Assembly (NCBI RefSeq): GCF_024298765.1
Contig: NZ_CP101210.1
Length of the DNA stretch: 64,000 bases
Source of the DNA: Escherichia coli
GTDB lineage: Bacteria; Pseudomonadota; Gammaproteobacteria; Enterobacterales; Enterobacteriaceae
Reading direction: 5' to 3' (one strand)
The translations under genes were made by a program, and so were the position numbers. Numbering within the stretch: position 1 is the first letter of the stretch; the number at the start of each line of letters is the position of its first letter. Shown piece after piece: positions 1 to 64,000 of this stretch. The notes beneath the pieces are model-generated. The model saw nothing but the letters and a program-made list of their open reading frames with translations, was not told where the DNA came from and made no database searches.

Positions 1-1539
1 CGCGTTCGCGCGCCAGCAACATCGAGGTACGCAGTGCGTGCCAGGTGATGGTATAGAAATAGAGATTGGTGAAATCGAGTGCTTCCGGCGATCCATAAGC
101 GATGCCTTCTCGCGCCAGATAACCGTGTAAATTCATCTGCCCCAGTCCGATGGCGTGTGAGGCGGCATTTCCGGCTTCGATGGACGGCACGCTGCGGATA
201 TGACTCATATCTGACACCGCCGTTAAACCGCGCACGGCAGTCTCTACCGTGCGGGCAAAGTCGGGGGAATCCATGGTGTGGGCAATATTCAACGAACCTA
301 AATTGCAGGAAATATCATGGCCTGTGCGGGCATAGTCGAGATTCTCGTCATACTCTGAGGCGCTGTTAACCTGCAAAATTTCTGAGCAGAGATTGCTCAT
401 ATTTATGCGCCCGGCGATAGGGTTAGCACGGTTAACCGTGTCTTCATACATGATGTAGGGATAGCCGGACTCAAACTGGATTTCTGCCAGTCGCTGGAAG
501 AAATCACGGGCGTTGATGTATTTTTTGCGGATGCGTTCATTGGCAACCAGTTCGGCATAGTGTTCACTGATGGCGACATCGGCAAATGGCTTGCCATAAA
601 CTCGCTCTATGTCATAGGGCGAAAACAGCGCCATCTGCGCATTCTCTTTTGCCAGATGGAAAGTGATATCCGGGATCACCACGCCCAGCGACAGTGTTTT
701 AATGCGGATTTTCTCGTCGGCATTTTCCCGTTTCGTATCGAGAAAACGCAGAATATCGGGATGATGGGCATGTAAATAGACTGCGCCAGCACCCTGACGC
801 GCGCCGAGCTGGTTGGCATAGGAAAATGCGTCTTCCAGCATTTTCATCACCGGAATCACGCCAGAAGATTGATTTTCAATACGTTTAATTGGCGCGCCCG
901 CTTCCCGCAGATTCGACAGCAAAAATGCAACGCCGCCGCCGCGTTTCGACAGTTGCAGTGCGGAATTTACTGCCCGGCCAATCGACTCCATATTGTCTTC
1001 AATACGCAGCAAAAAACAGGAAACCAGTTCGCCGCGCTGCTGCTTACCACAGTTGAGGAATGTCGGTGTTGCAGGCTGAAAGCGTCCTGACAGCATCTCA
1101 TCGGTCAGTTGCGTCGCCAGTGTTTCATCGCCTTGTGCCAGCGTCAGCGCCACCATCGTGACTCGATCGGCAAAATCTTCCAGATAACGTTTACCGTCGA
1201 ATGTCTTCAACGTATAGCTGGTGTAAAACTTCCATGCTCCGAGGAATGTCTGAAAACGAAAACCGCTGGCGTGTGCGTGGGCAAACAGCGTAATGACAAA
1301 GTCGCGAGAGTACCGATTAAGAACGCTTTCATCATAGTAACCTTCGTTGACCAGCCAGTTCAGGCGCTGCTGTTGGCTACTGAAGGTCACACTGTTCGGA
1401 CGCACATGCGTCGTCATAAAGGCGTCTACTGCCTGGCGATCTTTATCGAACTGAATGCGACCTGCGCTATCGTAAAGGTTAAGCATCGCATTCAGCGCGT
1501 GGTAATCCATAGTTTCCTGCGTCAGGCGTTCTGCGGTTG
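1..1539 (-). CDS. nrdE: Class Ib ribonucleotide reductase alpha subunit NrdE, 5' portion only (gene runs off the window start)
   Basis: Reverse complement at 1539 reads TTG-GCA-ACG-ACA-ACC-GCA-GAA-CGC-CTG = (M)[20 protein letters not shown], the recalled NrdE N-terminus; no stop before the window edge, so absent from the ORF track. Confidence 0.8.
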
Positions 1540-1932
1540 TCGTTGCCAAAATTCGGTTACTCCTTTACGAACGTTTTCGATATCGCTTTGCGTACCCATG
1601 AGTTCAAAGCGGTACAGCCATGGCACGCCGCATTTCCGGGCAATCACATCTCCGGCGCGGCCATATGCCTCACCAAAGTTGCGATTACCCGAAGCAATAA
1701 CGCCGCGCAGCAACGCCCGGTTATGCTCGTCGTTTAAAAAGCGAATGACCTGTCGTGGCACCGCGCCAGCCGTACCGCCGCCGCCGTAAGAGGGCACGAT
1801 CAGGATGTAAGGCTCGTCTACCTGAATCCGTTCCCGCTCATTGAGCGGGATGCGCACCGCGGGTAGCCCTAAACGTTCGATAAAACGCTGCGTATTTTCG
1901 GAGCTGCTGGAAAAGTAGACGAGCTGGCTCAT
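1522..1932 (-). CDS. nrdI: NrdI flavodoxin-like protein of the class Ib RNR operon
   Basis: 136-aa [28 protein letters not shown]...; position between nrdH and nrdE. Confidence 0.9.
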
Positions 1933-2174
1933 GCACTGGCAGCGTGTGGCGCTGGATGCAGACGATTGATCATGTCCGGGCGGAAACCAGACCAGCTAAG
2001 ATCGCCTGCAATCACAACCGGCAACTGACGAAAGCCCTGAGCACGCAGCGCTTCCGCCGCTTCAGGAACGCGATCGACATTAATCATTTCAAAGTCAAAG
2101 CCCCGGTTTTCCATCGCCCGTTTGGTGGCGTGGCACTGAACGCAATCGTTACGAGTGTAAATAGTAATGCGCAT
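1929..2174 (-). CDS. nrdH: NrdH glutaredoxin-like redoxin
   Basis: 81-aa ORF with CVQC redox motif ([21 protein letters not shown]...); overlaps nrdI start. Confidence 0.9.
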
Positions 2175-2366
2175 GATTCGTATTTCCGTTTAAAATGAAG
2201 ATACGGCGCGATGATACGCGTCGGGTTGTCTCTCTGTTGATACAGAGATACTAGATGTAGTTGAAAAAAGATTCAACCATACAATATATAGCAAATAGTG
2301 GTCGAAATTACCCTGGGTATAAGCGTGACGGGGTAGGGGGATTTTTGTGATTCACCAGGCAAAAAG

Positions 2367-2392
2367 AAACCCCGAAGCCAGGCTTCGGGGTC
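2367..2392. terminator. Rho-independent-type hairpin between ygaM and the nrdH promoter region
   Basis: aaaccccgaagccaggcttcggggt inverted repeat flanked by A/T runs. Confidence 0.5.
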
Positions 2393-2421
2393 AAAGACGC
2401 GTATTTATTATCATTATTGCA

Positions 2422-2763
2422 CTACGATTTGCGCATGCTTAACAGTGCGCCGATAAAAATACCTACCGCAGCTGCTGTACCCACGCTACACCAGGGTCTT
2501 TCACGAACAAAAGAATCCGCGCAGCCAACGGCATCACGCGCGGCTTGCTGGACGCGAGTACGACCATGCATTCGCGCCCTGGTTTCTTTCAGTAGAGCCT
2601 GCGCTTTACTGCGTGCGGCTTCAGCTTCCCCTTTGGCGTCGCTGCCCCAGGACTTCAATACAGATTCGAGACTATCAGCTAATTGATTGACATCATTCTG
2701 GATATCCTGCACGCCATCATCAACGTCGTTGCGGTTCGGTCGGTTAAACATATGATCCCCCAT
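2422..2763 (-). CDS. ygaM: YgaM, ElaB-family (DUF883) membrane-anchored protein
   Basis: 113-aa ORF with C-terminal TM segment (AAAVGIFIGALL); start may be the internal Met at 2751. Confidence 0.8.
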   Translation of the reverse strand: MGDHMFNRPNRNDVDDGVQDIQNDVNQLADSLESVLKSWGSDAKGEAEAARSKAQALLKETRARMHGRTRVQQAARDAVGCADSFVRERPWCSVGTAAAVGIFIGALLSMRKS

Positions 2764-2902
2764 TAGAATTCGATGTAATTTTCAGTGTAGACCATAATTT
2801 TCTTAACTGAGGTTCATCGCAGCTTTATGGACTTTTCTGAAAGCGTTGTGAATGCGCAATCAGGTAAGGTAGGCCCGCGGTTGATAATAACGAGGATCAA
2901 AT

Positions 2903-3247
2903 ATGTATTTACGACCAGACGAGGTGGCGCGCGTACTTGAAAAAGTCGGTTTTACTGTCGATGTGGTAACCCAGAAGGCTTATGGTTACCGCCGTGGGGA
3001 AAATTATGTCTATGTTAATCGCGAAGCGCGAATGGGACGTACCGCCCTGGTGATTCATCCAACATTAAAAGAACGTAGTTCAACACTGGCTGAACCCGCT
3101 TCCGATATTAAAACTTGCGATCATTATCAACAATTTCCGCTCTATTTAGCAGGCGAGCGACACGAGCATTACGGTATCCCGCATGGCTTTAGTTCGCGTG
3201 TTGCGCTTGAACGTTATTTGAATGGTTTATTTGGCGAAGCCAGTTAA
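2903..3247 (+). CDS. ygaC: YgaC, small conserved protein of unknown function
   Basis: 114-aa [35 protein letters not shown]...; synteny. Confidence 0.8.
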
Positions 3248-3250
3248 AGA

Positions 3251-3278
3251 CGCGACTGGCGATGCCAGTCGCGAAAAG
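3251..3278. terminator. Hairpin between convergent ygaC and alaE
   Basis: gcgactggcgatgccagtcgc inverted repeat. Confidence 0.4.
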
Positions 3279-3283
3279 AAGGG

Positions 3284-3733
3284 TCAGGCTTTTACCTGCT
3301 GGTAACGGCTGACTTTAAACAGTCGGCGGCAATAATCGAGGAAGTAGCCATAAACCGCCCCCATCAACATCGAAACAACGATGTTTGAACTGACCGCCGC
3401 CATAATCTGATGCCAGTCTGCGCCCACCACTAACAAGATCGCCACATACACCGGTGACTGGAACGTCACATAAGCCATGATATCCGCCAGATTTTTTATC
3501 CAGCCCGACGGGCTAACTTTGCGTGCTGCGCGCATAAACAGATCGCGGTACATACCGTATGGCCATGCAATTAAGATGTTTACCGGAATCGCTACCAATC
3601 TGGAATAAAAAGACTGTTCGAAGCTCATTCCGGAGAGGAAAACTTCAATACACATGTTCACGACAGAACAGTAAACAACCATCGCGAACGTATCTGCAAC
3701 TGCATGACGCAAGCGTGACTGCGGTGAGAACAT
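3284..3733 (-). CDS. alaE: L-alanine exporter AlaE
   Basis: ORF track gives 186 aa; recalled AlaE (149 aa) begins [16 protein letters not shown], placing the start at 3733. Confidence 0.8.
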
Positions 3734-4399
3734 GCTAATGCTCCTTAATAAAAGCGTAATGGGATGTGAATGGAGATGAAAGCAGTGGATCTCATTGCCA
3801 TCTGCATTTTTGCATAGCGTATATCGCTGGCTATGACTAATCAATTAGTGAAAAATTTTTATTTAATCTGTTTTTGTAGATAAAATATTCCGTAGCGGCG
3901 CGTTTTTTGCACATTGTGGATTTTTACATGCCGATATGATTTATTTTTAATTAAATCAATTGGATATGTGTTTACCTTTATTTTCACTCATGAAGGTTTG
4001 GGGGGGGGTAACGCTATAAGCGTAGAGAATTCGGTGTATGTAGTGATCGGGTCATTTTCAGCATTTTTTATGCCAGATAATGTACATTGACAGCAGAAAG
4101 CACCAGTGATAGATGTTTTCTTTTATTCTGTTGAGTTGCATTTTTATTCACTTTGGTTTTGTCGGGCTTGCGGAATTAGCGAGCAGAGAGCGCCGCTCTG
4201 TTCACCAATAACCTAAATTACTCATCAAAATGGCTAATATATAATCTTGAAATTATTCTGAGGGTTTCAGAAAATAACAGCTGAAATAATCTCGTGCAGG
4301 ACTGTAAATAGATTAAATTTTGTGGAAATATAATAAGTGATCGCTTACACTACGCGACGAAATACTTTTTTGTTTTGGCGTTAAAAGGTTTTCTTTATT

Positions 4400-4804
4400 A
4401 TGTCCGTAATGTTACAAAGTTTAAATAACATTCGCACCCTCCGTGCGATGGCTCGCGAATTCTCCATTGACGTTCTTGAAGAAATGCTCGAAAAATTCAG
4501 GGTTGTCACTAAAGAAAGACGTGAAGAAGAACAACAACAGCAGCGTGAACTGGCAGAGCGCCAGGAAAAAATTAGCACCTGGCTGGAGCTGATGAAAGCT
4601 GACGGAATTAACCCGGAAGAGTTATTGGGTAATAGCTCTGCTGCGGCACCACGCGCTGGTAAAAAACGCCAGCCGCGTCCGGCGAAATATAAATTCATCG
4701 ATGTTAACGGTGAAACTAAAACCTGGACCGGTCAGGGCCGTACACCGAAGCCAATCGCTCAGGCGCTGGCAGAAGGTAAATCTCTCGACGATTTCCTGAT
4801 CTAA
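4400..4804 (+). CDS. stpA: H-NS paralog StpA, nucleoid-associated protein
   Basis: 134-aa [36 protein letters not shown]...; preceded by a long AT-rich upstream region (3850-4390). Confidence 0.9.
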
Positions 4805-4850
4805 TTACTGAGGCCGGATGTTGCTGCTATGGCGCGTCCGGCGTCGCTTC

Positions 4851-5375
4851 TCAAGCTCGTTGGTTCCACGGCATCTTATCTAACAACCTTGCCATCCCAC
4901 AAAAACCGCTAATTCCTGCAAACATTAACCCGGCACCAACAAAGCCGCTTAATAAGAAGAAACCGCTATTTACGGTATAACCTAGTATAACGCCGATTAA
5001 TATTAAACCACCCGCAGCGATCTGCACCTGGCGCATTAACGGCAAGGGTTGAGATTTATTTACCGCTACTGGTAATCCTGCTTTTTTCCAGCCATCAATC
5101 CCATCTTCGAGTAAAAAGATTTCTGCGGGGGCGGCAATCGCTGCTAATTTATCGGCGTTATTACTGGTGCGTTTACCTGCCTGGCAGTGGAATATTATTT
5201 GCTCGCGACGTAATTTAGCCGGAAGACCTGACTGTTTCAGCACGGATAATGGAGCCAGATCTGCTTCAGGAATATGTTCACGAAGATATTCATCAGCGTC
5301 ACGAATATCGATTAACTTTGCGCCGCGTGCGATTAATTCTTGTGCATCATGCGGCGAAATGGTTGTCAAAGCCAT
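4851..5375 (-). CDS. ygaP: YgaP, rhodanese-domain inner-membrane sulfurtransferase
   Basis: 174-aa ORF with rhodanese active-site region ([10 protein letters not shown]) and C-terminal TM helices. Confidence 0.85.
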
Positions 5376-5384
5376 AGTGACTCC

Positions 5385-5684
5385 TTACGGACAATAGACA
5401 TTTTTCAGGGTGGCGATAATGGCATTTACCGCCTCATTTTTAATGGAATATAGAATGCGTTGGGCATCCCGTTGGCTGTCGATAAGCCCTTCGTCCCGCA
5501 TACGAGCGAGATGCTGTGATGTTGCAGAGGCACTTAGTCCGGTAATGCGCGTCAGCTCTCCCGCACTGGTGCCGGGGGAACCGCTAAGCATGCACAGAAT
5601 CAGCAACCGTTTAGGGTGGCTCATTGCTTTCAATAAGGCCGCTGCCTGTTCGGCACTAGCCTGTAATTGCGCGAGTTCAGTCAT
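5385..5684 (-). CDS. ygaV: YgaV, ArsR/SmtB-family transcriptional regulator
   Basis: 99-aa ORF with wHTH region (CMLSGSPGTSAGELTRITGLSASATSQHLARMRDEGL); operon with ygaP. Confidence 0.85.
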   Translation of the reverse strand: MTELAQLQASAEQAAALLKAMSHPKRLLILCMLSGSPGTSAGELTRITGLSASATSQHLARMRDEGLIDSQRDAQRILYSIKNEAVNAIIATLKNVYCP

Positions 5685-5866
5685 AGATATTTAAGTATTT
5701 TCTAAATTAAGTAAACTCTAAATTAAAAATGCAACATATACCAGCCTCAGCAGCGTAAATGAGAGTAAAAGCGTAAGCTGAAACTGGCAGGCTCCGCTAA
5801 AATTACTACGCTTAAGAGATAAAATCTCTTTTTAAACAATGAGTAATTTTCTTATAGGGAGTACAT

Positions 5867-6025
5867 ATGGGTTTCTGGAGAATCGTCATCACCATCATTC
5901 TGCCGCCGCTCGGCGTGCTGCTCGGTAAAGGGTTCGGTTGGGCGTTCATTATTAATATTCTGCTGACACTGCTTGGGTATATCCCCGGTTTGATTCACGC
6001 GTTCTGGGTGCAAACCCGCGATTAA
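5867..6025 (+). CDS. yqaE: YqaE, Pmp3/UPF0057 small membrane protein
   Basis: 52-codon ORF found by hand (MGFWRIVITIILPPLGVLLGKGFGWAFIINILLTLLGYIPGLIHAFWVQTRD); below the track's 60-aa cut-off. Confidence 0.75.
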   Translation: MGFWRIVITIILPPLGVLLGKGFGWAFIINILLTLLGYIPGLIHAFWVQTRD

Positions 6026-6108
6026 ACCTGTGTTCACCCCCGCGGCGTTAACGCGCCGCGTTCCTCTGCTACACTTTCTGAGTGTTTCCGTTAACGAATG
6101 AGGTAGCT

Positions 6109-6558
6109 ATGGGTCTGTTCAATTTTGTGAAAGATGCCGGAGAAAAACTCTGGGACGCGGTTACAGGTCAGCACGATAAAGACGATCAGGCGAAGAAGGT
6201 GCAGGAGCATCTGAACAAAACCGGTATACCTGATGCCGATAAAGTGAACATTCAAATTGCCGACGGCAAAGCGACGGTCACGGGTGACGGCTTAAGTCAG
6301 GAGGCGAAGGAGAAAATCCTTGTTGCGGTGGGGAATATTTCCGGTATTGCCAGTGTCGATGATCAGGTGAAAACGGCGACACCAGCCACTGCCAGCCAGT
6401 TTTATACCGTTAAGTCTGGCGACACTCTGAGTGCCATTTCCAAACAGGTCTACGGTAACGCTAATCTGTACAATAAAATCTTCGAAGCGAATAAACCGAT
6501 GCTAAAAAGCCCGGATAAAATTTACCCGGGGCAAGTGTTGCGTATTCCTGAAGAGTAG
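6109..6558 (+). CDS. kbp: Kbp (YgaU), BON/LysM-domain potassium-binding protein
   Basis: ATG at 6109 ([14 protein letters not shown]...); C-terminal LysM motif; the track ORF starts at an upstream GTG (6082). Confidence 0.85.
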
Positions 6559-7239
6559 TTAATTGCCAGCCATCGCCTGCTGGATAATGGGAATTGGCGT
6601 CAGTAAATGCTGGCGCATTAACTCACTGGCGCGCGCGGTATCTCGCGCCAGTACCGTCGCAGTCAGGGTCTGGTGCTGATCGTGTTTATCTTCCAGCATT
6701 TCCACCGAAAGCACTGTTCGCCGCAGCCAGATAAATCGATAACGCGTTGCCAGATCAAACAACCGTTCACGCATTTGCAGCAAATAGTAAGAACCACAGC
6801 CCGCCACAATTGCAGTATGAAACGCCTGATGACGCAGATCCCACTCATCAAGCATTTTCTCACTGGCGTCACAGGCCTCAAGCTTACTGAGCAGATGCGC
6901 CTTCGCAAGAACGTCTGCCTCCCATTCATCGCCACCGCGGGCAATCGCCAGACTCACCAGCATCGCTTCCATATTGGCGCGGGCGTCGAAAATATCGAGC
7001 AGCTCCTGCTCTGACATAGACGCCACCCGATACCCTTTTTGATTCACCACCGTGACCAGTCGTTCTGCCACCAGTTGCGAAAGCGCCTCCCGCAACGGTC
7101 CGACGCCAAGTGCATAACGCGATGTCAGCAAACTCATCCGTAATTTTTCATCCGGCTGAAAATTGCCGCGAATAATATCGTTCTTCAGCCAGCGATAGCC
7201 ATCCAGAGAGGTAATGGTCATGGTGTGACTCCTGATCAT
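6559..7239 (-). CDS. csiR: CsiR, GntR-family repressor of the csiD-lhgO-gab operon
   Basis: 226-aa ORF with N-terminal GntR HTH; sits directly downstream of gabP. Confidence 0.85.
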   Translation of the reverse strand: MIRSHTMTITSLDGYRWLKNDIIRGNFQPDEKLRMSLLTSRYALGVGPLREALSQLVAERLVTVVNQKGYRVASMSEQELLDIFDARANMEAMLVSLAIARGGDEWEADVLAKAHLLSKLEACDASEKMLDEWDLRHQAFHTAIVAGCGSYYLLQMRERLFDLATRYRFIWLRRTVLSVEMLEDKHDQHQTLTATVLARDTARASELMRQHLLTPIPIIQQAMAGN

Positions 7240-7241
7240 TA

Positions 7242-8642
7242 TCAGCGCGTATTATGAATGGGTGTTTTTTGCCACATTATCAGCTTTTTCCAGCGAGCCA
7301 TAATTGGCACGGTACAGATAATCCCAATCGCTAATAAGCCGGTGGAGAGCACTTCTAACTGTTGCGCCGGGCGGAATAGCATCACTACCAACACAAAGGT
7401 AATAAAACCGATGACCAGCCAGGTGAGCCACGGATAAAGCCACATCCGCAGGCGAATTTCGCTTCCTTCTGCTCGCAGAATTTTGCGCATCCGCAATTGT
7501 GAAACGGCGATGACTAAATAAACCAGCAGGGCGATAGCGCCGGAGCTGTCGATCAGAAATTTAAACACCTTCGCAGGCGCGTAATAGTTCACCACCACCG
7601 TTAAGAATGCCGCGCCGGTGGAGAGTAACACCGCTACGTACGGGGTTTTACTGCGGTTGATTTTACCCATTACCGCGGGAGCATCACCGCGACGGCTTAA
7701 GGAGTAGAGCATCCTGGAAGCGGTATACAGCGCCGAGTTCAGGCAACTGGTTACGGAAAGTAATATCACGCAGTCCATGATTAATTTCGCATGAGGAATA
7801 TTGAGCAATTCCAGAACCGAGCGATAAGAACCAACGGCTTTCAGCCCTGGCATATTCCACGGTATTAATGCCACAACGACAAAAATAGAACACAAATAGA
7901 AAATAGAGATACGCCAGATAACCGAGTTGGTGGCGCGGACAATATGTTTTTCCGGCGTGTCGGATTCCGCGGCGGCAATGGTGACAATTTCTGCGCCCAT
8001 AAACGAGAACATGGTGATCAACATCGCGCTTAATACCGCACCGAAGCCGTTGGGCATAAAGCCGCCGCTATCCCACAATCTTGAAATACCGCTCACGTCG
8101 GCATACGGGTAAAAACCGCTAATTGCGACTGCACCAAGGAAAATAAAGGCCAGGATAGCGATGACTTTACACAGCGCCAGCCAGAACTCAAATTCGCCGT
8201 AGTTTTTAACGCTTAATAAATTACTGCCGGTTAAGGCGAGGGTAATGACGAGGGAAAATAACCAGATGGGAATGCCTGGAACCCACGAGTGCAGGATCAT
8301 GGCGGCGATGTTGGCTTCCAGCGGGATAACCAGTACCCAAAACCACCAGTACAGCCAGCCGATGGTATAGCCCGCCCAACGGCCAATAGCTTTATCGGCA
8401 TAGGTGGAAAACGAACCGGTATCGGGCGTGGCAACTGCCATTTCCGCCAACATCCGCATAATCATAACCACCAGTAATCCGGCGAACAGATAGGCCAGTA
8501 ATACCGCCGGGCCCGCTTCGGCGATGGCGACGCTGGAACCGACAAACAGACTTGCGCCGATAACACCGGCAATAGACAACATGGTGACGTGGCGTGACTT
8601 CAGCCCGCCGCCTAACTCATGTGGTTGCGATGATTGCCCCAT
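7242..8642 (-). CDS. gabP: GABA permease GabP (APC-family amino acid transporter)
   Basis: Polytopic membrane ORF; recalled GabP N-terminus MGQSSQPHELGGGLKSRHVTM matches the internal Met, giving start 8642 (track ORF extends to 8705). Confidence 0.85.
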   Translation of the reverse strand: MGQSSQPHELGGGLKSRHVTMLSIAGVIGASLFVGSSVAIAEAGPAVLLAYLFAGLLVVMIMRMLAEMAVATPDTGSFSTYADKAIGRWAGYTIGWLYWWFWVLVIPLEANIAAMILHSWVPGIPIWLFSLVITLALTGSNLLSVKNYGEFEFWLALCKVIAILAFIFLGAVAISGFYPYADVSGISRLWDSGGFMPNGFGAVLSAMLITMFSFMGAEIVTIAAAESDTPEKHIVRATNSVIWRISIFYLCSIFVVVALIPWNMPGLKAVGSYRSVLELLNIPHAKLIMDCVILLSVTSCLNSALYTASRMLYSLSRRGDAPAVMGKINRSKTPYVAVLLSTGAAFLTVVVNYYAPAKVFKFLIDSSGAIALLVYLVIAVSQLRMRKILRAEGSEIRLRMWLYPWLTWLVIGFITFVLVVMLFRPAQQLEVLSTGLLAIGIICTVPIMARWKKLIMWQKTPIHNTR

Positions 8643-8736
8643 CCTGAATCCTCTCGAAAGTGTGTCACTTGGGAGAGCGCCCCGACATTTCCCGCGTCGG
8701 GTCACGCGTGTAATTGTTATTGGTTCTTTTTACCGG

Positions 8737-8870
8737 AGAGCGGCTCCGCCTTATCCGGCCGACATAGATTTATTCCTGTTCACGTACAGATTGTCGGATG
8801 CAGCGTAAACGCTTTATCCGACCTGGATTCGCGTAGGCCGGACAAGACGCGCAGCGTCGCCTCCGGCATG
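8737..8870. repeat. REP/BIME palindromic units in the gabT-gabP intergenic region
   Basis: Several GCCGGATG / CTTATCCGGCC / GTAGGCCGGACAAGACGC-type imperfect palindromes. Confidence 0.6.
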
Positions 8871-8879
8871 GGTACGGAT

Positions 8880-10160
8880 CTACTGCTTCGCCTCAGCAAA
8901 ACACTGGCTGATGATTTCCAGACCCTGACGGATCTGAGCGTCTTCAATGGTGAGCGGTACAAGGATGCGCAGCACGTTGTAATACGGGCCGCAGGAGAGA
9001 AGAATCAGGCCTTTATCGCGGGCACGCGCCACGATCTCGGCGGTGAGTTTGGCGTCCGGTTTGCTGTGATCGCCATCTTCAAACAGCTCGATGGCAATCA
9101 TCGCTCCCAGCCCGCGTACATCGCCGATCTCCGGGTGTTTTTCGGCTATCGCCAGCAATCCGTCTTTCAGCTTATGCCCCAGGTCGTTGGCTTTTTGCAG
9201 CAGATTTTCCTGCTCGAATACCTTTAACACTTCCAGCGCTGCCACGCAGGCAATCGGGTTACCGGCATAGGTGCCGCCCAGACCGCCTGGAGCGACGGCA
9301 TCCATCACTTCCGCGCGCCCGGTGACGCCCGCCAGCGGGAAGCCGCCCGCGATCGATTTCGCAAAGGTGGTAAGATCCGGCGCAACGTCCATCTGCTCCA
9401 TCGCAAACAGCGTGCCGGTACGCCCCGCGCCGCTCTGCACTTCATCGGCAATCAGCATGATCCCGTGCTCGTCACACAGCGCGCGTAAACGCTGCATAAA
9501 GGCTGGCGTCGCGGCGTAGAAACCGCCTTCGCCCTGAACCGGCTCAATCACGATGGCGGCGATATCTTCCGGCGCGGCGTCATTTTTGAAGATCCGGTGG
9601 ATGCTGGCGATAGCGTCATCCTCGCTTATGCCGTGCAGCGGGCAAGGATAAAGCGCGCGATAAACATGACCCGGCATCAGCCCCATGCCCGCAGAGTACG
9701 GATTCACCTTGCCGGTCAGCGCCAGCGTGTAATGCGTGCGCCCGTGATACGCACCGCTAAAGGCGATAGTACCGCTACGTTTAGTGGCGGCGCGGGCGAT
9801 TTTCACCGCGTTTTCCACCGCTTCGGAACCGGTCGTAACCAGCAGCGTTTTTTTGGCGAAATCTCCCGGCACCTTCTGATTCATAATCTCGCACAGCTCC
9901 AGATACGGTTCGTAAGCCAGCACCTGGAAGCAGGTGTGCGACAGCTTTTTCAACTGCGCTTCCACCGCCGCAACCACTTTCGGATGCAGGTGCCCGGTAT
10001 TGAGCACCGCAATGCCGCCCGCGAAATCAAGATACTCACGACCTTCAACGTCCCACACCCGGCAGTTTTCCGCGCGGTCAGCGAAAATGGGGTGAATTTG
10101 CCCAACGCCACGAGGAACTGCCTGACTACGGCGCTGCATTAACTCTTTATTGCTGCTCAT
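8880..10160 (-). CDS. gabT: 4-aminobutyrate aminotransferase GabT (PLP-dependent)
   Basis: 426-aa ORF MSSNKELMQRRSQAVPRGVGQIHPIFADRAENCRVWDVEGREYLDFAGGIAVLNTGH... Confidence 0.9.
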   Translation of the reverse strand: MSSNKELMQRRSQAVPRGVGQIHPIFADRAENCRVWDVEGREYLDFAGGIAVLNTGHLHPKVVAAVEAQLKKLSHTCFQVLAYEPYLELCEIMNQKVPGDFAKKTLLVTTGSEAVENAVKIARAATKRSGTIAFSGAYHGRTHYTLALTGKVNPYSAGMGLMPGHVYRALYPCPLHGISEDDAIASIHRIFKNDAAPEDIAAIVIEPVQGEGGFYAATPAFMQRLRALCDEHGIMLIADEVQSGAGRTGTLFAMEQMDVAPDLTTFAKSIAGGFPLAGVTGRAEVMDAVAPGGLGGTYAGNPIACVAALEVLKVFEQENLLQKANDLGHKLKDGLLAIAEKHPEIGDVRGLGAMIAIELFEDGDHSKPDAKLTAEIVARARDKGLILLSCGPYYNVLRILVPLTIEDAQIRQGLEIISQCFAEAKQ

Positions 10161-10173
10161 TCGCGTTCTCCAG

Positions 10174-11622
10174 TTAAAGACCGATGCACATATATTTGAT
10201 TTCTAAGTAATCTTCGATGCCATACTTCGAACCTTCACGACCCAGACCCGAGGCTTTAATGCCGCCGAACGGGGCCACTTCATTGGAAATAATGCCAGTA
10301 TTAATGCCGACGATGCCGTACTCCAGCGCCTCGCCCACGCGGAAGACGCGGCTTAAATCACGGGCGTAGAAATAGGCGGCAAGGCCAAACTCGGTGTCAT
10401 TGGCCTGCGCAATCACATCGGCTTCATCTTTAAAGCGGAATAGCGGGGCAAGGGGGCCGAACGTCTCTTCTTTCGACACTTTGGCGTTGGCCGGAACGTC
10501 CACCAGAATGGTCGGCTGGAAGAAGTTGCCGCCGCGTTCATCCGCTTTACCGCCGCAAACCACACGCGCACCTTTCTCCAGCGCATCGGCAATATGCTCT
10601 TCCACTTTTGCTACCGCTTTTTCATCAATCAGCGGCCCAATGGTGACGCCATTCTCCAGCCCGTCGCCGATGTGCAGTTTGCTCACCGCCTGCTGCAATT
10701 TTTCGGCAAAGCGGTCATACACGCCGTCCTGCACGTATAAACGGTTGGCGCAGACGCAGGTTTGCCCGGCGTTGCGGAATTTCGAGGCCAGTGCGCCTTC
10801 CACGGCTTTGTCGAGGTCGGCATCGTCAAAGACGATAAACGGCGCGTTGCCGCCCAGTTCCAGCGACACTTTCTTGATGTCTTTCGCGCACTGTTCCATT
10901 AACTGGCGGCCAATTTCGGTCGAGCCGGTAAACGACAGTTTGCGCACCAGCGGGTTGCTGGTCAGTTCGTTACCGACCGCGCCCGCCGAACCGGTGACCA
11001 CGTTAAATACGCCAGCCGGAACGCCTGCGCGAATCGCCAGTTCCGCCAGCGCCAGCGCAGAGAACGGCGTCTGACTGGCAGGTTTCAGCACCATCGTGCA
11101 GCCTGCCGCCAGCGCCGGACCGGCTTTACGGGTAATCATCGCCGCCGGAAAGTTCCACGGCGTGATAGCAGCAGTGACGCCAATCGGCTGCTTGATAACA
11201 ATCAGGCGTTTATCGGCCTGATGACCGGGAATGGTGTCGCCATAAATACGTTTGCCTTCTTCAGCAAACCACTCAATAAAGGAGGCCGCGTAGCTGATTT
11301 CGCCTTTCGCTTCAGCCAGCGGTTTACCCTGTTCGAGGGTCATCAGGCGCGCTAAATCGTCCTGATGCTCCATCATCAAATTGAACCAGTTGCGCAGAAT
11401 GGTGGCGCGTTCTTTGGCGGTGAGCGCGCGCCAGGCGGGCAGAGCGCGGTTGGCGGCGTCGATAGCGGCGCGGGTTTCATCAGCGCCCATTTTCGGCACG
11501 CTACCCAGCTTGTCGCCGTTCGCCGGATTGGTGACGTCGATGACCTCGCCATTGTTGGCGTCCAGCCATTCCCCGTTAATCAACGCCTGCTGGCGGAATA
11601 AGTTACTGTCGTTAAGTTTCAT
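10174..11622 (-). CDS. gabD: Succinate-semialdehyde dehydrogenase GabD
   Basis: 482-aa aldehyde dehydrogenase-family ORF MKLNDSNLFRQQALINGEWLDA... Confidence 0.9.
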   Translation of the reverse strand: MKLNDSNLFRQQALINGEWLDANNGEVIDVTNPANGDKLGSVPKMGADETRAAIDAANRALPAWRALTAKERATILRNWFNLMMEHQDDLARLMTLEQGKPLAEAKGEISYAASFIEWFAEEGKRIYGDTIPGHQADKRLIVIKQPIGVTAAITPWNFPAAMITRKAGPALAAGCTMVLKPASQTPFSALALAELAIRAGVPAGVFNVVTGSAGAVGNELTSNPLVRKLSFTGSTEIGRQLMEQCAKDIKKVSLELGGNAPFIVFDDADLDKAVEGALASKFRNAGQTCVCANRLYVQDGVYDRFAEKLQQAVSKLHIGDGLENGVTIGPLIDEKAVAKVEEHIADALEKGARVVCGGKADERGGNFFQPTILVDVPANAKVSKEETFGPLAPLFRFKDEADVIAQANDTEFGLAAYFYARDLSRVFRVGEALEYGIVGINTGIISNEVAPFGGIKASGLGREGSKYGIEDYLEIKYMCIGL

Positions 11623-11644
11623 TGTTACGTCCTGTTTTCAAAGG

Positions 11645-12913
11645 TTATTGATTAAATGCGGCGTGTAAGGCATCCACACTACGTGCCGCTCGCAGCGTGC
11701 GTCCGGGGTTACTCTGGCTTGCCAACAGCGTTTGTACCTTGCTGACAATATGCGCACCAATAGGAATTGCTGATGTCGCTGCCGGGGAGGGCGCATTGCA
11801 GGTGTGGATCGTGCGCGGGGTGGTGACAAACAGAAAATCGTCAATCAGCTTGCCGTCCGGCGATACCGCCTGCGCCCGCACACCAGCGGGCCAGGGCTGG
11901 AGATCGCTTAACGAAAGCCGGGGACAATACTTTTGCACCAGCCGCAGATAGCCGCTTTTGCACAGCGAGTTTTTCATCTCGCCCAGTCCTGAGCGTAGAT
12001 GGTTTTGCAGCACCCGGCGAATCCCCGACGAGCCCAAAATCTCCAGCGTGTCGCTAAATGAGAAGTCGCGCTTACGATAGCCTTCGCGTTTGAAAGCCAG
12101 CACCGCGTTTGGCCCGACGGTCACGCTGCCATCGATCATGCGGGTGAGATGCACGCCCAAAAATGGCATCGCGGGGTCGGGAATGGGGTAAATCAGGTGG
12201 TTAACAATCTGGTTATGCTCCGGCGCAAGGCGGAAATACTCGCCACGGAACGGGCAGATAATAAAGCCCGGTTCGAGGCCGAGCATTTTCACCAGCCGGT
12301 CAGCCATCAGCCCGGAACAGCTAATCAGCGTCGATGCTTCATATTCACCGCCCTGACGGGTACGTATCACCACGCCGTTTTTATGCTCACTGAGGGCGCT
12401 GACTTCGGCGTTATAAATAATCTCGCCGCCTCTGGCCTGGAAGATTTTTGCCATCGCCGCCGTCACTTCGCGATAGCTGACAATGCCGCTGGACGGCACA
12501 AAAATGCCGCCGAGCCCGGTGATATTCGGTTCGCGCTCGCGCAGTTCCTCGGCGTTTAGCCACTCGCGCTCGATACCATTCGCCGCCGTACGTTCCCACA
12601 ACGCGCGCATCCGTTCCATTTCGAGTTCAGAGGTGGCGACCAGCATCTTGCCGCAGTTGTCATAGCGAATGCCGTTTTGATCGCAAAAGGCTTTGGTGGC
12701 GCGGTTCCCCGCCAGGCAAAACTGCGCCTTCAGGCTACCGGGCGTGTAATAAACCCCGGCATGGATCACGCCGCTGTTGTGGCCTGTCTGATGACAGGCC
12801 GGACCGGACTCTTTTTCCAGCAACGCAATGCGGGCATCCGGATAAACATCAATCAGTTGCATGGCGGTCGACATGCCGATGATGCCGCCGCCAATAATCA
12901 CAAAATCATACAT
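11645..12913 (-). CDS. lhgO: L-2-hydroxyglutarate oxidase/dehydrogenase LhgO (YgaF)
   Basis: FAD-binding GxGxxG near the N-terminus (MYDFVIIGGGIIGMSTAM); track ORF extends upstream to 12979. Confidence 0.85.
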   Translation of the reverse strand: MYDFVIIGGGIIGMSTAMQLIDVYPDARIALLEKESGPACHQTGHNSGVIHAGVYYTPGSLKAQFCLAGNRATKAFCDQNGIRYDNCGKMLVATSELEMERMRALWERTAANGIEREWLNAEELREREPNITGLGGIFVPSSGIVSYREVTAAMAKIFQARGGEIIYNAEVSALSEHKNGVVIRTRQGGEYEASTLISCSGLMADRLVKMLGLEPGFIICPFRGEYFRLAPEHNQIVNHLIYPIPDPAMPFLGVHLTRMIDGSVTVGPNAVLAFKREGYRKRDFSFSDTLEILGSSGIRRVLQNHLRSGLGEMKNSLCKSGYLRLVQKYCPRLSLSDLQPWPAGVRAQAVSPDGKLIDDFLFVTTPRTIHTCNAPSPAATSAIPIGAHIVSKVQTLLASQSNPGRTLRAARSVDALHAAFNQ

Positions 12914-12932
12914 CCGCTCAATTCCTTTGCGC

Positions 12933-14009
<1,077 letters not shown>

Positions 14010-14440
14010 TTACATATTGTTTTCTTATTGCGATCAAAAACAACAAATTAATAACAAATAATGTGAGGGATAAGAATTGGGTTGAAAGGAAATGAATAAT
14101 TAAAACAATATATTAAGTGTGCTTATACTCTTTTTCGAACTGGTGGCATTTGTTTAAATGCTATTTAAACTGCTTTTCCAGAGTTCAACTTACTGAGTTC
14201 CGTGTCGACTAATGTGAGTAAGATCAATCGCATCCAACCTATGTTACTTGATGGAATCGATAACAATATTAATGAATATACAGATTCCGGGAAGGCTGGC
14301 TATGGGGGCAAATTATTCTCTTTCTGGCAACGGGTAAATAACAGTGACCATTTGTCGAGAAGCTGATACTGAGCTGAGGGATACTGTATATGTCTGGACT
14401 GTAATTGGATGAATTCTATTCAGGGCGGGTCAGGACCAAT

Positions 14441-14624
14441 AAAAAAGCCCGCATCAGCGGGCTTTAATGTCATAGGGAGTCGCGACTCCGTTGCGTATCC
14501 TTTTTTGTCTCCTCACCGTCTGGTCGGTGTCCTGCTGAGACTTATAACTTCCTGTTTTTGTTGGTGTAGTCCTTACACCGTCCAATCATGATTGGTGGAG
14601 CTGGCGGGAGTTGAACCCGTGTCC
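14441..14624. repeat. Left att-associated direct repeat: displaced copy of the ssrA 3' end (~33 nt) plus ~150 bp of ssrA-downstream sequence
   Basis: ~90% identical by eye to 54238-54423; homology to ssrA stops at 14624, after which AT-rich prophage sequence begins. Confidence 0.7.
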
Positions 14625-15050
14625 ATAGTTATGTAATTCATTGAATTTAAATAGCCAAATATTGTTGATTTTACAAGCGGCTCTTTTGCGGAACTTTTTC
14701 TGTCCTGTTACTGTCTTACTATTTATTTTAAAATAGTTTCATTTGGAATTAATGGTTTGTGGTTGCAGTTTCGGAGATAGATAGCATTTTTTGCTAAAAA
14801 ATATTTTTATAAAAAATGTGTGTAAAAATGATGTTATGCACAGATTTATGCACAGAGGCTTTGTGATAAACCAGATTGTTTTGGATAAGTTTGTTTTTTT
14901 GTGATTTGTCAACAATATTATTGACTCTTGTTACTAAAGTGAGTGTTTTCTAAGGTGGTCAGAAGTTGTCCCTTCATGTAATCTTATTAGCCATAAAGAA
15001 CAAAAAATAATTCAACATCATTACCAACTATTTGTAAGATAAGGTTTTTA

Positions 15051-15866
15051 ATGTTGCAGCCAGCAAAAAAAGCATCAGTTATTAGCGCGCGGCTAACGAA
15101 ATACCTCAAAGATGGAGTGAGGATTGATGACTTTAGCTTTAGAAGGATGTTACGTGAGATTGAAGCACTTAGAGATCCTGTCTCTGAGGACTATCTTTTA
15201 GCGTTGGTCTATGGTGCACATGGCCAAGTGAATGAGGCGATAGGCTTCTTTGAGCGTTCCTTGCAGGTATGCCATAATGAGGTTGTTGCAAAGAATTTTC
15301 TTGTTTTCTTGTCAGATTACGGTACGTTGAAGAAAAGCTTTGAAACAAGCATTAAGCTTGCTGAAAGCTTCATATCCCCGTTTATTTATCTTCAAGCTTA
15401 TGAAAACTCCCTCTTTATGGGGAAGATGGCGTTGGCGGAGAAGTATTTCCAGTCATACTCTAAATTGTTCGGAGATAAGGAGCCTGAAAAAATGGACAAC
15501 AATCTTGATGAAGTTGTTTCCCAGGTCGAATCCTTTAAGCAACGTGCCGATCTTTCTGGTTTAGAATATGAACTTATTTTCAATAATGTAGCCAATGTCA
15601 TGGATTCTCAGAAGGTTCATCTTTCGGGAATGCGTTTTTATAATATTTCGGAAGAGAAAGTGAATGCGATTGTATTCATGACAAAGTCTTCTGATGCTGA
15701 ACAAATCGCTGATATGAATATTGAGCTTGCTTTTTCAATGGCTGAGCACGATTGTTTAGTCGGTAAAGATTTTGCTGTTTGGTTTGAATGTAAAGACACA
15801 CATATTGAGCAGAATGCTATCTCCGAATTAGGTCTGATTACCCGGAGGGTTGCACATGCCGGTTAA
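15051..15866 (+). CDS. Hypothetical protein (271 aa), first gene of a two-gene cargo operon beside attL/int; function unknown
   Basis: Clean ORF, soluble and helical-looking, no motif I recognise; AT-rich by eye; AT-rich upstream leader. Confidence 0.55.
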   Translation: MLQPAKKASVISARLTKYLKDGVRIDDFSFRRMLREIEALRDPVSEDYLLALVYGAHGQVNEAIGFFERSLQVCHNEVVAKNFLVFLSDYGTLKKSFETSIKLAESFISPFIYLQAYENSLFMGKMALAEKYFQSYSKLFGDKEPEKMDNNLDEVVSQVESFKQRADLSGLEYELIFNNVANVMDSQKVHLSGMRFYNISEEKVNAIVFMTKSSDAEQIADMNIELAFSMAEHDCLVGKDFAVWFECKDTHIEQNAISELGLITRRVAHAG

Positions 15867-16239
15867 TAGTCAAGATTTTCTCGGTTTTGCAAAAGACTGT
15901 CATCAACGTAATGACGAAATCGGCTATCGAAATGCTATAGCAAGATCCTACTATGGCGCTTACCATCATGTCTTGCCTTGTATGGTAAACGGGCCGAAAG
16001 ACAGTCATCAGGGGCTAATCAATTATTTGCAGGGCGATGCTTCAAGAGGAAGTGAAGTATATGAAGCTAGATATCTAAAAGGGATTAGTTTTATCCTGAG
16101 TCAACTTAAAGCTCAGAGGATTGTTGCAGACTATCGACTTGATCAATCGGTCACTTCTAAACAGTCTGAAGTTGCGATTCTAACAACTGAGAGGCTCTTT
16201 GCTAAGTGTACGGAAATGCTTAAATCGAGAGCCTCCTAA
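15850..16239 (+). CDS. Hypothetical protein (129 aa), overlaps upstream gene by 17 nt; contains an R-x6-H dyad (RSYYGAYHH)
   Basis: Overlapping start implies translational coupling; followed by a terminator hairpin at 16246-16270. Confidence 0.5.
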   Translation: MHMPVNSQDFLGFAKDCHQRNDEIGYRNAIARSYYGAYHHVLPCMVNGPKDSHQGLINYLQGDASRGSEVYEARYLKGISFILSQLKAQRIVADYRLDQSVTSKQSEVAILTTERLFAKCTEMLKSRAS

Positions 16240-16245
16240 TTGATA

Positions 16246-16270
16246 AAGCCACTTAAGTGGCTTTTTTTGT
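16246..16270. terminator. Hairpin plus T-run between the convergent cargo operon and int
   Basis: aaagccacttaagtggcttttttt. Confidence 0.6.
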
Positions 16271-17425
16271 GATATTGCTGGTCGTATTACCGTCATATTC
16301 CTTTAAATATAAACCATAATGACGAAATAACATTTCCGGCCCTTTATGCCCCATTTGAGCTGCAAGCCAAAACAGGTTTGCTCCCCGGCTGATATGGCGG
16401 GTGGCGAATGTATGCCTAGTTTGATATGGATTTCTGTAACGAATACCTGCTTTTCGCAATGTTGGCACCCATGCTTTTTTCCTGATTGCATCAGCACTTG
16501 CCCAAGGCTTATTGGTCTTTGGATCTTCAAAGACAGTAGTATCCTTCATGAATGTAAATGGCTTCTGATTTATCAGCGCCAACATTGCCTCTTCTGTCAG
16601 TTCAACTTTCCGAGTACCTGCTTTTGTCTTTGTCCCTTTGATAACACCGACAACACTTGCGCTCTGGACATGGGCAGTTTTTCCAACAAAGTCGATATCA
16701 CGCCATCGAAGGGCACATAATTCAGAACTACGCAGGCCTGTATGTATAGCGAACCGGAACAGATTTTCCCATTGTTTGTTTCCGGCTGCTGCTAGTAATG
16801 CATCAACTTCTGCTGGTGATAGCGGATCAACTACGTAGCTGCTTTCTGCTTCTGACTTATCACTTTGGTAGCGCGAAGCTGTTACTAACGATACGGGGTT
16901 AATTTGAAGTACCCCATCGGTCACGGCTTCATCAAGTGCTGACCGCAGGAAAGATAACTGGTTGCGAATTGTTTTTAAGGTCGTTTTCTGATTTTGAATC
17001 CACGCTTTCAGGGTTGCTGGTGTTAATTCACTTGCAGGGCAAATGTGAAGTGAGGCTAACGCACTACGGCATTTTTTATAGCCACCAATCGTAGAGGGTG
17101 AAAGTTTTCTTGTTTCGCAGATTTCAAGATATTCGTCCAGGTACATCTTTACCGTTTTGCCTGCAGCAGCATTACCAAAAATTTTCAAACGAGCAGAACG
17201 GGGAAAATATTCTGCATAAATGAATGTTCCCCTTTCGATCTTATTATGGATTTCGCCGAGTGTACGCTCGGCGTATTTAATGTTCTTTGGTGTTACTTCC
17301 AGATTGGAAAGCGGCTCACGACATCTAACTCCTTTGTAGGTGAAAGTTATATTGATCGTTTCTCCCTGGCGGTGTTTCCTGATTGTTACGCCGCGCGGTA
17401 GTTTGAGCAGTTTTGTCTGGCCCAT
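16253..17425 (-). CDS. int: Phage integrase, tyrosine recombinase family
   Basis: 390-aa ORF with C-terminal catalytic region (...HTGLRSSELCALRWRDID...RHTFATRHISRGANLFWLAAQMGH...); adjacent to xis and the att region. Confidence 0.85.
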   Translation of the reverse strand: MGQTKLLKLPRGVTIRKHRQGETINITFTYKGVRCREPLSNLEVTPKNIKYAERTLGEIHNKIERGTFIYAEYFPRSARLKIFGNAAAGKTVKMYLDEYLEICETRKLSPSTIGGYKKCRSALASLHICPASELTPATLKAWIQNQKTTLKTIRNQLSFLRSALDEAVTDGVLQINPVSLVTASRYQSDKSEAESSYVVDPLSPAEVDALLAAAGNKQWENLFRFAIHTGLRSSELCALRWRDIDFVGKTAHVQSASVVGVIKGTKTKAGTRKVELTEEAMLALINQKPFTFMKDTTVFEDPKTNKPWASADAIRKKAWVPTLRKAGIRYRNPYQTRHTFATRHISRGANLFWLAAQMGHKGPEMLFRHYGLYLKEYDGNTTSNITKKAT

Positions 17426-17631
17426 TTTGCAACCTCACTAAGATCAATCCACCTCTCCTTAACGCCTTCAACCTTTAAAACCTGAACACCTTCACGCCAA
17501 ACACCGCGCTGTACACGTTTGTTTATTGCTTCAGGAGTTTCGCCAGTTTCTTTGCAATAAGTTGAGATAGGAACACAATCGAGGTTCAGCATACGTTTCT
17601 CCATTATCCCGTCTGCACACGGGAGCAACAT
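17386..17631 (-). CDS. xis: Putative excisionase / small DNA-binding protein
   Basis: 81-aa basic ORF immediately upstream of and overlapping int by 40 nt, as in lambda xis-int; exact start uncertain. Confidence 0.5.
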   Translation of the reverse strand: MLLPCADGIMEKRMLNLDCVPISTYCKETGETPEAINKRVQRGVWREGVQVLKVEGVKERWIDLSEVAKWARQNCSNYRAA

Positions 17632-17633
17632 TA

Positions 17634-18524
17634 TTAACGAATAGTGTCGTTACTTTGAAGTACAGCAAATGCCATTAATACTTCTAAAGTATATCTTCTA
17701 TAAAATTTAACAAAACCAACATAGAAAACATAGACGAAGAAAAAGCTAAGCATTATTGAAAGTAAACTATAAAGATAATCACTATGAGTACATAATCGAT
17801 AAATAAAGGTTGGAACTGATACCCAAAATGAAATTATAAAGATTAAACATATGTTTCTGCAAAAACCATATAATGCAACATAGTTTTGAATTTTTGTTTG
17901 ATGTTGTTTTGAAAACTCATAAACATAATGATATGCCAATCTGAAGAGATCATCATCAAGTCCGTTTTTATCTTGTAATAATTGGCGATTTGTTATGAAC
18001 TTTTTCTCATAACCTTCTTTGATCATTAACCATGTTGTATTAGCTAAATGAAATGGTAGAGATTGAGAATAACATAGTTTTTGTGTTATAAAATCCCATA
18101 GTATTATTGGGCATAATACGCATTTGATTATGCGATTCTTTATTTTTGTTTTTTTATCAGCGCTTCTCTCATCGCATGATGGGCTACAAATGCTTTCTGA
18201 GGTATCTATCAATTTTTTAAATAGATATTTGGAAGGATATCCTAATTCTTTATTCATGTATTTTTCGATAAAAAATGCTGACGTGATAGAAATAAAATGT
18301 CCAGCTATATAAGATATAATAACTATTGAAGCGTAGTTCAAAATGCCAAAGATTTGACTTTGACCTCTGAGCAATTCACTTAAGTCAATAACAATATCTA
18401 GATCGAATGTCAAACCACAGAAATACATTAATAGGATAAAAAAACCACCTGGTATTAAATATCCAAGAAAGTCATAGAATGAGAATGGATTTTGATTCAT
18501 TGTTGCTCTCCAATAATTTTTCAA
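17634..18524 (-). CDS. Hypothetical integral membrane protein (296 aa; ~2 N-terminal and ~2 C-terminal TM helices around a soluble core)
   Basis: Strikingly AT-rich by eye compared with neighbours; hydrophobic stretches FFILLMYFCGLTF, IVIISYIAGHFISITSAFFI, ICLIFIISFWVSVPTFIY, LLSIMLSFFFVYVFYVGFV. Confidence 0.55.
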   Translation of the reverse strand: MKNYWRATMNQNPFSFYDFLGYLIPGGFFILLMYFCGLTFDLDIVIDLSELLRGQSQIFGILNYASIVIISYIAGHFISITSAFFIEKYMNKELGYPSKYLFKKLIDTSESICSPSCDERSADKKTKIKNRIIKCVLCPIILWDFITQKLCYSQSLPFHLANTTWLMIKEGYEKKFITNRQLLQDKNGLDDDLFRLAYHYVYEFSKQHQTKIQNYVALYGFCRNICLIFIISFWVSVPTFIYRLCTHSDYLYSLLSIMLSFFFVYVFYVGFVKFYRRYTLEVLMAFAVLQSNDTIR

Positions 18525-18608
18525 TTTGTAATATAACCTATATCTATATGTTAATAAATTACTTATATGTTCTTTTATGGCAGAGTTTGAATTCGTACGT
18601 GCTGATTT

Positions 18609-19145
18609 TTACGACTCAGTTAACTCTTTAAAGCGTTCCATAAACATCCCATAGGTATGGCCTGGCGACAGTGGAATAACTTTGAACATCTCTGTTGCCG
18701 GGATACCTTCCAGTACGGGCCAGAAAGAGCCATCATCAAGCCCGAGATCGCGGCGTTCGGTTGCCAGCATGATGAGATCGGCATATTTCACGGGCGTACT
18801 CATAACCGGGGGTAACCCGTATTTCTCACGGATTACGGCGTCTATTTTTTCTTCCATCCGTTTATAGTCAGGAAGAAGGCGTTTCAGTGGAGCCGGGATG
18901 TCCTGGCAATACGCTTCTGTTGCATCATGCATTAACGCTTCAAAAGCAAATTCCTGCGGTACCAGCTGGCTGCAAAGCACCGCATGTTGGGCGACGCTGT
19001 AGAAGTGTGAAAGATGGCCGGCAAAGCGACAGATATTTGAAAGGGAAACCGCGATATCGTTAATATCGATGTTGTCTTTATTTATCCTGTCATAATAAAA
19101 ATGTTTCCCGGAAAAAGTTTTAATAAATGACATTTTGTTCTCCAC
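18609..19145 (-). CDS. HD-domain phosphohydrolase, YfdR-like (putative 5'-deoxynucleotidase)
   Basis: 178-aa ORF with H...HD motif (ALMHDATEAY); same size and position as YfdR of prophage CPS-53. Confidence 0.65.
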   Translation of the reverse strand: MENKMSFIKTFSGKHFYYDRINKDNIDINDIAVSLSNICRFAGHLSHFYSVAQHAVLCSQLVPQEFAFEALMHDATEAYCQDIPAPLKRLLPDYKRMEEKIDAVIREKYGLPPVMSTPVKYADLIMLATERRDLGLDDGSFWPVLEGIPATEMFKVIPLSPGHTYGMFMERFKELTES

Positions 19146-19261
19146 GTTATATGCGCTGCACCGCGCTGAATTTTGGTTAAAGAAAACCCTCGCCTTCAGG
19201 CGATTATTGAGTCAATTACGTTTCCATAAATGCCCCCGCAGGGGCATTTGCAGTAATGAAA

Positions 19262-20086
19262 TCAGGCGGTGAAAGTCCCAATAAAGGTTTCTACTTTGCT
19301 GTCCTTGAATTTCTCAACAAGCAGATCACGAAATTCGTTAGCCATATCTTCCTGCACCGCTTCCAGCTGAATAATGCGCAGAACCAGTACAGGACGATCG
19401 CCAGTGATAATGCTGAGGCGTAATTTAAACGGACGTTCTTTCAGACCTTCAAACGGAACGCATTTAAACTCAAATGCCACTGGCATAATGTCTTTGGTCT
19501 TCGCTTCGACAGACTCCATCAGGGAGCGTTTGCCGCTGAAGTCATTATCTTCAAAATCAGCAGTCTGGTTTGCTTCAATCGTGATTTTACGGACCGCCGC
19601 AGCCGCTTTTGTTGCCTGAATGGTGTCACCATTAGCATCAAAGCCCACAAGATAGTCGGCCCAGTCTTCGATCCATTCTGCCAGTGATTTCTGGGAGTTA
19701 CGCTCTCCATTAACAGACAACAGAGCAGAGAACGGTGCTGTCTTTTTCAGTTTGAGAGTGGCGGTGTTATCTGCGTGACCTGGTTCATCAATAGTACCCA
19801 GGTTAAGCACACTGACGGCACGCATATTATCAGCATCGATAAAGCAGCGGGTGCCTTCATCTGCAAGATCTTTAGAATAACGGGTAAAGTCATCAATGCT
19901 GGCAGTGGAAAGCGCACCACGGAAACGGAAGCGATTTAAATTAAATTTTTCCAGATCATGAATGCGGAAATTCTCAGGCAATGCCACAGCATCGGCACCA
20001 ATCTTACTGATAATTTCATTAACACCCTGAGCAGAAATAAGAGCATGGATTTGATTAATTGCGGTTGCGTCTAAGTTCTGAGACAT
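19262..20086 (-). CDS. YfdQ-like (DUF2303) prophage early protein
   Basis: 274-aa [24 protein letters not shown]...; recalled similarity to CPS-53 YfdQ. Confidence 0.6.
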
Positions 20087-20151
20087 AATAAGTCCTCACT
20101 ATATAAAGATATTCAGTGATGAGATAAATAATCAGTTAATTAAGAACGATA

Positions 20152-20514
20152 TTAATGACCTGCTGCGCGGAGTTTTCCGTCAGGCTCACCGGCAAGAGTC
20201 AGTAATTGTCCCTGGTCTTCCTGCAGAATAGTCAGGCGACCACCGCGATTGACATACATCGGCGTTTCGGTGGTGTCTTCTTCGGAAATTTTCCCACGGT
20301 TAGTCGGGCGAACATATGAGAGTTTGTGTTTGATTTTCACACGGTTCTCATCAAATGGTTCGATTTCCAGGTTGAGTGAGACCTTACCTTTGGTTTTCGT
20401 GTTCATCACACCGGAAGCGACTTCACTGAGAACTGCGCCGATTTTGGTTTCAAATACGCCGCCGTCCAGCTCCCCGATAAATGCCTGCACATCAGTACTG
20501 CGTTCGCTAGCCAT
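20152..20514 (-). CDS. YfdP-like prophage early protein (hypothetical)
   Basis: Likely start at MASERSTD, with GAGGAG 8 nt upstream on the coding strand; track ORF extends to 20700. Confidence 0.5.
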   Translation of the reverse strand: MASERSTDVQAFIGELDGGVFETKIGAVLSEVASGVMNTKTKGKVSLNLEIEPFDENRVKIKHKLSYVRPTNRGKISEEDTTETPMYVNRGGRLTILQEDQGQLLTLAGEPDGKLRAAGH

Positions 20515-20856
20515 TTTGCTGCTCCTCATCATATCGACCCTGCAAGGCCGATTAGTTTCTCCACAAAACAGAGAAGAACACCTGCGGTGGCAGCCGCCCG
20601 GATGGATTGGGTTATGAGCCCGTCGTCCGATGATGTTCTTCTCTGTTTTGTAAAAAGAGCGGTACCAGCCGGAAGCAAGTGTACAAACTGGTACCGCCAA
20701 AGCAGTGGCTGTTGTGGTGACCGGTGCTGATCTCCGGCTTGCGGTTATTTCAGACTCTCACGGGCGTTTAATTGCCCCGCCGAACAGCTCTTTTCCGCAA
20801 TAGCTGCAATGTCTTTCGCGCATCAGCCTGCGCATTCACCACAACTCTAAAAACAA

Positions 20857-20909
20857 ATGTAGGATATCCAACGTGTGGGTGTCAAGAGTTTATGTTGGTT
20901 ATCCTACAT
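20857..20909. promoter_or_regulatory. Left operator/promoter region (OL/PL-like): two copies of the repressor operator motif
   Basis: atgtaggatatccaac and gttggttatcctacat, the same motif found three times at OR. Confidence 0.55.
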
Positions 20910-20971
20910 AAAAAGATAGGCTCATAAAAAAACCGGGGATACCCCGGTTTTGCGATAGTGAGGAAGATGTG

Positions 20972-21625
20972 TCAAAAATCCATTATTACTTGTTTGACAA
21001 GACCAACTATTCTGCAGTTCTCACCGCATTCAATAGTTTTATAGTTAGGATTTAGTGGGACGAGATACCTGTTCGGCCAGTCCTCAACAAATTTTTTGAG
21101 TGTCGCTTCTTGCCCACCATTGATATGGGCAACAACGATTTTTCCGTTAATACACTCTGTATCAATAATATCTGGCTCTACGATAACGATAGAACCTTCT
21201 GGTATCGATGGTGAGCCGAGGGGATTGGTCATTGAATCACCACGGACCCGTAGTGCAAATGCCATTTCTGATACAAGGGCGGTAGTATAAACCCACTCTT
21301 CAGCATCTTCTTTCCTGACACCAGGCTCCGTCATTGTCCATGAACCCGCCTGAACCCACGAGATGAGGGGGACTTTTTTAACTGCGAATATTTCAGGTTT
21401 TAGATTTATCTTTGGTTCAGGCGAGCCTTTTCCGCTAACAAGCCACAGAGGATCGCATTTAAGTGCGTTGGCTAGGGCTTGAAGGTTGGCTCCATTTGGT
21501 TGGTAGTCGTCCTTTTCCCATCCAGTAACCGTGACACGGTTCACACCAGTCAAATCAGCCAGTGCTTGTTGTGTCAGGTTCAGTTCTTTTCGCCTTTGGC
21601 GAATACGATCACTCATGTTCATCAT
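20972..21625 (-). CDS. CI-like prophage repressor (N-terminal XRE HTH, C-terminal S24 LexA-like peptidase domain)
   Basis: 217-aa ORF; HTH (LTQQALADLTGVNRVTVTGWE) and S24 motifs (RVRGDSMTNP ... KKF); divergent from a cro-like gene. Confidence 0.8.
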   Translation of the reverse strand: MMNMSDRIRQRRKELNLTQQALADLTGVNRVTVTGWEKDDYQPNGANLQALANALKCDPLWLVSGKGSPEPKINLKPEIFAVKKVPLISWVQAGSWTMTEPGVRKEDAEEWVYTTALVSEMAFALRVRGDSMTNPLGSPSIPEGSIVIVEPDIIDTECINGKIVVAHINGGQEATLKKFVEDWPNRYLVPLNPNYKTIECGENCRIVGLVKQVIMDF

Positions 21626-21688
21626 GTAGGCAATCCTACCACATGCTCATGTAGGATTCTTGACATTGATATGTTGGATATCCTACAT
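21624..21688. promoter_or_regulatory. Right operator region (OR1-3-like) with divergent PRM/PR promoters
   Basis: Three operator copies (atgtaggcaatcctac, atgtaggattcttgac, gttggatatcctacat); ttgaca -35 at 21660-21665; cI ATG abuts the operator. Confidence 0.6.
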
Positions 21689-21720
21689 TTCTGCTTAACG
21701 TAATTTAACGGGAGACAGAA

Positions 21721-21918
21721 ATGCGGAAATCCGACGTGATTAATTATTTCGGCGGAGTTTGTAAAACCGCCGAAGCCCTAGGTATTAAGCATCCGTCTGT
21801 TTCAGAGTGGCCTGAGATTATTCCTGAAGGCCGAGCGTACCAGTTAGAAAAAATTACTAACGGGAAACTGAAAGTTGACGTGTCTTTATATCAAAAGACT
21901 AACAGTGCTGCGGCATAA
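21721..21918 (+). CDS. Cro-like small HTH regulator (YdaS/DicC-type)
   Basis: 65-aa ORF divergent from cI directly after OR. Confidence 0.65.
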   Translation: MRKSDVINYFGGVCKTAEALGIKHPSVSEWPEIIPEGRAYQLEKITNGKLKVDVSLYQKTNSAAA

Positions 21919-21945
21919 AAACACCACAGAAATGAGGAATTAACC

Positions 21946-22530
21946 GTGGGTAAAGAACCTGAATGGAAAGTTGATAAACAACCAGCATGGCTGGTGGCAG
22001 CAATACGAAGAACGATTGCTGATTTACCTCATGGCTATGAGGAAGCAGCAGAAATTCTTGGTTTGTATAAATCTGATGATATCACCCCAGCAAAAGATCA
22101 ATTGCATAACAGACTGCGTAGCGGTGGGGATCAAATTTTTCCACTTGAGTGGGCCATGGTTTTACAGGATGCCAGTGGTACCAGGCATGTAACAGATGCA
22201 ATAGCCCGTCGTAGTAATGGGGTGTTTGTGCCGCTGGTGGTCATTGATGACATTGACAATGGTGACATTAATCAGCGGCTGATGGAGTCAATAGAATGGA
22301 TTGGCAAGCATTCCCAGTACTTACGCAAGGCAACTGCTGATGGAGTTATTGACCAAGCTGAGCGTGAGCAAATCGAAGAGAACAGCTACCAAGTAATGGC
22401 GAAGTGGCAGGAGCATTTAACACTGTTATTTCGTGTTTTTTGTGCGCCGGAAAAGAGTAACGCCCGCGAGTGTGCAGCTCCGGGCGTCGTGGCGTCGATT
22501 GCTTCTGGTTGTGGAGAAACTAACGCATGA
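21946..22530 (+). CDS. YdaT-like (CII-position) prophage regulatory protein
   Basis: 194-aa ORF, GTG start with GAGG upstream; position after cro. Confidence 0.5.
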
Positions 22531-22865
22531 ACAGTTTAACAACACACTACCGTCGTTCGCAACTGATTGCGCTTCCTGTACCGGGTGGAAAAGCGAAGGT
22601 GGAGTATTGCTATGCAGTGAATGTACCAGGTGATAGGGAAATTGTAACCCACAGCTTTGCAGAGTGGGCTGTGGGTGATTTCAACCGGCAGAAGGAGACA
22701 GTCCTTTGCGACAAGTTAACCGCTGGTTCAAAGATCACTACGGAGTGCCCGTCAGAGTCATTCGTTGGGAGCCGGAAACACAACGGGTTATCTACCTCCG
22801 TGAAGGCTATGAACATGAATGCTTCAGTCCGCTCGAACAGTTTCGTCGTAAATTCAGGGAAATAG
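22527..22865 (+). CDS. Hypothetical protein (112 aa); may be the 5' part of a frameshifted gene
   Basis: ORF overlapping the 22706-22918 ORF in another frame. Confidence 0.3.
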
Positions 22866-22918
22866 AGGTCGGTCATGAGCCTGTTAATGACATCCCAGCC
22901 CATTGTGATAAATCGTGA
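22706..22918 (+). CDS. Hypothetical protein (70 aa); may be the 3' part of a frameshifted gene
   Basis: Overlaps the upstream ORF and the replication-gene start. Confidence 0.3.
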
Positions 22919-23867
22919 TCTTGCATGCCGTATTGGTCTGAATGAGGCAATTGTGTTGCAGCAGCTTCATTACTGGCTGAATGAAACGAATTCAGGCACT
23001 GAGCATGGCGGAATTCGCTGGGTTTATAACACGACAGAACAGTGGCTGGAGCAGTTTCCGTTCTGGTCAGAGTCCACTCTGAAACGCACATTTGCAAGCC
23101 TGAAATCACTTGGGGTTTTGCGTCGCGAGCAACTCAATAAATCGAAGCGTGACATGACCAACTTCTACACGATCAACTATGAAAGTGAGCTTTTAGAAGA
23201 GGTCAAAGTGAACGAATCCATCAGGTCAAAATGCACTTCTCCATCGGGTCAAAGTGACCTGATGGATGAGCGCAAAATGACACGATCCATTGGTTCAAAA
23301 CGACACGCTGTCATCGGGTCAAAATGGCCCAATGATCTTACAGAGAATACAACAGAGATTACTACAGAGAATAAAACCTCTTCTCGTCCGGACGCTTCGC
23401 AACCGGACACGCAGATGGCTGAACAGGATTTTTTAACTCGCCATCCTGATGCGGTTGTATTCAGCCCTAAAAAGCGCCAGTGGGGAACGCAGGATGATTT
23501 GACCTGCGCACAGTGGCTCTGGAAAAAAATCATCGCTCTGTACGAGCAGGCCGCCGAATGTGACGGCGAAGTGGTACGTCCTAAAGAACCGAACTGGACA
23601 GCCTGGGCAAACGAAATTCGCCTGATGTGTGTACAGGATGGGCGTACTCACAAACAAATCTGCGAGATGTACAGCCGCGTCAGCCGCGATCCGTTCTGGT
23701 GCCGTAACGTGCTCAGCCCGTCGAAGCTGCGGGAAAAATGGGATGAGCTTTCCCTGCGCTTATCGCCGTCCGTCAGCACGTACACAGAAAAACGCGAAGA
23801 TCCGTACTTCAAAGCCAGTTACGACAACGTGGACTACAGCCAGATCCCGGCAGGATTCAGGGGGTGA
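22875..23867 (+). CDS. Phage replication initiator (lambda O-like / replisome organiser) with embedded origin iterons
   Basis: 330-aa ORF with N-terminal DNA-binding-like region; iterons inside the coding sequence as in lambda O. Confidence 0.7.
   Translation: MSLLMTSQPIVINRDLACRIGLNEAIVLQQLHYWLNETNSGTEHGGIRWVYNTTEQWLEQFPFWSESTLKRTFASLKSLGVLRREQLNKSKRDMTNFYTINYESELLEEVKVNESIRSKCTSPSGQSDLMDERKMTRSIGSKRHAVIGSKWPNDLTENTTEITTENKTSSRPDASQPDTQMAEQDFLTRHPDAVVFSPKKRQWGTQDDLTCAQWLWKKIIALYEQAAECDGEVVRPKEPNWTAWANEIRLMCVQDGRTHKQICEMYSRVSRDPFWCRNVLSPSKLREKWDELSLRLSPSVSTYTEKREDPYFKASYDNVDYSQIPAGFRG
23199..23326. repeat. Origin-type iterons: five direct repeats of ~CATCRGGTCAAARTG inside the replication gene
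   Basis: gaggtcaaagtg, ccatcaggtcaaaatg, ccatcgggtcaaagtg, ccattggttcaaaacg, tcatcgggtcaaaatg, followed by an A/T-rich stretch. Confidence 0.7.
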
Positions 23868-23869
23868 TC

Positions 23870-23962
23870 ATGAGTCTTTTGAATGAAGTTCAGAAATTCA
23901 TTGAAGCCCATCCGGGGTGTACTTCCGGAGACATTGCGGATGCTTTTTACGTGGGGGCTTAA
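23870..23962 (+). CDS. Possible small coupled ORF (30 aa) between the replication gene and the methylase
   Basis: ATG overlaps the upstream stop; TAATG overlap with the methylase start; found by hand. Confidence 0.3.
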   Translation: MSLLNEVQKFIEAHPGCTSGDIADAFYVGA

Positions 23963-24615
23963 TGAGTAATAAATATTGTCAGGCGCTGGTGGAGCTGCGG
24001 AACAAACCATCCCATGAACTGAAGGAGGTGGGCGATCAGTGGCGCACGCCGGACAGCATTTTCTGGGGAATTAACACCTTGTTTGGCCCGTTTGTTCTGG
24101 ATCTGTTCACTGACGGTGATAACGCCAAATGTGCCGCGTATTACACGGCGGAAGACAACGCGCTGGCGCATGACTGGTCAGAACGCCTTGCGGAGCTTAA
24201 AGGTGCTGCCTTTGGCAATCCCCCATACAGTCGCGCCAGTCAGCATGAGGGGCAATACATCACCGGCATGCGTTACATCATGAAACATGCCAGTGCCATG
24301 CGTGATAAGGGCGGGCGCTATGTTTTCCTGATCAAAGCTGCCACCAGCGAAGTGTGGTGGCCGGAAGATGCGGACCATATTGCTTTTATTCGCGGGCGTA
24401 TTGGTTTTGAACTGCCTGCCTGGTTTATCCCGAAAGATGAGAAGCAGGTGCCGATAGGCGCTTTCTTCGCTGGTGCTATTGCTGTTTTTGACAAGACCTG
24501 GAAGGGACCGGCAATCAGCTACATCGGGCGCGATGAACTTGAGGCATGTGGTGAGGCCTTTCTGGCGCAGGTTCGCCAGCAGGCAGAAAAACTGGTCAGG
24601 GAGATGGTGGCATGA
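23962..24615 (+). CDS. Phage-type DNA N6-adenine methyltransferase (Dam-like, orphan)
   Basis: Start at MSNKYCQALVEL (track ORF starts at 23917); contains the FGNPPY motif, a D/N-PP-Y/F-type catalytic signature. Confidence 0.7.
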   Translation: MSNKYCQALVELRNKPSHELKEVGDQWRTPDSIFWGINTLFGPFVLDLFTDGDNAKCAAYYTAEDNALAHDWSERLAELKGAAFGNPPYSRASQHEGQYITGMRYIMKHASAMRDKGGRYVFLIKAATSEVWWPEDADHIAFIRGRIGFELPAWFIPKDEKQVPIGAFFAGAIAVFDKTWKGPAISYIGRDELEACGEAFLAQVRQQAEKLVREMVA

Positions 24616-25001
24616 AGCTGATCCTGCCTTTTCCGCCCAGCGTGAACACGTACTGGCGACACCCCAACAAAGGGGCGTTTGCTGGTAAGAGCCTGATAAG
24701 CGCGGCGGGGCGAAAATTCCAGAGCGCGGCGTGCGCAGCAATAGTTGAGCAGTTACGTCGTCTGCCGAAACCAACGTCGGCACCTGCTTCAGTGGAGATC
24801 GTGTTGTTTCCTCCGGATAACCGGATCCGCGATCTGGACAACTATAACAAGGCGCTGTTTGACGCCCTGACCCACGCGGGTGTGTGGGAAGACGACAGTC
24901 AGGTGAAAAGAATGCTGGTGGAGTGGGGACCGGTTATCCCGGGAGGGAAGGTCGAGATCACTATCAGTAAGTACGAGAAAACGGCGGGTGCAGCCGCCTG
25001 A
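24612..25001 (+). CDS. rusA: RusA-family Holliday junction resolvase
   Basis: 129-aa ORF MKLILPFPPSVNTYWRH...DLDNYNKALFDALTHAGVWEDDSQV. Confidence 0.8.
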   Translation: MKLILPFPPSVNTYWRHPNKGAFAGKSLISAAGRKFQSAACAAIVEQLRRLPKPTSAPASVEIVLFPPDNRIRDLDNYNKALFDALTHAGVWEDDSQVKRMLVEWGPVIPGGKVEITISKYEKTAGAAA

Positions 25002-25020
25002 TTAAGAGGAGAAACGAAGT

Positions 25021-25818
25021 ATGAATAATCTGATGGTCATTGATGGTATTGAAGTTCGTCGTGATGCTTATGGTCGTTACAGCCTGAACGATCTGCACAG
25101 GTCTGCCGGTTCTCTGGATAAGCATAAGCCTGCATTCTGGCTCCGCAATGAGCAAACTGAACGTTTAATAAGCGAGTTGCAGATTTGCAACTCGGTCAAT
25201 ATAGAGCCAGTTAACGTTATTCGTGGCGGAAATAACCAGGGGACGTATGTCTGCAAAGAACTGGTGTATGCCTATGCAATGTGGATCAGCCCGTCATTCC
25301 ATCTGAAGGTGATCCGTACTTTCGACATGGTAACCAGCGCACCGGAAAAATTATCCGGACAGGCTGCTGACAAGATGCAGGCTGGTGTGATCCTGCTGGA
25401 CTTTATGCGCCGGGAATTAAACCTGTCTAACTCATCAGTGCTTGGAGCCTGTCAGAAGCTTCAGGAGGCTGTTGGCTTACCGAATCTGGCACCGCGCTAT
25501 GCCATTGATGCTCCTGCTGATGCACTCGATGGCTCAAGCCGCCCGACACTGTCACTGAGTGCACTGCTGAAGCAGTATGGTATCCGCCTGACAGCTAATC
25601 AGGCATATCACCAGATGGCGAAGCTGGGGATCGTTGAACAACGTGAACGATACAGCCGCACTGCGATTAACAACATCAAAAAATTCTGGTCGCTGACGGC
25701 GAAAGGCTGCATGTTCGGCAAGAACATCACCAGTCCCGCAAATCCGCGCGAGACGCAGCCGCATTTCTTCGAATCCCGATTCCCTGAGCTGTTAAAGCTG
25801 CTCGATACCGTTCATTGA
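25021..25818 (+). CDS. KilA-N-domain protein (antirepressor-like)
   Basis: N-terminal pattern (IDGIEVRRDAYGRYSLNDLHRSAG...KPAFWLRNEQT) typical of KilA-N. Confidence 0.6.
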   Translation: MNNLMVIDGIEVRRDAYGRYSLNDLHRSAGSLDKHKPAFWLRNEQTERLISELQICNSVNIEPVNVIRGGNNQGTYVCKELVYAYAMWISPSFHLKVIRTFDMVTSAPEKLSGQAADKMQAGVILLDFMRRELNLSNSSVLGACQKLQEAVGLPNLAPRYAIDAPADALDGSSRPTLSLSALLKQYGIRLTANQAYHQMAKLGIVEQRERYSRTAINNIKKFWSLTAKGCMFGKNITSPANPRETQPHFFESRFPELLKLLDTVH

Positions 25819-25819
25819 G

Positions 25820-26815
25820 GTGACCGTGAGAGCACTACTGACCCCTGAAATTGCCCCGCGTATGGGGATCGTATTGTTCAGACCAGGTTCAGAGCTGATG
25901 CCCTTGTTTATGCAGGGGCGTGTCCTGCTGGAGCCTGAGCCGGAACGTTATTCATCTTTCGCCAGTGGTGCCGTTCCGGCGGCATCACAACCGCTGGCGG
26001 ATGATCCTGCCGTTCGGGCCGTGTTCCGCAATGAGGCAGTGATCCGTCGTGCTGGTGGCGTGGAATGTCTTGAAAGCTGGTTACTTCGTGAAAAAGGCTG
26101 CCAGTGGCCTCATTCCGGCTGGCACAGCGAGAACATGACAACAATGCGACACGCTCCGGGCGCAATCCGTCTGTGCTGGCACTGCGATAACCAGCTGCGC
26201 GATCAGTTCACGGAACGGCTGGAATCAATGGCAACGGATAACTGTGCCCGCTGGGTGTTGTCTGTTGTGCGTCGGGATCTCGGTTTTGATGACAGTCATG
26301 TTGTGACAATGCCGGAACTGTGCTGGTGGCTGATTCGTAATGATCTGGCGGATGCCTTACCGGAAAGTGCAGCCCGTAAGGCACTGAGATTACCGAAGCC
26401 TGTTGTGCCGTCTGTTACCCGGGAAAGTGACCTTGTGCCTTCGGTTCCTGCCACCAGCATCATCCAGGATAAGGCGAAAAAGGTGCTGGCGCTGAAAGTG
26501 GATCCGGAGTCGCCGGAGTCTTTTATGTTACGCCCAAAACGTCGCCGCTGGGTTAATGAAAAGTACACGCGCTGGGTTAAGACACAGCCGTGTGCATGTT
26601 GTGGAAAGCCCGCTGATGATCCCCACCACCTGATAGGTCACGGTCAGGGTGGAATGGGAACAAAAGCGCATGACCTCTTTGTGTTGCCTTTGTGCAGAAA
26701 GCATCACGACGAGCTGCATGCGGATACCGTGGCATTTGAAGAGAAGTATGGCTCTCAGCTGGAGCTGATATTTCGTTTTATCGATCGTGCGCTGGCAATT
26801 GGCGTATTGGCGTAA
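25820..26815 (+). CDS. DUF968 (YdfU-like) prophage protein with C-terminal Cys/His cluster
   Basis: C-terminal CACCGKPADDPHHL...CRKHHDELH motif. Confidence 0.55.
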   Translation: MTVRALLTPEIAPRMGIVLFRPGSELMPLFMQGRVLLEPEPERYSSFASGAVPAASQPLADDPAVRAVFRNEAVIRRAGGVECLESWLLREKGCQWPHSGWHSENMTTMRHAPGAIRLCWHCDNQLRDQFTERLESMATDNCARWVLSVVRRDLGFDDSHVVTMPELCWWLIRNDLADALPESAARKALRLPKPVVPSVTRESDLVPSVPATSIIQDKAKKVLALKVDPESPESFMLRPKRRRWVNEKYTRWVKTQPCACCGKPADDPHHLIGHGQGGMGTKAHDLFVLPLCRKHHDELHADTVAFEEKYGSQLELIFRFIDRALAIGVLA

Positions 26816-26828
26816 GTGGAGAACGAGC

Positions 26829-27581
26829 ATGAACCTTGAAGCCTTACCAAAATATTACTCCCCAAAATCTCCAAAATTGAGCGATGACGCACCGGCGACA
26901 GGCTCTGGTGGTTTAACAATTACGGATGTAATGGCTGCGCAGGGGATGGTGCAGTCGAAAGCACCGCTTGGGTTTGCCTTATTCCTGGCAAAAGTTGGTG
27001 TTCAGGATCCTCAGTTTGCGATTGAAGGTCTGCTCAATTACGCGATGGCACTGGATAACCCGACATTGAATAAATTGAGTGAAGAAACCCGGCTACAGAT
27101 CATTCCTTACCTTGTGAATTTTGCCTTTGCTGATTATTCCAGGTCTGCGGCAAGTAAGGCTCGCTGTGAGCATTGTGCTGGTACTGGATTTCATAATGTA
27201 TTGCGCGAGGTGGTGAAACACTCCAGAAGCGGGGAATCTGTTATCAAGGAAGAGTGGGTGAAGGAACTATGTCAGCATTGTCATGGTAAGGGAGAAGTCA
27301 GCACAGCGTGCAGAGGGTGTAAGGGTAAAGGTATTGTCCTGGATGAAAAAAGAACCCGGCTTCATGGTACGCCTGTTTATAAGATTTGTGGGCGTTGCAA
27401 TGGTAACCGTTTTAGCCGTTTACCAACCACACTGGCGCGGCATCATGTCCAGAAGCTGGTACCAGACCTGACGGATTATCAGTGGTACAAAGGATATGCA
27501 GATGTCATTGATAAACTGGTTACAAAGTGCTGGCAGGAAGAAGCATATGCAGAGACACAATTGAGAAAAGTGACAAGATAA
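26829..27581 (+). CDS. Late-gene antiterminator Q (zinc-binding)
   Basis: CEHCAGTG...CQHCHGKG...CRGCKGKG Cys clusters; immediately upstream of a promoter plus terminator pair and the lysis genes. Confidence 0.7.
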   Translation: MNLEALPKYYSPKSPKLSDDAPATGSGGLTITDVMAAQGMVQSKAPLGFALFLAKVGVQDPQFAIEGLLNYAMALDNPTLNKLSEETRLQIIPYLVNFAFADYSRSAASKARCEHCAGTGFHNVLREVVKHSRSGESVIKEEWVKELCQHCHGKGEVSTACRGCKGKGIVLDEKRTRLHGTPVYKICGRCNGNRFSRLPTTLARHHVQKLVPDLTDYQWYKGYADVIDKLVTKCWQEEAYAETQLRKVTR

Positions 27582-27612
27582 ATGATTTTCGCCGAAGATG
27601 GCGACATGATGC

Positions 27613-27715
27613 TTGCATTTTTCAAAAAATCTGGTTAGGATTCTCCTAACGATGGGCTTTGTATGTCTGCCGTTAACGAAATCATAACAAACCTCGCTTC
27701 GGCGGGGTTTTTGCT
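27613..27715 (+). promoter_or_regulatory. Late promoter PR'-like with downstream tR'-like terminator (Q-utilisation region)
   Basis: ttgcat -35-like hexamer at 27613; terminator hairpin cctcgc-ttcg-gcgggg plus ttttt at 27690-27715. Confidence 0.55.
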
Positions 27716-27731
27716 TTTCTGGAGGTCAATA

Positions 27732-27989
27732 ATGCAGGGCGAAAAGCAGCAGCCATATTTTTTTAACCCTGGTATGACTGTTGAACAGCTTGAAGACTGG
27801 CTGGAGCAGCAAAAGCTTCATCTAAGCCGCTATAACCGTCTGGTAAAAGAAAAAGCAGAGCTTGAAGAACGGCTCAGTGATATTTCTGTGGAAATTGAAC
27901 GAATGTCTGCTGGTGGTTTTAACGGAAAGTTGAGTTTCCCCTGGGAGTCAAGTTCGCTTCTGAGAAATCATCAACAGGGTAGTGTTTGA
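27732..27989 (+). CDS. Hypothetical late protein (85 aa)
   Basis: GGAGG 6 nt upstream of ATG 27732; first ORF after the tR'-like terminator. Confidence 0.4.
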   Translation: MQGEKQQPYFFNPGMTVEQLEDWLEQQKLHLSRYNRLVKEKAELEERLSDISVEIERMSAGGFNGKLSFPWESSSLLRNHQQGSV

Positions 27990-28068
27990 CTGAAATAATA
28001 AACAGACTGTCATTAAGATCCCTTCCCCTCATATCTGAGAGGACCAACAGCAATTAAGAGGGGGCTAA

Positions 28069-28455
28069 ATGTCCGATCCGATTTCCGGTACTGGGCTGGC
28101 TGGTGGTGCCCTGACGGGTGCCAGTGTTTATGGACTGCTGACCGGAACTGATTACGGCGTTGTATTTGGCGCATTTGCAGGGGCTGTATTCTACATAGCA
28201 ACAGCAGCAGATCTGAGTGCATCGCGTCGACTGGCATATTTTATCGTGTCATATATTGCCGGGATTCTTTGCTCTGGGTTGGTTGGCTCCAAGCTGGCGA
28301 ACTTGACCGGATACAGTGATAAACCTCTGGATGCTATTGGTGCCGTAATCGTCTCTGCTTTAGCCGTTAAAATCCTGACGTTCCTGAATAATCAGGATAT
28401 CGGCTCGCTGGTGGCGCTCATAACGCGCCGGGGAGGTTCAGGTGGAGCTAAATGA
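28069..28455 (+). CDS. Putative holin (membrane protein, lysis cassette)
   Basis: 128-aa hydrophobic ORF directly upstream of the endolysin. Confidence 0.6.
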   Translation: MSDPISGTGLAGGALTGASVYGLLTGTDYGVVFGAFAGAVFYIATAADLSASRRLAYFIVSYIAGILCSGLVGSKLANLTGYSDKPLDAIGAVIVSALAVKILTFLNNQDIGSLVALITRRGGSGGAK

Positions 28456-28723
28456 CCCGACAGCAACTATAAATGCGCTGTTATGTGCTTGTGTTGTTAT
28501 TACTCTGATGTTTTATCGTCGTGGTGATTCGCGGCATCGTCCTTGGGTTTCACGTTTAGCCTGGCTGATTACTGTTACATACAGTGCTGTTCCGTTGGCC
28601 TATCTCTGTGGGATTTATCCTCATTCCTCATGGCCCATTATCGTGGCGAACACTATTTTTCTTTCCGTGCTGGTGGCCGTCAGAGGCAACGTTGCACGTC
28701 TGGTTGATCATCTGAGGCACTAA
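28442..28723 (+). CDS. Second small lysis-cassette membrane protein (holin/antiholin candidate)
   Basis: 93-aa ORF with TM segments, overlapping the neighbouring genes. Confidence 0.5.
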   Translation: MELNDPTATINALLCACVVITLMFYRRGDSRHRPWVSRLAWLITVTYSAVPLAYLCGIYPHSSWPIIVANTIFLSVLVAVRGNVARLVDHLRH

Positions 28724-29337
28724 TGAACCAACAATTATTTCAAAAGGCGGCTGGTATTAGCGCCGGGCTGGCTGCGCGCTGGTTTCCGCACATTGATGCG
28801 GCGATGAAGGAATTCGGCATTACAGCACCAGCGGATCAGGCAATGTTTATCGCTCAGGTAGGCCATGAGTCGATGGGGTTTAGCGCCGTAGTTGAAAATT
28901 TTAACTACACACCATCTGCGCTGGTGGCGACGTTCGGAAAGAGGATCACACAGCAGCAGGCTGATGCCCTTGGCAGAACATCCGGACATGCAGCTCGTCA
29001 GGATGCTATTGCCAATCTGGTGTATAGCAACCGACTGGGTAACAAAGCACCAGGTGATGGCTGGAAATATCGTGGTAGAGGATTAATTCAAATCACTGGC
29101 CTCCATAATTATCGCATCTGTGGCGCGGCGCTGAAGTTAGATCTGGTGACTTCACCTGAACAACTGGAACAGGAACTACAGGCTGCGCGCTCAGCTGCAT
29201 GGTTCTACACCTCTAAAGGTTGCATGATCTACGGTGCCGATATTAACCGTGTTACGCGCATCATTAACGGCGGTCTGAACGGTATTGAGGATCGTAAGGT
29301 CCGATACAACAAGGCGCGGGCGGCGCTGCTGGTATGA
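28723..29337 (+). CDS. Endolysin, glycoside hydrolase family 19 (chitinase-like lysozyme)
   Basis: 204-aa ORF with GH19-like motifs (FIAQVGHESMGF, KYRGRGLIQITG). Confidence 0.75.
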   Translation: MNQQLFQKAAGISAGLAARWFPHIDAAMKEFGITAPADQAMFIAQVGHESMGFSAVVENFNYTPSALVATFGKRITQQQADALGRTSGHAARQDAIANLVYSNRLGNKAPGDGWKYRGRGLIQITGLHNYRICGAALKLDLVTSPEQLEQELQAARSAAWFYTSKGCMIYGADINRVTRIINGGLNGIEDRKVRYNKARAALLV

Positions 29338-29726
29338 AGATGAGTTATTGGGCGCTCATTTTAACGTTTATTGCTTGTGTCGCTGGTGGTCTTGTCTGGT
29401 CAGCGAATCACTATCATGGAAAGTTTCTGGAGGAGCAGAAGCGTGCTGATGCTGCGGAACAGCGAGCTGATTCTACTGAGGCTATCACCGCGAATGTTCT
29501 GCGTACTATGGCAATAACGAACATCATTCAGGAGGCGAATCAACATGCAAAACAGCAGATCGCACTGGAGTCACAGAGAACCCAGGAAGATATCAAAGTG
29601 GCTGTTGCGGATGATGATTGTGCTTCACGTCCTGTGCCTGCTGCCGCTGCTGACCGGTTGCGGAAGTACGCGAACAGTTTACGTCCAGGTTCCGGTAGTT
29701 CCGTTACCAGCCAGCCTGACGGCTGA
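29334..29726 (+). CDS. i-spanin (Rz-like), N-terminal TM plus coiled coil
   Basis: 130-aa ORF with N-terminal TM and charged helical region; follows the endolysin. Confidence 0.7.
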   Translation: MKMSYWALILTFIACVAGGLVWSANHYHGKFLEEQKRADAAEQRADSTEAITANVLRTMAITNIIQEANQHAKQQIALESQRTQEDIKVAVADDDCASRPVPAAAADRLRKYANSLRPGSGSSVTSQPDG

Positions 29727-29880
29727 AACCCCTCAGCCTGATTTACCTGATCATTTTACGTGGGGCTCGAGCTTAGATCTGAATGTCGCCTTGTTGTCTG
29801 CATTGGCGCAGTGTAATACCGATAAAGCTGACATCAGAAGGATTGAAGTTGAGCGTGGTCACATCATGCAAAAAAAATGA
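29611..29880 (+). CDS. o-spanin (Rz1-like) lipoprotein, overlapping Rz in another frame
   Basis: Lipobox LLPLLTGC after MMIVLHVLC; proline-rich; starts inside Rz and extends 154 nt past its stop. Confidence 0.65.
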   Translation: MMIVLHVLCLLPLLTGCGSTRTVYVQVPVVPLPASLTAETPQPDLPDHFTWGSSLDLNVALLSALAQCNTDKADIRRIEVERGHIMQKK

Positions 29881-29972
29881 TGTTAACTTTGTTTTGTTCC
29901 TTGATTTGATATGTGATGGCCCAATAGATACAAAGCACCTGATTTTGGTGACTCTTTTAAAGGGCTTTACAC

Positions 29973-30293
29973 ATGAAAGATGGTATCTATTTTGTTGTTT
30001 TCAGAAGCAATCAACGTGATTTTGGTAATGGTACCGTAGTTGTCAAAAACAATGCAGTAAATGGCGGAGATTTTGGTTTTACGTATCAGGGAAAAATTGA
30101 CGGTAGCCAACTTATTCTGCGCGTATCGCAGCATGATTTAAATGTCACCTCGGTTTTCCCTGGGGTAAAGAACTTTGAATTGAGTCTTTCTTTGCAGGAA
30201 CGAGGACGTGATTACCTGTTAAATGGATCTGTGGTCGGAATGCCTCAGATGCAAATTTCAATTAGTGCAAAATACATTGGTGATCTGATTTAG
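29973..30293 (+). CDS. Hypothetical moron protein (106 aa), possibly GrlR-like
   Basis: AT-rich by eye; MKDGIY...GGD...YQG pattern resembles GrlR-family proteins as far as I recall (unverified). Confidence 0.4.
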   Translation: MKDGIYFVVFRSNQRDFGNGTVVVKNNAVNGGDFGFTYQGKIDGSQLILRVSQHDLNVTSVFPGVKNFELSLSLQERGRDYLLNGSVVGMPQMQISISAKYIGDLI

Positions 30294-30299
30294 TTTATC

Positions 30300-30335
30300 G
30301 AGATGATAATTGAACCGCCTCCGGGCGGTTTTTTA
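30300..30335 (+). terminator. Rho-independent terminator after the moron gene
   Basis: gaaccgcctccgggcggtttttt. Confidence 0.6.
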
Positions 30336-30385
30336 TTGCCATTTCTATGGTCTGTTCCATCGTAATAACTTAAAGGGAAGCATTA

Positions 30386-30736
30386 ATGCCGCCACGAACC
30401 CCGAAAGCCTGCCGTGTTCGCGGCTGCCGCCATACCACTACTGACCCTTCAGGCTACTGCGAAAGCCACAAAAGCGAAGGCTGGAAGCAATACAAACCTG
30501 GACAATCCCGTCATCAGCGCGGCTACGGTTCGAAGTGGGACAGTATCCGCGCTCGTGTTCTGAAGCGTGACAAAGGCCTGTGTCAGTTATGTCTGCGTGC
30601 TGGTGTGGTGCGTGAGGCGAAAACTGTTGACCACATCATCCCTAAAGCGCATGGCGGCACTGATGCCGACTGTAATCTGCAGAGTCTGTGCTGGCCGTGT
30701 CATAAGGCGAAGACGGCCCGTGAACGGTTGAAGTGA
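30386..30736 (+). CDS. HNH endonuclease (packaging-associated)
   Basis: 116-aa ORF with Cys pairs and DHIIPKAHGG...N HNH motif; directly upstream of the terminase small subunit. Confidence 0.75.
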   Translation: MPPRTPKACRVRGCRHTTTDPSGYCESHKSEGWKQYKPGQSRHQRGYGSKWDSIRARVLKRDKGLCQLCLRAGVVREAKTVDHIIPKAHGGTDADCNLQSLCWPCHKAKTARERLK

Positions 30737-30861
30737 TAATGATTCTCAACTGCCTGAGGGGAGGGGCGGGTCAAATCCCTGCGGCCTGACGTCTTCCGGA
30801 CTGCCCGCCCCATCGTTTTTTTATACCCGCGAAAAATGAAATTTAACCAGGAGTGCCGCAT

Positions 30862-31356
30862 ATGGCTGGAACGGCGGGGCGTTCCGGGCGTCGCCCCAAG
30901 CCAACGGCGCGCAAGGCGCTGGCCGGAAACCCCGGCAAGCGAGCCCTGAATAAAGATGAACCTGTTTTTACGCCCATCAAAGGTGTTGAGCCACCGGAGT
31001 GGTTCGCTGAAGAAGATCTCCCTCTCGCCACGATCATGTGGCAACTGACAACCAAAGAACTCTGCGGTCAGGGCCTGCTGTGCGTGACTGACCTCGCGGT
31101 GCTTGAGCGGTGGTGCGTGGCCTATGAGTTCTGGCGACGTGCCGTGAAAAATATTGCCAGCCAGGGCAACACCATTACCGGTGCAATGGGCGGTATGGTC
31201 AAAAACCCGGAGCTGACCGCCAAGAAAGAACAGGAGTCCGAGATGAGCAGCACGGGGGCAATGCTCGGACTCGACCCCAGCAGCCGCCAGCGTCTGATTG
31301 GCCTGGCGGGGAAGAAGAAAGCCACTAACCCGTTTCTGAAAATCATCGAGTCATGA
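30862..31356 (+). CDS. Terminase small subunit (P27-family-like)
   Basis: ATG 30862 with AGGAG upstream; [31 protein letters not shown]-terminus. Confidence 0.7.
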
Positions 31357-33086
31357 GCCGGAAATCTTACCCCAACGTAAATGCTGCCAATCAGTATGCC
31401 CGGGATGTCGTGCGCGGAAAGATTGTTGCCTGCCAGTTTGTGATTCAGGCCTGCCAGCGCCATCTTGATGACCTGATGGCGGAAAAAAGTAAGTCGTTTC
31501 GTTACCGCTTCGACAAGGACCTGGCTGAACGGGCCGCGAAATTTATTCAGCTGTTGCCGCACACCAAGGGTGAGTGGGCATTCAAACGGATGCCCATCAC
31601 GCTGGAGCCGTGGCAGCTATTTGTGATCTGCTGTGCGTTTGGCTGGGTCAATAAAGGCACCCGGTTGCGCCGCTTCCGGGAGGTGTATACCGAAATCCCC
31701 CGTAAGAACGGCAAATCAGCAATCTCTGCCGGTGTTGCCCTGTATTGTTTTGCCTGTGATAACGAGTTTGGCGCGGAAGTGTATTCCGGTGCCACGACAG
31801 AGAAACAGGCGTGGGAAGTCTTTCGCCCGGCGCGACTGATGTGTAAACGCACACCCATGCTGACGGAAGCGTTCGGGATTGAGGTTAACGCCTCAAACAT
31901 GAACCGTCCGGAGGATGGCGCGCGGTTTGAACCGCTGATCGGCAACCCCGGTGATGGTTCATCACCCCACTGTGCCGTGGTTGATGAATATCACGAGCAT
32001 GCCACCGATGCGCTTTATACCACAATGCTTACCGGGATGGGGGCGCGACGTCAGCCACTGATGTGGGCCATCACCACCGCCGGGTACAACATTGAGGGGC
32101 CGTGCTACGACAAGCGGCGGGAAGTCATCGAGATGCTCAACGGCTCGGTGCCTAACGATGAACTGTTCGGGATCATCTATACCGTTGATGAAGGTGACGA
32201 CTGGACCGACCCGCAGGTGCTGGAAAAAGCCAATCCAAATATTGGCGTGTCGGTTTATCGCGAATTTTTGTTAAGTCAGCAGCAGCGTGCGAAAAATAAC
32301 GCCCGTCTGGCAAACGTCTTTAAAACGAAACACCTCAATATCTGGGTGTCGGCACGTTCGGCGTATTTCAACCTGGTGAGCTGGCAGAGCTGCGAGGATA
32401 AATCACTGACCCTTGAGCAGTTCGAGGGGCAGCCGTGCATTCTGGCCTTTGACCTGGCGCGTAAGCTGGATATGAACAGCATGGCGCGACTTTATACCCG
32501 CGAGATTGACGGTAAAACGCATTACTACAGTGTGGCCCCGCGCTTCTGGGTACCGTATGACACGGTGTACAGCGTCGAGAAAAATGAAGATAGACGGACA
32601 GCCGAACGCTTTCAGAAATGGGTGGAAATGGGCGTCCTGACCGTTACCGATGGTGCAGAGGTGGATTATCGCTACATCCTCGAAGAGGCCAAAGCGGCGA
32701 ACAAAATCAGCCCGGTCAGTGAGTCACCCATCGACCCCTTCGGGGCGACCGGGCTGTCACATGACCTTGCTGATGAAGATCTGAATCCCGTCACTATCGT
32801 CCAGAACTTCGCCAATATGTCCGATCCGATGAAAGAGCTGGAAGCAGCGATTGAATCGGGACGCTTTCATCATGACGGCAATCCCATCATGACCTGGTGT
32901 ATCGGCAATGTGGTCGGCAAAAACATGCCTGGTAACGATGATTTAGTGAAGCCCGTCAAGGAGCAGGCGGAAAACAAAATCGATGGTGCGGTTGCACTGA
33001 TTATGACGATCGGTCGGGCAATGCTCAAAGAACCTGGCGATTTCCTCTCATCTCTTGATCCGGACGATGATCTCTTAATTCTATGA
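31353..33086 (+). CDS. Terminase large subunit
   Basis: 577-aa ORF downstream of TerS with an ATPase-like N-terminal region and nuclease-like C-terminus. Confidence 0.8.
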
Positions 33087-33244
33087 AATCACTAATTGCT
33101 GATGTTATCGGGCTGACTGGTTTTGGCCTGCTTACGTGCGGAGTTTACCTGCAGTTTGGTATGGCTCCGGCTCTGATTTTGTCCGGTGCTTTACTGCTGG
33201 TGGGTGCACTGGTTATGGTCAGAAGGGGGACGCGTGCTGCTTGA
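33083..33244 (+). CDS. Possible small membrane protein (53 aa) between terminase and portal
   Basis: Found by hand; two hydrophobic stretches; overlaps the TerL stop and the candidate portal start. Confidence 0.25.
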
Positions 33245-34460
33245 TGCTCTGTTCAGAAGTAAATCACTGGAGAATCCTTCCACCCCGATAACCGGGGATG
33301 CCGTTGATACTGATGGGCTGTTCCGGGCAGACGTTTATGTCAGTCCTGAAACTGCGATGAAACTGGCTGCGGTGTATTCCTGTATCTATGTCCTGTCTTC
33401 CAGCCTTGCCCAGATGCCGTTGCATGTTATGCGCAGGCACAATGGGAAGGTTGAGCCCGCACGCGATCATCCGGCGTTTTATCTGGTTCATGATGAGCCC
33501 AATACCTGGCAAACCAGTTACAAATGGCGCGAACTGAAGCAACGTCACATCCTTGGCTGGGGGAATGGGTATACCTGGGTGAAACGTAATCGTCGCGGTG
33601 AAGTCATATCTCTGGATTGCTGTATGCCGTGGGAAACGACGCTGATGAATACTGGTGGCCGATACACCTACGGTTTGTACAACGAATATGGGGCGTTTGC
33701 GATCAGCCCCGACGATATGATCCACATCCGAGCGCTGGGTAATAATCAGAAGATGGGGCTGAGTCCGATTATGCAACATGCCGAAACAATAGGCATGGGG
33801 ATGAGCGGTCAGAAGTACACAGAAAGCTTCTTCAGCGGTAATGCCCGTCCGGCGGGGATAGTATCCGTTAAAAGCGGACTCAATAAGGAAAGCTGGGGCT
33901 GGCTTAAAGAACAGTGGCAGAAGGCATCGCAGGCGTTACGCCGCCAGGAAAACAAAACCATGCTGCTGCCAGCCGATCTGGATTACAAGGCACTGACTGT
34001 GTCGCCAGTTGACGCTCAGATCATTGACATGATGAAGCTGAACCGTTCAATGATCGCCGGTATTTTCAATATTCCTGCGCACATGATTAATGACCTCGAA
34101 AAAGCCACCTTCTCCAATATTTCTGCGCAGGCGATTCAGTTTGTCCGCTACACGATGATGCCGTGGGTGACGAACTGGGAGCAGGAGCTTAACCGTCGCT
34201 TGTTTACCCGCGCTGAGTTAGCCGCCGGGTATTACGTCAGGTTCAATCTGACGGGGCTTTTACGCGGAACTCCGCAGGAGCGCGCGCAATTCTATCACTT
34301 CGCTATTACCGATGGATGGATGAGCCGTAATGAGGCCCGCGCATTTGAGGATATGAATCCGGTTGAAGGGCTGGACGAGATGCTGGTAAGCGTGAATGCT
34401 GCTAACCCGGCAGGAGATTTTAAGCCCCCAAAAAACGATGAGGGAAAAACCAATGAATGA
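33234..34460 (+). CDS. Portal protein (HK97-family-like)
   Basis: Large ORF after the terminase; start uncertain (GTG at 33234 with GGGGGA upstream; track ORF begins 33186). Confidence 0.7.
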   Translation: MLLDALFRSKSLENPSTPITGDAVDTDGLFRADVYVSPETAMKLAAVYSCIYVLSSSLAQMPLHVMRRHNGKVEPARDHPAFYLVHDEPNTWQTSYKWRELKQRHILGWGNGYTWVKRNRRGEVISLDCCMPWETTLMNTGGRYTYGLYNEYGAFAISPDDMIHIRALGNNQKMGLSPIMQHAETIGMGMSGQKYTESFFSGNARPAGIVSVKSGLNKESWGWLKEQWQKASQALRRQENKTMLLPADLDYKALTVSPVDAQIIDMMKLNRSMIAGIFNIPAHMINDLEKATFSNISAQAIQFVRYTMMPWVTNWEQELNRRLFTRAELAAGYYVRFNLTGLLRGTPQERAQFYHFAITDGWMSRNEARAFEDMNPVEGLDEMLVSVNAANPAGDFKPPKNDEGKTNE

Positions 34461-35055
34461 CCGTGAAATCCGTTGTTACAGCGGTGAGGTGCGTGCTGAG
34501 CGGCATGACGATAACCCGGCGCACATTATCGGTTATGGATCGGTGTTTGACTGTCGTTCTGAGCTGATATTCGGTTCATTCCGCGAAATCATCCGGCCCG
34601 GCGCTTTTGACGATGTGCTTGGTGATGATGTACGCGCACTGTTTAACCACGATCCTAATTTTATTCTTGGGCGTAGTGCAGCAGGCACGCTGAATCTTTC
34701 AGTTGATGAGCGCGGATTACGCTATGACATCCAGGCTCCGGAGACACAGACCATTCGTGATCTGGTGCTGGCCCCGATGCAACGTGGAGATATTAACCAG
34801 TCATCTTTCGCTTTCCGTGTCGCCCGTGACGGTGAGGAGTGGTATCAGGATGAGGACGGGGTTGTTATTCGCGAGATAACCCGCTTTTCCCGTCTGCTGG
34901 ATGTCAGTCCTGTGACATATCCTGCCTATCAGGAGGCTGACTCGGCTGTTCGCTCCATGAAAGCATGGCAGGAGGCGCGCAACAGTGGCGCGCTACAGAA
35001 AGCCATTAATCAACGTATGGCGCGTGAACGCGTCCTGACCCTTCTTAACGCGTAA
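34453..35055 (+). CDS. Prohead protease (HK97-family-like)
   Basis: ATG 34453 overlapping the portal stop (ATGAATGA); position between portal and major capsid. Confidence 0.7.
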   Translation: MNDREIRCYSGEVRAERHDDNPAHIIGYGSVFDCRSELIFGSFREIIRPGAFDDVLGDDVRALFNHDPNFILGRSAAGTLNLSVDERGLRYDIQAPETQTIRDLVLAPMQRGDINQSSFAFRVARDGEEWYQDEDGVVIREITRFSRLLDVSPVTYPAYQEADSAVRSMKAWQEARNSGALQKAINQRMARERVLTLLNA

Positions 35056-35065
35056 AGGAAACATC

Positions 35066-36295
35066 ATGAAACTGCATGAACTGAAACAGAAACGTAATAC
35101 TATCGCAACTGACATGCGCGCCCTGAATGAAAAAATTGGTGATAACGCATGGACGGAAGAGCAGCGCACTGAGTGGAACAAAGCAAAATCCGAACTGGAA
35201 GCGCTTGATGAACGAATTGCACGCGAAGAAGAACTGCGTCGTCAGGATCAGGCGTACATTGAAAGCAATGAGGAAGAGCAGCGTCAGAATCTTGATCCGG
35301 AAAACAATCCGCAACAGGATGAGAAACGAGCTCAGGTTTTTGATAAGTGGATGCGTCACGGTGCCAGTGAGCTGACATCAGAAGAACGAAAGGCGTTGCG
35401 TGAACTTCGTGCCCAGGGTGTAGCTCAGGATGAAAAGGGCGGATATACCGTACCAGAAACATTCCTGGCGAAAGTTGTTGAGAAGATGAAATCCTACGGT
35501 GGCATCGCCAGTGTGGCGCAGATTCTGACCACTTCTGACGGTCGCACTATGGAGTGGGCAACAGCTGATGGTACTTCCGAAGTTGGTGTTCTGCTGGGCG
35601 AAAATGAAGAAGCCGGTGAAGAAGACACCGATTTCGGTATGGGAAGTCTTGGGGCGCTCAAAATGACATCGAAAATCATTCGTGTGTCTAATGAGTTGCT
35701 GCAGGACAGCGCGATCGATATGGAAGCTTATCTTGCCCGTCGCATTGCTGAACGTATTGGTCGTGGTGAAGCCCGTTATCTGATTCAGGGAACTGGTGCT
35801 GGTACGCCTAAACAACCCAAAGGGCTGGTCGCATCTGTGACCGGCACAACACAGACTGCCGCGGCAAATACGGTGAAGTGGCAGGAAATTCTGGCTCTGA
35901 AACACAGCATTGATCCTGCATATCGTCGCGGGCCGAAATTCCGCCTGGCGTTTAACGATAATACGCTGAAACTGATCAGTGAGATGGAAGACGGTCAGGG
36001 ACGCCCTTTATGGTTGCCGGATATTGTTGGTGTGGCACCTGCTTCAGTGTTGAATGTACCGTATGTCATTGATCAGGAAATTGATGATATCGGGGCGGGT
36101 AAAAAATTCATGTTCTGTGGTGACTTTGATCGCTTCATTATCCGTCGTGTGCGATACATGATTCTTAAACGTCTGGTTGAGCGTTACGCGGAATATGATC
36201 AGACTGGTTTTCTGGCCTTCCATCGTTTTGACTGTATCCTGGAAGACACCTCTGCCATTAAAGCGCTGGTGGGGAAAGGTAGCGTTGGTGGTTGA
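35066..36295 (+). CDS. Major capsid protein (HK97 fold family)
   Basis: 409-aa ORF with N-terminal coiled-coil scaffold-like delta region (KLHELKQKRN...EELRRQDQ) then capsid domain. Confidence 0.75.
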   Translation: MKLHELKQKRNTIATDMRALNEKIGDNAWTEEQRTEWNKAKSELEALDERIAREEELRRQDQAYIESNEEEQRQNLDPENNPQQDEKRAQVFDKWMRHGASELTSEERKALRELRAQGVAQDEKGGYTVPETFLAKVVEKMKSYGGIASVAQILTTSDGRTMEWATADGTSEVGVLLGENEEAGEEDTDFGMGSLGALKMTSKIIRVSNELLQDSAIDMEAYLARRIAERIGRGEARYLIQGTGAGTPKQPKGLVASVTGTTQTAAANTVKWQEILALKHSIDPAYRRGPKFRLAFNDNTLKLISEMEDGQGRPLWLPDIVGVAPASVLNVPYVIDQEIDDIGAGKKFMFCGDFDRFIIRRVRYMILKRLVERYAEYDQTGFLAFHRFDCILEDTSAIKALVGKGSVGG

Positions 36296-36319
36296 TTAGT
36301 CTTTTTACGTAATACAGCA

Positions 36320-36343
36320 CGCCGCGTAATGCGGTTTTTTTGT
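36320..36343 (+). terminator. Hairpin plus T-run after the major capsid gene (probable attenuating terminator)
   Basis: ccgcgtaatgcggttttttt. Confidence 0.4.
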
Positions 36344-36373
36344 GCCCGCGTTCTGGCGGGCACAGGAGGTTTT

Positions 36374-36697
36374 ATGCTGTTAAAAATGGAAGAGATTAAG
36401 CTTCAGCTCCGTCTGGATGATGATTTCTCTGATGAAGATGAGTTGCTTGAACTGCTTGGTAAGGCCGCTCAGAGTCGTACGGAAAACTTCCTTAACCGTA
36501 AGTTGTATGCAACCGCAGATGACAGGCCTGCGGATGATCCTGATGGGCTTGTGATATCTGATGATGTGAAGCTGGCGCTTCTGCTACTTGTCAGCCATTT
36601 CTACGAAAACCGCTCAACGGTTACAGACGTTGAGAAAATGGAGTTGCCAATGAGTTTTAACTGGTTGGTTGTTCCTTATCGCCTTATACCACTATGA
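36374..36697 (+). CDS. Head-tail connector (gp6-like)
   Basis: ATG 36374 with AGGAGG upstream; small acidic protein after the capsid gene. Confidence 0.5.
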   Translation: MLLKMEEIKLQLRLDDDFSDEDELLELLGKAAQSRTENFLNRKLYATADDRPADDPDGLVISDDVKLALLLLVSHFYENRSTVTDVEKMELPMSFNWLVVPYRLIPL

Positions 36698-37104
36698 AAA
36701 TTCGTCAGGCGCAGACCAGCGCAACCTACATTCTGCCGGACCCCGGCGAACTGAATAAACGCGTCCTGATCCGCCAGCGGGTGGATATGCCCGCGGATAA
36801 CTTTGGCGTGGAGCCTCAATACCCGGTTGCGTTCCGGGCATGGGCGAAGGTTATCCAGACCAGTGCCACCACCTGGCAGGAAACCGCGCAGACCGGAGAC
36901 GCCATCACCCATTACATCACCATTCGCTACCGCCGGGGGATCACTGCTGATTATGAGGTGGTCTGTGATGACAGTGTGTACCGGGTGAAACGTCAGCGCG
37001 ATCTGAACGGGGCGCGGCGCTTTCTGCTGCTGGAGTGTACGGAACTGGGCGAATTTACGCAGAGTCACGGAGGCAGCAATGGCGACTCCCTTTTTTCACG
37101 TTGA
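36694..37104 (+). CDS. Head closure / head-tail adaptor protein
   Basis: 136-aa ORF in the head-tail joining block; overlapping start. Confidence 0.5.
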   Translation: MKIRQAQTSATYILPDPGELNKRVLIRQRVDMPADNFGVEPQYPVAFRAWAKVIQTSATTWQETAQTGDAITHYITIRYRRGITADYEVVCDDSVYRVKRQRDLNGARRFLLLECTELGEFTQSHGGSNGDSLFSR

Positions 37105-37585
37105 TGTTCAGCAGCCCGCGGAGATGCGCTTTAACCGCGCCCGTGTCCGGCGGGCGTTTGTCACGATTGGGCAGCGTCATATGCGTGATGCCCGTCGGCT
37201 GGTGATGCGCCGTGCGCGGTCGGCACCGGGTGAAAACCCCGGTTATCAGACCGGACGCCTGGCTCGTTCGATTGGTTACATGGTGCCGAGAGCCAGTAAA
37301 AAGCGAGCCGGTTTTATGACACGCATTGCCCCTAACCAGCGCAACGGGAAGGGGAACCGGATGATCTCTGGTGACTTCTATCCGGCGTTTCTGTTTTTTG
37401 GTGTCCGGGGAGGAGCAAAACGTCGTCGTAGTCATCATCGTGGTGCATCCGGTGGCAGCGGCTGGCGGCTGGCTCCACGTAATAACTTTATGGTGGAAAC
37501 GCTTGAAAAGAACCGCAGCTGGACACGCTATTTTCTGGCGCGGGAATTGCGTAAATCACTGAAGCCGGAGCGACGACACAGATGA
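37079..37585 (+). CDS. Head-tail joining / tail component (HK97 gp10-like), basic
   Basis: 168-aa Arg-rich ORF in the joining block. Confidence 0.45.
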   Translation: MATPFFHVDVQQPAEMRFNRARVRRAFVTIGQRHMRDARRLVMRRARSAPGENPGYQTGRLARSIGYMVPRASKKRAGFMTRIAPNQRNGKGNRMISGDFYPAFLFFGVRGGAKRRRSHHRGASGGSGWRLAPRNNFMVETLEKNRSWTRYFLARELRKSLKPERRHR

Positions 37586-38142
37586 AACTGACGCCTGTTA
37601 TTGCTGCGCTGCGTGCCCGCTGCCCGTATTTTGAAAACCGGGTGGCAGGCGCGGCACAGTTCAAAAATCTGCCGGAGGTCGGAAAGCTGAGACTCCCGGC
37701 GGCGTATGTGGTACCGGGTGATGACTCTCCGGGAGAAAACAAAAGCCAGACCGACTACTGGCAGGAGCTGAAAGAGGGCTTCTCCGTGGTTGTCATACTG
37801 AGTAACGGGCGTGATGAGCGCGGTCAGTTTGCCTCGTATGATGTGGTGGACGATGTCCGGCAGATGCTCTTTAAGGCTCTGCTGGGCTGGAACCCGGAAG
37901 CGTGCGGTAACCCGATTACCTATGACGGCGGCACGCTGCTGGATCTGAATCGTCATGAGCTGATTTATCAGTTCGATTTTTCGGTCATCAGCGAGCTGAC
38001 CGAAGACGATACCCGCCAGCAGGATGACCTGAACAGTCTGGATGAACTGCGAACGCTGGCGATTGATGTTGATTATCTCGATCCCGGTAACGGGCCTGAC
38101 GGCGATATCGAACATCACACCGAAATAACCCTTCCTTCCTGA
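37582..38142 (+). CDS. Tail completion / terminator-like protein
   Basis: 186-aa ORF immediately upstream of the sheath gene. Confidence 0.45.
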   Translation: MKLTPVIAALRARCPYFENRVAGAAQFKNLPEVGKLRLPAAYVVPGDDSPGENKSQTDYWQELKEGFSVVVILSNGRDERGQFASYDVVDDVRQMLFKALLGWNPEACGNPITYDGGTLLDLNRHELIYQFDFSVISELTEDDTRQQDDLNSLDELRTLAIDVDYLDPGNGPDGDIEHHTEITLPS

Positions 38143-38150
38143 GAATCTTC

Positions 38151-38321
38151 ATGTTTGTGAAACCTGTTAAAGGGCGGTCAGTTCCTGACCCTGCCCGCGG
38201 TGACCTTTTGCCCGCCGAGGGGCGAAATGTTGATGAGAACAACTACTGGCTGCGCCGTGAAGCAGCGGGTGATATCCGGCGCGTGAATGAAAAGGTGAAT
38301 ACCGATGACGATAAGCTTTAA
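38151..38321 (+). CDS. Small tail-associated protein (56 aa)
   Basis: Found by hand; overlaps the sheath start. Confidence 0.35.
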   Translation: MFVKPVKGRSVPDPARGDLLPAEGRNVDENNYWLRREAAGDIRRVNEKVNTDDDKL

Positions 38322-39801
38322 CACCATTCCGTCGAATACGCTGGTTCCGATTTTTTATGCGGAAATGGATAACCAGGCGGCGAATACTGCACAGGACAGC
38401 GGAGCATCGCTGCTGATTGGTCATGCCAATAACGGTGCAGAGATTGTTGCCAACAGTCTGGTGCTGATGCCATCGGCAGACTATGCACGCCAGATTTGTG
38501 GTGCGGGAAGTCAGCTGGCGCGTATGGTCGAGGCTTATCGCCAGACCGACCCGTTTGGTGAACTGTATGTGATTGCCGTTCCTGAATCCACGGGCGCGGC
38601 GGCAACAGTTACGCTGACGGTGACCGGCGCGGCAACCGAAACCGGCACGGTGAATGTTTATGTGGGACGTACCCGCGTGCAGGCTCCGGTGACCAACGGC
38701 GATAACGTCACGACGATTGCCAGCAGTATCCAGGATGCCATCAATGCCGTTCCGGCCCTGCCGTTTACGGCTTCATCTTCGGCAGGCGTGGTCACACTGA
38801 CCGCGCGTCATAAGGGGCTTTGCGGGAATGAAATTCCTGTCAGCCTCAATTACTACGGCTTTGGTGGGGGCGAAGTGCTGCCAGCGGGCGTACAGATTGC
38901 CGTGGCGACGGGGACCGCCGGTACGGGTGCTCCGGTTCTCACCGGCGCGGTGGCTGCAATGGCGGATGAGCCGTTTGATTATATCGGCCTGCCGTTCAAC
39001 GACACGGCCTCCGTTAACACGCTGGTGACCGAGATGAACGATACCAGCGGTCGCTGGAGCTATGCGCGTCAGCTGTATGGTCATGTGTATACGGCAAAGA
39101 TCGGCACGCTGTCAGAACTGGTGACCGCAGGTGACCAGTTTAACCAGCAGCACATTACCCTGGCGGGATACGAAAAAGAGACCCAGACGCCTGCCGACGA
39201 GCTGGCGGCAAGCCGTACCGCCCGCGCAGCGGTGTTTATTCGCAACGATCCGGCACGTCCCACGCAGACCGGTGAGCTGGTGGGTATGCTGCCTGCGCCG
39301 AAGGGGAAACGGTTCACGATGACTGAACAACAGACCCTGCTGTCTCATGGCGTGGCAACGGCGTATGTCGAAAGTGGGGTGCTGCGCATTCAGCGTGATG
39401 TCACCACGTACAGGAAAAACGCTTACGGTGTTGCGGATAACAGCTACCTCGACAGCGAGACGCTGCATACCAGTGCGTATGTACTGCGCAAACTGAAATC
39501 CGTCATTACCAGTAAGTACGGGCGTCACAAGCTTGCCAGCGACGGTACCCGCTTTGGTCCCGGTCAGGCGATTGTCACCCCGGCGGTGATCAAAGGGGAA
39601 CTGCTGGCAACCTACCGTCAGCTTGAGCGTGCGGGGATCGTGGAAAACTACGAACTGTTCAAGCAGTACCTGGTTGTGGAGCGTGATGCCAGCGATCCGA
39701 ACCGCCTGAACACGCTGTTCCCGCCTGACTATGTTAACCAGTTGCGTGTCTTTGCCGTGGTTAACCAGTTCCGTCTTCAGTATTCAGAGGAGTCTGCATA
39801 A
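38305..39801 (+). CDS. Contractile tail sheath protein (Mu gpL-like)
   Basis: 498-aa ORF followed by tube, frameshifted chaperone and tape-measure genes. Confidence 0.75.
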   Translation: MTISFNTIPSNTLVPIFYAEMDNQAANTAQDSGASLLIGHANNGAEIVANSLVLMPSADYARQICGAGSQLARMVEAYRQTDPFGELYVIAVPESTGAAATVTLTVTGAATETGTVNVYVGRTRVQAPVTNGDNVTTIASSIQDAINAVPALPFTASSSAGVVTLTARHKGLCGNEIPVSLNYYGFGGGEVLPAGVQIAVATGTAGTGAPVLTGAVAAMADEPFDYIGLPFNDTASVNTLVTEMNDTSGRWSYARQLYGHVYTAKIGTLSELVTAGDQFNQQHITLAGYEKETQTPADELAASRTARAAVFIRNDPARPTQTGELVGMLPAPKGKRFTMTEQQTLLSHGVATAYVESGVLRIQRDVTTYRKNAYGVADNSYLDSETLHTSAYVLRKLKSVITSKYGRHKLASDGTRFGPGQAIVTPAVIKGELLATYRQLERAGIVENYELFKQYLVVERDASDPNRLNTLFPPDYVNQLRVFAVVNQFRLQYSEESA

Positions 39802-40157
39802 TGGCCCGTATCGGGGGAACCTGTTATTTCAAAATTGACGGTCAGCAGCTATCGCTGACCGGCGGCATTGAGGTGCCCATGAACAGGATGGTTAATGATG
39901 ACATCATCGGCCTGGACGGTTCAGTGGACCGCAAGGAAACTCACCGTGCGCCTTATGTCAAAGGGACCTTCAAGGTGCCGAAGAATTTTCCGGTGGGCAA
40001 AATCACCTCGTCTGATGAGATGACAATCACTGCCGAGCTGGCGAACGGTCAGGTCTATGTACTGTCGTCTGCTTGGCTGCACGGCGAAGCGAACCATAAT
40101 GCCGAAGAAGGCACGGTCGATCTTGAGTTCCACGGTGAAGAAGGGGATTACCAGTAA
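39801..40157 (+). CDS. Tail tube protein (Mu gpM-like)
   Basis: 118-aa ORF directly after the sheath. Confidence 0.7.
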   Translation: MARIGGTCYFKIDGQQLSLTGGIEVPMNRMVNDDIIGLDGSVDRKETHRAPYVKGTFKVPKNFPVGKITSSDEMTITAELANGQVYVLSSAWLHGEANHNAEEGTVDLEFHGEEGDYQ

Positions 40158-40426
40158 TGAAAGAGCTTGAGTTAAAGAAACCGATTACCGCTCATGGCGA
40201 GACACTCTCCGTACTGGAGTTTGATGAGCCCACCGGGAAAGATGTCCGCGAGCTGGGGTATCCCTACCAGATGAATCAGGATGAGTCCGTCAGACTTCTG
40301 GCGCATGTGGTATCGAAATATATTGTGCGGCTGGCGAAAGTGCCGCAAAGCTCTGTCGACCAGATGTCTCCGGCAGACCTGAATGCAGCGGCGTGGCTTG
40401 TGGCTGGTTTTTTCCTCCAGGCCTGA
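40157..40426 (+). CDS. Tail assembly chaperone, upstream frame
   Basis: 89-aa ORF before the tape measure; overlaps the 40393-40575 ORF in another frame (programmed-frameshift architecture). Confidence 0.6.
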   Translation: MKELELKKPITAHGETLSVLEFDEPTGKDVRELGYPYQMNQDESVRLLAHVVSKYIVRLAKVPQSSVDQMSPADLNAAAWLVAGFFLQA

Positions 40427-51478: not shown

Positions 51479-52912
51479 ATGTCTGAATTTGAAGTGTTGG
51501 CACAGCATCTGCTGAAGGAAGCCGAGGCGGAAGAAAAGCTGCGACAGGAAAATGATAAAAAGCTTATCGAGAAAGTGCTGGAAATCTATGATCAGAAGTA
51601 TGTGGCTGAATTACTGAGAAAAGTCGGAAAAAATGAGTGGAGCCGTGAAACCATTAACCGCTGGATTAATGGCAAGTGTTTACCAAAATCGTTGACTTCA
51701 GTAGAAGAGTCTCTTCTGCGTAAGATGCTACCAGAACCACCTGCAAACCATCCGGAATATGCTTTCCGCTTCATTGACTTATTTGCTGGAATTGGAGGGA
51801 TACGGAAAGGTTTTGAGGCCATTGGAGGCCAGTGTGTTTTTACCAGTGAATGGAATAAAGATGCTGTGCGTACATACAAGGCCAACTGGTTTAACGATGA
51901 ACAGGTGCATAAATTCAATCTCGATATTCGGGAAGTCACGCTGAGTGATAAAACCGATGTATTGGAAACGGATGCTTATGCATATATTGATGAGCATGTG
52001 CCGGATCATGATGTGCTTCTTGCGGGGTTCCCGTGCCAGCCATTTAGCCTTGCTGGTGTTAGTAAGAAAAACTCACTTGGTCGTGCGCATGGTTTTGAAT
52101 GTGAAGCACAAGGAACACTTTTTTTTGACGTGGCACGTATTATACGAGCAAAAAAACCGGCAATTTTTGTGCTGGAAAATGTCAAAAATCTGAAGAGCCA
52201 TGATAAGGGTAAAACTTTCAAAGTCATTATGGAGACCCTTGACGAGCTGGGCTACGAAGTTGCCGATGCTGCAGAAATGGGAAAAAACGATCCAAAGATT
52301 ATCGATGGGAAGCATTTTTTGCCTCAGCATCGTGAACGCATTGTTCTGGTCGGATTTAGACGAGATCTGAATATTCACAAGGGGTTTACCTTGCGTGATA
52401 TCAGTCGTTTTTATCCGGAACACCGCCCATCATTTGGTGAATTGCTGGAGCCTGTAGTCGACAGTAAATATATACTTACGCCAAAACTATGGGAGTACCT
52501 TTATAACTACGCCAAAAAGCATGCAGCCAAGGGGAATGGTTTTGGCTTTGGGTTGGTCAATCCTGAGAATAAGGAAAGCATTGCACGCACACTTTCTGCC
52601 AGATATCACAAAGACGGATCAGAAATTCTTATTGATCGTGGTTGGGATATGGCAACGGGAGAGGCTGACTTTATGAATGAGAGTAATCAGGCTCGTCGAC
52701 CACGCAGGCTGACTCCCCGAGAGTGCGCACGCCTTATGGGATTTGAAAAACCTGGAGGGAAACCATTCCGTATTCCGGTTTCAGATACTCAGTCATATCG
52801 GCAGTTCGGTAACTCAGTTGTGGTGCCAGTATTTGAAGCTGTTGCCAGACTTCTGGAACCCTATATCCTCAAAGCTGTTTCTGCTGATGCTGGTAAGACT
52901 GGGCAGCCTTGA
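51479..52912 (+). CDS. DNA cytosine-5 methyltransferase, Dcm/M.EcoRII family (predicted CCWGG)
   Basis: [12 protein letters not shown] (motif I), [10 protein letters not shown] (PCQ, motif IV), ENV (motif VI), QFGNSV (motif X); collinear with recalled Dcm; alternative start at 51437. Confidence 0.85.
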
Positions 52913-52946
52913 GAACATCTCCCGGCCTTTTAAGCCGGGAGTCAGC

Positions 52947-54161
52947 CTATGATAGTTCAGCGTAAAGCTCTATCAGCTCAGTAATGAATGCTCCGAGCGT
53001 TATTAATTCTTCTCTAACTGCTTCTGGGTATTTTTTATGTAAAGTTGATGGTACAACGAGTCTGACACCCGCATCTTTCATTTCTCGGTATTGTGCTGAA
53101 GAAACACCTTCTTGCAGTGTAAATAAATGTACCTGATGGATTTTATCTGCTTCATTCAGTATCTGACGCCAGCGATCTTTGCAGGTGGTCTTTACTGCCA
53201 GCATACGTAAGTTTTCTACAGGAAATTCAACGTTATGATATGCCTCTGCTGAAGGAAACAGGAAATCTGGTTTTTTATTACCTTCAGTAACTGCCTGAGT
53301 GGAGAAATGCCGTAGTCCGTGCTCGATAAAAAGCTTCTCTAGGTGAAGTTCAAGTGATTTGCCTGCCCTTGATTTACGTCGATTACTGACAGAGTTGGCT
53401 AATGCAATAAACTCATCTACAGAATCGAATCCTTTCTTAATAATATCAAGAACATGTAATTCCTCGACGAGTAGAAAAATATCATACTCGACACGCCGAC
53501 GGTCAATCAGTTGCTCATCTGGATCCTTGGAGTTTTTAGCATAATGGCCAGCAGCATATTGAATAATTTCGTTTCCAGAAGGAAAACGCTTCTTCCAGTC
53601 TTCAGGAATAACATATTTATGATTTACTGGAGTTTGCTGAAGAGACAATCCGCCCAAAATTTGTCCGGCAGGGCCGGAAATTAGGGTTCCAGGTATGATT
53701 TCGCCAATAGCAGACTCGATGATATCCTCTTCATCGGGATTGACGCAGACCCATATATCTACCTCGGAACAGTCAGTGTTCTGTTCGTTTAACCTGAAAG
53801 CAAGAATTGTGAGGGCTCCTGTATTTTCAGGGTTCTGTAATGGACTTCCTCTCCCCCAGCGCGTAATTCTTTTTTCGTTTCGGGTCTTACCAAAATAACG
53901 GTTGTTGTAATAAATTGCGCGTGCTTGGGTATCAGGGCAATCATGGGATGATACATGCGCAGTAAGGAAGACTGAAGGGTTCAGTTCGCGAGTATGATTG
54001 ATAGATGGAAAAAGCTTTTCAACGATATTTGAGGGGATATAAAGTCCGACCTGATGGCCACCTGTTGCGCCTGTGTCGTTTGCAGAAAGGCGTTTGATGT
54101 AGATAAAGTAATTCCCGCTTGCGATATCAAGCAGCCAGTTATGAAAAACCGACATATACAT
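52947..54161 (-). CDS. Type IIE restriction endonuclease, EcoRII family
   Basis: 404-aa ORF (MY)MSVFHNWLLDIASGNYFIYIKRLSANDTGATGGHQVGLYIP..., matching my recollection of EcoRII; convergent with the methyltransferase. Confidence 0.75.
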   Translation of the reverse strand: MYMSVFHNWLLDIASGNYFIYIKRLSANDTGATGGHQVGLYIPSNIVEKLFPSINHTRELNPSVFLTAHVSSHDCPDTQARAIYYNNRYFGKTRNEKRITRWGRGSPLQNPENTGALTILAFRLNEQNTDCSEVDIWVCVNPDEEDIIESAIGEIIPGTLISGPAGQILGGLSLQQTPVNHKYVIPEDWKKRFPSGNEIIQYAAGHYAKNSKDPDEQLIDRRRVEYDIFLLVEELHVLDIIKKGFDSVDEFIALANSVSNRRKSRAGKSLELHLEKLFIEHGLRHFSTQAVTEGNKKPDFLFPSAEAYHNVEFPVENLRMLAVKTTCKDRWRQILNEADKIHQVHLFTLQEGVSSAQYREMKDAGVRLVVPSTLHKKYPEAVREELITLGAFITELIELYAELS

Positions 54162-54237
54162 CCCTTTGTTAACATACAGTCAGGGTTAACATTTTTCCAT
54201 AGTTATAGATAAGCGGCTAGGAACTTAAGGGAAAAAC

Positions 54238-54423
54238 AAAAAGCCCGCATAAGCGGGCTTTTGTGTCACTCGAGAGCCGCGGCTCCTTTGCGTATCCTTT
54301 TTTATCTCCTCACCGTCTGGTCGGTGTCCTGCTGAGACTGCTAACTTCCTGTTTTTGTTGGTGTTGTCCTTACACCGTCCAATCATGATTGGTGGAGCTG
54401 GCGGGAGTTGAACCCGCGTCCGA
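54238..54423. repeat. Right att-associated direct repeat (ssrA 3' end plus phage-borne downstream arm with terminator)
   Basis: ~90% identical by eye to 14441-14624; hairpin plus T-run (read on the minus strand) at 54238-54262. Confidence 0.7.
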
Positions 54424-54752
54424 AATTCCTACATCCTCGGTACTACATGCTTAGTCAGTCTTTACATTCGCTTGCCAGCTGCGGACGGACACGCCACTAA
54501 CAAACTAGCCTGATTAAGTTTTAACGCTTCAACCCCAGGCAGGGCTTCCACGCGATCTCTTTTGGGTTTGACCTCTCTTGATCCCCGTCCTAAGAGCGGA
54601 GGCTAGGGAGAGAGGGCTCTAAGCAGGTTATTAAGCTGCTAAAGCGTAGTTTTCGTCGTTTGCGACTATTTTTTGCGGCTTTTTACGAGGCCAACCGCCC
54701 CTCGGCATGCACCTTGGGTTTCGCAAATCCCGTCGAATCCAGAATCAGCCCC
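54390..54752 (-). ncRNA. ssrA: tmRNA (SsrA)
   Basis: Reverse complement matches the recalled E. coli tmRNA from GGGGCTGATTCTGGATTCGACGGG... to ...GGTTCAACTCCCGCCAGCTCCACCA. Confidence 0.95.
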
Positions 54753-54966
54753 AATGTGTAACGGTAAGTATACCAGATTCATGAGTGCCATGACCAGCCT
54801 CAATGGCGTTATCGTTAAAGATTTAGCACCCATGTAGCCTGATTTTTATTCGATTAAGCAATGGGATGGCAACATTTGGGTCGGATGTGATAGCCAATAA
54901 GATGTGCATTCGCGCCGCCGGAGAGGGAGGCGCGGTGAGGAGCGGATCAATAATTGCAGTGCAGGT

Positions 54967-55449
54967 TTAACGGTGGGCGTTTTTCATGATACGCGCTTTA
55001 TCCACCTGCCATTCGCGTTCTTTGATATCTGAACGTTTATCATGCTGTTTCTTACCTTTGGCGACGCCGATTTTCACTTTGCACCAGGCATTTTTCCAGT
55101 ACAGGGAGAGCGCCACTACGGTATAGCCTTCTCGATTGACGCGACCGTACAATGAGTCCAGTTCGCGCTGGTTGAGAAGTAACTTGCGGGTACGGGTAGG
55201 ATCGCACACCACATGCGTGGAGGCCACAGCCATTGGCGTGATGTTAGCGCCAAACAGAAATGCCTCTCCGTCACGCAGAAGGACGTAGCTGTCGCTGATA
55301 TTGGCTTTTCCTGCACGCAGGGATTTAACCTCCCAGCCTTGCAGGGCAAGTCCCGCCTCGAACTCTTCTTCGATAAAGTATTCGTGCCGGGCGCGCTTGT
55401 TAAGCGCGATGGTCGCTGAACCAGGTTTATGTGCTTTTTTCTTCGTCAT
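54967..55449 (-). CDS. smpB: SsrA-binding protein SmpB
   Basis: 160-aa [31 protein letters not shown]... Confidence 0.9.
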
Positions 55450-55580
55450 AAGCGTCGTGAATCATCGGTAATCTGAAATCGAAAACACCCCATATCAATC
55501 CTGCGGGGGACAAGGCTCTATCTTAGCATGAACCCGATGTTACCCAGCGCCGGGATAGCGTTTTTTTTACAGCAGGATAA

Positions 55581-56057
55581 ATGATATTATTTGTTGGATT
55601 TTTGTTGATGGAAATTGTTATGCCTCAGATTAGCCGGACCGCACTGGTACCCTACAGCGCGGAGCAAATGTATCAGTTAGTGAATGACGTTCAGTCTTAT
55701 CCTCAGTTTTTGCCGGGTTGTACCGGAAGTCGGATTCTGGAGTCCACTCCTGGGCAGATGACTGCGGCGGTAGATGTCTCTAAGGCTGGGATCAGCAAAA
55801 CGTTTACTACCCGCAACCAGTTGACCAGTAACCAAAGTATTCTTATGAATCTGGTGGATGGGCCGTTCAAGAAATTGATCGGTGGATGGAAGTTTACGCC
55901 GCTGAGTCAGGAGGCGTGCCGTATCGAGTTTCATCTCGATTTTGAGTTTACCAATAAGTTGATTGAACTCGCCTTTGGCCGCGTGTTTAAAGAACTGGCG
56001 GCTAATATGGTCCAGGCTTTTACGGTTCGTGCGAAAGAGGTTTACAGTGCCAGGTAA
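55581..56057 (+). CDS. ratA: RatA (YfjG), SRPBCC/polyketide-cyclase-like ribosome-association toxin
   Basis: Synteny and size; internal Met at 55620 (MPQISRT) may be the true start. Confidence 0.8.
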
Positions 56058-56337
56058 AATTGCCGTTGAGGTGGCTTATGCGCTACCTGAGAAGCAGTAC
56101 CTGCAGCGTGTGACGCTGCAGGAGGGTGCGACGGTTGAAGAAGCTATTCGCGCCAGTGGCTTGCTGGAATTGCGTACCGATATCGATTTAACTAAAAACA
56201 AAGTCGGCATTTATAGCCGTCCGGCAAAACTGAGCGATAGTGTGCATGATGGCGATCGGGTGGAGATTTATCGCCCTCTCATTGCCGATCCGAAAGAGCT
56301 GCGCAGGCAACGAGCAGAAAAATCAGCGAATAAATAA
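56047..56337 (+). CDS. ratB: RatB (YfjF), MoaD/ThiS-like small protein
   Basis: Overlaps the ratA 3' end; probable GTG start at 56047 (VPGKIAVEV...). Confidence 0.7.
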
Positions 56338-56345
56338 CAGACAGA

Positions 56346-56373
56346 AAAAAGGTGCTCATTGAGCACCTTTTTT
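56346..56373. terminator. Bidirectional terminator between ratB and bamE
   Basis: aaaaaggtgctcattgagcaccttttttaa. Confidence 0.7.
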
Positions 56374-56398
56374 AACGTCTTTGAGAGCAACTTTATGA

Positions 56399-56740
56399 TT
56401 AGTTACCACTCAGCGCAGGTTTATTATCAATATTGGTCAACACCCCGCTACTATTAAAGGTCAGCGTCAGCGTTTGCTGCGTTACACCTTCATGACCTGG
56501 TTGCTGGCGGAAGACATAGAACCAGGTATTCGTACCAAATGGATCGGACATCAGCGGTGTACCCAATGCGTACGCAACTTGTTGTTGCGTCATGCCAACG
56601 CGTATTTTGGATACGTCGTTAGCGGTCAGATAATTCCCCTGGTTGATGTCAGGACGGTAAACCACTCGCTCCAGAGTGGAACAGCCTGCGGTCAACATCA
56701 ATAGTACTGCTGCTGCAGCAGTCAGCGTTTTACAGCGCAT
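56399..56740 (-). CDS. bamE: Outer-membrane assembly lipoprotein BamE (SmpA)
   Basis: 113-aa ORF with lipobox LTAGC. Confidence 0.9.
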
Positions 56741-56888
56741 AGTGATTTGATTCCTTTTCGGGCCCGAGCAGTACGTGGCTCATCTGTAATATGCCGATGA
56801 TAATAGACCTTTCATCACTTTAAAACCTTTTGCTTTCCGGTCTTACGGCGTTTTGCTGTTTACTCTGACCGTGAAGCAGGAAAAAAGT

Positions 56889-58550
56889 TTACGCCGCAAG
56901 CAGTTCTTTCGCATTCGCCAGTGTGTTACGTGTGACTTCACTGCCCCCAAGCAGGCGCGCCAGCTCTTGTAACCGCGCTTTTTTATCCAGGGATTGCATG
57001 TGTGTTTCTGTCATCGCACCATCGGTTTCTTTGCTGACAAAATAGTGTTGATGACCACATCCCGCGACTTGTGGCAGGTGGGTAACACACATCACCTGAG
57101 TTGATTCGCCAAGTTGACGCAGCAGTTTGCCGACAACTGCCGCTGTTGGACCGCTAATCCCTACATCCACTTCATCAAAAATCAGTGCCGGGGTTTCCAT
57201 TTTACGCGCCGTGATGACCTGAATTGCCAATGCGATGCGTGACAATTCACCACCGGATGCGACTTTGGCAATAGGCTGCATTGGCTGACCTGGGTTGGTG
57301 GTTACCCGAAACTCAATACGATCGGCACCGTCAGCGCCCAGGTGATGCTCGTCAAATTTAACATCGATCGTAAACTGCCCATGCGGCATTGAGAGCGCAT
57401 GCATACTGTCGGTGATCAGCAGTGCAAGTTCTTCTGCATACTGCTGGCGTTGCTGGTGTAATGCGCGCGCGGTTTCCAGTGCCTGCTGATGATGTTTCGT
57501 TACCGCCAGCGCGAGCGTTTCTTGTGAGTCGGCCTGATCGTCCAGTTGCTGCTGTTCTTCCAGTAGCGACTGGTAATACTGTGGCAATGCCTCAGGGCTG
57601 ACGTGATGTTTACGTGCCAGCGAAATCTGTTTTGAGATGCGCTGTTCAAGTTCAAACAGTCGGTTGGGATCGAGATCCAGACGATCGCAGTAGTGGCGCA
57701 GTTCATCGCTGGCTTCAGCAATCTGGATGGTAGCTTCTTCCAGCATATCAAGTACGCCGGACAGTTTGCTGTCCATGCCAATCAATTCGCTCACCAGTTG
57801 TTTAGCCGTGTAAAGCTGACTTTGCAGGTTTGCGTCTTCACCGTCGGCCATTACTGCCAATGCATTCTGGCTGGTAGTCAGCAATTGACCGCTGTTCGCC
57901 AGACGTTTGTACTCTTCGTCGATTTGCTCAAACTCTCCGGGCTGCGGATTAAATTCGTTAAGTTCTTTTAATTGGTATTGCAGCAGTTCCGCACGGGCGG
58001 CGCGTTCCTGACTTAACTGTTGATGATGCGCGAGGTCACGGCAGCTTTGATGCCACAACTGATAACGTGCGGTCATTTCCTGGAGCAGAGAGGTTTCATT
58101 GGCATAGCCATCAAGCAGGAATTTTTGGTGCTCGGGTTTGGTGAGTAACTGATGGGCGTGCTGACCATGGATCTGAATCAGCAACTGGCCCAGTTCGCGA
58201 AGTTGTGACAGAGGAACAGCTGTACCGTTGATAAAACCTCGTGAGCGACCATCGCTACTGATTACGCGACGAAGCAAACATTCATGACCGTCTTCAAGCT
58301 GGTTTTCTTCCAGCCAGCGCAGGGCCGCTGGCGTATCTTTCAGAGAAAAACGGGCGCACAGGTCGGCACGAGCAGCGCCGGTACGCACCATGTCGGCTTC
58401 AGCGCGACCACCGAGACAAAGGCCGAGGGCATCTATTGCAATAGATTTACCCGCGCCGGTCTCGCCAGTTATTACGGTCATGCCGCTATGAAAATCAATC
58501 TCAAGCTCACGAACGATAGCAAAGTTGCTGATGGTCAGTTGTGCCAACAT
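56889..58550 (-). CDS. recN: DNA repair protein RecN (SMC-like ATPase)
   Basis: 553-aa [45 protein letters not shown]... with Walker A. Confidence 0.95.
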
Positions 58551-58576
58551 AGTTGTTTTCCTGTATGAAAAACCAT

Positions 58577-58619
58577 TACTGTTATTGTGTACAGTATAAA
58601 CTGGTTTTATATACAGTAA
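58577..58619 (-). promoter_or_regulatory. Two LexA SOS boxes in the recN promoter
   Basis: tactgttattgtgtacagta and aactggttttatatacagta: CTG-N10-CAG palindromes just upstream of the recN start. Confidence 0.8.
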
Positions 58620-58635
58620 AGAGGCTGGCGTAAAA

Positions 58636-59514
58636 TTAGAATAATTTTTTTGACCAGCCGAGCTTGGTGCTTAATGTATTGAAATAACTGTAATCTTTCG
58701 GATGAATCAGATTCAGATGGTAATCACAGCGACGAATCAGGACATCTTCACCTTCCTGAATCGGCAGTGCTATCTGGCTGTCGCAACTGATTTCCAGGTC
58801 GTTACGGCGATGCGAAAAACGCAGACGGATCGTGCTGCTGCTGTTTATCACCAGTGGTCGTGCTGACAACGTATGCGGGAACATGGGCACCAGGGTAATC
58901 GCATCCAGAGAGGGGGTCAGAATAGGACCGCCCGCAGAGAGGGAATAGGCGGTGGAGCCTGTTGGCGTCGAAATAATCAGTCCATCGGAACGCTGAGAAA
59001 ACGCAAAGATCTCGTCGATATACACTTCGAACTCAATCATATGCGCCACTTTGCCAGGATGAAGTACCACTTCGTTAATCGCGGTGCTGATGCGTTTCTG
59101 GCAATCTTGCTGACAAACTTGCGCTTCCAGCAAAAAACGTTTCTCGCTGATGTAGTGGCCTTCCAGCACATCGGCTAATTGTTGCTGGGCGTTATCGGGG
59201 TCAAGGTCAGTCAGGAAACCCAGGTTGCCACGGTTGATTCCAATAACTTTAATATCGTAACGGGCGAGTGTGCGCGCCGCGCCCAGCATATTACCGTCGC
59301 CACCAACGACTACCGCGAGATCAGCCAGTTGCCCAATCTCCGCGAGCGTGCCAGTCTTCACATTCTTCAGTTGCAGTTCGTGAGCGATTTGCTGCTCAAC
59401 GATGACCTCGTAACCTTTTGTGCACAGCCAGCGGTAGAGCATTTCATGTGTTGTCAGTGCAGTGGGGTGCCGTGGGTGTCCCACAATGCCAATACACTTG
59501 AAATGATTATTCAT
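58636..59514 (-). CDS. nadK: NAD kinase NadK
   Basis: 292-aa ORF with GGDG motif ([14 protein letters not shown]). Confidence 0.9.
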
Positions 59515-59561
59515 TTTTCCGAGGTCCTTGTTGCGAAGATTGATGACAATGTGAGTGCTTC

Positions 59562-59590
59562 CCTTGAAACCCTGAAACTGATCCCCATAA
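59562..59590 (+). promoter_or_regulatory. Sigma-32 heat-shock promoter of grpE
   Basis: CTTGAAA at 59562-59568, 13-nt spacer, CCCCATAAT at 59582-59590. Confidence 0.7.
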
Positions 59591-59603
59591 TAAGCGAAGT
59601 TAG

Positions 59604-60230
<627 letters not shown>

Positions 60231-60249
60231 TTTCTGTTTTCGTAATAAT

Positions 60250-60283
60250 TCACGGCCCTGCATGCGAATGCAGGGCCGTTTTC
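60250..60283. terminator. Bidirectional terminator between grpE and yfjD
   Basis: cacggccctgcatgcgaatgcagggccgttttcg. Confidence 0.7.
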
Positions 60284-60284
60284 G

Positions 60285-61547
60285 TTACTCCGCCACACTC
60301 TCGCGCAGCGGTTTTACAGGAAAAACTTTTACCTGCTTAATCATATTGTCCTGTACGTCGAGAATATCGATATCGTACTCGCCAATACGCACGCGGGTGC
60401 CTGCGACAGGGATCTCTTCCAGTGCCTCAAGAATGACGCCATTAACCGTGCGGGCATCATCTTCCGGTAGATGCCAGTTAAAGGCTTTGTTGATTTCTCG
60501 CACGTTGGCGGTGCCATCGATAATCACCGAACCGTCGTTTTGCGGCGTGACCTCTTCGGCAAGTGTTGGCGACATCGAGGTAGTGAAATCGCCGACAATC
60601 TCTTCCAGAATATCTTCAACCGTCACCAGCCCCTGAATGTCTCCATATTCGTTGACGACCAGGCCGACTTTCTTTTTGTTGCGCTGAAACTTGACCAGCT
60701 GTGTGCTGAGCGGCGTACCCTCCGGGACAAAATAGATCTCGTCCGCGGCGCGTAGCATGGTTTCTTTGGTGAACTCTTTTTTCTCCGACATGAGTCGCCA
60801 GGCTTCACGCACACGCAGCATACTGATGGCGTCGTCCAGCGAATCACGGTAGAGCACGATGCGCCCGTGAGGTGAGTGGGAGAGTTGGCGCAGAATCGAT
60901 TTCCAGTCATCGTTGATATCAATACCGATAATTTCACTTCGCGGCACCATGATGTCATCGACGGTCATCTTTTCCAGATCGAGCACCGACAGCAGCATAT
61001 CCTGATTGCGACGGGAAATTTGTGAGCGTGATTCGTGCACGATAGTACGCAACTCTTCTTTGCTCAAAGAGCCGCTAACCACGATATCGGTTTTGATGCC
61101 CATCATGCGCATTAACATGCGGGTAATAGCATTCAGCAACCAGACCAGCGGCATCATCAAAATTTGCAGCGGAGCCAGTAAAAAACTACTCGGATAAGCG
61201 ACTTTTTCCGGGTACAGCGCGGCAATGGTTTTCGGCAATACCTCAGCAAAAACCAGCACGACAAAAGTCAGCACACCAGTCGCAATTGCCACGCCCGCAT
61301 CGCCGTACAAACGCATCCCAACAATAGTGCCGAGCGCGGAGGCAAGAATATTGACCAGGTTATTGCCGATTAACACCAGGCTTATCAGGCGGTCTGGCTT
61401 ACGCAGCAATTTTTCGACGCGTTTGGCCGAGCGATTACCCTGTTTCGCCATATGTCGAAGACGATAGCGGTTGAGAGTCATCATTCCGGTTTCGGACCCG
61501 GAAAAATAGGCTGAAATGACCACCATGATGATCAGAATAATGATCAA
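60285..61547 (-). CDS. yfjD: YfjD, CorC/HlyC-family (CNNM/DUF21 + CBS) inner-membrane transporter-like protein
   Basis: 420-aa ORF with N-terminal TM domain; synteny. Confidence 0.85.
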   Translation of the reverse strand: MIIILIIMVVISAYFSGSETGMMTLNRYRLRHMAKQGNRSAKRVEKLLRKPDRLISLVLIGNNLVNILASALGTIVGMRLYGDAGVAIATGVLTFVVLVFAEVLPKTIAALYPEKVAYPSSFLLAPLQILMMPLVWLLNAITRMLMRMMGIKTDIVVSGSLSKEELRTIVHESRSQISRRNQDMLLSVLDLEKMTVDDIMVPRSEIIGIDINDDWKSILRQLSHSPHGRIVLYRDSLDDAISMLRVREAWRLMSEKKEFTKETMLRAADEIYFVPEGTPLSTQLVKFQRNKKKVGLVVNEYGDIQGLVTVEDILEEIVGDFTTSMSPTLAEEVTPQNDGSVIIDGTANVREINKAFNWHLPEDDARTVNGVILEALEEIPVAGTRVRIGEYDIDILDVQDNMIKQVKVFPVKPLRESVAE

Positions 61548-61591
61548 CGTAGTAGTAGAAATGTGTTCCAGGGGAAACTCCTTTTCTGGGT

Positions 61592-62458
61592 TTAGCTGAT
61601 TAACTGCTGAAAAATTCGGCTGCCGAAGTAGGCCAGTGTCAGAATGACTGCACCCGCAACGTTAAACCAGACGACGCGGCGTCCACGCCATCCTTCATGA
61701 TAATGTCCCCACAGCAGCACAATATAGACAAACCACGCCACGATAGAGAGCACGGCCTTGTCGATATTTTCCATGCTAAATAAGTTGTGCATGTAGAACA
61801 GGCCAGTGCAAAGAGTGAGCGTTAGCAGCACCACGCCAATCTGCGTGATATGGAACATTTTACGCTCGATACTCATCAATGGCGGCATTTCCTGGTTAAA
61901 TGCCAGCTTCTTGTTCTTCAGTTGGTAATCAATCCACGCCAGTTGCAGCGCGTACAGGGCAGCGATAATTAGCGTGGCATAGGAAAAAAGCGATAAGCCA
62001 ATGTGCACCAGCATCCCCGGCGTTGCTTCCAGATGGGTGATGTATTCATTGGGCATGAAGGTCGCCAGCGCCAGGTTGATAAGCGCAAAGGCATAGACAA
62101 TGGGTAGCAACAACCAGCCACGATTGCGAGAAGCCACAATGGTCATTACCGTACAGATCATCAAACTGACCAATGAACCAACGTTCAGCAGGCTGAGGTT
62201 TTGTCCGCTATCACCGTCGGGCAGGATGCGGGCTTCCAGAGCGATTGCGTGGCAGACCAGCGCAATGACCGCAGAAATAATAGCCATGCGCCGCCAGCCG
62301 CCGTTTTTTTGCAGCAGACCGGGAACAATCAGCGCAAGACTGACGGAGTAGGCGACAAGCGCGAGCAGAGCAAAAACGGGCATAGTAATGTCGACAGTTT
62401 GAGCAATAAGAAAGAGAAGCAGTATAGCGTCAGGTGAACGCTGCTCCAACCGTTGCAT
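61592..62458 (-). CDS. ypjD: YpjD, inner-membrane protein (cytochrome c assembly-like family)
   Basis: Polytopic membrane ORF between yfjD and ffh; true start may be an internal Met. Confidence 0.8.
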   Translation of the reverse strand: MQRLEQRSPDAILLLFLIAQTVDITMPVFALLALVAYSVSLALIVPGLLQKNGGWRRMAIISAVIALVCHAIALEARILPDGDSGQNLSLLNVGSLVSLMICTVMTIVASRNRGWLLLPIVYAFALINLALATFMPNEYITHLEATPGMLVHIGLSLFSYATLIIAALYALQLAWIDYQLKNKKLAFNQEMPPLMSIERKMFHITQIGVVLLTLTLCTGLFYMHNLFSMENIDKAVLSIVAWFVYIVLLWGHYHEGWRGRRVVWFNVAGAVILTLAYFGSRIFQQLIS

Positions 62459-62549
62459 AACAACAAAGACGCCTTCATGTTATACTGCGGCAAAATACTG
62501 ATGATGTGTCGCGATTGCGGCCAACCGTTTCCACCCCAGGCGAGAGACA

Positions 62550-63911
62550 ATGTTTGATAATTTAACCGATCGTTTGTCGCGCACGCTGCGCAATATCAGT
62601 GGCCGTGGACGCCTCACTGAAGACAACGTAAAAGATACGCTGCGCGAAGTGCGCATGGCGCTGCTGGAGGCGGACGTCGCTCTGCCGGTAGTGCGTGAGT
62701 TTATCAATCGCGTAAAAGAGAAAGCGGTTGGTCATGAAGTTAATAAGAGCCTGACGCCGGGGCAGGAGTTCGTCAAAATCGTCCGTAACGAACTGGTTGC
62801 GGCGATGGGCGAAGAGAACCAGACCCTGAACCTGGCTGCGCAACCGCCTGCGGTCGTGCTGATGGCGGGCCTGCAAGGTGCCGGTAAAACAACCAGCGTT
62901 GGTAAACTCGGTAAGTTCCTGCGCGAGAAGCACAAGAAGAAAGTGCTGGTGGTTTCTGCCGACGTTTATCGCCCGGCGGCAATCAAACAGCTTGAGACGT
63001 TGGCAGAGCAGGTGGGCGTTGATTTCTTCCCTTCTGATGTTGGTCAGAAGCCGGTAGATATCGTTAACGCGGCGCTGAAAGAAGCCAAACTGAAATTCTA
63101 CGACGTGCTGCTGGTGGATACCGCTGGTCGTCTGCACGTTGACGAAGCGATGATGGACGAGATCAAACAAGTCCATGCGTCGATTAACCCGGTTGAAACC
63201 CTATTTGTGGTTGACGCCATGACCGGTCAGGATGCGGCCAATACGGCAAAAGCATTCAATGAAGCGTTACCGCTTACCGGCGTAGTGTTGACCAAAGTGG
63301 ACGGCGATGCCCGCGGCGGTGCGGCGCTCTCTATTCGTCACATCACTGGCAAACCGATCAAGTTCCTCGGTGTTGGCGAGAAAACTGAGGCGCTGGAGCC
63401 GTTCCATCCGGACCGCATCGCGTCGCGTATTCTCGGCATGGGCGACGTACTGTCACTGATCGAAGATATCGAAAGCAAAGTTGACCGCGCGCAGGCAGAG
63501 AAATTAGCCAGCAAGTTAAAAAAAGGCGACGGCTTCGATCTCAACGACTTCCTTGAGCAACTGCGCCAGATGAAAAATATGGGCGGCATGGCCAGCTTGA
63601 TGGGCAAACTGCCGGGCATGGGGCAGATCCCGGATAACGTCAAGTCGCAGATGGACGATAAAGTGCTGGTGCGTATGGAAGCCATCATCAACTCGATGAC
63701 GATGAAAGAGCGCGCTAAGCCAGAAATCATCAAAGGTTCGCGTAAACGCCGTATCGCTGCCGGTTGCGGTATGCAGGTGCAGGACGTTAACCGTCTTCTG
63801 AAACAGTTCGACGACATGCAGCGCATGATGAAGAAAATGAAGAAGGGCGGGATGGCGAAGATGATGAGAAGCATGAAGGGTATGATGCCGCCGGGATTTC
63901 CTGGTCGCTAA
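62550..63911 (+). CDS. ffh: Signal recognition particle protein Ffh
   Basis: 453-aa ORF with GTPase motifs (GLQGAGKTT, DTAGR, TKVDGD) and Met-rich C-terminal M domain. Confidence 0.95.
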   Translation: MFDNLTDRLSRTLRNISGRGRLTEDNVKDTLREVRMALLEADVALPVVREFINRVKEKAVGHEVNKSLTPGQEFVKIVRNELVAAMGEENQTLNLAAQPPAVVLMAGLQGAGKTTSVGKLGKFLREKHKKKVLVVSADVYRPAAIKQLETLAEQVGVDFFPSDVGQKPVDIVNAALKEAKLKFYDVLLVDTAGRLHVDEAMMDEIKQVHASINPVETLFVVDAMTGQDAANTAKAFNEALPLTGVVLTKVDGDARGGAALSIRHITGKPIKFLGVGEKTEALEPFHPDRIASRILGMGDVLSLIEDIESKVDRAQAEKLASKLKKGDGFDLNDFLEQLRQMKNMGGMASLMGKLPGMGQIPDNVKSQMDDKVLVRMEAIINSMTMKERAKPEIIKGSRKRRIAAGCGMQVQDVNRLLKQFDDMQRMMKKMKKGGMAKMMRSMKGMMPPGFPGR

Positions 63912-64000
63912 TCGGCCTGGCTTGTTTGCCATTTTGGCACCGGGGTGTGCTCGTCATCCTCACGTATTGCGTGTACGCTCCGGTGACTGCGCGCACTCCG

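Follow-up and report, generated by a model that had tools for sequence, protein, structure and literature searches.

The replication origin of phage lambda lies in the middle of its initiator gene, between the parts coding for the N-terminal and C-terminal domains of the O protein. Iterons and an A/T-rich tract are found together mid-O, and O binds the single-stranded A/T-rich DNA (PMC7466680). Lambda, P22, and L each possess their own iterons within the initiator gene, and the gene 18 origins of P22 and L follow the same principle, with the iterons of each specificity type located inside the coding region of distantly related initiators and exchanged as a unit among lambdoid phages (PMC8022706). 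L harbours six repeats of 11 bp and P22 four of about 20 bp, which differ in sequence and length from the repeats described here. Both phages also encode a DnaB-type helicase, gp12, whereas the prophage described here encodes none.

Initiators of the RepA_N family have their iterons within the rep coding sequence, where they are bound by the N-terminal domain. These initiators are plasmid-borne, possess another C-terminal domain, and have no sequence similarity to the prophage initiator. Repeats within unwinding elements are needed for opening, and initiators (Rep) bind them in single-stranded form with strand specificity (PMC10797057). In the case of the oriC and RK2 13-mers and the DnaA-trios, short tandem repeats are located beside the array to which the initiator binds, where the origin is least stable, similar to the locus described here. 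The prophage repeat is a CAGAGAnTAC 12-mer within a coding region and is unlike the oriC and RK2 13-mers or the DnaA-trios in sequence.

The window, which is the whole stretch of 64,000 nucleotides of Escherichia coli DNA that was analysed, harbours an O-like replication initiator gene (22875..23867, + strand) encoding a protein of 330 aa. The protein matches PHROG 391 'replication initiation O-like' (E 8e-102; aa 1-330 on profile positions 1-298 of 298), and a gene of phage mEp460_4F5 annotated as 'Primosomal protein I' is 99.4% identical to the window gene. The gene order is lambdoid (cI, cro, a cII-like gene, a small orf, and the O-like gene), the initiator gene of lambda being likewise located after cII, and the host element is apparently a complete lambdoid prophage. 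The initiator gene is followed by dam, rusA, a gene for a KilA-N-type regulator, an HNH/DUF968-like gene, and Q. The region coding for the N-terminal domain and the iterons matches DNA in 1976 of the 5426 complete E. coli genomes. Within this gene, in the part coding for the linker between both domains, we found repeats that very probably constitute the replication origin of the prophage. A lambda-style origin is a kind already known, and its location inside the initiator gene is expected for such phages.

The iteron array (23196..23334, + strand) comprises six 23-bp-phased units with starts at 23196, 23219, 23242, 23265, 23288, and 23312, with core starts spaced by 23, 23, 23, 23, and 24 nt. 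The consensus of the unit is TccATCrGGTCAAAATGaCCyGAT, and each unit forms an imperfect palindrome of about 21 bp, ATCrGGTCAAAATGACCyGAT, which is nearly perfect in unit 3 (9/10, CATCGGGTCAAAGTGACCTGATG). The existence of the repeats, their phasing, and their palindromic form can be observed directly. The original prediction had described five direct repeats within about 130 bp. A search of the + strand with the pattern CATCRGGTCAAARTG, allowing up to 3 mismatches, recovered these five at 23196, 23219, 23242, 23288, and 23312, three of them exact; the number is corrected here to six, since a degenerate unit at 23265 (GATGAGCGCAAAATG, 4 mismatches) is exactly in phase. Across the window the pattern matched 15 times, compared to 6.25 +/- 2.4 expected, and 15 matches were reached in 0 of 100 shuffles. 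A possible degenerate seventh ('zeroth') unit, ATGAAAGTGAGC, precedes the array in phase (23173..23195, + strand); it is weak, and among windows compared at lag 23 the best one begins at 23172.

The repeat-finder check proposed for the array was positive, as TRF reported a period of 23 with 5.4 copies. The self-match at lag 23 reaches 72/115 (z about 8) at the array, and is the strongest periodicity in the 64 kb when lags 5 to 60 were scanned. In the protein, the array corresponds to aa 107-152 of 330, and the iterons together with the 12-mers described below to aa 107-168, which matches the relative position of the lambda iterons (aa 116-144 of 299). The iterons of lambda (ATCCCTCAAAACGAGGGA) and of the prophage (ATCGGGTCAAAGTGACCTGAT) are both imperfect palindromes of about 19-21 bp with an A-tract centre, and differ in sequence. 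Units follow one another at intervals of about 23 bp in lambda and in the prophage alike (20, 24, and 23 in lambda), and the six units equal the number in Stx-phage variants, compared to four in lambda ori.

Directly downstream of the array, three tandem 12-mers, ACAGAGAATACA, ACAGAGATTACT, and ACAGAGAATAAA, form the presumed DNA-unwinding element (about 23340..23375, extending to 23377, + strand). TRF detected a period of 12 with 3.2 copies in this block, and CAGAGANTA occurs at three sites in 64 kb on both strands, all of them in the block. Counted from 23337, the block has the lowest stability of any 40-bp duplex in the gene, with a dG of -44.6 compared to the gene mean of -55.5 +/- 3.5; this low duplex stability is likewise a direct observation, and the block ranks lowest in the same way in 6 of 7 Gram-negative relatives. 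The A/T-rich stretch predicted to follow the repeats is real (GC 0.33 over 46 nt), but the enrichment is moderate, with 5% of equal-size windows as low, and what it contains is this 12-mer block. Lambda similarly possesses a low-stability, repeat-containing region on the same side of the iterons, with a comparable dG of -43.0. The lambda unwinding region is a 40-bp tract with a GC of 0.22, whereas the prophage has three 12-mers in exact phase at a GC of 0.33. As predicted, the repeats and the A/T-rich part all lie within the O-like ORF.

The location within a coding sequence raises the question of whether the repeats merely reflect a repetitive, low-complexity linker in the protein, or slippage during replication, and serve no purpose as DNA. 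The part of the protein encoded here does appear to be a disordered linker joining two domains. Furthermore, the window 12-mers keep the reading frame, giving TENTTEITTENK in the protein, and they vary in number, with five in E. coli N39 compared to three in the window. Nonetheless, several features strongly disfavour this explanation. The iterons recur with a period of 23 nt, which three does not divide, and they are translated in three reading frames. Compared to the gene of phage HannyBb, one of the approximately 78%-identical relatives used for origin conservation, synonymous codon differences were found in 3 of 41 cases in the origin and in 79 of 168 elsewhere (Fisher p=7e-7), which leaves synonymous positions almost without change. 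Within the iterons, identity is higher for nucleotides (0.82) than for amino acids (0.65), which is the reverse of normal coding sequence, and positions 23334-23377 are 100% invariant among these relatives.

The codons of the 12-mers are also fixed. With related sequences pooled, and p-values therefore overstated, Glu is encoded by GAG in 29 of 30 cases in the 12-mers and in 91 of 206 elsewhere, and Thr by ACA or ACT in 51 of 52 and 75 of 173, respectively. This choice goes against the preference of the phages' own genomes; in Erwinia phage PEp14, ACA or ACT is used in 8 of 8 cases in the 12-mers and in 0 of 14 elsewhere. In Bacillus phage TP21-L and Lactobacillus phage mv4, translation passes through the 12-mers in other frames. 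Since the 23-nt period runs through three frames, synonymous change is suppressed, and the 12-mer codons are fixed, the repeats are, on this comparative evidence, DNA elements rather than peptide repeats, and a by-product of linker or slippage is extremely improbable.

Other readings of the region were also considered. A structured RNA was ruled out, as the Rfam scan of 20500-25500 gave one sub-threshold chance match, outside the gene. The promoter scan detected no sigma-70-like promoter in 22500-24100, and terminator-like matches were at chance level. A minus-strand ORF (23249-23533, 94 aa) overlaps the origin and was weighed as a possible second gene, but was set aside; the + strand gene plus the DNA repeats account for the conservation pattern.

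The N-terminal domain (aa 1-107; 22875..23195, + strand) is the presumed reader of the iterons and is predicted to adopt a winged-helix fold. Sequence searches of the window protein yielded no Pfam, NCBIfam, or PDB match, thus the domain lacks a sequence-based name. It has no Pfam family, and the homologue search gave mostly truncated proteins, none of them Pfam-annotated, which served the alignment for structure prediction. The AlphaFold2 model of the domain has a mean pLDDT of 85.6, and every one of its top matches in the PDB by Foldseek is a winged-helix protein, at E values of about 0.01-0.1 that are weak and indicate a generic fold only. Among these best matches are the N-terminal domains of the RepA_N-type plasmid initiators (pSK41 / pTZ2162 RepA), including a DNA complex (4pql/4pt7/5kbj), which are weak as well (E about 0.01-0.03, TM about 0.4-0.5). 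No DnaD or replisome-organizer Pfam domain was found in the window protein, and its link to DnaD is only via PHROG families labelled DnaD-like, which match the N-terminal domain. Some Gram-positive relatives carry the depositor annotation DnaD-like.

The N-terminal domain occurs in phages of many phyla. We fetched eighteen relatives carrying it, spanning phages of gamma-proteobacteria, Pseudomonas, Xanthomonas, Burkholderia, Staphylococcus, Bacillus, Listeria, Lactobacillus, Flavobacterium, and Bacteroides, plus Geobacillus and Vibrio. Sixteen out of the eighteen possess 22-23-nt periodic repeats directly after the part coding for the domain; the periodicity was weak in Geobacillus and absent in the Vibrio phage. 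The order of N-terminal domain, 22-23-bp iterons, and usually CAGAGAnTAC 12-mers was also found in phages of Pseudomonas, Erwinia, Staphylococcus, Bacillus, and Lactobacillus, and the iteron part of this layout recurs in Bacteroides phages. Loss of the repeats in related phages, which was named in the original prediction as evidence against it, was thus not observed: the array and the 12-mers are retained in the approximately 78%-identical relatives, and the layout in distant phages.

Exchange of modules between phages indicates which part of the protein the repeats belong to. The C-terminal half of the SfII initiator is about 97% identical to that of the window protein, its N-terminal domain is different, and its repeats are different as well, consisting of four copies of the 15-nt TCTGACCCGTCAAAA. 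Conversely, Klebsiella phage Kp4882-3 and E. coli GENOMIC23-001 have an N-terminal domain of 81% identity and the GGTCAAAATG iterons in common with the window gene, together with an unrelated C-terminal domain. The mosaic junction is located at 23378..23384 (~23381, no strand assigned), where the sequence upstream is entirely unlike SfII-type O genes and the sequence downstream is about 97% identical; megablast coverage begins at query position 491-497, and pairwise identity begins at CTTCTCGTCCGGACGC. As judged from these comparisons, the repeats travel with the N-terminal domain when modules are swapped.

The co-inheritance of the repeats with the N-terminal domain and the predicted winged-helix fold support the binding of the iterons by this domain, as the original prediction had proposed. 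The iteron flanks vary by clade (GGTCA.., GGGCA.., GGACA.., and GTGTCA..), and two residues of the predicted third helix, 67 and 73, vary alongside them, a pattern seen in about 10 sequences that are phylogenetically non-independent. The repeats could instead be bound by a host factor, another phage protein, or the C-terminal domain of the initiator. The CAAAATG core is alike across hosts, a similar GTCAAAA motif is present in the unrelated SfII-type repeats, and the pairing of domain and iterons is drawn from sequence comparison and a structural model. However, the repeats change where the N-terminal domain is swapped and the C-terminal domain kept (SfII), and they stay where the C-terminal domain is swapped (Kp4882-3). 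A common host factor is unlikely because the hosts span E. coli to Staphylococcus and Bacteroides, and neither a DnaA-box cluster nor an IHF site was found in the origin region, where GATC sites are not enriched. Another binder is therefore very unlikely compared to the N-terminal domain.

The C-terminal domain of the window protein (aa about 190-294; 23442..23756, + strand) is homologous to that of lambda O, with 34% identity over 148 aa (BLASTP, E 2e-27). The protein ends in the tail IPAGFRG (23844..23864, + strand), a short motif common to initiators with otherwise unlike C-terminal domains, the counterparts being IPPGFRG in HannyBb, VPAGFRS in Kp4882-3, and VPHGFRG in Pantoea AH07. Over its final 76 nt, the gene shows 96-97% identity to O gene ends in many lambdoid and Stx phages. 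By contrast, no relationship to the lambda O counterpart could be detected for the N-terminal DNA-binding domain, as no match to PF04492 (Phage_rep_O) was found at E<0.01 and the hhalign probability was 0.3%. Therefore, the analogy to lambda rests on architecture. The prediction that the locus mirrors lambda ori holds for the iterons, the melting region, the position in the gene, and the homology of the C-terminal domain, but not for the N-terminal domain or for a P-like partner: lambda possesses P, whereas no P-like helicase loader, phage DnaB-like, or DnaC-like gene was found downstream of the initiator gene or among the early-left genes of the prophage.

From these features, we infer the following route from iteron binding to origin activity. 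Dimers of the N-terminal winged-helix domain most likely bind the six phased iterons, each centred on a CAAAATG core, which would give an O-some-like nucleoprotein complex. The three 12-mers directly downstream most likely act as the unwinding element, and their single strands may be held by the initiator. Recruitment of the host helicase would then fall to the lambda-O-like C-terminal domain; this helicase would presumably be DnaB-DnaC, because the prophage possesses no P, DnaC-like, or DnaB-like gene of its own. In the searchable literature we found no experiments on any member of the N-terminal domain family and no description of this type of origin, an earlier description in reviews being possible.

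Binding of the initiator to the repeats could also have a mainly regulatory role, such as titration, autoregulation, handcuffing, or the exclusion of related phages, with the unwinding site located elsewhere. Secondary roles of this kind are known for iteron arrays in lambda and plasmids (PMC3349717; PMC5397158), and what is observed here is the conservation and co-inheritance of the repeats. Nonetheless, the array borders directly on the stretch where the duplex of the gene is weakest, a stretch that is constrained at the DNA level in its own right, and this is the canonical layout of the lambda origin. In addition, neither a second strong array of repeats nor another A/T-rich candidate was seen in the early region, and no comparable periodicity was detected elsewhere in the 64 kb. 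A mainly regulatory role is therefore improbable, and a lambda-style origin, which every computational test applied here favours, remains the preferred reading.

A more tentative proposal concerns the 12-mers. It is possible, though rather doubtful at present, that CAGAGAnTAC is more than a tract that melts readily, being instead a sequence-specific origin-opening element belonging to the N-terminal domain family, recognised by a conserved part of the winged-helix initiator, probably as single-stranded DNA. The 12-mers would then be kept from E. coli prophages to phages of Staphylococcus, Bacillus, and Lactobacillus while the iterons diversify. Their recognition would resemble that of DnaA-trios, or of the RK2 and F repeats bound by Rep.

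The analysis places the probable replication origin of a type of E. coli prophage, and pairs a DNA-binding domain with its candidate sites in a clear and testable way. In view of the missing loader gene, the prophage offers a compact case for the recruitment of the host helicase by a lambda-O-like C-terminal domain without P. The borders of the modules show lambdoid phages exchanging origin specificity as one block, composed of the N-terminal domain, the iterons, and the 12-mers, and the clade series of N-terminal domains and iterons represents a natural set for the study of how winged-helix iteron specificity changes. The recurrent layout, together with a nearly invariant 12-mer across distant phyla, makes the origins of this initiator family recognisable by a simple rule at the sequence level. 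If the 12-mers are indeed a dedicated opening element, variable iterons and an invariant opening motif would form a widespread, previously undescribed two-part grammar of origins, and origins could be predicted straight from sequence in thousands of phages.

Within the O-like initiator gene, an ORF of 330 aa (22875-23867), we found an array of six strictly phased iterons at 23196-23334. The iteron cores start at 23203, 23226, 23249, 23272, 23295 and 23319, which corresponds to spacings of 23, 23, 23, 23 and 24 nt. The original prediction counted five direct repeats, and its 15-mer CATCRGGTCAAARTG does match five units with at most three mismatches (three of them exactly); the array nevertheless comprises six units, the sixth (23265) being degenerate, yet in phase. 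A window-wide search with the CATCRGGTCAAARTG pattern returned 15 hits against 6.25 ± 2.4 expected, a number reached in 0 of 100 shuffles. The lag-23 self-match at the array (72/115, z ~8) is the top periodic signal of the 64 kb for lags of 5 to 60, and TRF detected a period of 23 with 5.4 copies. Pattern hits, phase, periodicity and TRF confirm the repeats. The iteron unit is an imperfect palindrome of ~21 bp with the consensus TccATCrGGTCAAAATGaCCyGAT, and unit 3, CATCGGGTCAAAGTGACCTGATG, is a nearly perfect one. The second-best periodic signal of the window, at 14780-14900 (lag 15, 58/115 matches), lies outside the prophage; TRF detected there only a 12-nt unit, TTATGCACAGAT, in 1.9 copies (14834-14856).

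Directly after the iteron array are three tandem 12-mers, ACAGAGAATACA, ACAGAGATTACT and ACAGAGAATAAA, at 23340-23375. They make up the A/T-rich stretch of the original prediction, which is only moderately A/T-rich (GC 0.33). Of all 40-bp duplexes in the gene, this 12-mer block has the lowest stability (dG -44.6 vs a mean of -55.5 ± 3.5), in the 98.5th percentile of the window, and it is likewise the gene's least stable 40 bp in six out of seven Gram-negative relatives. Beyond this block, CAGAGANTA has no further occurrence on either strand of the 64 kb. The E. coli N39 prophage (L023 1067-1126) carries five 12-mers, TENTTEITTENTTEITTENK, where the window has three; its six iterons are unchanged.

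The initiator matches PHROG 391, 'replication initiation O-like', from end to end (E 8e-102), and no match was found in Pfam, NCBIfam or PDB sequences. Its counterpart in phage mEp460_4F5 is 99.4% identical. The gene neighbourhood is lambdoid. Upstream are genes for a repressor of the LexA/cI type (20972-21625, minus strand) and for cro-like, CII (CP76)-like and DUF4222 proteins, in this order; downstream follow dam, rusA, a KilA-N-type regulator, an HNH/DUF968-like gene and Q. An integrase is encoded at 16253-17425, and large plus-strand ORFs extend to ~50 kb. The element is probably a prophage, as judged from the early region and the matches to sequenced phages. No tRNA genes were found in 13500-17600. 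P-like, DnaC-like and DnaB-like genes were detected neither beside the initiator nor in the early-left region (early regions 16253-27600). Among 5426 complete E. coli genomes, 1976 contain DNA matching the N-terminal part plus repeats, in most cases at 80-90% identity.

The DUF4222 / PHROG 1170 orf (22527-22865), which encodes 112 aa with no known function, stops a few nucleotides before the initiator start, and RefSeq annotations give a shorter DUF4222 CDS overlapping that start. This orf accompanies both window-type and SfII-type initiators. A PerC-family gene of ~160 aa separates initiator and dam in mEp460_4F5, Shigella phage SfII and E. coli N39 (in the relatives L001 and L005, the latter SfII, at 3996-4484 and 3003-3488, respectively). 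It appears to be missing from the window, where the corresponding gap (23868-23961) is only ~50-95 nt.

Several comparisons mark the repeats as elements of the DNA rather than of the peptide. A period of 23 nt cannot stay in frame, and the GGTCAAA cores are translated in three reading frames, as E-V-K, R-S-K, G-Q-S etc. Relative to phage HannyBb (~78% identity overall), the codon for an identical amino acid differs in 36/79 cases within the N-domain (aa 1-107) and in 43/89 within the C-part, versus only 3/27 within the iterons and 0/14 within the 12-mers (pooled, 79/168 vs 3/41; Fisher p=7e-7). The iteron segment is accordingly more similar to that of HannyBb at the nucleotide (0.82) than at the amino-acid level (0.65). 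Klebsiella phage Kp4882-3 gave the same pattern (4/35 vs 42/80, p=3e-5). Conservation of the repeats in related phages was also observed, with 23334-23377 invariant in five out of five aligned sequences. Among ten phages, GAG is the Glu codon in 29/30 cases in the 12-mers vs 91/206 elsewhere, and ACA/ACT the Thr codon in 51/52 vs 75/173, counts whose p-values are overstated because related sequences are pooled. In Erwinia PEp14 alone, Thr is ACA/ACT in 8/8 cases in the 12-mers and 0/14 in the remaining gene. For some 12-mers of Bacillus TP21-L and Lactobacillus mv4 the frame is shifted. Slippage or low complexity is an improbable explanation for the repeats.

Megablast revealed a mosaic gene, in which nt 1-490 are common to only a few phages and nt 491-993 are ~97% identical in SfII, SfIV and many others. 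The SfII O gene has an N-domain and repeats both unrelated to those of the window; its candidate iterons (L005 2368-2429) are four in-frame 15-mers, TCTGACCCGTCAAAA, followed by no CAGAGA 12-mers, and its identity with the window starts at ~23381, directly past the last 12-mer. A GTCAAAA core is common to the SfII 15-mers and the window iterons, despite the unrelated N-domains. Conversely, Kp4882-3 and E. coli prophage GENOMIC23-001 have the N-domain (81%), six GGTCAAAATG iterons and the 12-mers in common with the window and differ in the C-domain. From these exchanges it follows that N-domain, iterons and 12-mers form one inherited block, independent of the C-domain. An N-domain that reads the iterons would be expected to leave this signature in comparisons, and binding of the repeats by another factor is considered unlikely. 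The initiator ends in IPAGFRG (23844-23864), and similar tails, IPPGFRG, VPAGFRS and VPHGFRG, close the genes of relatives (L002, L006, L011) with otherwise unrelated C-domains. Over its last 76 nt the gene is 96-97% identical to O gene ends in many lambdoid and Stx phages. The tail may act as a short motif on which a host replication protein docks; alternatively, it may be a conserved linker for recombination.

The search with tblastn using the N-domain revealed 123 phage records from many phyla. Periodic repeats of 22-23 nt directly after the N-domain coding part were present in sixteen out of eighteen fetched relatives; Geobacillus gave a weak signal only, and the Vibrio phage none. The iteron core is GGTCAAAATGACC in the window, HannyBb, Kp4882-3 and Providencia, GGGCAAATTGCCC in Pantoea, Erwinia, SopranoGao and Pseudomonas AF, GGACAAAATGGCC in Staphylococcus 96 and GTGTCAAAATGA in Bacillus TP21-L. 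Listeria, mv4, Xanthomonas, BcepMigl, Flavobacterium and Bacteroides phages have the same period with other sequences. CAGAGAnTAC 12-mers lie 3' of the iterons in all gamma-proteobacterial and Pseudomonas relatives, Bacillus TP21-L, Listeria and mv4, as single copies in Staphylococcus 96 and Geobacillus, and are absent from the most distant relatives. The iteron flank (T, G or A before CAAA) parallels residues 67 and 73 of the predicted third helix (ES..F, xD..L, ER..F), which is suggestive only, given the small sample of related sequences. Partner genes of the same N-domain vary: Pseudomonas AF encodes a primase/helicase, BcepMigl a DnaC-like loader, Geobacillus a G39P-like loader together with a helicase, and an E. 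coli prophage an 'ATP-binding protein'; in other cases there is none. The mv4 relative, ORF292 (L017 1492-2367), ends in ...DDDLPF. The acidic C-terminal tail of bacterial SSB is DDDIPF, and by this resemblance the mv4 end may represent another mode of docking to replication proteins of the host.

The AlphaFold2 model of the N-domain (61-sequence alignment, mean pLDDT 85.6) has a winged-helix topology. All top Foldseek matches in the PDB are winged-helix DNA binders, with weak scores (E ~0.01-0.1, TM ~0.5); among them is staphylococcal plasmid RepA, represented by its N-terminal domain and by the complex of this domain with DNA (4pql, 4pt7, 5kbj). No relation to the lambda O N-domain was detectable (hhalign probability 0.3%), whereas the C-terminal part (aa ~190-294) and the lambda O C-domain are homologous (148 aa aligned at 34% identity, E 2e-27).

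Published work places the lambdoid origin, consisting of iterons and an AT-rich tract, centrally within O; it also gives the iteron number of Stx phages as six and describes binding of O to AT-rich DNA in single-stranded form (PMC7466680). The initiator genes of lambda, P22 and L contain iterons that differ from phage to phage (PMC8022706). The annotated lambda iterons, ATCCCTCAAAACGAGGGA, with spacings of 20/24/23, occupy aa 116-144 of 299; the tract after them has a GC of 0.22 and is likewise the gene's least stable 40 bp. The window thus has the origin design and the C-domain in common with lambda, and differs in its N-domain family, its iteron, the repeated 12-mers of the opening region and the absence of a P or loader gene. 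A lambda-style origin inside the initiator gene is supported as far as sequence analysis reaches, by PHROG 391, layout and DNA-level constraint; a purely regulatory role of the repeats seems improbable.

In the proposed mechanism, dimers of the predicted winged-helix N-domain would occupy the six phased palindromic iterons. By analogy with the lambda O-some, the 23-bp phase (~2.2 helical turns) and the A-tract cores would favour wrapping or bending, and the resulting stress would open the adjacent 12-mer block, whose computed stability is low. The opened 12-mers might be kept single-stranded by the initiator; DnaA and plasmid Rep proteins bind repeats within unwinding elements sequence-specifically as single strands (PMC10797057). 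The host helicase might then be recruited by the lambda-O-like C-domain and/or the conserved IPAGFRG tail, without a phage loader.

This arrangement is expected for lambdoid phages. The literature search, with the main review of phage replication modules outside its range, returned no paper on this origin type, and a prior description is possible. What the analysis adds is DNA-level evidence, the exact module boundaries, and the observation that the same two-part origin accompanies an undescribed N-domain across distant phage groups.

Follow-up and report, generated by a model that had tools for sequence, protein, structure and literature searches.

An intact PF05869-family N6-adenine methyltransferase gene, with GATC as its probable target, in the early operon of an SfV-like Escherichia coli prophage

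Introduction

The host Dam of Escherichia coli already methylates GATC sites fully, and a prophage of this species that brings along a Dam-like adenine methylase of its own raises the question of which sequence such an enzyme would methylate, when it would be made and what it would contribute. The question is posed by a stretch of 64,000 nucleotides of an E. coli genome (contig NZ_CP101210.1, referred to as the window), in which a preliminary description had noticed two DNA methyltransferases of different chemistry on one prophage, an orphan N6-adenine enzyme in the replication/nin-like region and a C5 enzyme at the cargo end, and had proposed that the orphan enzyme protects phage DNA or modulates host gene expression. 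The likely answer favoured here is an intact, active, stand-alone methylase of the PF05869 family with a probable GATC target, which would be produced from the early operon upon induction. The dam-like gene as such is an already known and very common prophage gene, to which NCBI's annotation pipeline assigns its name as a matter of routine.

The dam-like gene and its catalytic motif

The gene belongs to an SfV/SfII-like prophage that spans about 40 kb and is inserted at ssrA, which encodes tmRNA. It runs on the plus strand from 23962 to 24615 (ATG at 23962, TGA at 24613-24615) and encodes an orphan phage N6-adenine DNA methyltransferase of 217 amino acids, as identified from the open reading frame, from its PF05869 and TIGR01712 matches and from PGAP. 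At the FORC_082 locus, which is 99.9% identical, PGAP gives the same coordinates and length, with the product WP_000066920.1 named 'phage N-6-adenine-methyltransferase'. An alternative GTG start at 23917, giving a protein of 232 amino acids, was dropped. The ATG at 23962 is preferred since both the homologues and the PGAP entry begin there with MSNKYCQ and since this ATG overlaps the upstream stop codon. The FGNPPY motif to which the preliminary description had drawn attention is present as catalytic motif IV at residues 84-89 of the 217-residue protein, its codons occupying positions 24211-24228 of the plus strand, and it was located both in the sequence itself and in a family alignment of 26 sequences.

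Family assignment, conserved residues and predicted fold

In Pfam the protein matches PF05869 (Dam) with an E-value of 9.1e-46 and 156 bits (cut-off 28.1) over profile positions 2-167 of 169, and in NCBIfam it matches the equivalog model TIGR01712 with an E-value of 2.9e-75 and 251 bits (cut-off 97.05) over the entire profile (positions 1-165 of 165). PHROG 111, 'DNA methyltransferase' (E 1.6e-88), and the PADLOC model for type II methyltransferases, MTase_II, which is matched over its full length (E 3e-156), complete these assignments. As far as sequence comparison can tell, these family matches greatly exceed what chance would give. PF05869 was the sole match in the Pfam search at E <=0.01, and neither PF02086 nor MT-A70 was detected in it. 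Hence the term Dam-like, under which the gene had been described, is appropriate for the chemistry or function of the enzyme and for its fold but not for its family, which is PF05869 in place of the unmatched PF02086.

A different name, 'phosphoadenosine phosphosulfate reductase', is attached to Dam in many RefSeq phage records, including that of SfV (NC_003444). For SfV dam it was rejected, as Pfam shows no such domain, and for the 217-residue protein it is wrong because it stems from a fusion family: PHROG 33262, a fusion profile of 495 positions, is matched by Dam only over its last 210 positions.

The 26 sequences of the family alignment, which span 24-98% identity and include the Dam proteins of 933W, HP1 and T1, have ten invariant positions, all of which are kept in the prophage protein (D25, W27, T29, D47, N54, P87, P88, Y89, S90 and R146). 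N86 is nearly invariant (>=90%) in this alignment, the NPPYS stretch corresponding to residues 86-90. The predicted structure (pLDDT 93) has a class I SAM-methyltransferase fold that resembles solved nucleic-acid N6-adenine methyltransferases; among the solved structures searched none is related to the protein in sequence, and the Foldseek matches were weak. About 40 residues lie between the conserved LD/N54 region and NPPY, and no domain intervenes. On the strength of the invariant residues and of the fold comparison, the protein is a SAM-dependent amino-methyltransferase of class I, compact in build and with no target-recognition domain set apart from the core.

Comparison with characterised methylases

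Among characterised enzymes, the closest parallels are found in the small phage enzymes of PF05869, to which 933W Dam (M.EcoVT2Dam), HP1 Dam and T1 Dam belong, with 30%, 26% and 24% identity to the 217-residue protein, respectively. The common core consists of DxWxTP, LD, N, NPPYS and R-x-x-F, and the dam genes of 933W, HP1 and T1 are likewise orphans located in an early or nin-type phage region. The prophage protein differs from the 933W and HP1 enzymes in being about 40 residues longer, with a long C-terminal helix, and it carries two clade-specific insertions that are absent from the characterised enzymes, one following NPPYSR and the other at about residues 150-165. A further orphan, prophage-borne NPPY enzyme, the PamA-type Dam of phage 80, is about 36% identical, the alignment being confined to residues 25-149. 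Phage 80 Dam, itself a PF05869 member (E 3e-32), agrees with the description of PamA (141 amino acids, NPPY at 64-67, C-terminal Q141).

Methylases of other types are more remote. With the alpha-class Dam enzymes of E. coli and T4 (PF02086) the protein shares no family match, and the structural alignment extends over about 110 residues at 8-9% identity; the alpha-class order, in which a target-recognition domain is inserted before DPPY, is not found in it. M.EcoGI and M.EcoGII are non-specific beta-class enzymes, the latter having 349 amino acids with an N-terminal DPPY, a central recognition domain and a C-terminal FxGxG (PMC5778455), whereas the present protein has 217 amino acids, carries NPPY after a conserved N-terminal region and matches no other Pfam family. 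M.EcoGV and M.EcoPA8orf6770P, MT-A70-like enzymes of Stx phages, are METTL3/14-like, act on 16S rRNA and need a partner (PMC10810198); the prophage protein has no MT-A70 match in Pfam, and its Foldseek probability against METTL3-METTL14 is at most 0.07. What M.EcoGI, M.EcoGII and M.EcoGV do have in common with it is that they are orphan adenine methylases of E. coli prophages, the former two reportedly not being expressed in normal growth (PMC5778455) and M.EcoGV being described as weakly expressed. As close models, M.EcoGI, M.EcoGII, M.EcoGV and M.EcoPA8orf6770P were rejected since they belong to other families, and so was M.EcoMIV of ST131, a PF02086 enzyme (PMC4659465).

Genomic context and expression

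The dam-like gene sits between an O-like replication gene and rusA, which agrees with the replication/nin-like location originally assigned to it. The upstream replication gene (22875-23867, plus strand) gave no match in the Pfam search; its 3' end matches the SfV replication-protein gene, and the matching gene is called 'DNA replication protein O' in other phage records. It is followed by a 30-residue stub (23870-23962, plus strand) of a PerC-like gene, the orf40 of SfV and yfdN of K-12, which was recognised from the sequence and the SfV alignment and which PGAP flags as an incomplete pseudogene in FORC_082. The stop codon of the stub overlaps the dam start (TAATG), and the dam stop in turn overlaps the start (ATGA) of the Holliday-junction resolvase gene rusA (24612-25001, plus strand; PF05866, E 7e-15). 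Downstream of rusA, Pfam and the RefSeq annotation place a KilA-N gene, a DUF968 gene and then the Q-type antiterminator gene (26787-27581, plus strand; PF03589, E 1e-53), with which the early operon holding dam ends. None of the neighbours of dam is a restriction endonuclease according to Pfam and the RefSeq annotation, and for this reason the designation as an orphan is correct; together with the intact reading frame and the family matches, it upholds the earlier reading of the gene as an orphan N6-adenine methylase gene.

Divergently from this rightward operon, a CI-type repressor gene with HTH_3 and Peptidase_S24 domains is encoded on the minus strand (20972-21625; 'LexA family protein' in FORC_082). 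A pR-like promoter candidate, TTGACA-18-TACATT, at 21660-21689 on the plus strand is a consensus match and the sole rightward sigma-70 match of 10/12 upstream of dam, which it precedes by about 2.3 kb; a CII-like gene, recognised by Pfam, lies between this candidate and the O-like replication gene. The promoter scan gave no promoter-like site between 21689 and dam. On the downstream side, the first strong terminator-like hairpin, again a consensus match, is located at 27689-27710 of the plus strand, the scan of this strand having given no strong site ahead of it. The depositors of SfV had annotated a promoter (-35/-10) for dam, and in the present prophage that stretch was lost together with the deleted part of orf40/yfdN. 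Considering that the scan gave no promoter-like site for dam itself, that its reading frame overlaps with its neighbours and that the sole strong promoter faces the repressor, the gene should be silent in a repressed lysogen. Low-level expression in lysogens is still conceivable, the promoter and terminator calls being consensus matches.

The Q antiterminator is intact in this prophage (264 amino acids with two Antiterm repeats) and frameshifted in the near-identical prophage of FORC_082. Having an intact Q, the prophage may, as far as its sequence suggests, still be inducible.

Distribution and close relatives

Of 5426 complete E. coli genomes, 2701 contain DNA that matches positions 23500-25100 of the window at 95% identity or more, and the same holds for 50 phage records, among them SfV, SfII, mEp460 and Stx2 phages. 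Such wide conservation at this level of identity argues for a maintained function. The Dam proteins of SfV (SfVp41), SfII and mEp460 are 97-98% identical to the prophage protein over 217 residues and are encoded in the same slot, between the replication genes and rusA. Two differences from SfV concern the immediate surroundings of the gene: a clean in-frame deletion of 396 bp inside the PerC-like orf40/yfdN, which keeps the TAATG junction, and the absence of the LexA-like orf42, which in SfV lies between dam and rusA.

The yfdM gene of the K-12 prophage CPS-53 (MG1655 2472112-2472387) matches residues 1-89 at 98% and ends right after NPPY. Owing to this truncation, the 91-residue K-12 YfdM is unlikely to methylate and, judged from its sequence, would not be catalytic. 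The 'putative methylase' yfdM has been reported to promote lytic production of phage SW1 (bioRxiv 413146), a phenotype that would need another explanation given that K-12 YfdM is unlikely to methylate. As a guide to methylation the study was set aside, since it concerns the 91-residue fragment.

Larger proteins with the same domain also occur in the databases. Entries at 98% identity comprise 380-residue PerC+Dam proteins and LexA_DNA_bind+Dam proteins of 292-324 residues, which may be gene-calling artefacts or frameshift fusions, and more distant homologues carry 250-470 extra residues at either end of the Dam domain.

Target sequence

HP1 and T1 Dam are known from the older literature as GATC enzymes. 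GATC is also given as the target of VT2/933W Dam (PMC6602927), and the S. aureus prophage enzyme PamA renders DNA DpnI-sensitive (bioRxiv 2024.04.17.589803). All PF05869 members with a reported target, from phages of Haemophilus, E. coli and Staphylococcus, act on GATC, and because of this GATC is the most parsimonious target for the prophage enzyme and, as judged from its family, a rather probable one. This assignment must be taken with some caution, since the 'Dam/GATC' labels on the very common SfV/yfdM clade rest on homologues that are at most about 36% identical; the nearest enzymes with a known target show 24-36% identity to the 217-residue protein. In the literature on PF05869, M.EcoVT2Dam, yfdM and orphan phage methylases, no target determination was found for the SfV/yfdM clade. 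The frequency of GATC in the prophage reveals neither avoidance nor enrichment (4.25 per kb versus 3.4-3.9 per kb in the host flanks), and the CCWGG counts of prophage and host flanks likewise gave no signal, so that sequence statistics do not independently back the GATC assignment.

The two clade-specific insertions could alter DNA recognition. That the SfV/yfdM clade recognises a site other than GATC or has relaxed specificity seems, on sequence grounds, a minor likelihood. If it were so, an otherwise silent adenine-methylating activity would reside in about half of all E. coli genomes and be released upon prophage induction, and progeny phage DNA would be marked against restriction or defence systems that have so far gone unrecognised.

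Role of the methylase and alternative explanations

According to the favoured explanation, the enzyme would be a small phage Dam of the HP1/T1/VT2 type and the full-length form of the yfdM fragment, which with SAM and its NPPY loop would methylate a flipped-out adenine at N6, with GATC as the most probable site. Its gene would belong to an early rightward transcription unit under repressor control, consisting of cro/cII-like genes, the replication gene, dam, rusA, further genes and Q, and would be translationally coupled to both of its neighbours. Following infection or SOS induction, the methylase would thus be among the delayed-early products, alongside the replication proteins, and it would be absent from the stable lysogen. 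Fast-replicating phage DNA would then be methylated where the limited host Dam lags behind, and the progeny would be fully GATC-methylated, which would shield them both from restriction enzymes that act on GATC sites lacking methylation and from the MutH-type nicking to which under-methylated DNA is exposed. Going by what is generally known of phage Dam enzymes, methylation of the phage's own DNA is the most likely role of the enzyme discussed here. A GATC target would make the enzyme redundant with host Dam, and the benefit of carrying it is one that we infer.

Of the two roles originally offered for the enzyme, protection of phage DNA is hence a reasonable suggestion, while modulation of host gene expression is unlikely, as the gene is probably repressed in the lysogen and the mark would probably pre-exist. 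The same circumstances affect the methylome comparison of lysogen and non-lysogen that had been suggested as a check: because GATC is already methylated by Dam and the gene is probably repressed, the outcome would probably be negative even with an active enzyme. The preliminary description would have taken the lack of an additional 6mA motif in lysogens as a refutation, which is unsound, since an active GATC enzyme would add none. Methylome comparisons of lysogens with non-lysogens miss induction-specific enzymes that share the host Dam site, and a negative outcome is uninformative with regard to activity.

Four other explanations have to be weighed against an induction-specific GATC methylase. 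An active adenine DNA methyltransferase with another or a relaxed target, which would protect the phage during lytic growth from different or broader restriction systems, would avoid the redundancy with host Dam, and it could draw on the distance of 24-36% identity to the enzymes with known targets as well as on the clade insertions, which lie close to the catalytic loop and within the C-terminal sheet. Promiscuous adenine methylases do occur on E. coli prophages, M.EcoGII being an example from another family (PMC5778455), but this enzyme is of the beta class and of different architecture, and the prophage protein, at its tiny size, lacks a separate target-recognition domain. Since in addition GATC is the target of every PF05869 member for which one is reported, such a deviation is considered unlikely, albeit deserving of some weight. 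The second possibility is the one already encountered, namely expression of the enzyme in the lysogen, with epigenetic reprogramming of host gene expression. It is suggested by PamA, an enzyme of the PF05869 type that alters virulence-gene expression in S. aureus (bioRxiv 2024.04.17.589803), and by the promoter annotated just upstream of dam in the SfV record. However, PamA is expressed in the lysogen, and as S. aureus itself lacks Dam, methylation by PamA is a new mark there that alters gene expression, whereas in E. coli GATC is methylated beforehand. Furthermore, the stretch with the SfV-annotated promoter is deleted here, no promoter-like site occurs from 21689 to dam, the gene is embedded through overlapping start and stop codons in a repressor-controlled operon, and other prophage methylases of E. 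coli, from other families, were found to be silent in lysogens (PMC4659465, PMC5778455). Taken together, a role in the lysogen appears very unlikely.

The two remaining explanations question the activity on DNA itself. The enzyme might mainly methylate RNA or need a partner subunit, as reported for the MT-A70 enzyme of an Stx prophage that was once annotated as a GATC DNA methylase; this is regarded as highly improbable. In the comparison with the partner-dependent M.EcoGV type, MT-A70 went undetected in the protein and the adjacent PerC-like gene is deleted in this prophage. Gene decay, with dam carried along as a non-functional passenger in a defective prophage, could be read from the internal deletion of this same PerC-like gene and from the truncated copies in K-12 and in many database entries. 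Yet the reading frame is full-length and 98% identical to the 217-residue form of the functional phages SfV, SfII and mEp460, the catalytic and invariant residues are all intact, and the neighbouring deletion is in frame with the coupling junction preserved, which leaves decay with hardly any probability. An intact and active GATC methylase made upon induction therefore stays the likely explanation.

The second methylase and the ends of the prophage

The prophage is bounded by an imperfect direct repeat of 178 bp, made up of 27 nt of the ssrA 3' end and about 150 nt beyond ssrA. Its left copy at 14442-14619 holds the displaced ssrA 3' end with the downstream sequence, and its right copy at 54238-54416 overlaps the 3' end of ssrA itself (54390-54752, minus strand). 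The repeat is much longer than the usual att core, which suggests that host DNA was captured or that tandem or replaced ssrA islands have a part in its history. A tyrosine integrase with Arm-DNA-bind_2 and Phage_integrase domains is encoded at 16253-17425 on the minus strand. The structural genes are of the SfV/SfII type, with an HK97-like head and a contractile tail, according to the RefSeq annotation of the near-identical FORC_082 prophage.

The second methylase at the cargo end is indeed a C5 enzyme, and it comes with a nuclease. The C5 cytosine DNA methyltransferase gene (51437-52912, plus strand; PF00145, E 5e-78, and PF18284, DNA_meth_N) forms an EcoRII-type restriction-modification pair with a restriction endonuclease gene at 52947-54161 on the minus strand (EcoRII-N, E 4e-61; EcoRII-C, E 2e-71), the two genes being adjacent, convergent and located inside the att-bounded element. 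Close by, a GIY-YIG protein gene at 50299-51072 on the minus strand shows a full-length match to PD-T4-3, a single-gene anti-phage system (E 5e-140). The GIY-YIG gene and the EcoRII-type pair make up a small defence island of low GC content (43.7%) between the tail-fibre invertase gene (49651-50241) and ssrA. About 240 of the 5426 complete E. coli genomes contain the junction of this island, which occurs in 0 sequenced phage records. At the opposite end of the prophage, two overlapping reading frames without a Pfam or PADLOC match, 15051-15866 and 15850-16239 on the plus strand (271 and 129 amino acids), occupy the interval from the left att site to the integrase gene, a spot that is typical for phage accessory (moron) genes.

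Follow-up and report, generated by a model that had tools for sequence, protein, structure and literature searches.

A predicted overlapped spanin gene pair of the SfV type in the lysis cassette of an Escherichia coli prophage

Experiments on spanins have essentially all been done on Rz/Rz1 of phage lambda; complementation and cysteine-mutant tests exist for PseT.3/PseT.2 of phage T4, and the pairs of T7 and P2 are termed experimentally tested (Kongari et al. 2018, PMC6139136). In that curated survey of 528 systems, overlapped genes were the commonest spanin architecture (228 cases, as compared with 182 embedded ones), with LysB/LysC of phage P2 as the paradigm and (SfIV, SfV) as an overlapped i-spanin family. 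SpaninDB (PMC6139136) lists Rz1 of phage SfV as overlapped, in the +1 frame, with an overlap of 182 nt, and places it in the "Mu" o-spanin family. As gene callers are biased against overlapping genes, 196 of the 528 genomes had no annotated o-spanin CDS (PMC6139136).

The locus studied here lies in a 64,000-nt stretch of E. coli DNA (contig NZ_CP101210.1; hereafter the window), where the following genes stand in a row:

28069-28455, + strand: first holin-family gene, 128 aa (Pfam Phage_holin_8, E 1.2e-34)
28442-28723, + strand: second holin-family gene, 93 aa, with a GTG start and a strong SD (Pfam Phage_holin_3_7, E 7.3e-20)
28723-29337, + strand: GH19 endolysin gene (Pfam Glyco_hydro_19, E 6.7e-07)
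29334-29726, + strand: i-spanin (Rz-like) gene, 130 aa (PHROG 214 "Rz-like spanin", E 3.4e-47)
29545-29880, + strand: o-spanin (Rz1/LysC-like) gene in the +1 frame, 111 aa as the likeliest full precursor (Pfam PF23793 LysC)

An earlier note on this DNA had described an Rz-like ORF with a lipoprotein gene starting inside it in the +1 frame, and ORF analysis found both the coordinates and the frame to be correct; the same holds for its claim that the o-spanin ORF runs 154 nt past the Rz stop (29726 to 29880). From ATG 29545 the +1 frame is open to the stop ending at 29880, and the gene overlaps that of the i-spanin by 182 nt before the 154 nt that lie beyond the Rz stop. Whichever start is taken (29545, or 29605/29611), the o-spanin gene begins within 29334-29726 in a frame other than that of Rz and ends beyond the Rz stop, as the overlapped class of Summer 2007 and Kongari 2018 demands. 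An overlapped rather than embedded architecture, as the note had proposed, is borne out by this frame geometry, by the family matches and by the curated class of SfV. The +1 frame and the 182-nt overlap of SfV are exactly the geometry obtained here from ATG 29545, so this type is already present in the curated classification with which the note had suggested a comparison. By these sequence features the locus is predicted to encode an Rz/Rz1-type two-component spanin of overlapped architecture, in which the o-spanin is an outer-membrane lipoprotein precursor. Very probably the pair is the two-component spanin of an SfV-like E. coli prophage, serving the final step of the holin/endolysin/spanin lysis pathway.

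The o-spanin matched the Pfam family PF23793, "Rz1-like lysis system protein LysC", with 67.6 bits (gathering threshold 27) and an E value of 8.8e-19 over profile positions 2-68 of 69, as well as PHROG 456 (E 1.4e-27). The o-spanins of P2 (LysC), Mu, SfV and APSE-1 also match PF23793. Over the full mature domain, identity was 66% to SfV, 63% to SfIV, 45% to APSE-1 and 44% to Mu, and tblastn gave 44.9% for D108 and only 35.7% for ENT47670. For its "Mu" o-spanin family, SpaninDB asks that members share 40% identity or more across 40% or more of the periplasmic domain; in these comparisons the o-spanin reaches that level with most members, not with all, as the value for ENT47670 illustrates.

For the i-spanin, the only Pfam match was a sub-threshold one to DUF2570 (16.7 versus 26.6 bits), and its assignment therefore relies on PHROG and on pairwise homology (65% identity to SfV Rz, 33% to Mu gp23). 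An NCBIfam scan of both spanins returned nothing meaningful, the Rz protein giving only sub-threshold histidine-kinase noise. Hydropathy, composition and PHROG 214 agree on an N-terminal TMD with type II topology and a mostly helical periplasmic domain: the best 19-aa Kyte-Doolittle window (mean 1.96) places the TM segment at residues 6-24, with Lys2 on its N-terminal side, and the periplasmic part is helix-prone, with a single Gly/Pro within residues 28-95. Alignment of the homologues revealed a conserved motif near the C-terminus, C(x)2-3PVPxxAxxxLR, which reads DDDCASRPVPAAAADRLRKY in the window and contains Cys96. The i-spanin ATG overlaps the endolysin stop (ATGA).

Among the relatives, SfV (and likewise SfIV, SfII and Klebsiella phage Mulock) has the same Rz size of 130 aa and agrees in the lipobox and in the placing of the conserved Cys, and SfV shares the +1 overlapped geometry, with a 182-nt overlap and a 157-nt extension. 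Its cassette differs, however, having a single holin and a 158-aa endolysin where the window has two holin-family genes and a GH19 endolysin. The Mu gp23/gp23.1-type pair is also overlapped in the +1 frame; its o-spanin shares PF23793 and the invariant LTWG...QCN.DK motif, although its mature form is longer (85 aa), and its i-spanin gp23 carries CxxRPVPAxAADRLR, the motif also seen in the i-spanin here. P2 LysC matches the same PF23793 profile (64.9 bits) and has a similar mature length of 76 aa, but it belongs to another SpaninDB o-spanin family and has 13% Pro and four periplasmic Cys, compared with 8% and one here. Since pairwise BLASTP between the o-spanin and P2 LysC was not significant (E 0.75), the kinship with P2 rests on the shared Pfam profile. 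The logic of lambda Rz/Rz1 is the same, in that a type II inner-membrane protein and an outer-membrane lipoprotein encoded in the +1 frame come last in the cassette. Lambda Rz1, however, is fully embedded in Rz, and its mature form of 41 aa is unstructured, with 24% Pro and a penta-proline stretch (PMC6139136); similarity between lambda Rz and the i-spanin here is confined to the TMD. Membership of the lambda Rz1 o-spanin family was considered and rejected, as the gene extends beyond Rz instead of lying within it, no two Pro are adjacent, Pro makes up 8% and no lambda-Rz1-type family was matched in Pfam.

The part of the o-spanin gene beyond the Rz stop is the following:

29728-29877, + strand: non-overlapped extension, encoding mature residues 24-73 (alignments, pN/pS, AlphaFold2)

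The family's most conserved stretch, LTWGxSLxLNxxLLxALGQCNxDKAxIRxIE, which includes the invariant Cys52, is encoded in this extension, as is a predicted long alpha-helix (residues 35-72). When its 50 codons were compared with those of nine relatives, pS was 0.77-1.0, i.e. saturated, and pN was 0.21-0.42, which indicates a protein-coding sequence under purifying selection in the o-spanin frame. The coding bias whose absence the earlier note had named as a reason to abandon its proposal is thus present. It has to be asked whether the ORF running past the Rz stop could be a fortuitous open frame and Rz the sole real gene, as the Rz-only annotation of identical or near-identical DNA in phage SKA5, Salmonella phage 118970_sal3 and some RefSeq genomes would have it. 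We regard this as extremely improbable: o-spanin CDSs are commonly left uncalled (196 of 528 genomes, PMC6139136), the PF23793 match (E 8.8e-19) spans residues 13-81 and hence the extension too, and the extension keeps its amino acids while its synonymous sites are saturated. Moreover, 129 phage records, SfV, SfIV, SfII, Mulock, Mu, D108 and APSE phages among them, gave tblastn matches with the same +1 frame intact and the protein conserved, at identities as low as ~36%. On the sequences compared, the fortuitous frame is already refuted. A non-coding or terminator region was likewise ruled out as an identity for the extension, by the conserved frame and by a search of 29726-29972 in which no terminator-like hairpin was found.

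Two descriptive terms in the earlier note did not hold. It had called the o-spanin unusually long, but the mature protein of 73 aa lies at about the 60th percentile of the overlapped class, whose periplasmic domains have a median length of 70 aa (range 42-167, n=190 transcribed, PMC6139136 Table S2); within its own family, mature lengths are 67-85 aa and the genes extend 136-202 nt past the Rz stop. It had also called the protein proline-rich. There are 6 Pro in 73 residues (8%), as compared with 10 in 41 (24%) in lambda Rz1, 13% in P2 LysC and an average of 4.4% in the long ORFs of the window. All six lie within the first 34 mature residues, never more than one in a row, and the C-terminal 39 residues are devoid of Pro. 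The AlphaFold2 model of the mature protein (12-sequence alignment, mean pLDDT 84) is extended over residues 1-34 and forms one long helix over residues 35-72, in agreement with the 49% helix predicted for SfV Rz1 (PMC6139136 Table S2). The o-spanin is best described as a Pro-containing linker (residues 1-34) followed by a conserved C-terminal helix, rather than as proline-rich.

Several starts are available for the o-spanin ahead of its lipobox:

29545, + strand: ATG giving the 111-aa precursor, with AGGAGG 8 nt upstream (SD -10.3 kcal/mol)
29605 and 29614, + strand: further candidate starts, TTG and ATG respectively (SD of the alternative starts -2.3 to -3.3 kcal/mol)
29611-29613, + strand: alternative ATG giving 89 aa, the earlier choice (SD -2.3 kcal/mol)
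29647-29661, + strand: lipobox L-L-T-G-C by pattern match, with the Cys codon at 29659-29661

The lipoprotein signal was judged by the PROSITE-type pattern rule only. The lipobox context is VLCLLPLLTG|C, and VLCLLPLLTGC matches the core pattern [^DERK]6-[LIVMFWSTAG]2-[LIVMFYSTAGCQ]-[AGS]-C. The lipobox LLPLLTGC reported in the earlier note is therefore present, and its reservation that a lipoprotein signal might be lacking does not apply. The lipobox Cys is invariant in 12 homologues and would be lipid-modified as residue 1 of the 73-aa mature o-spanin. Residue +2 is Gly and not Asp, which predicts sorting to the outer membrane. Each protein has one periplasmic Cys, Cys96 in the i-spanin and mature Cys52 in the o-spanin, and both are invariant in the homologue alignments. 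Periplasmic Cys suited to homotypic intermolecular disulfides were found in 507 of 528 spanin systems (PMC6139136), and the single invariant Cys in each spanin here would fit this rule.

The mature lipoprotein is the same whichever start is used, and it is the signal peptide that depends on the choice. Classical PROSITE lipoprotein rules place the Cys within positions 15-35 and require K/R in the n-region. These ancillary rules give outcomes that depend on the start: ATG 29545 puts the Cys at position 39, just beyond that range; ATG 29611 leaves the first seven residues devoid of Lys/Arg; and TTG 29605 satisfies every one of the classical rules. Other evidence separates the candidates. The SD of ATG 29545 equals those of the holin genes in strength, and an in-frame start exactly 38 codons before the lipobox Cys is found in nine of 11 Mu-family relatives (ATG in eight, GTG in one). 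In APSE-1, this -38 codon is the sole candidate start in the open frame, no start codon occurring between it and the Cys. The Rz residues encoded across the -38 start vary among the relatives (H, D, S, N) while the start stays, which suggests selection on the start itself. In Mu, the signal peptide starts at -27/-28 or -33 and not at -38. The long form, from the equivalent of 29545, is annotated for SfV, for Mulock (Center for Phage Technology) and in RefSeq, and SpaninDB gives the SfV o-spanin as 112 aa from that start (PMC6139136). We therefore consider ATG 29545 the most likely principal start, with a fair measure of confidence.

The earlier note had given the precursor as 89 aa, which would make ATG 29545 a mere by-product of Rz coding and leave a 16-residue signal peptide from ATG 29611. 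That ATG exists and would give a protein of this length; a signal of 16-18 residues is nearer the usual length for lipoproteins, the Cys at 39 from ATG 29545 falls outside the classical positions, and a double Met (MM) or a nearby start is kept in the closest relatives. SpaninDB, in addition, lists the SfIV o-spanin as 93 aa, a length that fits the equivalent of TTG 29605, two codons upstream of 29611, although its listed coordinates disagree with that length (PMC6139136). Against this stand an SD of -2.3 as compared with -10.3 kcal/mol, the n-region without Lys/Arg, the lack of any start between -38 and the Cys in APSE-1, the -38 start in nine of 11 relatives despite differing Rz residues, and the use of the long form in the SfV, Mulock and RefSeq annotations. 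We judge the shorter precursor possible but unlikely, and ATG 29545 the likelier start. The -38 start implies unusually long lipoprotein signal peptides of 38 aa, with a basic n-region of ~22 residues. A dual-start device, with one precursor from 29545 carrying a highly basic 22-residue n-region and another from 29605-29614 carrying a minimal signal peptide, seems improbable, and the conservation of the -38 start may simply mark one true start. If the device were real, differing export kinetics could tune the arrival of the o-spanin at the outer membrane, loosely like lambda S107/S105.

The genes around the pair form a lysis cassette in the order holin, holin, GH19 endolysin, spanins, so that the pair lies downstream of the endolysin as is usual for spanins; the holin and endolysin assignments are also backed by PHROG families. 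The two different holin-family genes upstream of the GH19 endolysin overlap by 14 nt, where SfV-type relatives have a single holin, and they could represent a holin/antiholin or a two-holin arrangement. The cassette is located downstream of a Q antiterminator gene (26787-27581) and a tR'-like terminator. The latter is a strong terminator-like hairpin, AAACCTCGCTTCGGCGGGGTTT with a T run after it, at 27689-27710 on the + strand, a short way past the Q gene; it is probably the tR' equivalent, read through by Q for the expression of lysis and late genes. A program-called ORF at 27663-27989 overlaps this hairpin, and relatives are annotated with a shorter 85-aa ORF that starts past it.

A chromosomal location and the frequent decay of prophages raise the question of whether the pair is a decayed remnant of a defective prophage that has lost its lysis function. 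All cassette ORFs are nevertheless intact with coupled start/stop junctions, the deposited record of phage SKA5 (from poultry viscera, with E. coli APEC as host) matches the 2.4-kb segment 28000-30400 at 99.8% identity, and intact terminase, head and tail genes flank the cassette. A 24-kb stretch around the spanins is ~99% identical to prophages of other strains with HK97-type head and contractile-tail genes. A decayed remnant is therefore very improbable, and an intact spanin pair of an SfV-like prophage is the reading we retain. Many complete E. coli chromosomes, that of ETEC H10407 among them, carry the 601-nt spanin region with 100% identity.

We observed a mosaic (recombination) junction inside the overlapping spanin genes, at ~29690-29740. 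Upstream of it, the sequence is 92% identical to SfV (207-nt match) and 98% to Salmonella phage 118970_sal3 (1.7-kb match); downstream, the C-terminal half of the o-spanin is still homologous as a protein, with saturated synonymous sites. The junction is deduced from the o-spanin gene being far more diverged from SfV beyond ~29740 than in its overlapped part.

Between the lysis cassette and the HNH/terminase genes lies a GrlR-like gene (29973-30293, + strand, 106 aa), with 26.7 bits to Pfam GrlR against a cutoff of 26.8, a PHROG 2483 match at E 6e-53 and the RefSeq name "GrlR family regulatory protein". A promoter-like site of its own and a strong terminator-like hairpin accompany the gene (29966-29993 and 30312-30331), in the manner of a moron, and it is missing from this position in SfV and SfIV. 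This is a prophage-borne homologue of the regulator of LEE type III secretion, and no adjacent GrlA was seen in the stretch examined. An HNH endonuclease gene (30386-30736, + strand) follows directly upstream of the P27-family small terminase and large terminase genes, an adjacency that is usual in HK97-like packaging modules.

Our analysis established the structure of the genes, the families they belong to, their conservation, the selection acting on the extension and the setting in the cassette; for export, lipidation, complex formation and membrane fusion we infer a course by analogy with lambda Rz/Rz1. In the lambda scheme (PMC6139136), the holin would permeabilise the inner membrane and the endolysin would degrade the peptidoglycan. 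The N-terminal helix of the i-spanin would hold it in the inner membrane, with its helical domain reaching into the periplasm, and the o-spanin, once exported, would receive its lipid on the lipobox Cys, lose its signal peptide to signal peptidase II and pass to the outer membrane. As disulfide-held homodimers, on the model of lambda Rz/Rz1, the two would bind each other through their C-terminal parts and bridge the periplasm. Once the peptidoglycan is gone, nothing would keep the complexes from fusing or disrupting the inner and outer membranes, and the phage would be released. Because the o-spanin has a long helix in place of a penta-proline stretch, the details of interaction and fusion may differ from those of lambda. 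That stretch is mutationally essential in lambda Rz1, and differing interaction and fusion have already been suggested for structured o-spanins (PMC6139136).

The pair is already known as a textbook overlapped spanin of a curated family, and on identical DNA RefSeq correctly names the same protein WP_001181620.1, "lysC: Rz1-like lysis system protein LysC", 111 aa from ATG 29545; as a discovery it carries little weight. Its annotation varies: for DNA that is identical or nearly so, H10407 has a call for lysC alone, and UTAK-14, SKA5 and 118970_sal3 for Rz alone (as DUF2570 or Rz), with the second holin gene of 118970_sal3 uncalled as well. The inconsistent spanin calls reflect the bias of gene callers against overlapping genes described in PMC6139136. 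The practical value of the finding is in annotation, where both genes should be called and the comparative evidence favours ATG 29545 as the start of the o-spanin.

Follow-up and report, generated by a model that had tools for sequence, protein, structure and literature searches.

The closest described relative of the protein analysed here is LEE GrlR, which sequesters GrlA through an EDED motif (PMC1868957): both GrlA binding and LEE repression were lost in a tetra-alanine mutant of the surface 46-EDED-49 loop (Jobichen 2007, PMC1868957). GrlR is acidic and GrlA basic (pI 4.83 and 9.71, respectively; PMC1868957), and the GrlR barrel, similar to the lipid-binding pilotin MxiM, encloses a hydrophobic cavity in which Triton X-100 was found trapped (PMC1868957). 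LEE promoters are also repressed by GrlR without the involvement of GrlA, an activity that extends to E. coli K-12 and is exerted through some conserved element (PMC9979310). [quoted passage not shown] With respect to genomic setting, the closest counterparts are the classical lambdoid morons (Hendrix/Juhala), such as lambda bor downstream from Rz. These are small autonomous cassettes of the late region, located at a module junction, with a deviant base composition, a terminator of their own and a pattern of presence or absence between otherwise collinear phages. The cassette described below shares all these features, but it carries a gene for a cytoplasmic GrlR-fold protein instead of one for a surface lipoprotein or a toxin, and its promoter is weakly supported.

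The sequence studied (hereafter referred to as the window) is a stretch of 64,000 nucleotides from the Escherichia coli contig NZ_CP101210.1, and corresponds to a prophage with lambdoid regulation (cI/Cro, Q), an HK97-type head and a Mu-type contractile tail. The ORF of interest occupies positions 29973-30293 on the plus strand, begins with an ATG codon and encodes a protein of 106 amino acids (MKDGIYFVVF...), the RefSeq product WP_000651450.1, annotated as “GrlR family regulatory protein”. It is preceded by an AT-rich leader of 92 bp (29881-29972, plus strand) with a Shine-Dalgarno-like AAGGG at 29960-29964, and followed by an intrinsic terminator on the same strand (30312-30337) with an 8-bp GC-rich stem, a 4-nt loop and a T-run. 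Upstream lie the lysis genes, consisting of two holin genes (28069-28723), a GH19 endolysin gene (28723-29337), an Rz-like gene (29334-29726) and, partly embedded in the latter, the Rz1/LysC o-spanin gene (29545-29880, plus strand; PF23793 LysC, E = 1.6e-18; lysC in the PGAP annotation), which closes the lysis cassette and forms the left border of the slot. The right border is an HNH endonuclease gene (30386-30736, plus strand; PF01844, E = 5e-15), which opens the packaging module and is followed by the genes for the P27-type small terminase TerS (30853-31356) and the large terminase TerL (31353-33086). The GC content falls from about 0.49-0.53 upstream to a trough of 0.38-0.41 over 29750-30350, and rises to 0.54-0.61 downstream. 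The ORF itself has a GC content of 0.389, versus 0.49 and 0.55 for its flanks, and a GC3 of 0.336, the corresponding values for the endolysin, Rz, HNH, TerS and TerL genes being 0.46-0.68. A sequence-only reading of the window had placed an AT-rich moron, possibly encoding a GrlR-like protein, between the spanins and the HNH/terminase genes; the ORF, the AT-rich block, the terminator and their position between the two modules were all present as proposed.

The block at 29881-30385 (about 505 bp), comprising leader, ORF and terminator, is best explained as a self-contained moron at the lysis/packaging junction. The HNH/TerS region is common to about 1,290 E. coli genomes, only about 50 of which carry the cassette. 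The slot is empty in strain W12-1, in which LysC (Rz1) stops 26 bp before the HNH gene, and is filled by an unrelated 197-aa ORF in strain PD7. Homology to the window restarts at 30385-30399, at the start codon of the HNH gene or immediately within it (20 of the 40 partial matches listed); the left border of the cassette was set from BLAST coordinates and annotation, global alignment misplacing the diverged 3′ end of Rz1. The gene was AT-richer than its flanks at all 80 viral loci from IMG/VR (median difference of -10.5 GC points), and a GC contrast with neighbouring genes was also found in Klebsiella, Serratia, Acinetobacter and Xanthomonas chromosomes. Across loci, the upstream neighbours were lysis genes, belonging to at least six holin families, three endolysin types and several spanin types, and the downstream neighbours were HNH genes, portal genes and genes from at least seven terminase families. 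Given this diversity of flanking modules at a single junction, the cassette keeps to the module junction whatever modules flank it. The nearest recognised upstream lysis gene lay about 96 bp away in 38 of the 57 viral cases measured. Exceptions to this slot were an Acinetobacter copy located in a tail module and a Xanthomonas copy located among IS elements. No conserved co-travelling partner gene was detected, the neighbours being only lysis and packaging genes from many unrelated families.

The hairpin of the cassette terminator, GAACCGCC-TCCG-GGCGGTTT, starts 18 nt past the stop codon of the ORF and is followed by a T-run. It folds at -20 kcal/mol (z = -4.3), a value matched by none of 200 shuffled sequences. 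The terminator sequence, AACCGCCTnnGGGCGGTTTTTT, is kept alongside the gene in E. coli, Citrobacter and Leclercia, the DNA beyond it being divergent, and a hairpin followed by a U-run was found no more than 90 nt from the stop codon at 76 of the 80 viral loci. An Rfam search of 29300-30900 yielded nothing but a sub-threshold chance match at the terminator. A hairpin at the Rz1 stop codon, considered as a candidate upstream terminator, was rejected, as its stability was at chance level (z = -0.18). The cassette is a moron by every criterion that can be tested on sequences, with the promoter as the weak point, and the moron proposal of the earlier reading is upheld by the presence or absence of the cassette at the Rz1/HNH junction, the alternative cargo in this slot, the GC contrast (80/80) and the terminator (76/80).

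Two modes of transcription would be compatible with this organisation. Late transcripts should run into the cassette, because there is no terminator between Rz1 and the ORF. The leader also contains a weak sigma-70 promoter candidate (TTGATA at 29906-29911, a 17-nt spacer and a poor -10 element, TACAAA, at 29929-29934), the -35-like TTGA(T/A)A of which is kept in the Citrobacter and Leclercia copies. A formal sigma-70 scan of the window did not call TTGATA-17-TACAAA; its sole plus-strand match in the window overlapped the ATG codon of the ORF and was at chance level. Formal scans upstream from the Klebsiella and Acinetobacter copies yielded nothing above chance. The TATAAT of the Klebsiella copy is perfect, but no good -35 element accompanies it, and a formal promoter with 10 of 12 matching positions (TTCACC-16-TATAAT) was identified for the Serratia homolog. 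From these motifs, we infer that the cassette may have a promoter of its own. The retention of a terminator together with the ORF makes sense only for an RNA polymerase not modified by Q, and the cassette is therefore probably transcribed in the lysogen too.

The phage-type GrlR-fold gene is almost exclusive to temperate phages and is under strong purifying selection. In comparisons between genera, pS values were saturated (0.70-0.94) and pN values were 0.10-0.31, with a dN/dS of 0.03-0.06 where this ratio could be calculated. Homologs from Enterobacterales and Acinetobacter are of near-constant length (105-108 aa), and 21 alignment columns are invariant across genera. The cassette was found in 53-56 of 5,426 complete E. 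coli genomes, at differing chromosomal positions, and all 53 of 53 E. coli copies were intact and at least 99.4% identical. The carriers included ETEC H10407, UPEC, commensal, animal and environmental strains; two of the 53 belonged to typical EHEC serotypes (O103:H2 and O121). Outside E. coli, the family is well represented in Klebsiella, Serratia, Pantoea, Cronobacter, Yersinia, Arsenophonus and Acinetobacter, and most of its hosts are LEE-free. It was present in 10 of 50,697 phage records, all for temperate or prophage-derived phages, and 139 IMG/VR contigs encoded a relative. The cassette of the window is 99.8% identical to that of the isolated Escherichia phage SKA5, and its host phage is best explained as an inducible temperate E. 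coli phage resembling SKA5.

The 106-aa protein gave full-length matches to the Pfam family PF16518, “GrlR” (E = 6.6e-6, 26.7 bits, with a gathering score of 26.8), and to phrog_2483 (PHROG 2483, function not assigned; E = 6e-53). A phmmer search of the PDB retrieved GrlR (2OVS/4KT5, E = 1.6e-10) over query residues 1-105, and LEE GrlR matched the window in tblastn with an E-value of 1e-11 and 29% identity; the grlR-grlA pair of EHEC Sakai was used as the reference for comparison. The MKDGIY, GGD and YQG pattern that the sequence-only reading had likened to GrlR proved to consist of conserved superfamily motifs aligning residue for residue with LEE GrlR. The N-terminal motifs common to the two proteins are MKDGIY, F, SN, GxG, GGD, YQG, SV and AKxI, and the superfamily motifs in the 106-aa protein are GIY, F, GxG, NGGD and YxG. 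The AlphaFold2 (AF2) monomer (pLDDT of 93.1) is all-beta, with eight strands and a loop at residues 54-66. Foldseek aligned this model with 4KT5_A/B and 2OVS_A with a TM score of 0.88, an rmsd of 2.0 Å and 29% identity; the next-ranked PDB match had a TMq of 0.38, and the other matches listed reached 0.60 at most. The 8-stranded beta-barrel and its plug loop are thus shared with LEE GrlR in the model. The search results and the model together show that the protein is a GrlR homolog with a predicted GrlR fold, and this part of the earlier reading, for which the decisive check was similarity to GrlR, was confirmed by significant matches.

A linked tandem AF2 model gave a pTM of 0.81 despite a disordered 30-residue linker, from which a GrlR-like homodimer is predicted. 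Among the residues forming hydrogen-bonded dimer contacts in LEE GrlR, Gln41 is retained (Q in 33 of 41 sequences), H55 varies, and an invariant G103 and D/E take the place of E108/P109. The genes encoding the two proteins are both AT-rich and horizontally acquired. No signal peptide or transmembrane segment was recognisable in the sequence of the 106-aa protein. It contains no effector or enzymatic domain, and a search of the BFVD viral structures revealed no significant relative and no structure of known function resembling it.

LEE GrlR would appear to form a minor derived lineage within a far larger superfamily. A profile built from the phage clade retrieved 475 clusters from 1.84 billion representatives at E≤1e-3 (158 at E≤1e-10), mostly single-domain proteins of 105-115 aa, and the cluster of LEE GrlR (P0189; E = 3.3e-13) was one of these 475. 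PF16518 scores LEE GrlR (18.4 bits) lower than the 106-aa phage protein (26.7 bits) or a Xanthomonas member (56.2 bits), and the “GrlR family” is therefore a wide grouping of proteins by fold that owes its name to an atypical member. As judged from these sequence comparisons, the family name carries no functional information for the phage clade. In a crude neighbour-joining (NJ) tree, the phage proteins formed a clade separate from the LEE-type clade. A gene from Salmonella enterica subsp. indica (P0258), which adjoins genes for PF07180 and GerE regulators and lies near sopB, belongs to the same superfamily as the phage protein, but grouped with LEE GrlR in the crude NJ tree. Such chromosomal non-LEE pairs of GrlR and CaiF_GrlA genes indicate that GrlR-fold proteins exist outside A/E pathogens. 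The S. indica type keeps a nearby CaiF_GrlA gene and a net charge of -4 to -5, whereas the protein of the window has neither, and the existence of a relative beside a CaiF_GrlA gene suggests that partnered and orphan forms constitute distinct lineages. A very distant fusion of a DUF4325 (STAS-like) domain with a GrlR domain, coupled to a gene with a weak STAS+HATPase_c match, was found next to genes for an Mrr restriction enzyme and a T5orf172 protein.

The sequence-only reading had gone on to suggest that the prophage gene might modulate LEE/T3SS and flagellar regulation as GrlR does. Such a functional equivalent would bind GrlA in LEE-positive hosts, or CaiF, repressing the LEE/T3SS and de-repressing flagella; full-length homology, the GrlR fold and the predicted dimer are all consistent with this possibility, CaiF is encoded by E. 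coli itself (PMC9979310), and two of the 53 E. coli carriers have EHEC serotypes. We nevertheless consider it very unlikely, on several grounds. The EDED loop is absent, aligning with “-GSQ” in the 106-aa protein, and throughout the phage clade this loop is one residue shorter than in LEE GrlR, with G/N/D, N/D/G/S and K/Q/R at the successive positions and mostly Lys at the position of D49. The 13-aa C-terminal tail of LEE GrlR is also missing. The 106-aa protein has a pI of 8.03 (about 5 for LEE GrlR) and a net charge of +1, whereas LEE GrlR has a net charge of -6 and, together with eight LEE-type relatives, spans values of -4 to -9. The phage clade as a whole has a median net charge of -2 and a pI below 5.5 in 37% of its members; it is therefore not uniformly non-acidic, and electrostatic binding to a basic partner may apply to some of these proteins. 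The NCBIfam equivalog model for GrlR, NF010652, scored the 106-aa protein at 40.5 bits, well short of its 205-bit cutoff. The gene lies in the late region of a prophage rather than in a LEE/T3SS island and has no adjacent grlA: no GrlA/CaiF-like gene was found in the window (best tblastn match, E = 0.25; none in the PGAP annotation of the prophage), at eight related loci (0/8) or at the 80 viral loci (0/80), and PF07180 (CaiF_GrlA) was absent from a Pfam scan of the 228 non-redundant neighbouring ORFs. The family is, moreover, carried by Klebsiella, Serratia, Pantoea, Acinetobacter and other LEE-free genera, and within E. coli we observed no enrichment in LEE-positive strains: grlRA is present in 697 of the 5,426 genomes, such that about 7 of 53 carriers would be expected to have it by chance, and about two were seen, as judged by serotype. 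The data do not support the view that the 106-aa protein is a functional GrlR equivalent, as far as its sequence and context can tell, and GrlR-style modulation of the LEE/T3SS and flagella, as first suggested, is not sustained, although an effect of the prophage gene on some host circuit is possible. At the other extreme, the small size of the ORF, a Pfam score 0.1 bit under the gathering threshold and the lack of a known function might be taken to mean that this AT-rich spacer holds an ORF that arose by chance or a remnant undergoing decay. This reading, to which we attach a negligible probability, is refuted by the 91 full-length homologs of about 106 aa, the confident AF2 model (pLDDT of 93) and the low dN/dS with saturated synonymous sites, and all 53 E. 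coli copies are intact.

The reading we favour, with a probability of roughly 0.5, is that the cassette is expressed as a moron and encodes a dimeric protein that binds or sequesters a target distinct from GrlA. Q-antiterminated transcripts would read through the cassette in the late phase, and in the lysogen it would probably also be transcribed on its own. The product would be a cytoplasmic eight-stranded beta-barrel of the GrlR fold, predicted to dimerise, and this small dimeric protein may act stoichiometrically, by binding or sequestration, by analogy with GrlR. Its putative target would be a protein of host or phage origin, perhaps with a regulatory function, or else a hydrophobic ligand occupying the cavity of the barrel; it must differ from GrlA, because the known GrlA interface is absent. 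The GrlA-independent repression by GrlR in K-12 (PMC9979310) implies that GrlR-fold proteins can have other targets, and this activity, together with the hydrophobic cavity of GrlR (PMC1868957), renders such binding plausible. A fitness benefit for the lysogen or the phage would presumably result. Alternatively, the close association of the gene with the lysis cassette might point to a function in lysis, with a barrel binding a lipid or another hydrophobic ligand, produced from the late operon and tuning lysis timing or membrane events. The Triton X-100 held in the MxiM-like cavity of GrlR (PMC1868957) fits such a role, as do the location of the gene directly after the spanins at most loci, at about 96 bp from a lysis gene in 38 of 57 cases, the overwhelming predominance of lysis genes among upstream neighbours and the absence of a terminator between Rz1 and the ORF. 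We judge it unlikely, however: the slot can be empty or carry unrelated cargo in phages sharing the Rz1 and HNH genes, and lysis therefore does not require the gene; it is accompanied by holins, endolysins and spanins from many unrelated families, and is found in a tail module in Acinetobacter and among IS elements in Xanthomonas; and the cassette has its own conserved terminator and a foreign base composition, with no signal peptide or transmembrane segment in its product. Similarly low odds are given to a role in phage-host conflict, in which the protein would mediate superinfection exclusion, defence or anti-defence by binding a phage protein or a host immune protein. Moron slots between lysis and packaging genes often hold cargo of this type, the family is limited to temperate phages, a Tad2-like anti-Thoeris gene was found among the upstream neighbours at one viral locus, and the distant DUF4325-GrlR fusion lies near Mrr and T5orf172 genes. 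That fusion is nonetheless the sole case of a defence-island setting, no PADLOC model matched the 106-aa protein or its relatives, and the protein has neither an effector or enzymatic domain nor a resemblance to any BFVD structure of known function.

A more speculative scenario, which we regard as quite improbable, concerns the phage proteins as a class and the origin of LEE grlR. The orphan GrlR-fold proteins of phages would be a widespread class of modulators binding a conserved host factor, and LEE grlR would be a domesticated descendant of a phage moron, having gained the EDED motif and a GrlA partner later. The host factor concerned could be the K-12-conserved element behind the GrlA-independent repression exerted by LEE GrlR (PMC9979310).

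RefSeq already assigns the protein to this family, and uncharacterised homologs outside the LEE have been noted in the literature. A literature search on GrlR-like proteins, the GrlR family and GrlR homologs in phages retrieved nothing functional, the sole relevant statement being that the non-LEE orthologs are hypothetical (PMC9979310). In the searchable literature, we found no description of the clade as a mobile temperate-phage moron at the lysis/packaging junction, of the systematic absence of GrlA, EDED and an acidic surface in this clade, or of LEE GrlR as a small derived branch of a larger family. Two leads were discarded: st313-td of the Salmonella phage BTP1, considered as a characterised member of the family, is a gene of 924 bp that no paper links to GrlR, and a case report describing “EPEC-like” genes, GrlR among them, in an ExPEC strain (PMC4622172) proved irrelevant, the GrlR match having an E-value above 1.

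The label “GrlR” or “T3SS negative regulator” is attached automatically in hundreds of prophages from E. coli, Salmonella, Klebsiella, Acinetobacter and other bacteria, and wrongly suggests that type III secretion is under the control of these prophages. The phage clade retains the fold without any of the features tying GrlR to GrlA. Identification of a target would reveal a new function in lysogenic conversion or phage fitness, one both strongly conserved and mobile, and it might illuminate the unexplained GrlA-independent activity of GrlR. Should the phage proteins bind a conserved host factor, their abundance would provide a route to the unexplained second target of GrlR.

The slot between Rz1/LysC (29545-29880) and the HNH endonuclease gene (30386-30736), which holds the AT-rich cassette with the 106-aa ORF (29973-30293, + strand) in the window, has other contents in other genomes. 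The corresponding slot of a related prophage in E. coli PD7 carries a 197-aa ORF as alternative cargo (L104:837-1430), for which no Pfam match was found, and further strains with related prophages have one or two "hypothetical proteins" at this position. In some genomes (H121, H122), the match to the window begins at about 30313, inside the intrinsic terminator (30312-30337), and the 106-aa ORF is absent. In one of the 80 viral loci compared, a Tad2-like (Thoeris anti-defence 2) gene lies just upstream of the GrlR-like gene, indicating that this region is also used by other accessory cargo. Within the 106-aa ORF, a sigma-70-like site (TTGACA-16-CAAAAT, 10/12) is present in antisense orientation (30019-30046, - strand); sites of this kind are about as numerous in the region as expected by chance.

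The prophage is flanked on the left (1-18600) by the gabD/lhgO/glaH side, on which the integrase ORF lies (16253-17425, minus strand), and on the right (50100-64000) by the recN/ffh/yfjD side, which also contains a type II restriction-modification pair. Collinearity with the FORC_082 prophage starts only at 18614 and continues onward, and the left (integration/early) arm is therefore mosaic. Near the right flank, 20-nt inverted repeats (AAACCTTGGTTTGGGAGAAG; 47749-47768 and 49606-49625), 95% complementary, bound about 1.8 kb containing tail-fibre and tail-fibre-assembly genes in opposed orientation, with an invertase gene adjoining. This segment looks like an invertible host-range switch of the Gin/Cin type.

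Relatives of GrlR were also found outside the LEE and phages. In Salmonella enterica subsp. indica (L014/L015:4613-6339), a GrlR-type gene (P0258), wrongly named "nucleoside transporter" in some records, is located downstream of regulator genes of the CaiF_GrlA and GerE families; the gene cluster is flanked by a fimbrial operon on one side and by sopB(IpgD) and its chaperone gene on the other. P0258 and the CaiF_GrlA-family gene constitute an apparently uncharacterised, non-LEE GrlR/GrlA-like pair. Xanthomonas arboricola (L012/L013:6001-6620) provides a non-phage setting for the family, with a GrlR-family gene convergent with a SymE-toxin-family gene in IS-rich surroundings. The Pfam model PF16518 ("GrlR") gave 56 bits for a Xanthomonas member, versus 18.4 bits for EHEC GrlR itself (L009:34361-34729, - strand), a score below the gathering cutoff of the model (26.8); PF16518 fits the wider GrlR family better than the eponymous protein.

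A more distant lineage is represented by P0199, encoded on a metagenomic contig (L020:1595-3141), in which a DUF4325 (STAS-like) domain is fused to a GrlR domain. The fusion gene overlaps the end of a 305-aa ORF with weak STAS and HATPase_c signals, and is adjoined by an Mrr-type restriction enzyme gene; its neighbour on a sister contig is a T5orf172 gene. In this lineage, a partner-switching or defence-island system may use the GrlR barrel as one of its modules.

Follow-up and report, generated by a model that had tools for sequence, protein, structure and literature searches.

The HNH-terS interval of an Escherichia coli prophage as a probable cos site of the SfV/SfI type

In this study, we have analyzed a 64-kb stretch of Escherichia coli DNA (the window) and conclude that its interval 30737-30861 very probably harbors the cos of a temperate, HK97-like phage of the SfV/SfI type that resides as a prophage in the chromosome of an enterobacterium. 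Where the cohesive end lies, and its sequence, have been established by experiment in phage SfI, which is 98% identical over this region; in the window the element is a prophage sequence, to which that assignment is extended on the strength of sequence identity. A sequence-only reading of this DNA had proposed a candidate cos site in the interval; the cos site is correct but already known, having been mapped in near-identical Shigella phages.

According to the ORF map, the interval is the entire noncoding gap between the stop codon of an HNH endonuclease gene (TGA, 30734-30736) and the ATG of terS, and both genes lie on the plus strand. The coordinates and the sequence quoted in the sequence-only reading were exact, and Pfam confirmed both of the gene assignments on which it relied (PF01844 HNH and PF05119 Terminase_4). 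The upstream gene (30386-30736) encodes a 116-amino-acid HNH endonuclease of the terminase-associated nickase type (PF01844, E 5e-15; PHROG 144 HNH), which is 53% identical to gp70 of phiE125 and 35% identical to N.phiGamma, the nickase of phage Gamma (E 4e-16), and is matched over its full length by the GVE2 HNH structure 5h0m (E 6e-12). The downstream gene (30862-31356) encodes a small terminase of 164 amino acids that belongs to the P27 family (PF05119, E 4e-21; PHROG 83); it is 99% identical to SfV orf1 and starts at the same ATG. By sequence reading, its Shine-Dalgarno motif is AGGAG at 30849-30853 on the plus strand, 8 nt before the ATG, and this motif is kept in relatives. The gene for the large terminase (31353-33086, plus strand; 577 amino acids) follows, with ATPase and nuclease domains (PF03354 and PF20441).

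The ORF map and the Pfam matches together gave the gene order HNH, gap, TerS, TerL, portal, S78 prohead protease, and HK97-type major capsid protein. On the 5' side of the HNH gene lie the genes for a Q antiterminator, two holins, a GH19-type endolysin, and Rz, and an integrase gene is located at 16253-17425. The surrounding DNA corresponds to the late genes of a lambdoid prophage, with the head genes ordered as in HK97. Between Rz/Rz1 and the HNH gene, the window also carries a moron-like cassette (29966-30340), consisting of a promoter-like site (29966-29993), an ORF of 106 amino acids (29973-30293), and a canonical intrinsic terminator found by terminator scan (30312-30340); at this position SfV differs in having neither the ORF nor the terminator. 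The 106-amino-acid product gave a full-length match to Pfam GrlR, a negative regulator of type III secretion, at 26.7 bits, which is below the cutoff of 26.8, and it also matched PHROG 2483, a family of unknown function.

The evidence that carries the assignment comes from the Shigella phages. Megablast against phage genomes showed that the HNH-cos-terS region is 97.6 to 98.2% identical to that of SfV, SfI, SfII, and SfIV. When the ends of SfI virion DNA were determined by run-off sequencing and compared with the prophage, a 10-nt gap, 5'-TGCCCGCCCC-3', was observed, and the authors concluded that SfI uses cos packaging (PMC3636060). The same 10-mer is present without change in the window at 30802-30811, and the SfI record itself terminates in ...ccggactgcccgcccc, that is, on the cohesive end. 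The string gcccgcccc, which the sequence-only reading had quoted as part of a plausible location, turns out to be this cohesive end. In addition, 30795-30861 of the window equals the first 67 nt of SfV and is identical up to the terS ATG. The papers on SfIV and SfII report that all four phages have the same cos, and the SfIV authors described precise restriction fragments together with cos packaging. The starts of all four linear GenBank records fall within the interval: that of SfII at 30737, those of SfV and SfIV at 30795, and that of SfI at 30812. The window shares with these phages the 10-nt end, its flanks, and a TerS at 99% identity; it differs from them by three substitutions in a spacer upstream of the cut, where it reads ccctgcggcc rather than ctctgtgacc.

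The window has what defines a cos of the SfV/SfI type, namely, the cohesive end TGCCCGCCCC with the shared flanks. It also has the gene arrangement of the HK97-like class: terS lies immediately downstream of the site, the HNH gene is at the other (right) end of the genome, and genes for TerL, portal, protease, and an HK97-fold capsid come after terS. The cut-site sequence and an upstream G-rich box (the G-box) each occur once in the 64-kb window. The published cos coordinates are inconsistent with one another: the SfV and SfIV records begin 7 nt before the overhang determined for SfI (30795 versus 30802), and a note in the SfII record annotates as cos the whole stretch that is equivalent to 30795-30861 of the window.

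It might be argued that packaging in this phage is headful (pac), or that its cos lies elsewhere, and that the interval is a mere translation initiation region for terS. We regard this explanation as extremely improbable. The ends of SfI were mapped at an identical sequence, SfIV DNA gives precise restriction fragments, phiE125 and HK97 have linear records that terminate at the homologous position, and the conserved blocks of the interval, described below, reach well upstream of the ribosome-binding site. The sequence-only reading had itself set headful packaging against its proposal, and for this phage group headful packaging is excluded by the defined ends of SfI and SfIV. Another explanation is that the element is the relic of a cos in a defective prophage, intact in sequence yet unused. 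The best phage record covers only 61% of positions 16000 to 40000 of the window, as might be expected of such a relic. Nevertheless, the genes for the integrase, Q antiterminator, holins, endolysin, Rz, HNH endonuclease, TerS, TerL, portal, protease, and capsid are all uninterrupted ORFs with family matches, and the cos sequence is the same as that of viable phages. We therefore consider a relic unlikely, and that reading would leave the identity of the element as a cos site unchanged.

To define the parts of the site, three sets of sequences were compared, amounting together to about 150 loci. The close set contained 79 IMG/VR relatives with TerS proteins that are 99% identical and with 58 distinct gap sequences. 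The diverse set contained 74 distinct regions upstream of P27-family TerS genes whose products are 55 to 100% identical to a Pseudomonas phage TerS, and it also took in Klebsiella, Moraxella, and phiE125 sequences. The third set consisted of phages with mapped or record-defined ends, namely, phiE125, HK97, D3, and Bacillus phage Gamma.

On the last-packaged (right-end) side of the site, conservation and uniqueness delimit an upstream cos element at 30756-30777 (plus strand), the G-box GAGGGGAGGGGCGGG followed by a TCAAATC tail. Apart from GAGGGGAGGGGCGGG, no 15-mer in the 64-kb window has 12 or more G residues or 12 or more C residues, and the box with its tail occurs once in the window versus zero expected occurrences. 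The G-box is nearly invariant in the 79 close relatives, lies approximately 40 to 45 nt upstream of the cut in 72 of the 74 distinct diverse relatives, and is also found in phiE125, HK97, D3, and Bacillus phage Gamma. The interval had been described as G-rich, which holds locally, since GAGGGGAGGGGCGGG (30756-30770) is 80% G, but not for the interval as a whole, which is only 26% G. The G-box is followed by a variable spacer (30778-30798), the most variable stretch in the 79 close relatives; it has undergone multibase replacements in these relatives and is unconserved in the diverse set.

The left edge of the overhang, AC/TG (30800-30803; in sequences a slash marks an overhang edge and a caret a nick), was placed by the SfI end mapping, and the bottom strand is predicted to be nicked here between 30801 and 30802 (minus strand, 5'-CA^GT-3'). 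The cohesive end TGCCCGCCCC (30802-30811, plus strand), a probable 10-nt 3' overhang, is bounded on the right by the top-strand nick between 30811 and 30812; its position coincides with that of the 10-nt ends in phiE125 and HK97. The overhang is nearly invariant and 30812-30861 almost invariant in the 79 close relatives. Within the latter segment, the first packaged bases of the left end, ATCG, a run of seven T residues (30816-30822), and ATA (30812-30825, plus strand), are invariant in the close set, and the T-run is conserved across the diverse relatives too. Next comes CCCGCG with an A/T tract (CCCGCGAAAAATGAAATTTAA; 30826-30846, plus strand; +15 to +35 from the cut), which conservation points to as the predicted, cosB-like TerS site. 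This is the best-conserved block in the 74 distinct relatives, where the sequence CCCGCGAAA is conserved downstream of the cut, and its start at +15 was fixed by anchored alignment. The layout in the diverse set therefore reads, on the 5' side, as the G-box GGGGAGGGGGAGGGTC(A/G)AAAGTCT, a free spacer, and GAC/CG opening a C-rich 10-mer and, on the 3' side, as (A/G)TCG, the T-run, ACACCCGCGAAATTAAAAATT, the Shine-Dalgarno motif, and terS.

Two deviations from this layout were observed. Four IMG/VR relatives carry approximately 13 extra nucleotides, including GGGGGG, between GAC/CGCCCGAACG and the block formed by the T-run and CCCGCG, so that the distance from the cut to the predicted TerS site varies among relatives. 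In Vibrio phage H2 (TerS 49% identical; locus 335-701), the HNH stop codon and the terS start are 6 nt apart, and in this phage the cos must consequently sit within a coding region or elsewhere.

The interval had also been called structured, and this description did not survive analysis. The RNA fold of the interval gave a z value of 0.18 against shuffles, which is no better than shuffled sequence, and a perfect 8-bp inverted repeat (GGGGCGGG at 30763-30770 and CCCGCCCC at 30804-30811) is neither conserved nor covarying. This repeat, followed by the T-run, could be read not as a packaging signal but as the end of the lysis-HNH transcription unit, formed by an intrinsic terminator or by a regulatory hairpin in RNA or DNA. 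The stem is perfect, all G/C, and followed 4 nt later by TTTTTTT, and the minimum-free-energy RNA structure includes the GGGGCGGG/CCCGCCCC hairpin. However, a loop of 33 nt and a T-run offset of 4 nt lie outside the norm for terminators (a loop of 3 to 8 nt and a U-run within 0 to 2 nt), and the terminator scan that found the canonical terminator at 30312-30340 was silent on the repeat and its T-run. The z value of 0.18 and the absence of any Rfam family match in the interval also argue against a hairpin of this kind. Pairing over 8 bp is attained in only 1 of 71 distinct relatives, GGGGGAGG variants of the left arm in close relatives are accompanied by no compensating change in the right arm, and the T-run is conserved even without a stem. 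Finally, late transcription has to run on into terS. Taken together, these data make the terminator or hairpin reading very improbable, and the conserved blocks are best read as parts of a cos site.

The inverted repeat itself is explained by the fact that a G-rich box faces a C-rich overhang. The 64-kb window contains 125 8-mer inverted repeats with loops of up to 50 nt, and a repeat of this kind turned up in 5.4% of the mononucleotide-shuffled versions of the interval. For the 71 distinct relatives, the complementarity of the box to the overhang averaged 4.89 within phages versus 4.78 between phages. Three further structural candidates were rejected: a symmetric protein-binding site at the 8-bp repeat, for which there was no covariation; a G-quadruplex, since the G-box has only three G-runs and a canonical intramolecular quadruplex is impossible; and an IHF site at TCAAATCCCTG, which is a poor match to WATCAANNNNTTR and is replaced by TCGAAAGTCT in the wider family.

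The SfV/SfI-type cos is probably a member of the HK97-like, HNH-dependent class of cos sites with 3' overhangs. The sequence-only reading had argued from the cutting of cos by an HNH endonuclease together with terminase near terS in HK97-like phages, and this premise agrees with the literature: in HK97, the HNH gene and terS flank a site with a 10-nt 3' overhang, and cleavage of cos, which requires the HNH protein together with terminase, is stimulated by gp74 (PMC9410871; PMC11331095). The comparison with HK97-like cos sites that it had suggested also bore out the location, since the HK97 and phiE125 records end at the equivalent position. Like the window, HK97 has its cos between the HNH gene and terS, with a C-rich 10-nt 3' overhang after GAC, a G-run and TCAAATC box approximately 35 to 50 nt upstream, and CCCG with an A/T tract downstream of the cut. 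It differs in that the overhang is CGCCGCCAAA, the CCCG motif sits another 4 nt away from the cut, the HNH gene ends 319 bp before cos, and the HNH protein can be aligned with that of the window over only 22 residues.

The Burkholderia phage phiE125 is closer to the window. Its TerS belongs to the same family (50% identity), its HNH protein is related at the 53% identity given above, and the two sites are collinear base for base through GGGAC/10 nt/GTCG, the T-run, CCCGCGAAA from +15, the Shine-Dalgarno motif, and terS. The phiE125 record ends on the overhang, at a position equivalent to that in the window; the phage differs in its overhang (CGCCCGCTTC, with an AC/CG edge) and in the tail of its G-box, which is GAAAAAGTCT and not TCAAATC. 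The phiE125 ends reportedly have 3' polarity, a finding attributed to Woods et al. in 2002.

The overall plan is also reminiscent of the cosQ-cosN-cosB arrangement of lambda, in which a nicking site is combined with a small-terminase site downstream and an element for the last-packaged end upstream, staggered nicks generate cohesive ends, and gene packaging begins with terS. Lambda, however, has 12-nt 5' overhangs, gpNu1 R-sites, bending by IHF, and no HNH partner, and no sequence similarity was found between lambda cos and the site in the window. A lambda-type cos was therefore rejected: the window has a 10-nt end of probable 3' polarity, an adjacent HNH gene, and a TerS of the P27 family, not of the Nu1 type. 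The G-box resembles cosQ by position, and a corresponding role can only be regarded as putative.

On the basis of these comparisons, it can be envisioned that concatemeric phage DNA is recognized at cos during late infection, when the P27-family TerS would bind CCCGCG and the A/T tract at 30826-30846, just 3' of the cut. TerS would then position TerL and the HNH endonuclease so that two nicks are made 10 bp apart, in the bottom strand between 30801 and 30802 and in the top strand between 30811 and 30812, leaving 10-nt 3' overhangs, 5'-TGCCCGCCCC-3'. Packaging would start at 30812 and proceed to the right through terS, terL, and the head genes until the next cos is reached, and the G-box, on the last-packaged side, may serve cutting at termination. 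The predicted 3' polarity draws on the SfI data and on HK97: a gap in the run-off reads from both SfI ends means that neither template strand has the 10 nt at its 5' end, which points to 3' overhangs.

In HK97, the minimal TerS site spans +15 to +29, CTAACCCGATTTTTT, and both a G:C pair and the A-tract within it are essential (PMC11331095). The position and composition of 30826-30846 mark this segment as the predicted TerS site of the window. This transfer is by analogy only, because the TerS proteins are not detectably related: similarity between HK97 TerS gp1 and the window TerS was undetectable, and gp1 gave no PF05119 match. A search for a solved structure of a P27-family TerS found none.

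The left edge of the overhang is of interest with respect to the division of labor between the two nucleases. AC/CG is found exactly at this edge in 59 of the 74 distinct relatives, which are not phylogenetically independent, versus a background of 0.9% per position. The same edge is found in HK97 and phiE125; AC/TG, the edge of the window, departs from this consensus and is shared with SfI and a few others. Related HNH nickases, N.phiGamma and that of GVE2, cleave at CG^GT (AC^CG when read on the complementary strand), and for the catalytic domain of N.phiGamma a secondary site, ACTG, has been documented (PMC3592412). If the overhang is 3', the break at its left edge lies on the bottom strand at 5'-CG^GT-3' (here CA^GT), which is the strand and the phosphodiester cut by the HNH family. 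We postulate that, of the two nucleases, the HNH endonuclease cuts the minus strand (30801/30802) and TerL the plus strand (30811/30812). Published models, including that of the 2024 HK97 structural paper, allot one nick to each nuclease and leave the assignment open (PMC11331095).

Several observations bear on this proposal. HK97 gp74 and the HNH protein of lactococcal phage sk1 show no sequence-specific cutting on their own. In Bacillus phages of the Wbeta/Gamma type, 9-nt ends have been reported from PhageTerm as 5' overhangs (PMC8878798), a polarity discrepant with the 3' overhangs of HK97 and SfI; with 5' overhangs, the HNH motif of these phages would fall on the wrong strand, despite the common layout. 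Among the other nickase-bearing phages considered in the motif comparison, the GVE2 record is not cos oriented and the Lrm1 junction is ambiguous, and neither phage was informative. The edge in D3 reads GGACAC/CGCGCCCCCA; its cohesive end, which we take to be 9 nt, would put the nick one base off.

These patterns suggest that HNH-dependent cos sites may be modular. The upstream half would comprise the G-box, a spacer of approximately 20 to 25 nt, and AC/CG at the left edge of a C-rich overhang of 9 to 10 nt. This half is common to phages with unrelated TerS proteins, namely, those with P27-family TerS from enterobacteria, Pseudomonas, Burkholderia, and Moraxella, as well as HK97, D3, and Bacillus Gamma. 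In HK97, D3, and Gamma, the G-box and the GAC/ACCG edge are kept and the downstream block is different, and HK97 and D3 have TerS proteins different from that of the window. The G-box and the GAC/ACCG edge are thus common to phages of Gram-positive and Gram-negative hosts. We postulate that the upstream half is tied to the nuclease partners and that the downstream half follows the TerS family. The combined proposal, that HNH-dependent cos sites are modular and that the edge motif is the HNH nick site, with HNH cutting the bottom strand and TerL the top strand, is tentative, and we would put its chances at somewhat below even. No statement of the correspondence between the edge and the HNH nick motif, or of the modular layout, was found in the searchable literature, the coverage of which is incomplete.

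The HNH-cos-terS module is widespread: of 5426 complete E. coli genomes, 1164 carry it, as do at least 590 IMG/VR contigs. For the window, the finding is a matter of annotation, in that the prophage genome ends are fixed at 30811/30812 and packaging is assigned to cos and not to a headful mechanism; with cos packaging, little generalized transduction is predicted. Because the module is common, the cos annotation transfers widely, for example, to the linearization of prophage assemblies or the recognition of cos-bearing satellites. The modular layout and the HNH motif at the overhang edge are the only part of these results that may be new. If true, the assignment of the two nicks to HNH and TerL would answer the question left open by the 2024 HK97 structural paper (PMC11331095), and the comparative pattern of G-box, AC/CG edge, and TerS-specific block provides a cheap, testable hypothesis on how HNH endonucleases and TerL share the nicking of cos.

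Follow-up and report, generated by a model that had tools for sequence, protein, structure and literature searches.

An EcoRII-type restriction-modification cassette as cargo of an ssrA-integrated prophage of Escherichia coli

A 39.6-kb prophage integrated at ssrA, in the 64-kb stretch of Escherichia coli DNA analysed here (the window), carries a methyltransferase gene and a restriction endonuclease gene of the EcoRII lineage, which quite probably form a functional Type IIE cassette, transported as cargo of a temperate coliphage and serving the lysogen as a barrier against DNA unmethylated at CCWGG. The cassette is placed between the gene of a nuclease known as CMoRE or PD-T4-3 and the attR site, and its setting is defined by the following features:

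14477..14624, attL, displaced copy of the ssrA 3' end and downstream sequence
16253..17425, minus strand, prophage tyrosine integrase (phrog_1 integrase, E=2.7e-63), at the prophage end opposite the cassette
50299..51072, minus strand, CMoRE/PD-T4-3, GIY-YIG type IV endonuclease (PADLOC PDLC04031, E=4.7e-140)
51287..54225, restriction-modification cassette, insertion/replacement unit of about 2.9 kb, breakpoints from the alignment with the KSC1031 prophage
54239-54262, ssrA terminator hairpin
54274..54421, attR, 148-nt repeat comprising the last 32 nt of ssrA and 116 nt downstream
54390..54752, minus strand, ssrA (tmRNA), integration target (ARAGORN; Rfam RF00023, 295.8 bits)

The original prediction of a complete, undisrupted Type IIE pair inside the prophage, next to attR and ssrA, was borne out, since both open reading frames are full length and lie within the 148-nt direct repeats of attL and attR, which are 95% identical and could also be aligned to the attP of a circular relative. 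The prophage includes integrase, repressor, terminase, capsid and sheath genes, and ssrA lies just upstream of the endonuclease gene and is co-directional with it. In the related prophage of KSC1031, the slot between CMoRE and attR is occupied by ImmA/HTH/BRO-N cargo instead of the cassette, and the matches to O157:H7 prophages stop short of the cassette. Moreover, the module was seen in more than one phage backbone: a 43.7-kb circular phage-like relative has it adjacent to attP, dinI and int, and another ssrA prophage, with a lambda-type tail, also contains it. The GC content of the cassette is 42.9%, against 50% in the remainder of the prophage. The cassette is thus accessory cargo of the prophage: it is inside the att repeats, travels with the phage genome, is replaceable and has an atypical GC content. 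The interval between attL and int is a second variable slot, in which PADLOC and NCBIfam returned nothing for the two open reading frames present. As regards the neighbouring CMoRE/PD-T4-3, it matches PDB 9U75 with E=2.4e-171, its gene adjoins the methyltransferase gene in 241 genomes, and the enzyme is specific for DNA containing 5hmC and glucosyl-5hmC (PMC12923530).

The methyltransferase side of the cassette consists of two features:

51396..51478, plus strand, region 5' of the methyltransferase gene, presumed promoter/operator, conserved with plasmid EcoRII
51479..52912, plus strand, C5-cytosine DNA methyltransferase of the M.EcoRII type, 477 aa, intact

The collinearity with Dcm and M.EcoRII proposed at the outset was confirmed, the protein being 69% identical to E. 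coli Dcm and 91% identical to plasmid M.EcoRII, the latter over 474 aa without gaps. In addition, the match to NCBIfam NF007772 reached 927 bits (cut-off 710), the translation contains the C5-methyltransferase motifs FAGIGG, PCQ, ENV, QHRER and GNSV, and the region from motif VIII to motif IX is near-identical to that of M.EcoRII. From the 91% identity and this near-identical region, the inner cytosine of CCWGG is the predicted target. An N-terminal extension of about 97 aa also aligns ungapped to M.EcoRII, in which it is the autorepressor domain, and M.EcoRII has been reported to repress its own gene once its sites are methylated, Dcm methylation included (review PMC12707154). A longer open reading frame of 491 aa, starting at 51437, was considered and rejected in favour of the 477-aa start, because the ATG at 51479 is preceded, at a distance of 5 nt, by a GGAGG Shine-Dalgarno sequence and the homologues are 477 aa long; 477 aa is also the PGAP call for identical copies. 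Upstream of the gene, the homology with pACN001-A begins at about 51396, which means that some 83 nt are conserved, and megablast matches to plasmids begin at query position 97-98.

The endonuclease side, on the opposite strand, comprises:

52947..54161, minus strand, Type IIE restriction endonuclease of the R.EcoRII type, 404 aa from the first ATG and 402 aa from the ATG at 54155, intact
54162..54225, minus strand, region 5' of the endonuclease gene, within the cassette, with a TATAAC box at 54207-54202

That this convergent 404-aa gene encodes an EcoRII-type endonuclease, as originally proposed, is upheld by a full-length, ungapped match to PDB 1NA6 (EcoRII; E=3e-243), by an ungapped identity of 87% to plasmid R.EcoRII and by the presence of both Pfam domains at full length, EcoRII-N at residues 18-165 (E=5.5e-61) and EcoRII-C at residues 229-393 (E=4e-71). 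The order of the domains, an N-terminal effector DNA-binding domain (B3-like pseudobarrel) followed by a C-terminal catalytic domain, is that of EcoRII-type Type IIE enzymes; NCBIfam had no model matching either this endonuclease or CMoRE. Conservation was checked against the list of catalytic and CCWGG-contact residues published for EcoRII (PMC2770665), and all 28 of the 28 are kept. These include the four residues of the PD-(D/E)XK active site (E271, D299, K324 and E337), the residues recognizing CC:GG (K328, D329, R330 and N260), the pocket for the flipped base (R222, E225, Y226, F229, R265 and A266), and the base and backbone contacts of the effector domain (N28, H36, Q37, Y41, R81, Y85, K92, T93, R94, E96, R98, T100 and R101). 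On the strength of these conserved residues, the enzyme is predicted to need a second bound site before it cuts an unmethylated CCWGG, and to be blocked where the inner cytosine carries 5mC. An altered specificity was rejected because all the recognition residues are conserved.

The start of the endonuclease had been left for confirmation between MYMSVFHN and MSVFHN. The second ATG (54155, MSVFHN, 402 aa) is the more likely start, because the AAGGG/AGGGG Shine-Dalgarno sequence is spaced 6 nt from it but directly adjoins the first ATG, and PGAP also chooses the second; both candidate ATGs (M-Y-M) are kept in the plasmid EcoRII gene, where they read M-F-M. The published numbering of the endonuclease runs over 404 aa. 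Further upstream, the TATAAC box aligns with a perfect TATAAT of plasmid EcoRII and is a putative promoter element of the endonuclease gene.

The stop codons of the two convergent genes are only 34 bp apart and enclose one further feature:

52919..52941, between the convergent stop codons, inverted repeat CTCCCGGC-N7-GCCGGGAG, hairpin with an 8-bp stem

This inverted repeat is likely to act as a bidirectional terminator. A terminator scan gave counts not above those of shuffled sequence, the only useful features being this intergenic hairpin and the ssrA terminator, and a scan for sigma-70 consensus promoters gave sites not above shuffled sequence, none of them convincingly placed for either gene. 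In comparison with plasmid EcoRII, dN/dS values of 0.03 and 0.05 were obtained (0.05 for the endonuclease), with dS saturated at about 1.65; both genes have been under long-term purifying selection relative to plasmid EcoRII, at saturated dS. These data bear on the idea that the cassette is inert or decaying, a passenger without a present role, or that it has a specificity other than CCWGG. Although its function is redundant with that of Dcm, two full-length frames that align ungapped to EcoRII, the complete set of 28 functional residues, the methyltransferase region between motifs VIII and IX and dN/dS values of 0.03-0.05 all speak against this idea, which we hold to be highly improbable.

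The cassette is not rare. About 260 complete E. coli genomes contain it at an identity of at least 99%, a prevalence of about 5%, or roughly one genome in 20, and 32 IMG/VR viral contigs share a 35-mer exactly with the endonuclease gene. The plasmid-type EcoRII, at about 80% nucleotide identity, is matched by 653 plasmid records. In a collection of cultured phages, megablast matched the att region only, with no restriction-modification matches, and at protein level the matches were limited to Burkholderia phage KL3 and a pair of small metagenomic fragments.

The question of vsr deserves separate attention. As the original prediction stated, there is no vsr adjacent to the methyltransferase gene; in fact, tblastn with E. 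coli Vsr detected none across the window (best match E=0.03 over 38 aa), and the methyltransferase stop is followed by the 34-bp gap and the convergent endonuclease gene, unlike the arrangement of the dcm-vsr operon. This absence had been regarded as anomalous, a view that is not supported, since the one plasmid EcoRII locus inspected lacks vsr as well. The proper comparison is therefore with EcoRII, whose plasmid locus shares the convergent layout without vsr, and not with chromosomal dcm-vsr. It had also been proposed that lysogeny would raise the 5mC load without a linked repair gene, which the results do not support either, and the presence of dcm-vsr elsewhere in the host was to be checked. 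A dcm match was found in 5366 of 5426 complete E. coli genomes, and in all 60 inspected carriers of the exact endonuclease a query of endonuclease plus vsr also matches a second place on the same chromosome; place-count arithmetic from the same search suggests that nearly all cassette carriers also possess chromosomal vsr. Judging from the carriers of the identical cassette, dcm-vsr is presumably present in the window's own genome too; the best genome matches to the window cover 97% at 99.3-99.6% identity. With dcm near-universal and vsr in 60 of 60 carriers, CCWGG is therefore already methylated and Vsr already present, and the lack of vsr in the cassette matters little. Lysogeny adds no new methylated sites, since Dcm covers the same CCWGG, and the self-repression reported for M.EcoRII likewise argues against a raised load, although methylation or mutation may still rise slightly in quantity. 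The mutational hazard suggested for the missing vsr does not hold in actual hosts.

As for the proposed function, the methyltransferase would convert the inner cytosine of CCWGG to 5mC, while the endonuclease would engage one unmethylated CCWGG through its N-terminal effector domain, relieving autoinhibition, after which the C-terminal PD-(D/E)XK dimer would cut another CCWGG. EcoRII-type enzymes require two or more sites, and DNA with few sites therefore escapes them. If expressed in the lysogen, the pair would block incoming DNA without CCWGG methylation, and CMoRE/PD-T4-3 would act alongside it on 5hmC and glucosyl-5hmC DNA, so that only 5mC-marked DNA would escape both enzymes. Since nearly all E. 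coli are Dcm+, the barrier would work mainly against DNA that comes from dcm-negative donors or is under-methylated; within such a Dcm+ species, most conspecific DNA bypasses it. In this context, EcoRII was found to restrict conjugating plasmids only when they came from dcm-negative donors (PMC11602122).

The same host background weighs on a different account, in which the cassette would act as a selfish addiction module, stabilizing the prophage mainly through post-segregational killing of the cells that lose it. EcoRII is a documented post-segregational killer, and the cassette is mobile, low in GC and present in more than one phage backbone; nevertheless, the isospecific chromosomal Dcm attenuates the killing that follows EcoRII loss (PMC3874152). 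With dcm and vsr as frequent in E. coli and in the carriers inspected as described above, little of the addiction effect should therefore remain, and killing upon prophage loss is expected to be blunted, which makes this account rather improbable. We give a similarly small chance to a benefit for the phage itself, whereby the methyltransferase would shield phage DNA from EcoRII-type restriction in new or dcm-negative hosts and the endonuclease would act during lytic growth against competing unmethylated DNA. The same model was proposed for phage KL3, which has an EcoRII-C endonuclease, Vsr and a methylase (PMC3091744), plasmid-type EcoRII is as widespread as the 653 plasmid records indicate, and plasmid-borne cytosine methylases protect about 2700-fold against EcoRII (PMC11602122). 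Nevertheless, propagation in Dcm+ E. coli already confers protection on the phage, which confines the extra gain to rare dcm-negative hosts; a role of the methylase alone leaves unexplained the strong purifying selection on the endonuclease, and the cassette is set apart from the lytic operons, beside another defence gene of lysogen type. A barrier operating in the lysogen, with a presumed defensive benefit against CCWGG-unmethylated DNA, is the reading we favour over both.

A more far-reaching version of that barrier can be put forward only tentatively, and we think it unlikely as a whole. According to it, CMoRE/PD-T4-3 and the EcoRII-type pair would constitute a co-selected checkpoint of cytosine modification, cutting unmodified CCWGG and 5hmC or glucosyl-5hmC DNA and letting only 5mC pass. 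Integration brings the endonuclease gene directly downstream of the highly transcribed, co-directional ssrA, whose terminator is supplied by the phage, and read-through of this terminator could give lysogen-specific expression of the endonuclease, with the methyltransferase repressing itself and relying partly on the Dcm of the host. A cassette prevalence of about 5%, together with plasmid EcoRII, could exert a constant selective pressure that keeps dcm near-universal in E. coli.

The EcoRII family is thus not restricted to plasmids, since a diverged, strongly conserved lineage rides on temperate coliphages that integrate at ssrA, usually beside a nuclease for hydroxymethylcytosine DNA, a fact useful for annotation and for catalogues of defence systems. 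The interpretation of methylomes also gains, because in carriers the effect of a dcm knock-out can be hidden by a second CCWGG methylase. Furthermore, the cassette is relevant to the proposal that Dcm is retained as a 'vaccine' against elements of the EcoRII type.

Among known systems, plasmid EcoRII (e.g. pACN001-A; R.EcoRII PDB 1NA6, 3HQF, 3HQG) is the closest, with the same convergent layout and a gap of about 33 bp, the same protein lengths of 477 and 404 aa without indels, about 83 conserved nt upstream of the methyltransferase gene and no vsr in either locus. It differs in its nucleotide sequence (about 80% identity, with saturated synonymous divergence), in its GC content (48-49%, against 42-45% here) and in its location on a plasmid, whereas the present pair resides in a temperate phage at ssrA, beside CMoRE. 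With the E. coli dcm-vsr operon the cassette shares a methyltransferase collinear with Dcm and with the same predicted inner-cytosine CCWGG target; however, dcm overlaps vsr and has no partner endonuclease, while the pair has an endonuclease and no vsr. Genes gp45-gp47 of Burkholderia phage KL3 (EcoRII-C endonuclease, Vsr and C5 methylase; PMC3091744) are likewise an EcoRII-type module of a temperate phage, but similarity to the KL3 endonuclease (39% identity) is confined to residues 171-397 of the present enzyme, its C-terminal part, and the KL3 module consists of three co-directional genes with a vsr of its own, in contrast to the convergent cassette without vsr. Type II pairs moving horizontally as cargo of mobile elements (PMC2853133) are of the same kind, although the enzyme families, specificities, phage types and integration sites differ. 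The slot of the cassette corresponds to the b region of lambda, with the tail-fibre genes on one side and attP on the other, and its alternation with ImmA/HTH/BRO-N cargo fits the concept of prophage defence hotspots, of which it is one instance, no departure having been found. The prophage pair is, in this sense, ordinary phage-carried defence and not a new mechanism.

Both reading frames of the restriction-modification pair were found where the original prediction had placed them, at the right end of a prophage, with the following features around them:

14477-14624 and 54274-54421, att direct repeat of 148 nt, copies 95% identical
16253-17425, integrase
50299-51072, minus strand, PD-T4-3/CMoRE gene, a GIY-YIG gene (PADLOC, E=4.7e-140)
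51479-52912, plus strand, EcoRII-type methyltransferase gene
52919-52941, inverted repeat with an 8-bp stem, between the two stop codons of the pair
52947-54161, minus strand, EcoRII-type endonuclease reading frame, 404 aa from the first ATG
54390-54752, minus strand, ssrA (ARAGORN and Rfam)

The stop codons of the convergent genes are 34 bp apart. The longest version of the methyltransferase reading frame starts at 51437 (491 aa), and the ATG at 51479, with GGAGG upstream at 5-nt spacing, gives a product of 477 aa, which is also the length of the M.EcoRII gene in plasmid pACN001-A and of the PGAP call in identical copies. Over 474 ungapped residues this methyltransferase shares 91% identity with plasmid M.EcoRII, and its identity to E. 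coli Dcm is 69%, bearing out the predicted collinearity with both; it scores 927 bits against NCBIfam NF007772 (cut-off 710), and the target-determining segment between motifs VIII and IX has only a handful of differences from M.EcoRII.

The convergent gene proved to be a relative of the EcoRII endonuclease, as had been proposed, since it matches the crystal-structure sequence 1NA6 without gaps over residues 1-403 (E=3e-243), is 87% identical to the R.EcoRII encoded on pACN001-A, and contains both Pfam domains, EcoRII-N and EcoRII-C, at full length. The functional residues were taken from the work on EcoRII-N/DNA and EcoRII-C/DNA structures (PMC2770665), and comprised the catalytic residues (E271, D299, K324, E337), the CC:GG readers (K328, D329, R330, N260), the flipped-base pocket (R222, E225, Y226, F229, R265, A266) and the effector-domain contacts (N28, H36, Q37, Y41, R81, Y85, K92, T93, R94, E96, R98, T100, R101), with R88, mutated in 1NA6, also included. 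All 28 are conserved and neither protein is gapped against its counterpart; the pair is complete and undisrupted. As regards the endonuclease start, where MYMSVFHN had been set against MSVFHN, both ATGs are conserved (ATG-TAT-ATG here, ATG-TTT-ATG in the plasmid gene), codon 2 being variable (Tyr in the window, Phe in the plasmid, Leu in 1NA6). A purine-rich Shine-Dalgarno sequence, AAGGG in the window gene and AGGGG in that of the plasmid, directly adjoins the first ATG and leaves a gap of 6 nt to the second; this spacing, together with the PGAP annotation, makes the 402-aa MSVFHN form the more likely product. The structural literature numbers the protein by the 404-aa form, and the choice is without effect on function.

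The window and plasmid lineages are about 80% identical in nucleotides, with saturated synonymous sites (dS ~1.65) and dN/dS values of 0.03 (methyltransferase) and 0.05 (endonuclease, low in both domains). Such low values at saturated dS mean that both genes have stayed functional throughout a long period of divergence. CCWGG is the well-supported predicted specificity of the cassette.

The att repeat, made up of the terminal 32 nt of ssrA plus the 116 nt that follow, brackets a 39.6-kb element which also carries genes for a CI-like repressor, terminase, major capsid and tail sheath, as well as Mu-type baseplate and tail genes recognised by similarity to annotated relatives. The pair lies inside these repeats as the final coding unit before attR, confirming it as prophage cargo beside ssrA. 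The phage att region (54239-54421; 14450-14624) mimics some 150-190 nt of the ssrA 3' end, terminator hairpin included; once the phage has integrated, the 3' end and terminator of the functional ssrA are those supplied by the phage, and the bacterial original is displaced to attL. The same cassette is carried by NZ_CP081794.1, a circular record of 43.7 kb filed as an E. coli plasmid which, with terminase, capsid, tail, integrase and attP, is the circular genome of a related temperate phage. Its order is tail fibre, acyltransferase, GIY-YIG gene, methyltransferase, endonuclease, attP, dinI and int; the module thus accompanies the phage genome on excision, in a position equivalent to the lambda b region. 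NZ_CP081704.1 (43.7 kb) and NZ_CP104634.1 (30.5 kb), known here from the cassette match alone, contain it at 99% identity, which suggests that the three records are excised or episomal forms captured by assembly.

The best genome matches to the window reach 97% coverage at 99.3-99.6% identity. A prophage with a siphovirus tail of lambda type likewise has the GIY-YIG and restriction-modification module at ssrA. Among prophages with the same structural genes, that of strain KSC1031 has the slot filled by ImmA/IrrE, HTH, BRO-N and two small reading frames, and in those of O157:H7 the matches stop before the cassette. By alignment, the cassette breakpoints fall close to 51287 and 54225, and the part homologous to plasmid EcoRII begins at 51396 (83 nt ahead of the methyltransferase) and extends slightly beyond the endonuclease start. 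The GC content of the cassette is 42.9%, against 50% in the remainder of the prophage.

The product of the neighbouring gene at 50299-51072 is nearly identical to CMoRE of E. coli O157:H7, for which there is a crystal structure (PDB 9U75, E=2.4e-171). This type IV endonuclease of the GIY-YIG family reportedly breaks down 5hmC and glucosyl-5hmC DNA (PMC12923530) and protects native and heterologous hosts against T-even phages (bioRxiv 10.1101/2024.12.20.629700). The gene directly adjoins the methyltransferase gene in 241 complete E. coli genomes, and several hundred others have it but lack the cassette. Two defence systems thus make up a small islet at the right end of the prophage.

Elsewhere in the element, an orphan phage N6-adenine methyltransferase (~23962-24615, plus strand; TIGR01712, 251 bits, cut-off 97), 98% identical to the copy in NZ_CP081794.1, brings the DNA methyltransferases carried to two. 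A Pin/Gin-type serine invertase (49651-50241, plus strand) follows convergent alternative tail-fibre/assembly genes (47465-48538, plus; 48510-49660, minus). The region 47465-50241 looks like an invertible tail-fibre segment, and the best genome matches are split into two pieces there, consistent with the segment being inverted in those genomes. Two reading frames between attL and the integrase (15051-16239, plus strand; 271 and 129 aa; phrog_17809 and phrog_5176) had no match in PADLOC or NCBIfam; strain UTAK-14 has an RloB-family protein and an ATPase there instead, and the interval has the look of another variable cargo slot, perhaps one for defence genes. An early-region frame (17634-18524, minus strand, 296 aa) gave a weak PADLOC match to Csx27 (E=1.4e-5), possibly noise, and none in NCBIfam. 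In the flank, reading frames at 8880-13910 match UTAK-14 gabT, gabD, lhgO and glaH in length and order and reach attL without another island; the glaH-prophage interval of UTAK-14 has extra material including an IS3 element, a second integrase and sensor/regulator fragments.

A 3.1-kb region with the cassette occurs at at least 99% identity in 258 E. coli records, and the methyltransferase gene, at the same threshold, in 262, roughly 5% of 5426 complete genomes. An exact 35-mer of the endonuclease gene is present in 32 IMG/VR viral contigs. The cassette was not found in any record of the cultured-phage collection, whose only EcoRII-like endonucleases are those of Burkholderia phage KL3, matching the C-terminal part only at 39% identity, and of two small metagenomic fragments.

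As had been noticed, no vsr stands beside the methyltransferase; none was found anywhere in the 64-kb window, and the cassette is not a dcm-vsr operon. The EcoRII locus of pACN001-A has the same convergent two-gene layout, also without vsr, so that the absence fits the plasmid form of the family and is not a loss. The suggested check for dcm-vsr elsewhere in the host was run on complete E. coli genomes. A dcm match was present in 5366 of 5426 of them, and E. coli dcm is followed by an overlapping vsr. A chimeric query joining endonuclease and vsr found a second place on the same chromosome in all 60 top records with an identical endonuclease; in total it hit 5636 places in 5372 records, and the excess of 264 approximates the number of carriers, suggesting vsr in nearly all of them. 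From the genomes with an identical cassette we infer dcm-vsr in the window's own strain. Hosts with dcm and vsr thus have these CCWGG sites methylated, and Vsr at hand, before any lysogeny. M.EcoRII, moreover, reportedly represses its own gene once its sites carry methylation, Dcm methylation included (review PMC12707154). The idea that lysogeny raises the 5mC load without repair is therefore not supported. Slight changes in how many of the sites are methylated, or in C-to-T mutation, are possible.

By homology, the methyltransferase would mark the inner cytosine of CCWGG, and autoinhibition would keep the endonuclease inactive until one unmethylated site is bound by its N-terminal domain; at another site the C-terminal dimer would then flip the central base pair and cut (PMC2770665). 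In a lysogen, the cassette would be a barrier to DNA without CCWGG methylation. EcoRII restricts plasmids from dcm-negative donors and not from Dcm+ E. coli (PMC11602122), and Dcm attenuates killing following EcoRII loss (PMC3874152), results which would limit its reach to under-methylated DNA or DNA from dcm-negative sources; any addiction effect in real hosts should be weak. The strong purifying selection argues that the endonuclease still pays its way. Regulation is the least supported part of the proposed working: a promoter consensus scan was uninformative, with no more hits than in shuffled sequence, a TATAAC box (54207-54202) aligns with a perfect TATAAT of the plasmid copy, and the endonuclease gene is co-directional with ssrA, 78 nt past the phage-supplied terminator (54239-54262), from which read-through is conceivable.

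Literature searches returned no description of this prophage EcoRII lineage or of its pairing with CMoRE, and RefSeq annotates these exact proteins generically. Type II restriction-modification on an E. coli prophage is already known from EcoT38I on P2 (PMC2853133), as is a phage-borne module of EcoRII-C, Vsr and methylase from Burkholderia phage KL3 (PMC3091744). By every sequence criterion tested, the present cassette is a member of the EcoRII family.

Follow-up and report, generated by a model that had tools for sequence, protein, structure and literature searches.

A 64-kb stretch of Escherichia coli DNA (the window) carries a prophage at ssrA and, on the right of it, an interval (58577–59590) with sequences at both ends that resemble known stress-regulatory signals: LexA boxes before recN and a σ32 promoter before grpE. 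This raises the questions of whether these sequences are the genuine control elements of recN and grpE or chance matches, and whether the chromosome on this side of the prophage was left intact. Our analysis indicates that the interval is almost certainly ordinary E. coli core chromosome, in which two independently regulated stress promoters at the ends enclose the housekeeping gene nadK. Of 5426 complete E. coli genomes, 5425 carry the region, which is part of the core genome. The preliminary description had presented the recN and grpE signals as known biology, and this was borne out: both sites aligned with the upstream regions of known promoters in K-12, with 0 differences in the recN boxes and 151 of 151 identical positions at grpE. 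The signals are already known biology, and no new biology comes from the interval. We take the interval as an anchor, which identifies the window as E. coli core chromosome with the order grpE-nadK-recN-bamE-yfjF-ratA-smpB-ssrA. The features on which the analysis rests are collected in Table 1.

Table 1. Positions and supporting evidence for features in and around the interval 58577–59590.
Feature	Position	Strand	Evidence and remarks
Prophage att core, left copy, 51 bp	14569–14619		Repeat search
Prophage, ~39.7 kb	about 14620–54365		Between the 51-bp core copies
LexA-like site CACTGTTTAAATATCCAGAT	51395–51414		Score 19.5, second in window
Prophage att core, right copy, 51 bp	54366–54416		Repeat search; overlaps last 27 nt of ssrA
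ssrA (tmRNA)	54390–54752	minus	ARAGORN and Rfam, 295.8 bits, full length, intact
recN, 553 aa, LexA-operator-controlled	56889–58550	minus	ORF list; NCBIfam equivalog NF008121, 1067.7 bits, residues 1–553/553; recN annotation in matching genomes
nadK–recN spacer, TTTACTGTATATAAAACCAGTTTATACTGTACACAATAACAGTAATGGTTTTTCATACAGGAAAACAACTATG		recN strand	
LexA box C, TAATGGTTTTTCATACAGGA, weak	58578–58559	minus	Score 12.4, rank 4; expected per random 64 kb: 0.39
LexA box B, TACTGTACACAATAACAGTA	58596–58577	minus	Score 17.5, rank 3; expected per random 64 kb: 0.03
LexA box A, TACTGTATATAAAACCAGTT	58618–58599	minus	Score 25.4, rank 1; expected per random 64 kb: 0
recN promoter hexamers, σ70-type, TTTACT-16 nt-TATACT	58620–58593	minus	Consensus scan, 9/12 matches; putative assignment
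Hairpin at nadK 3' end spanning stop codon, then UCUUU	58659–58623	minus	RNA fold; just before recN −35
nadK (yfjB), NAD kinase, 292 aa	58636–59514	minus	Pfam NAD_kinase and NAD_kinase_C; NCBIfam equivalog NF002893, 567 bits, residues 1–292/292; nadK annotation
grpE σ32 promoter: CTTGAAA (59563–59569), 13 nt, CCCCATAA (59583–59590)	59563–59590	plus	46 nt upstream of grpE ATG
grpE, 197 aa	59637–60230	plus	Pfam GrpE; NCBIfam equivalog NF007655, 433 bits, residues 1–197/197
Terminator-like hairpin 3' of grpE, 12-bp stem, 8 G-C pairs	60252–60279	plus	Terminator scan

Most of the interval (879 of 1014 bases) is the coding sequence of nadK, which the preliminary description had left out. nadK and grpE are divergent, with a 122-bp spacer between them, and on the minus strand of this spacer no convincing σ70 match was found as a promoter for nadK. 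At the other end of the gene, RNA folding of 58670–58545 gave −32.4 kcal/mol (z = −4.9), to which the palindromic LexA boxes contribute part. The terminator scan did not call the hairpin at the nadK end and found no strong terminator between nadK and recN; the hairpin may act as a weak terminator that limits read-through into recN.

The LexA operator of recN

In Gammaproteobacteria, the LexA consensus is TACTG(TA)5CAGTA (PMC6590174). A search of the window with the full consensus, TACTGTATATATATACAGTA, allowing up to three mismatches, returned no match, as real LexA boxes are too variable in the spacer; we therefore used a position weight matrix built from 16 published non-recN sites (PMC3009722 Table 4). 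CTG-N10-CAG alone was rejected as a search pattern because it was too loose, with 29 matches. Both strands of the window were scanned with the matrix, and chance rates were taken from 200 random 64-kb sequences. The preliminary description had named two canonical LexA boxes: A and B are indeed present at that end of the interval, but a third, weak box (C), which sits just left of the interval start at 58577, had been missed, and the core of A is not strictly canonical. Each of the three is a 20-bp palindrome around the core CTGT-N8-ACAG, exact in B, with one departure in A (CTGT-N8-CCAG) and weak in C; despite its departure, box A had the highest matrix score. Apart from box B, the window contains no exact CTGT-N8-ACAG. 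On its own, the match in box B is insignificant, as 0.55 are expected per window by chance and 41 of 100 shuffled sequences contained at least one, and such numbers would favour reading the recN and grpE motifs as chance matches with no regulatory role. Against this, the three recN sites, at ranks 1, 3 and 4 of the matrix scan, cluster on the promoter with a box-to-box phasing of 22 and 18 bp and are identical to the characterized K-12 operator.

The position of the boxes fits repression of recN. The distances from box ends to the recN ATG are 48 nt for A, 26 nt for B and 8 nt for C. Box A overlaps both the −35 hexamer and the promoter spacer. Downstream of it, box B reaches over the −10 hexamer and the probable start of transcription, and box C over the recN 5' leader; the last 4 nt of box C form the Shine-Dalgarno sequence AGGA. 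The operator overlaps the promoter of the repressed gene, a promoter assigned by consensus, and transcription of recN probably starts near 58586 on the minus strand. The promoter of K-12 recN and the three SOS boxes on it were reportedly characterized by Rostas et al. in 1987 and Fernandez de Henestrosa et al. in 2000 (as cited in PMC10714372 and PMC8072944). Three SOS boxes are given for E. coli recN in published work (PMC10714372), the 20-mer of box A is printed for recN, which is UV-induced (PMC3009722 Table 4), and ciprofloxacin induction data exist for recN (PMC11002266). By analogy with the K-12 literature, and with identical box sequences, recN in the window would be LexA-dependent. With LexA dimers bound at A and B, and probably at C, promoter and leader would be occluded, RNA polymerase blocked and recN kept silent; upon DNA damage, RecA filaments would bring about LexA self-cleavage, so that the boxes are vacated and recN is strongly induced.

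Comparison with K-12 MG1655 showed no functional difference at this promoter. Boxes A, B and C had 0 differences and agreed in sequence, order, spacing and distance to the ATG, and across the 85-bp nadK–recN spacer we found a single difference, A/G at 58554, which is a common polymorphism 4 nt before the ATG and outside all boxes. Among ~5425 complete E. coli genomes, the spacer was identical in 1752 and differed by one base in 3674. In Salmonella enterica, the recN operator likewise consists of three boxes, whose distances to the ATG are 8, 26 and 48 nt (PMC8072944), although the heterology indices given there come from a Salmonella matrix and are not directly comparable with our window scores (PMC8072944).

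We then searched 100,044 species, each represented by one genome (298 Gb in total), for the tandem pattern TACTGT-N9-CAG-N4-TACTGT-N9-CAG, for which we estimate ~9 chance matches, given 18 fixed bases in 298 Gb. The pattern occurred at 120 loci or more. A RecN homologue starts immediately downstream in 109 of the 120 matches listed, in Gammaproteobacteria, which again speaks against chance, and among the matches listed the tandem boxes stand before recN from Escherichia to Vibrio and Shewanella. The exact register of the window (with 28 nt separating the box B CAG from the ATG) was kept at 49 loci among the matches listed, in Escherichia, Citrobacter, Enterobacter, Serratia, Yersinia, Photorhabdus, Plesiomonas and Vibrio, with RecN proteins 54–98% identical. 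At these 49 loci, the half-sites of A and B were invariant and the spacers drifted. The operator is, in other words, conserved upstream of orthologous genes. We also observed that the adjacency of nadK and recN, with grpE divergent, is kept in Enterobacterales and Vibrionaceae among the matches listed; in Shewanella, tandem LexA boxes still precede recN without this arrangement.

Whether all three boxes are operators is less clear for C than for A and B. We consider it unlikely that only A and B are true LexA operators and that box C is a look-alike conserved for the sake of the ribosome-binding site, although several observations point that way. The score of box C (12.4) lies below those of all 16 training sites (13.8–28.6), and chance alone would give 0.39 sites this good per 64 kb. 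Across genera, the right half ATACAGGA is kept but overlaps the ribosome-binding site, with the Shine-Dalgarno sequence inside the retained ACAGGA, and the left half is variable; as the conserved half overlaps the Shine-Dalgarno sequence, conservation of box C is not proof of LexA binding. The FIMO scan of Salmonella also missed box C, which the authors added by hand (PMC8072944). Nonetheless, published work counts three boxes (PMC10714372, PMC8072944), the ATACAG before AGGA is conserved more than a Shine-Dalgarno sequence requires, and the Mangrovibacter box C is a perfect CTGT-N8-ACAG with a score of 13.2. Box C also abuts box B, and LexA could bind the two cooperatively. Overall, we favour a three-box operator with C as its weak member.

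The heat-shock promoter of grpE

The preliminary description had also placed a σ32 promoter upstream of grpE, and this was confirmed by CTTGAAA-N13-CCCCAT, with a −10 element, CCCCATAA, that is off the strict pattern. Published σ32 consensus sequences read CTTGAAA[11-15]CCCCATnT (PMC6699477) and TNtCNCcCTTGAA / CCCCATtTa (PMC12077118). A strict search for CTTGAAA-N12-16-CCCCATNT gave no match in the window. As the last base of the grpE −10 element, CCCCATAA, is A, strict CCCCATNT fails, and the pattern was relaxed to CCCCAT; CTTGAAA-N11-16-CCCCAT then had a single match in the window (59563–59588), with 0.02 expected. The two elements lie within the 11–15 nt of the consensus, the final T of CCCCATnT being A, and the extended −35 element TGCTTCCCTTGAA agrees with TNtCNCcCTTGAA at 9 of 11 specified positions (consensus from PMC12077118). 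A literature search for the literal grpE promoter string found no match.

The promoter is conserved at its position upstream of a heat-shock gene. The nadK–grpE spacer and both gene starts are the stretch of 151 positions identical to K-12, where the promoter has the same CTTGAAA, 13-nt spacer and CCCCAT, with no difference between the strains. In 5423 of 5425 E. coli genomes, the nadK–grpE spacer was at least 99% identical. To look beyond the species, we used those tandem-box loci listed that had enough sequence upstream of grpE, which gave 72 loci. TTGAA(A/T)-N14-CCCCAT was present, at fixed spacing and within diverged spacer sequence, at 65 of these 72 loci of other genera among the matches listed, and an alignment of 46 distinct nadK–grpE spacers showed conservation mainly in three blocks: CCTTGAA, ATCCCCATAATAAGC and the ribosome-binding site. 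From Escherichia to Vibrio, neither the tandem recN operator nor the pair of grpE hexamers has shifted in register. With the low chance expectation and the conserved fixed spacing at grpE added to the evidence from recN, we give virtually no weight to the notion of chance motifs, which conservation and position already refute.

Given the identical sequence, the σ32 dependence of grpE, which in K-12 belongs to the σ32 regulon, can be carried over by analogy from the K-12 literature. RNA polymerase with σ32 would read CTTGAAA/CCCCAT and start ~40 nt upstream of the grpE ATG, probably near 59597 on the plus strand. Unfolded proteins would titrate DnaK/DnaJ/GrpE and let σ32 accumulate, and the resulting rise in grpE transcription would close a negative feedback loop. 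The grpE leader showed no significant RNA structure (z = −0.16).

Wade et al. in 2006 (cited in PMC3836757) reportedly described an overlap between σ32 and σ70 in promoter recognition in E. coli. It is possible, although we think it rather improbable, that the grpE promoter is also used by σ70 for basal expression, with σ32 adding the heat-inducible component. TTGAAA-16 nt-CATAAT (59564–59591) has a σ70 score of 10/12, the best in 56300–60400, and the σ70 scan found no other good promoter upstream of grpE; such use could supply the basal GrpE needed at all temperatures. The 16-nt spacer, however, falls short of the 17 nt that are optimal for σ70, σ70 has no use for the conserved CCCC run, and PgrpE, a σ32-dependent reporter promoter, is described simply as such (PMC12730382). 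Conservation of the AATAA that follows CCCCAT is close to that of the CCCC, with the first four bases of AATAA kept in 67–71 of 74 sequences and the fifth in 62 of 74. As CATAAT is as conserved as CCCC, conservation cannot separate σ32 from σ70 use. CATAAT at the grpE promoter is kept from Escherichia to Vibrio, at a strength like that of the CCCC run. Control by σ32 remains our preferred reading of this promoter.

The right flank and the ssrA prophage

The motifs had previously been offered as confirmation of the chromosomal context and of a right flank undisturbed by the prophage. The flank is undisturbed, but it is collinearity, and not the presence of motifs, that shows this. Window positions 54389–64000 aligned to K-12 at 98.2% identity with no gaps, and 54238–64000 were 99.87% identical to a prophage-free strain (strain 104), in which window positions 10403–14624 (gabD-lhgO-glaH) are joined directly to 54238–64000. 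The gene order ssrA-smpB-ratA-yfjF-bamE-recN-nadK-grpE-yfjD-ypjD-ffh is preserved. Collinearity with both K-12 and the prophage-free strain thus establishes that the flank was not disturbed, and the neighbouring stress promoters were left untouched by the 39.7-kb prophage at ssrA. To call the interval next to the prophage is loose, as the recN operator and the att core are 4.1 kb apart, with ssrA, smpB, ratA, yfjF, bamE and recN between them.

The prophage itself is bounded by repeats that contain the tmRNA 3' end, with an integrase and structural genes between them. A 184-bp direct repeat with 92% identity flanks it (14442–14624 and 54238–54421), and what follows the ssrA 3' end, to the left of the right core, is a phage-borne copy. 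Besides the tmRNA 3' end, the phage carries ~130 bp with homology to the host DNA downstream of ssrA. An Rfam search of the window found nothing besides tmRNA. Prophage genes include a tyrosine integrase (16253–17425), an S24 CI repressor, terminase, tail sheath and tape measure, and the prophage is an SfV-like/lambdoid mosaic. The ORF at 52947–54161 was rejected as an integrase: its Pfam match is an EcoRII-type endonuclease, and the integrase gene lies at the opposite end of the prophage. CP4-57 of K-12 uses the same ssrA target and the same starting place after ssrA. The prophage of the window differs from CP4-57 as a 39.7-kb SfV-like/lambdoid mosaic, with its integrase at the far left end and an EcoRII-type restriction-modification module beside ssrA.

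Two further features of the prophage were observed. Its repressor (20972–21625, minus strand) is CI-like and combines an HTH with an S24 peptidase domain, so the prophage is probably induced by RecA-stimulated self-cleavage, the signal that derepresses recN. Separately, 20-nt inverted repeats at 47749–47768 and 49606–49625 (95% complementary) bound a 1.8-kb segment in which tail-fibre C-terminal and tail-fibre-assembly genes lie in opposite orientations, and a Pin/Gin-type serine invertase gene (49651–50241) adjoins it. This segment is a classic invertible host-range switch.

The second-ranking site of the matrix scan, whose score is within the E. coli operator range, lies at the prophage end, upstream of an EcoRII-type cytosine methylase gene (context 50299–54161) that is preceded by a GIY-YIG gene and followed by the EcoRII-type endonuclease gene on the minus strand. 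Copies on IncN plasmids retain the CTG-N10-CAG frame of the site. The frame also occurs in a 69%-identical homologue, where the imperfect half-site is on the other side (CTGG..ACAG vs CTGT..CCAG), and this box marks the point at which the restriction-modification modules become homologous. Judged from sequence, control of the methylase of this mobile restriction-modification system by host LexA seems doubtful, and a literature search for a link between EcoRII and LexA found no statement of one. More probably, the conserved block serves the methylase gene itself, as an autoregulatory operator or as its promoter, a reading suggested by the finding that M.EcoRII represses its own gene (PMC12707154). 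In E. coli DP051, positions 20001–24151 are 100% identical to window positions 50250–54400. This 4.1-kb block, which there forms the end of a defective prophage beside tRNA-Thr, contains the GIY-YIG gene, the methylase, the endonuclease and an ssrA-like att fragment, suggesting that the module moves between prophages by recombination.
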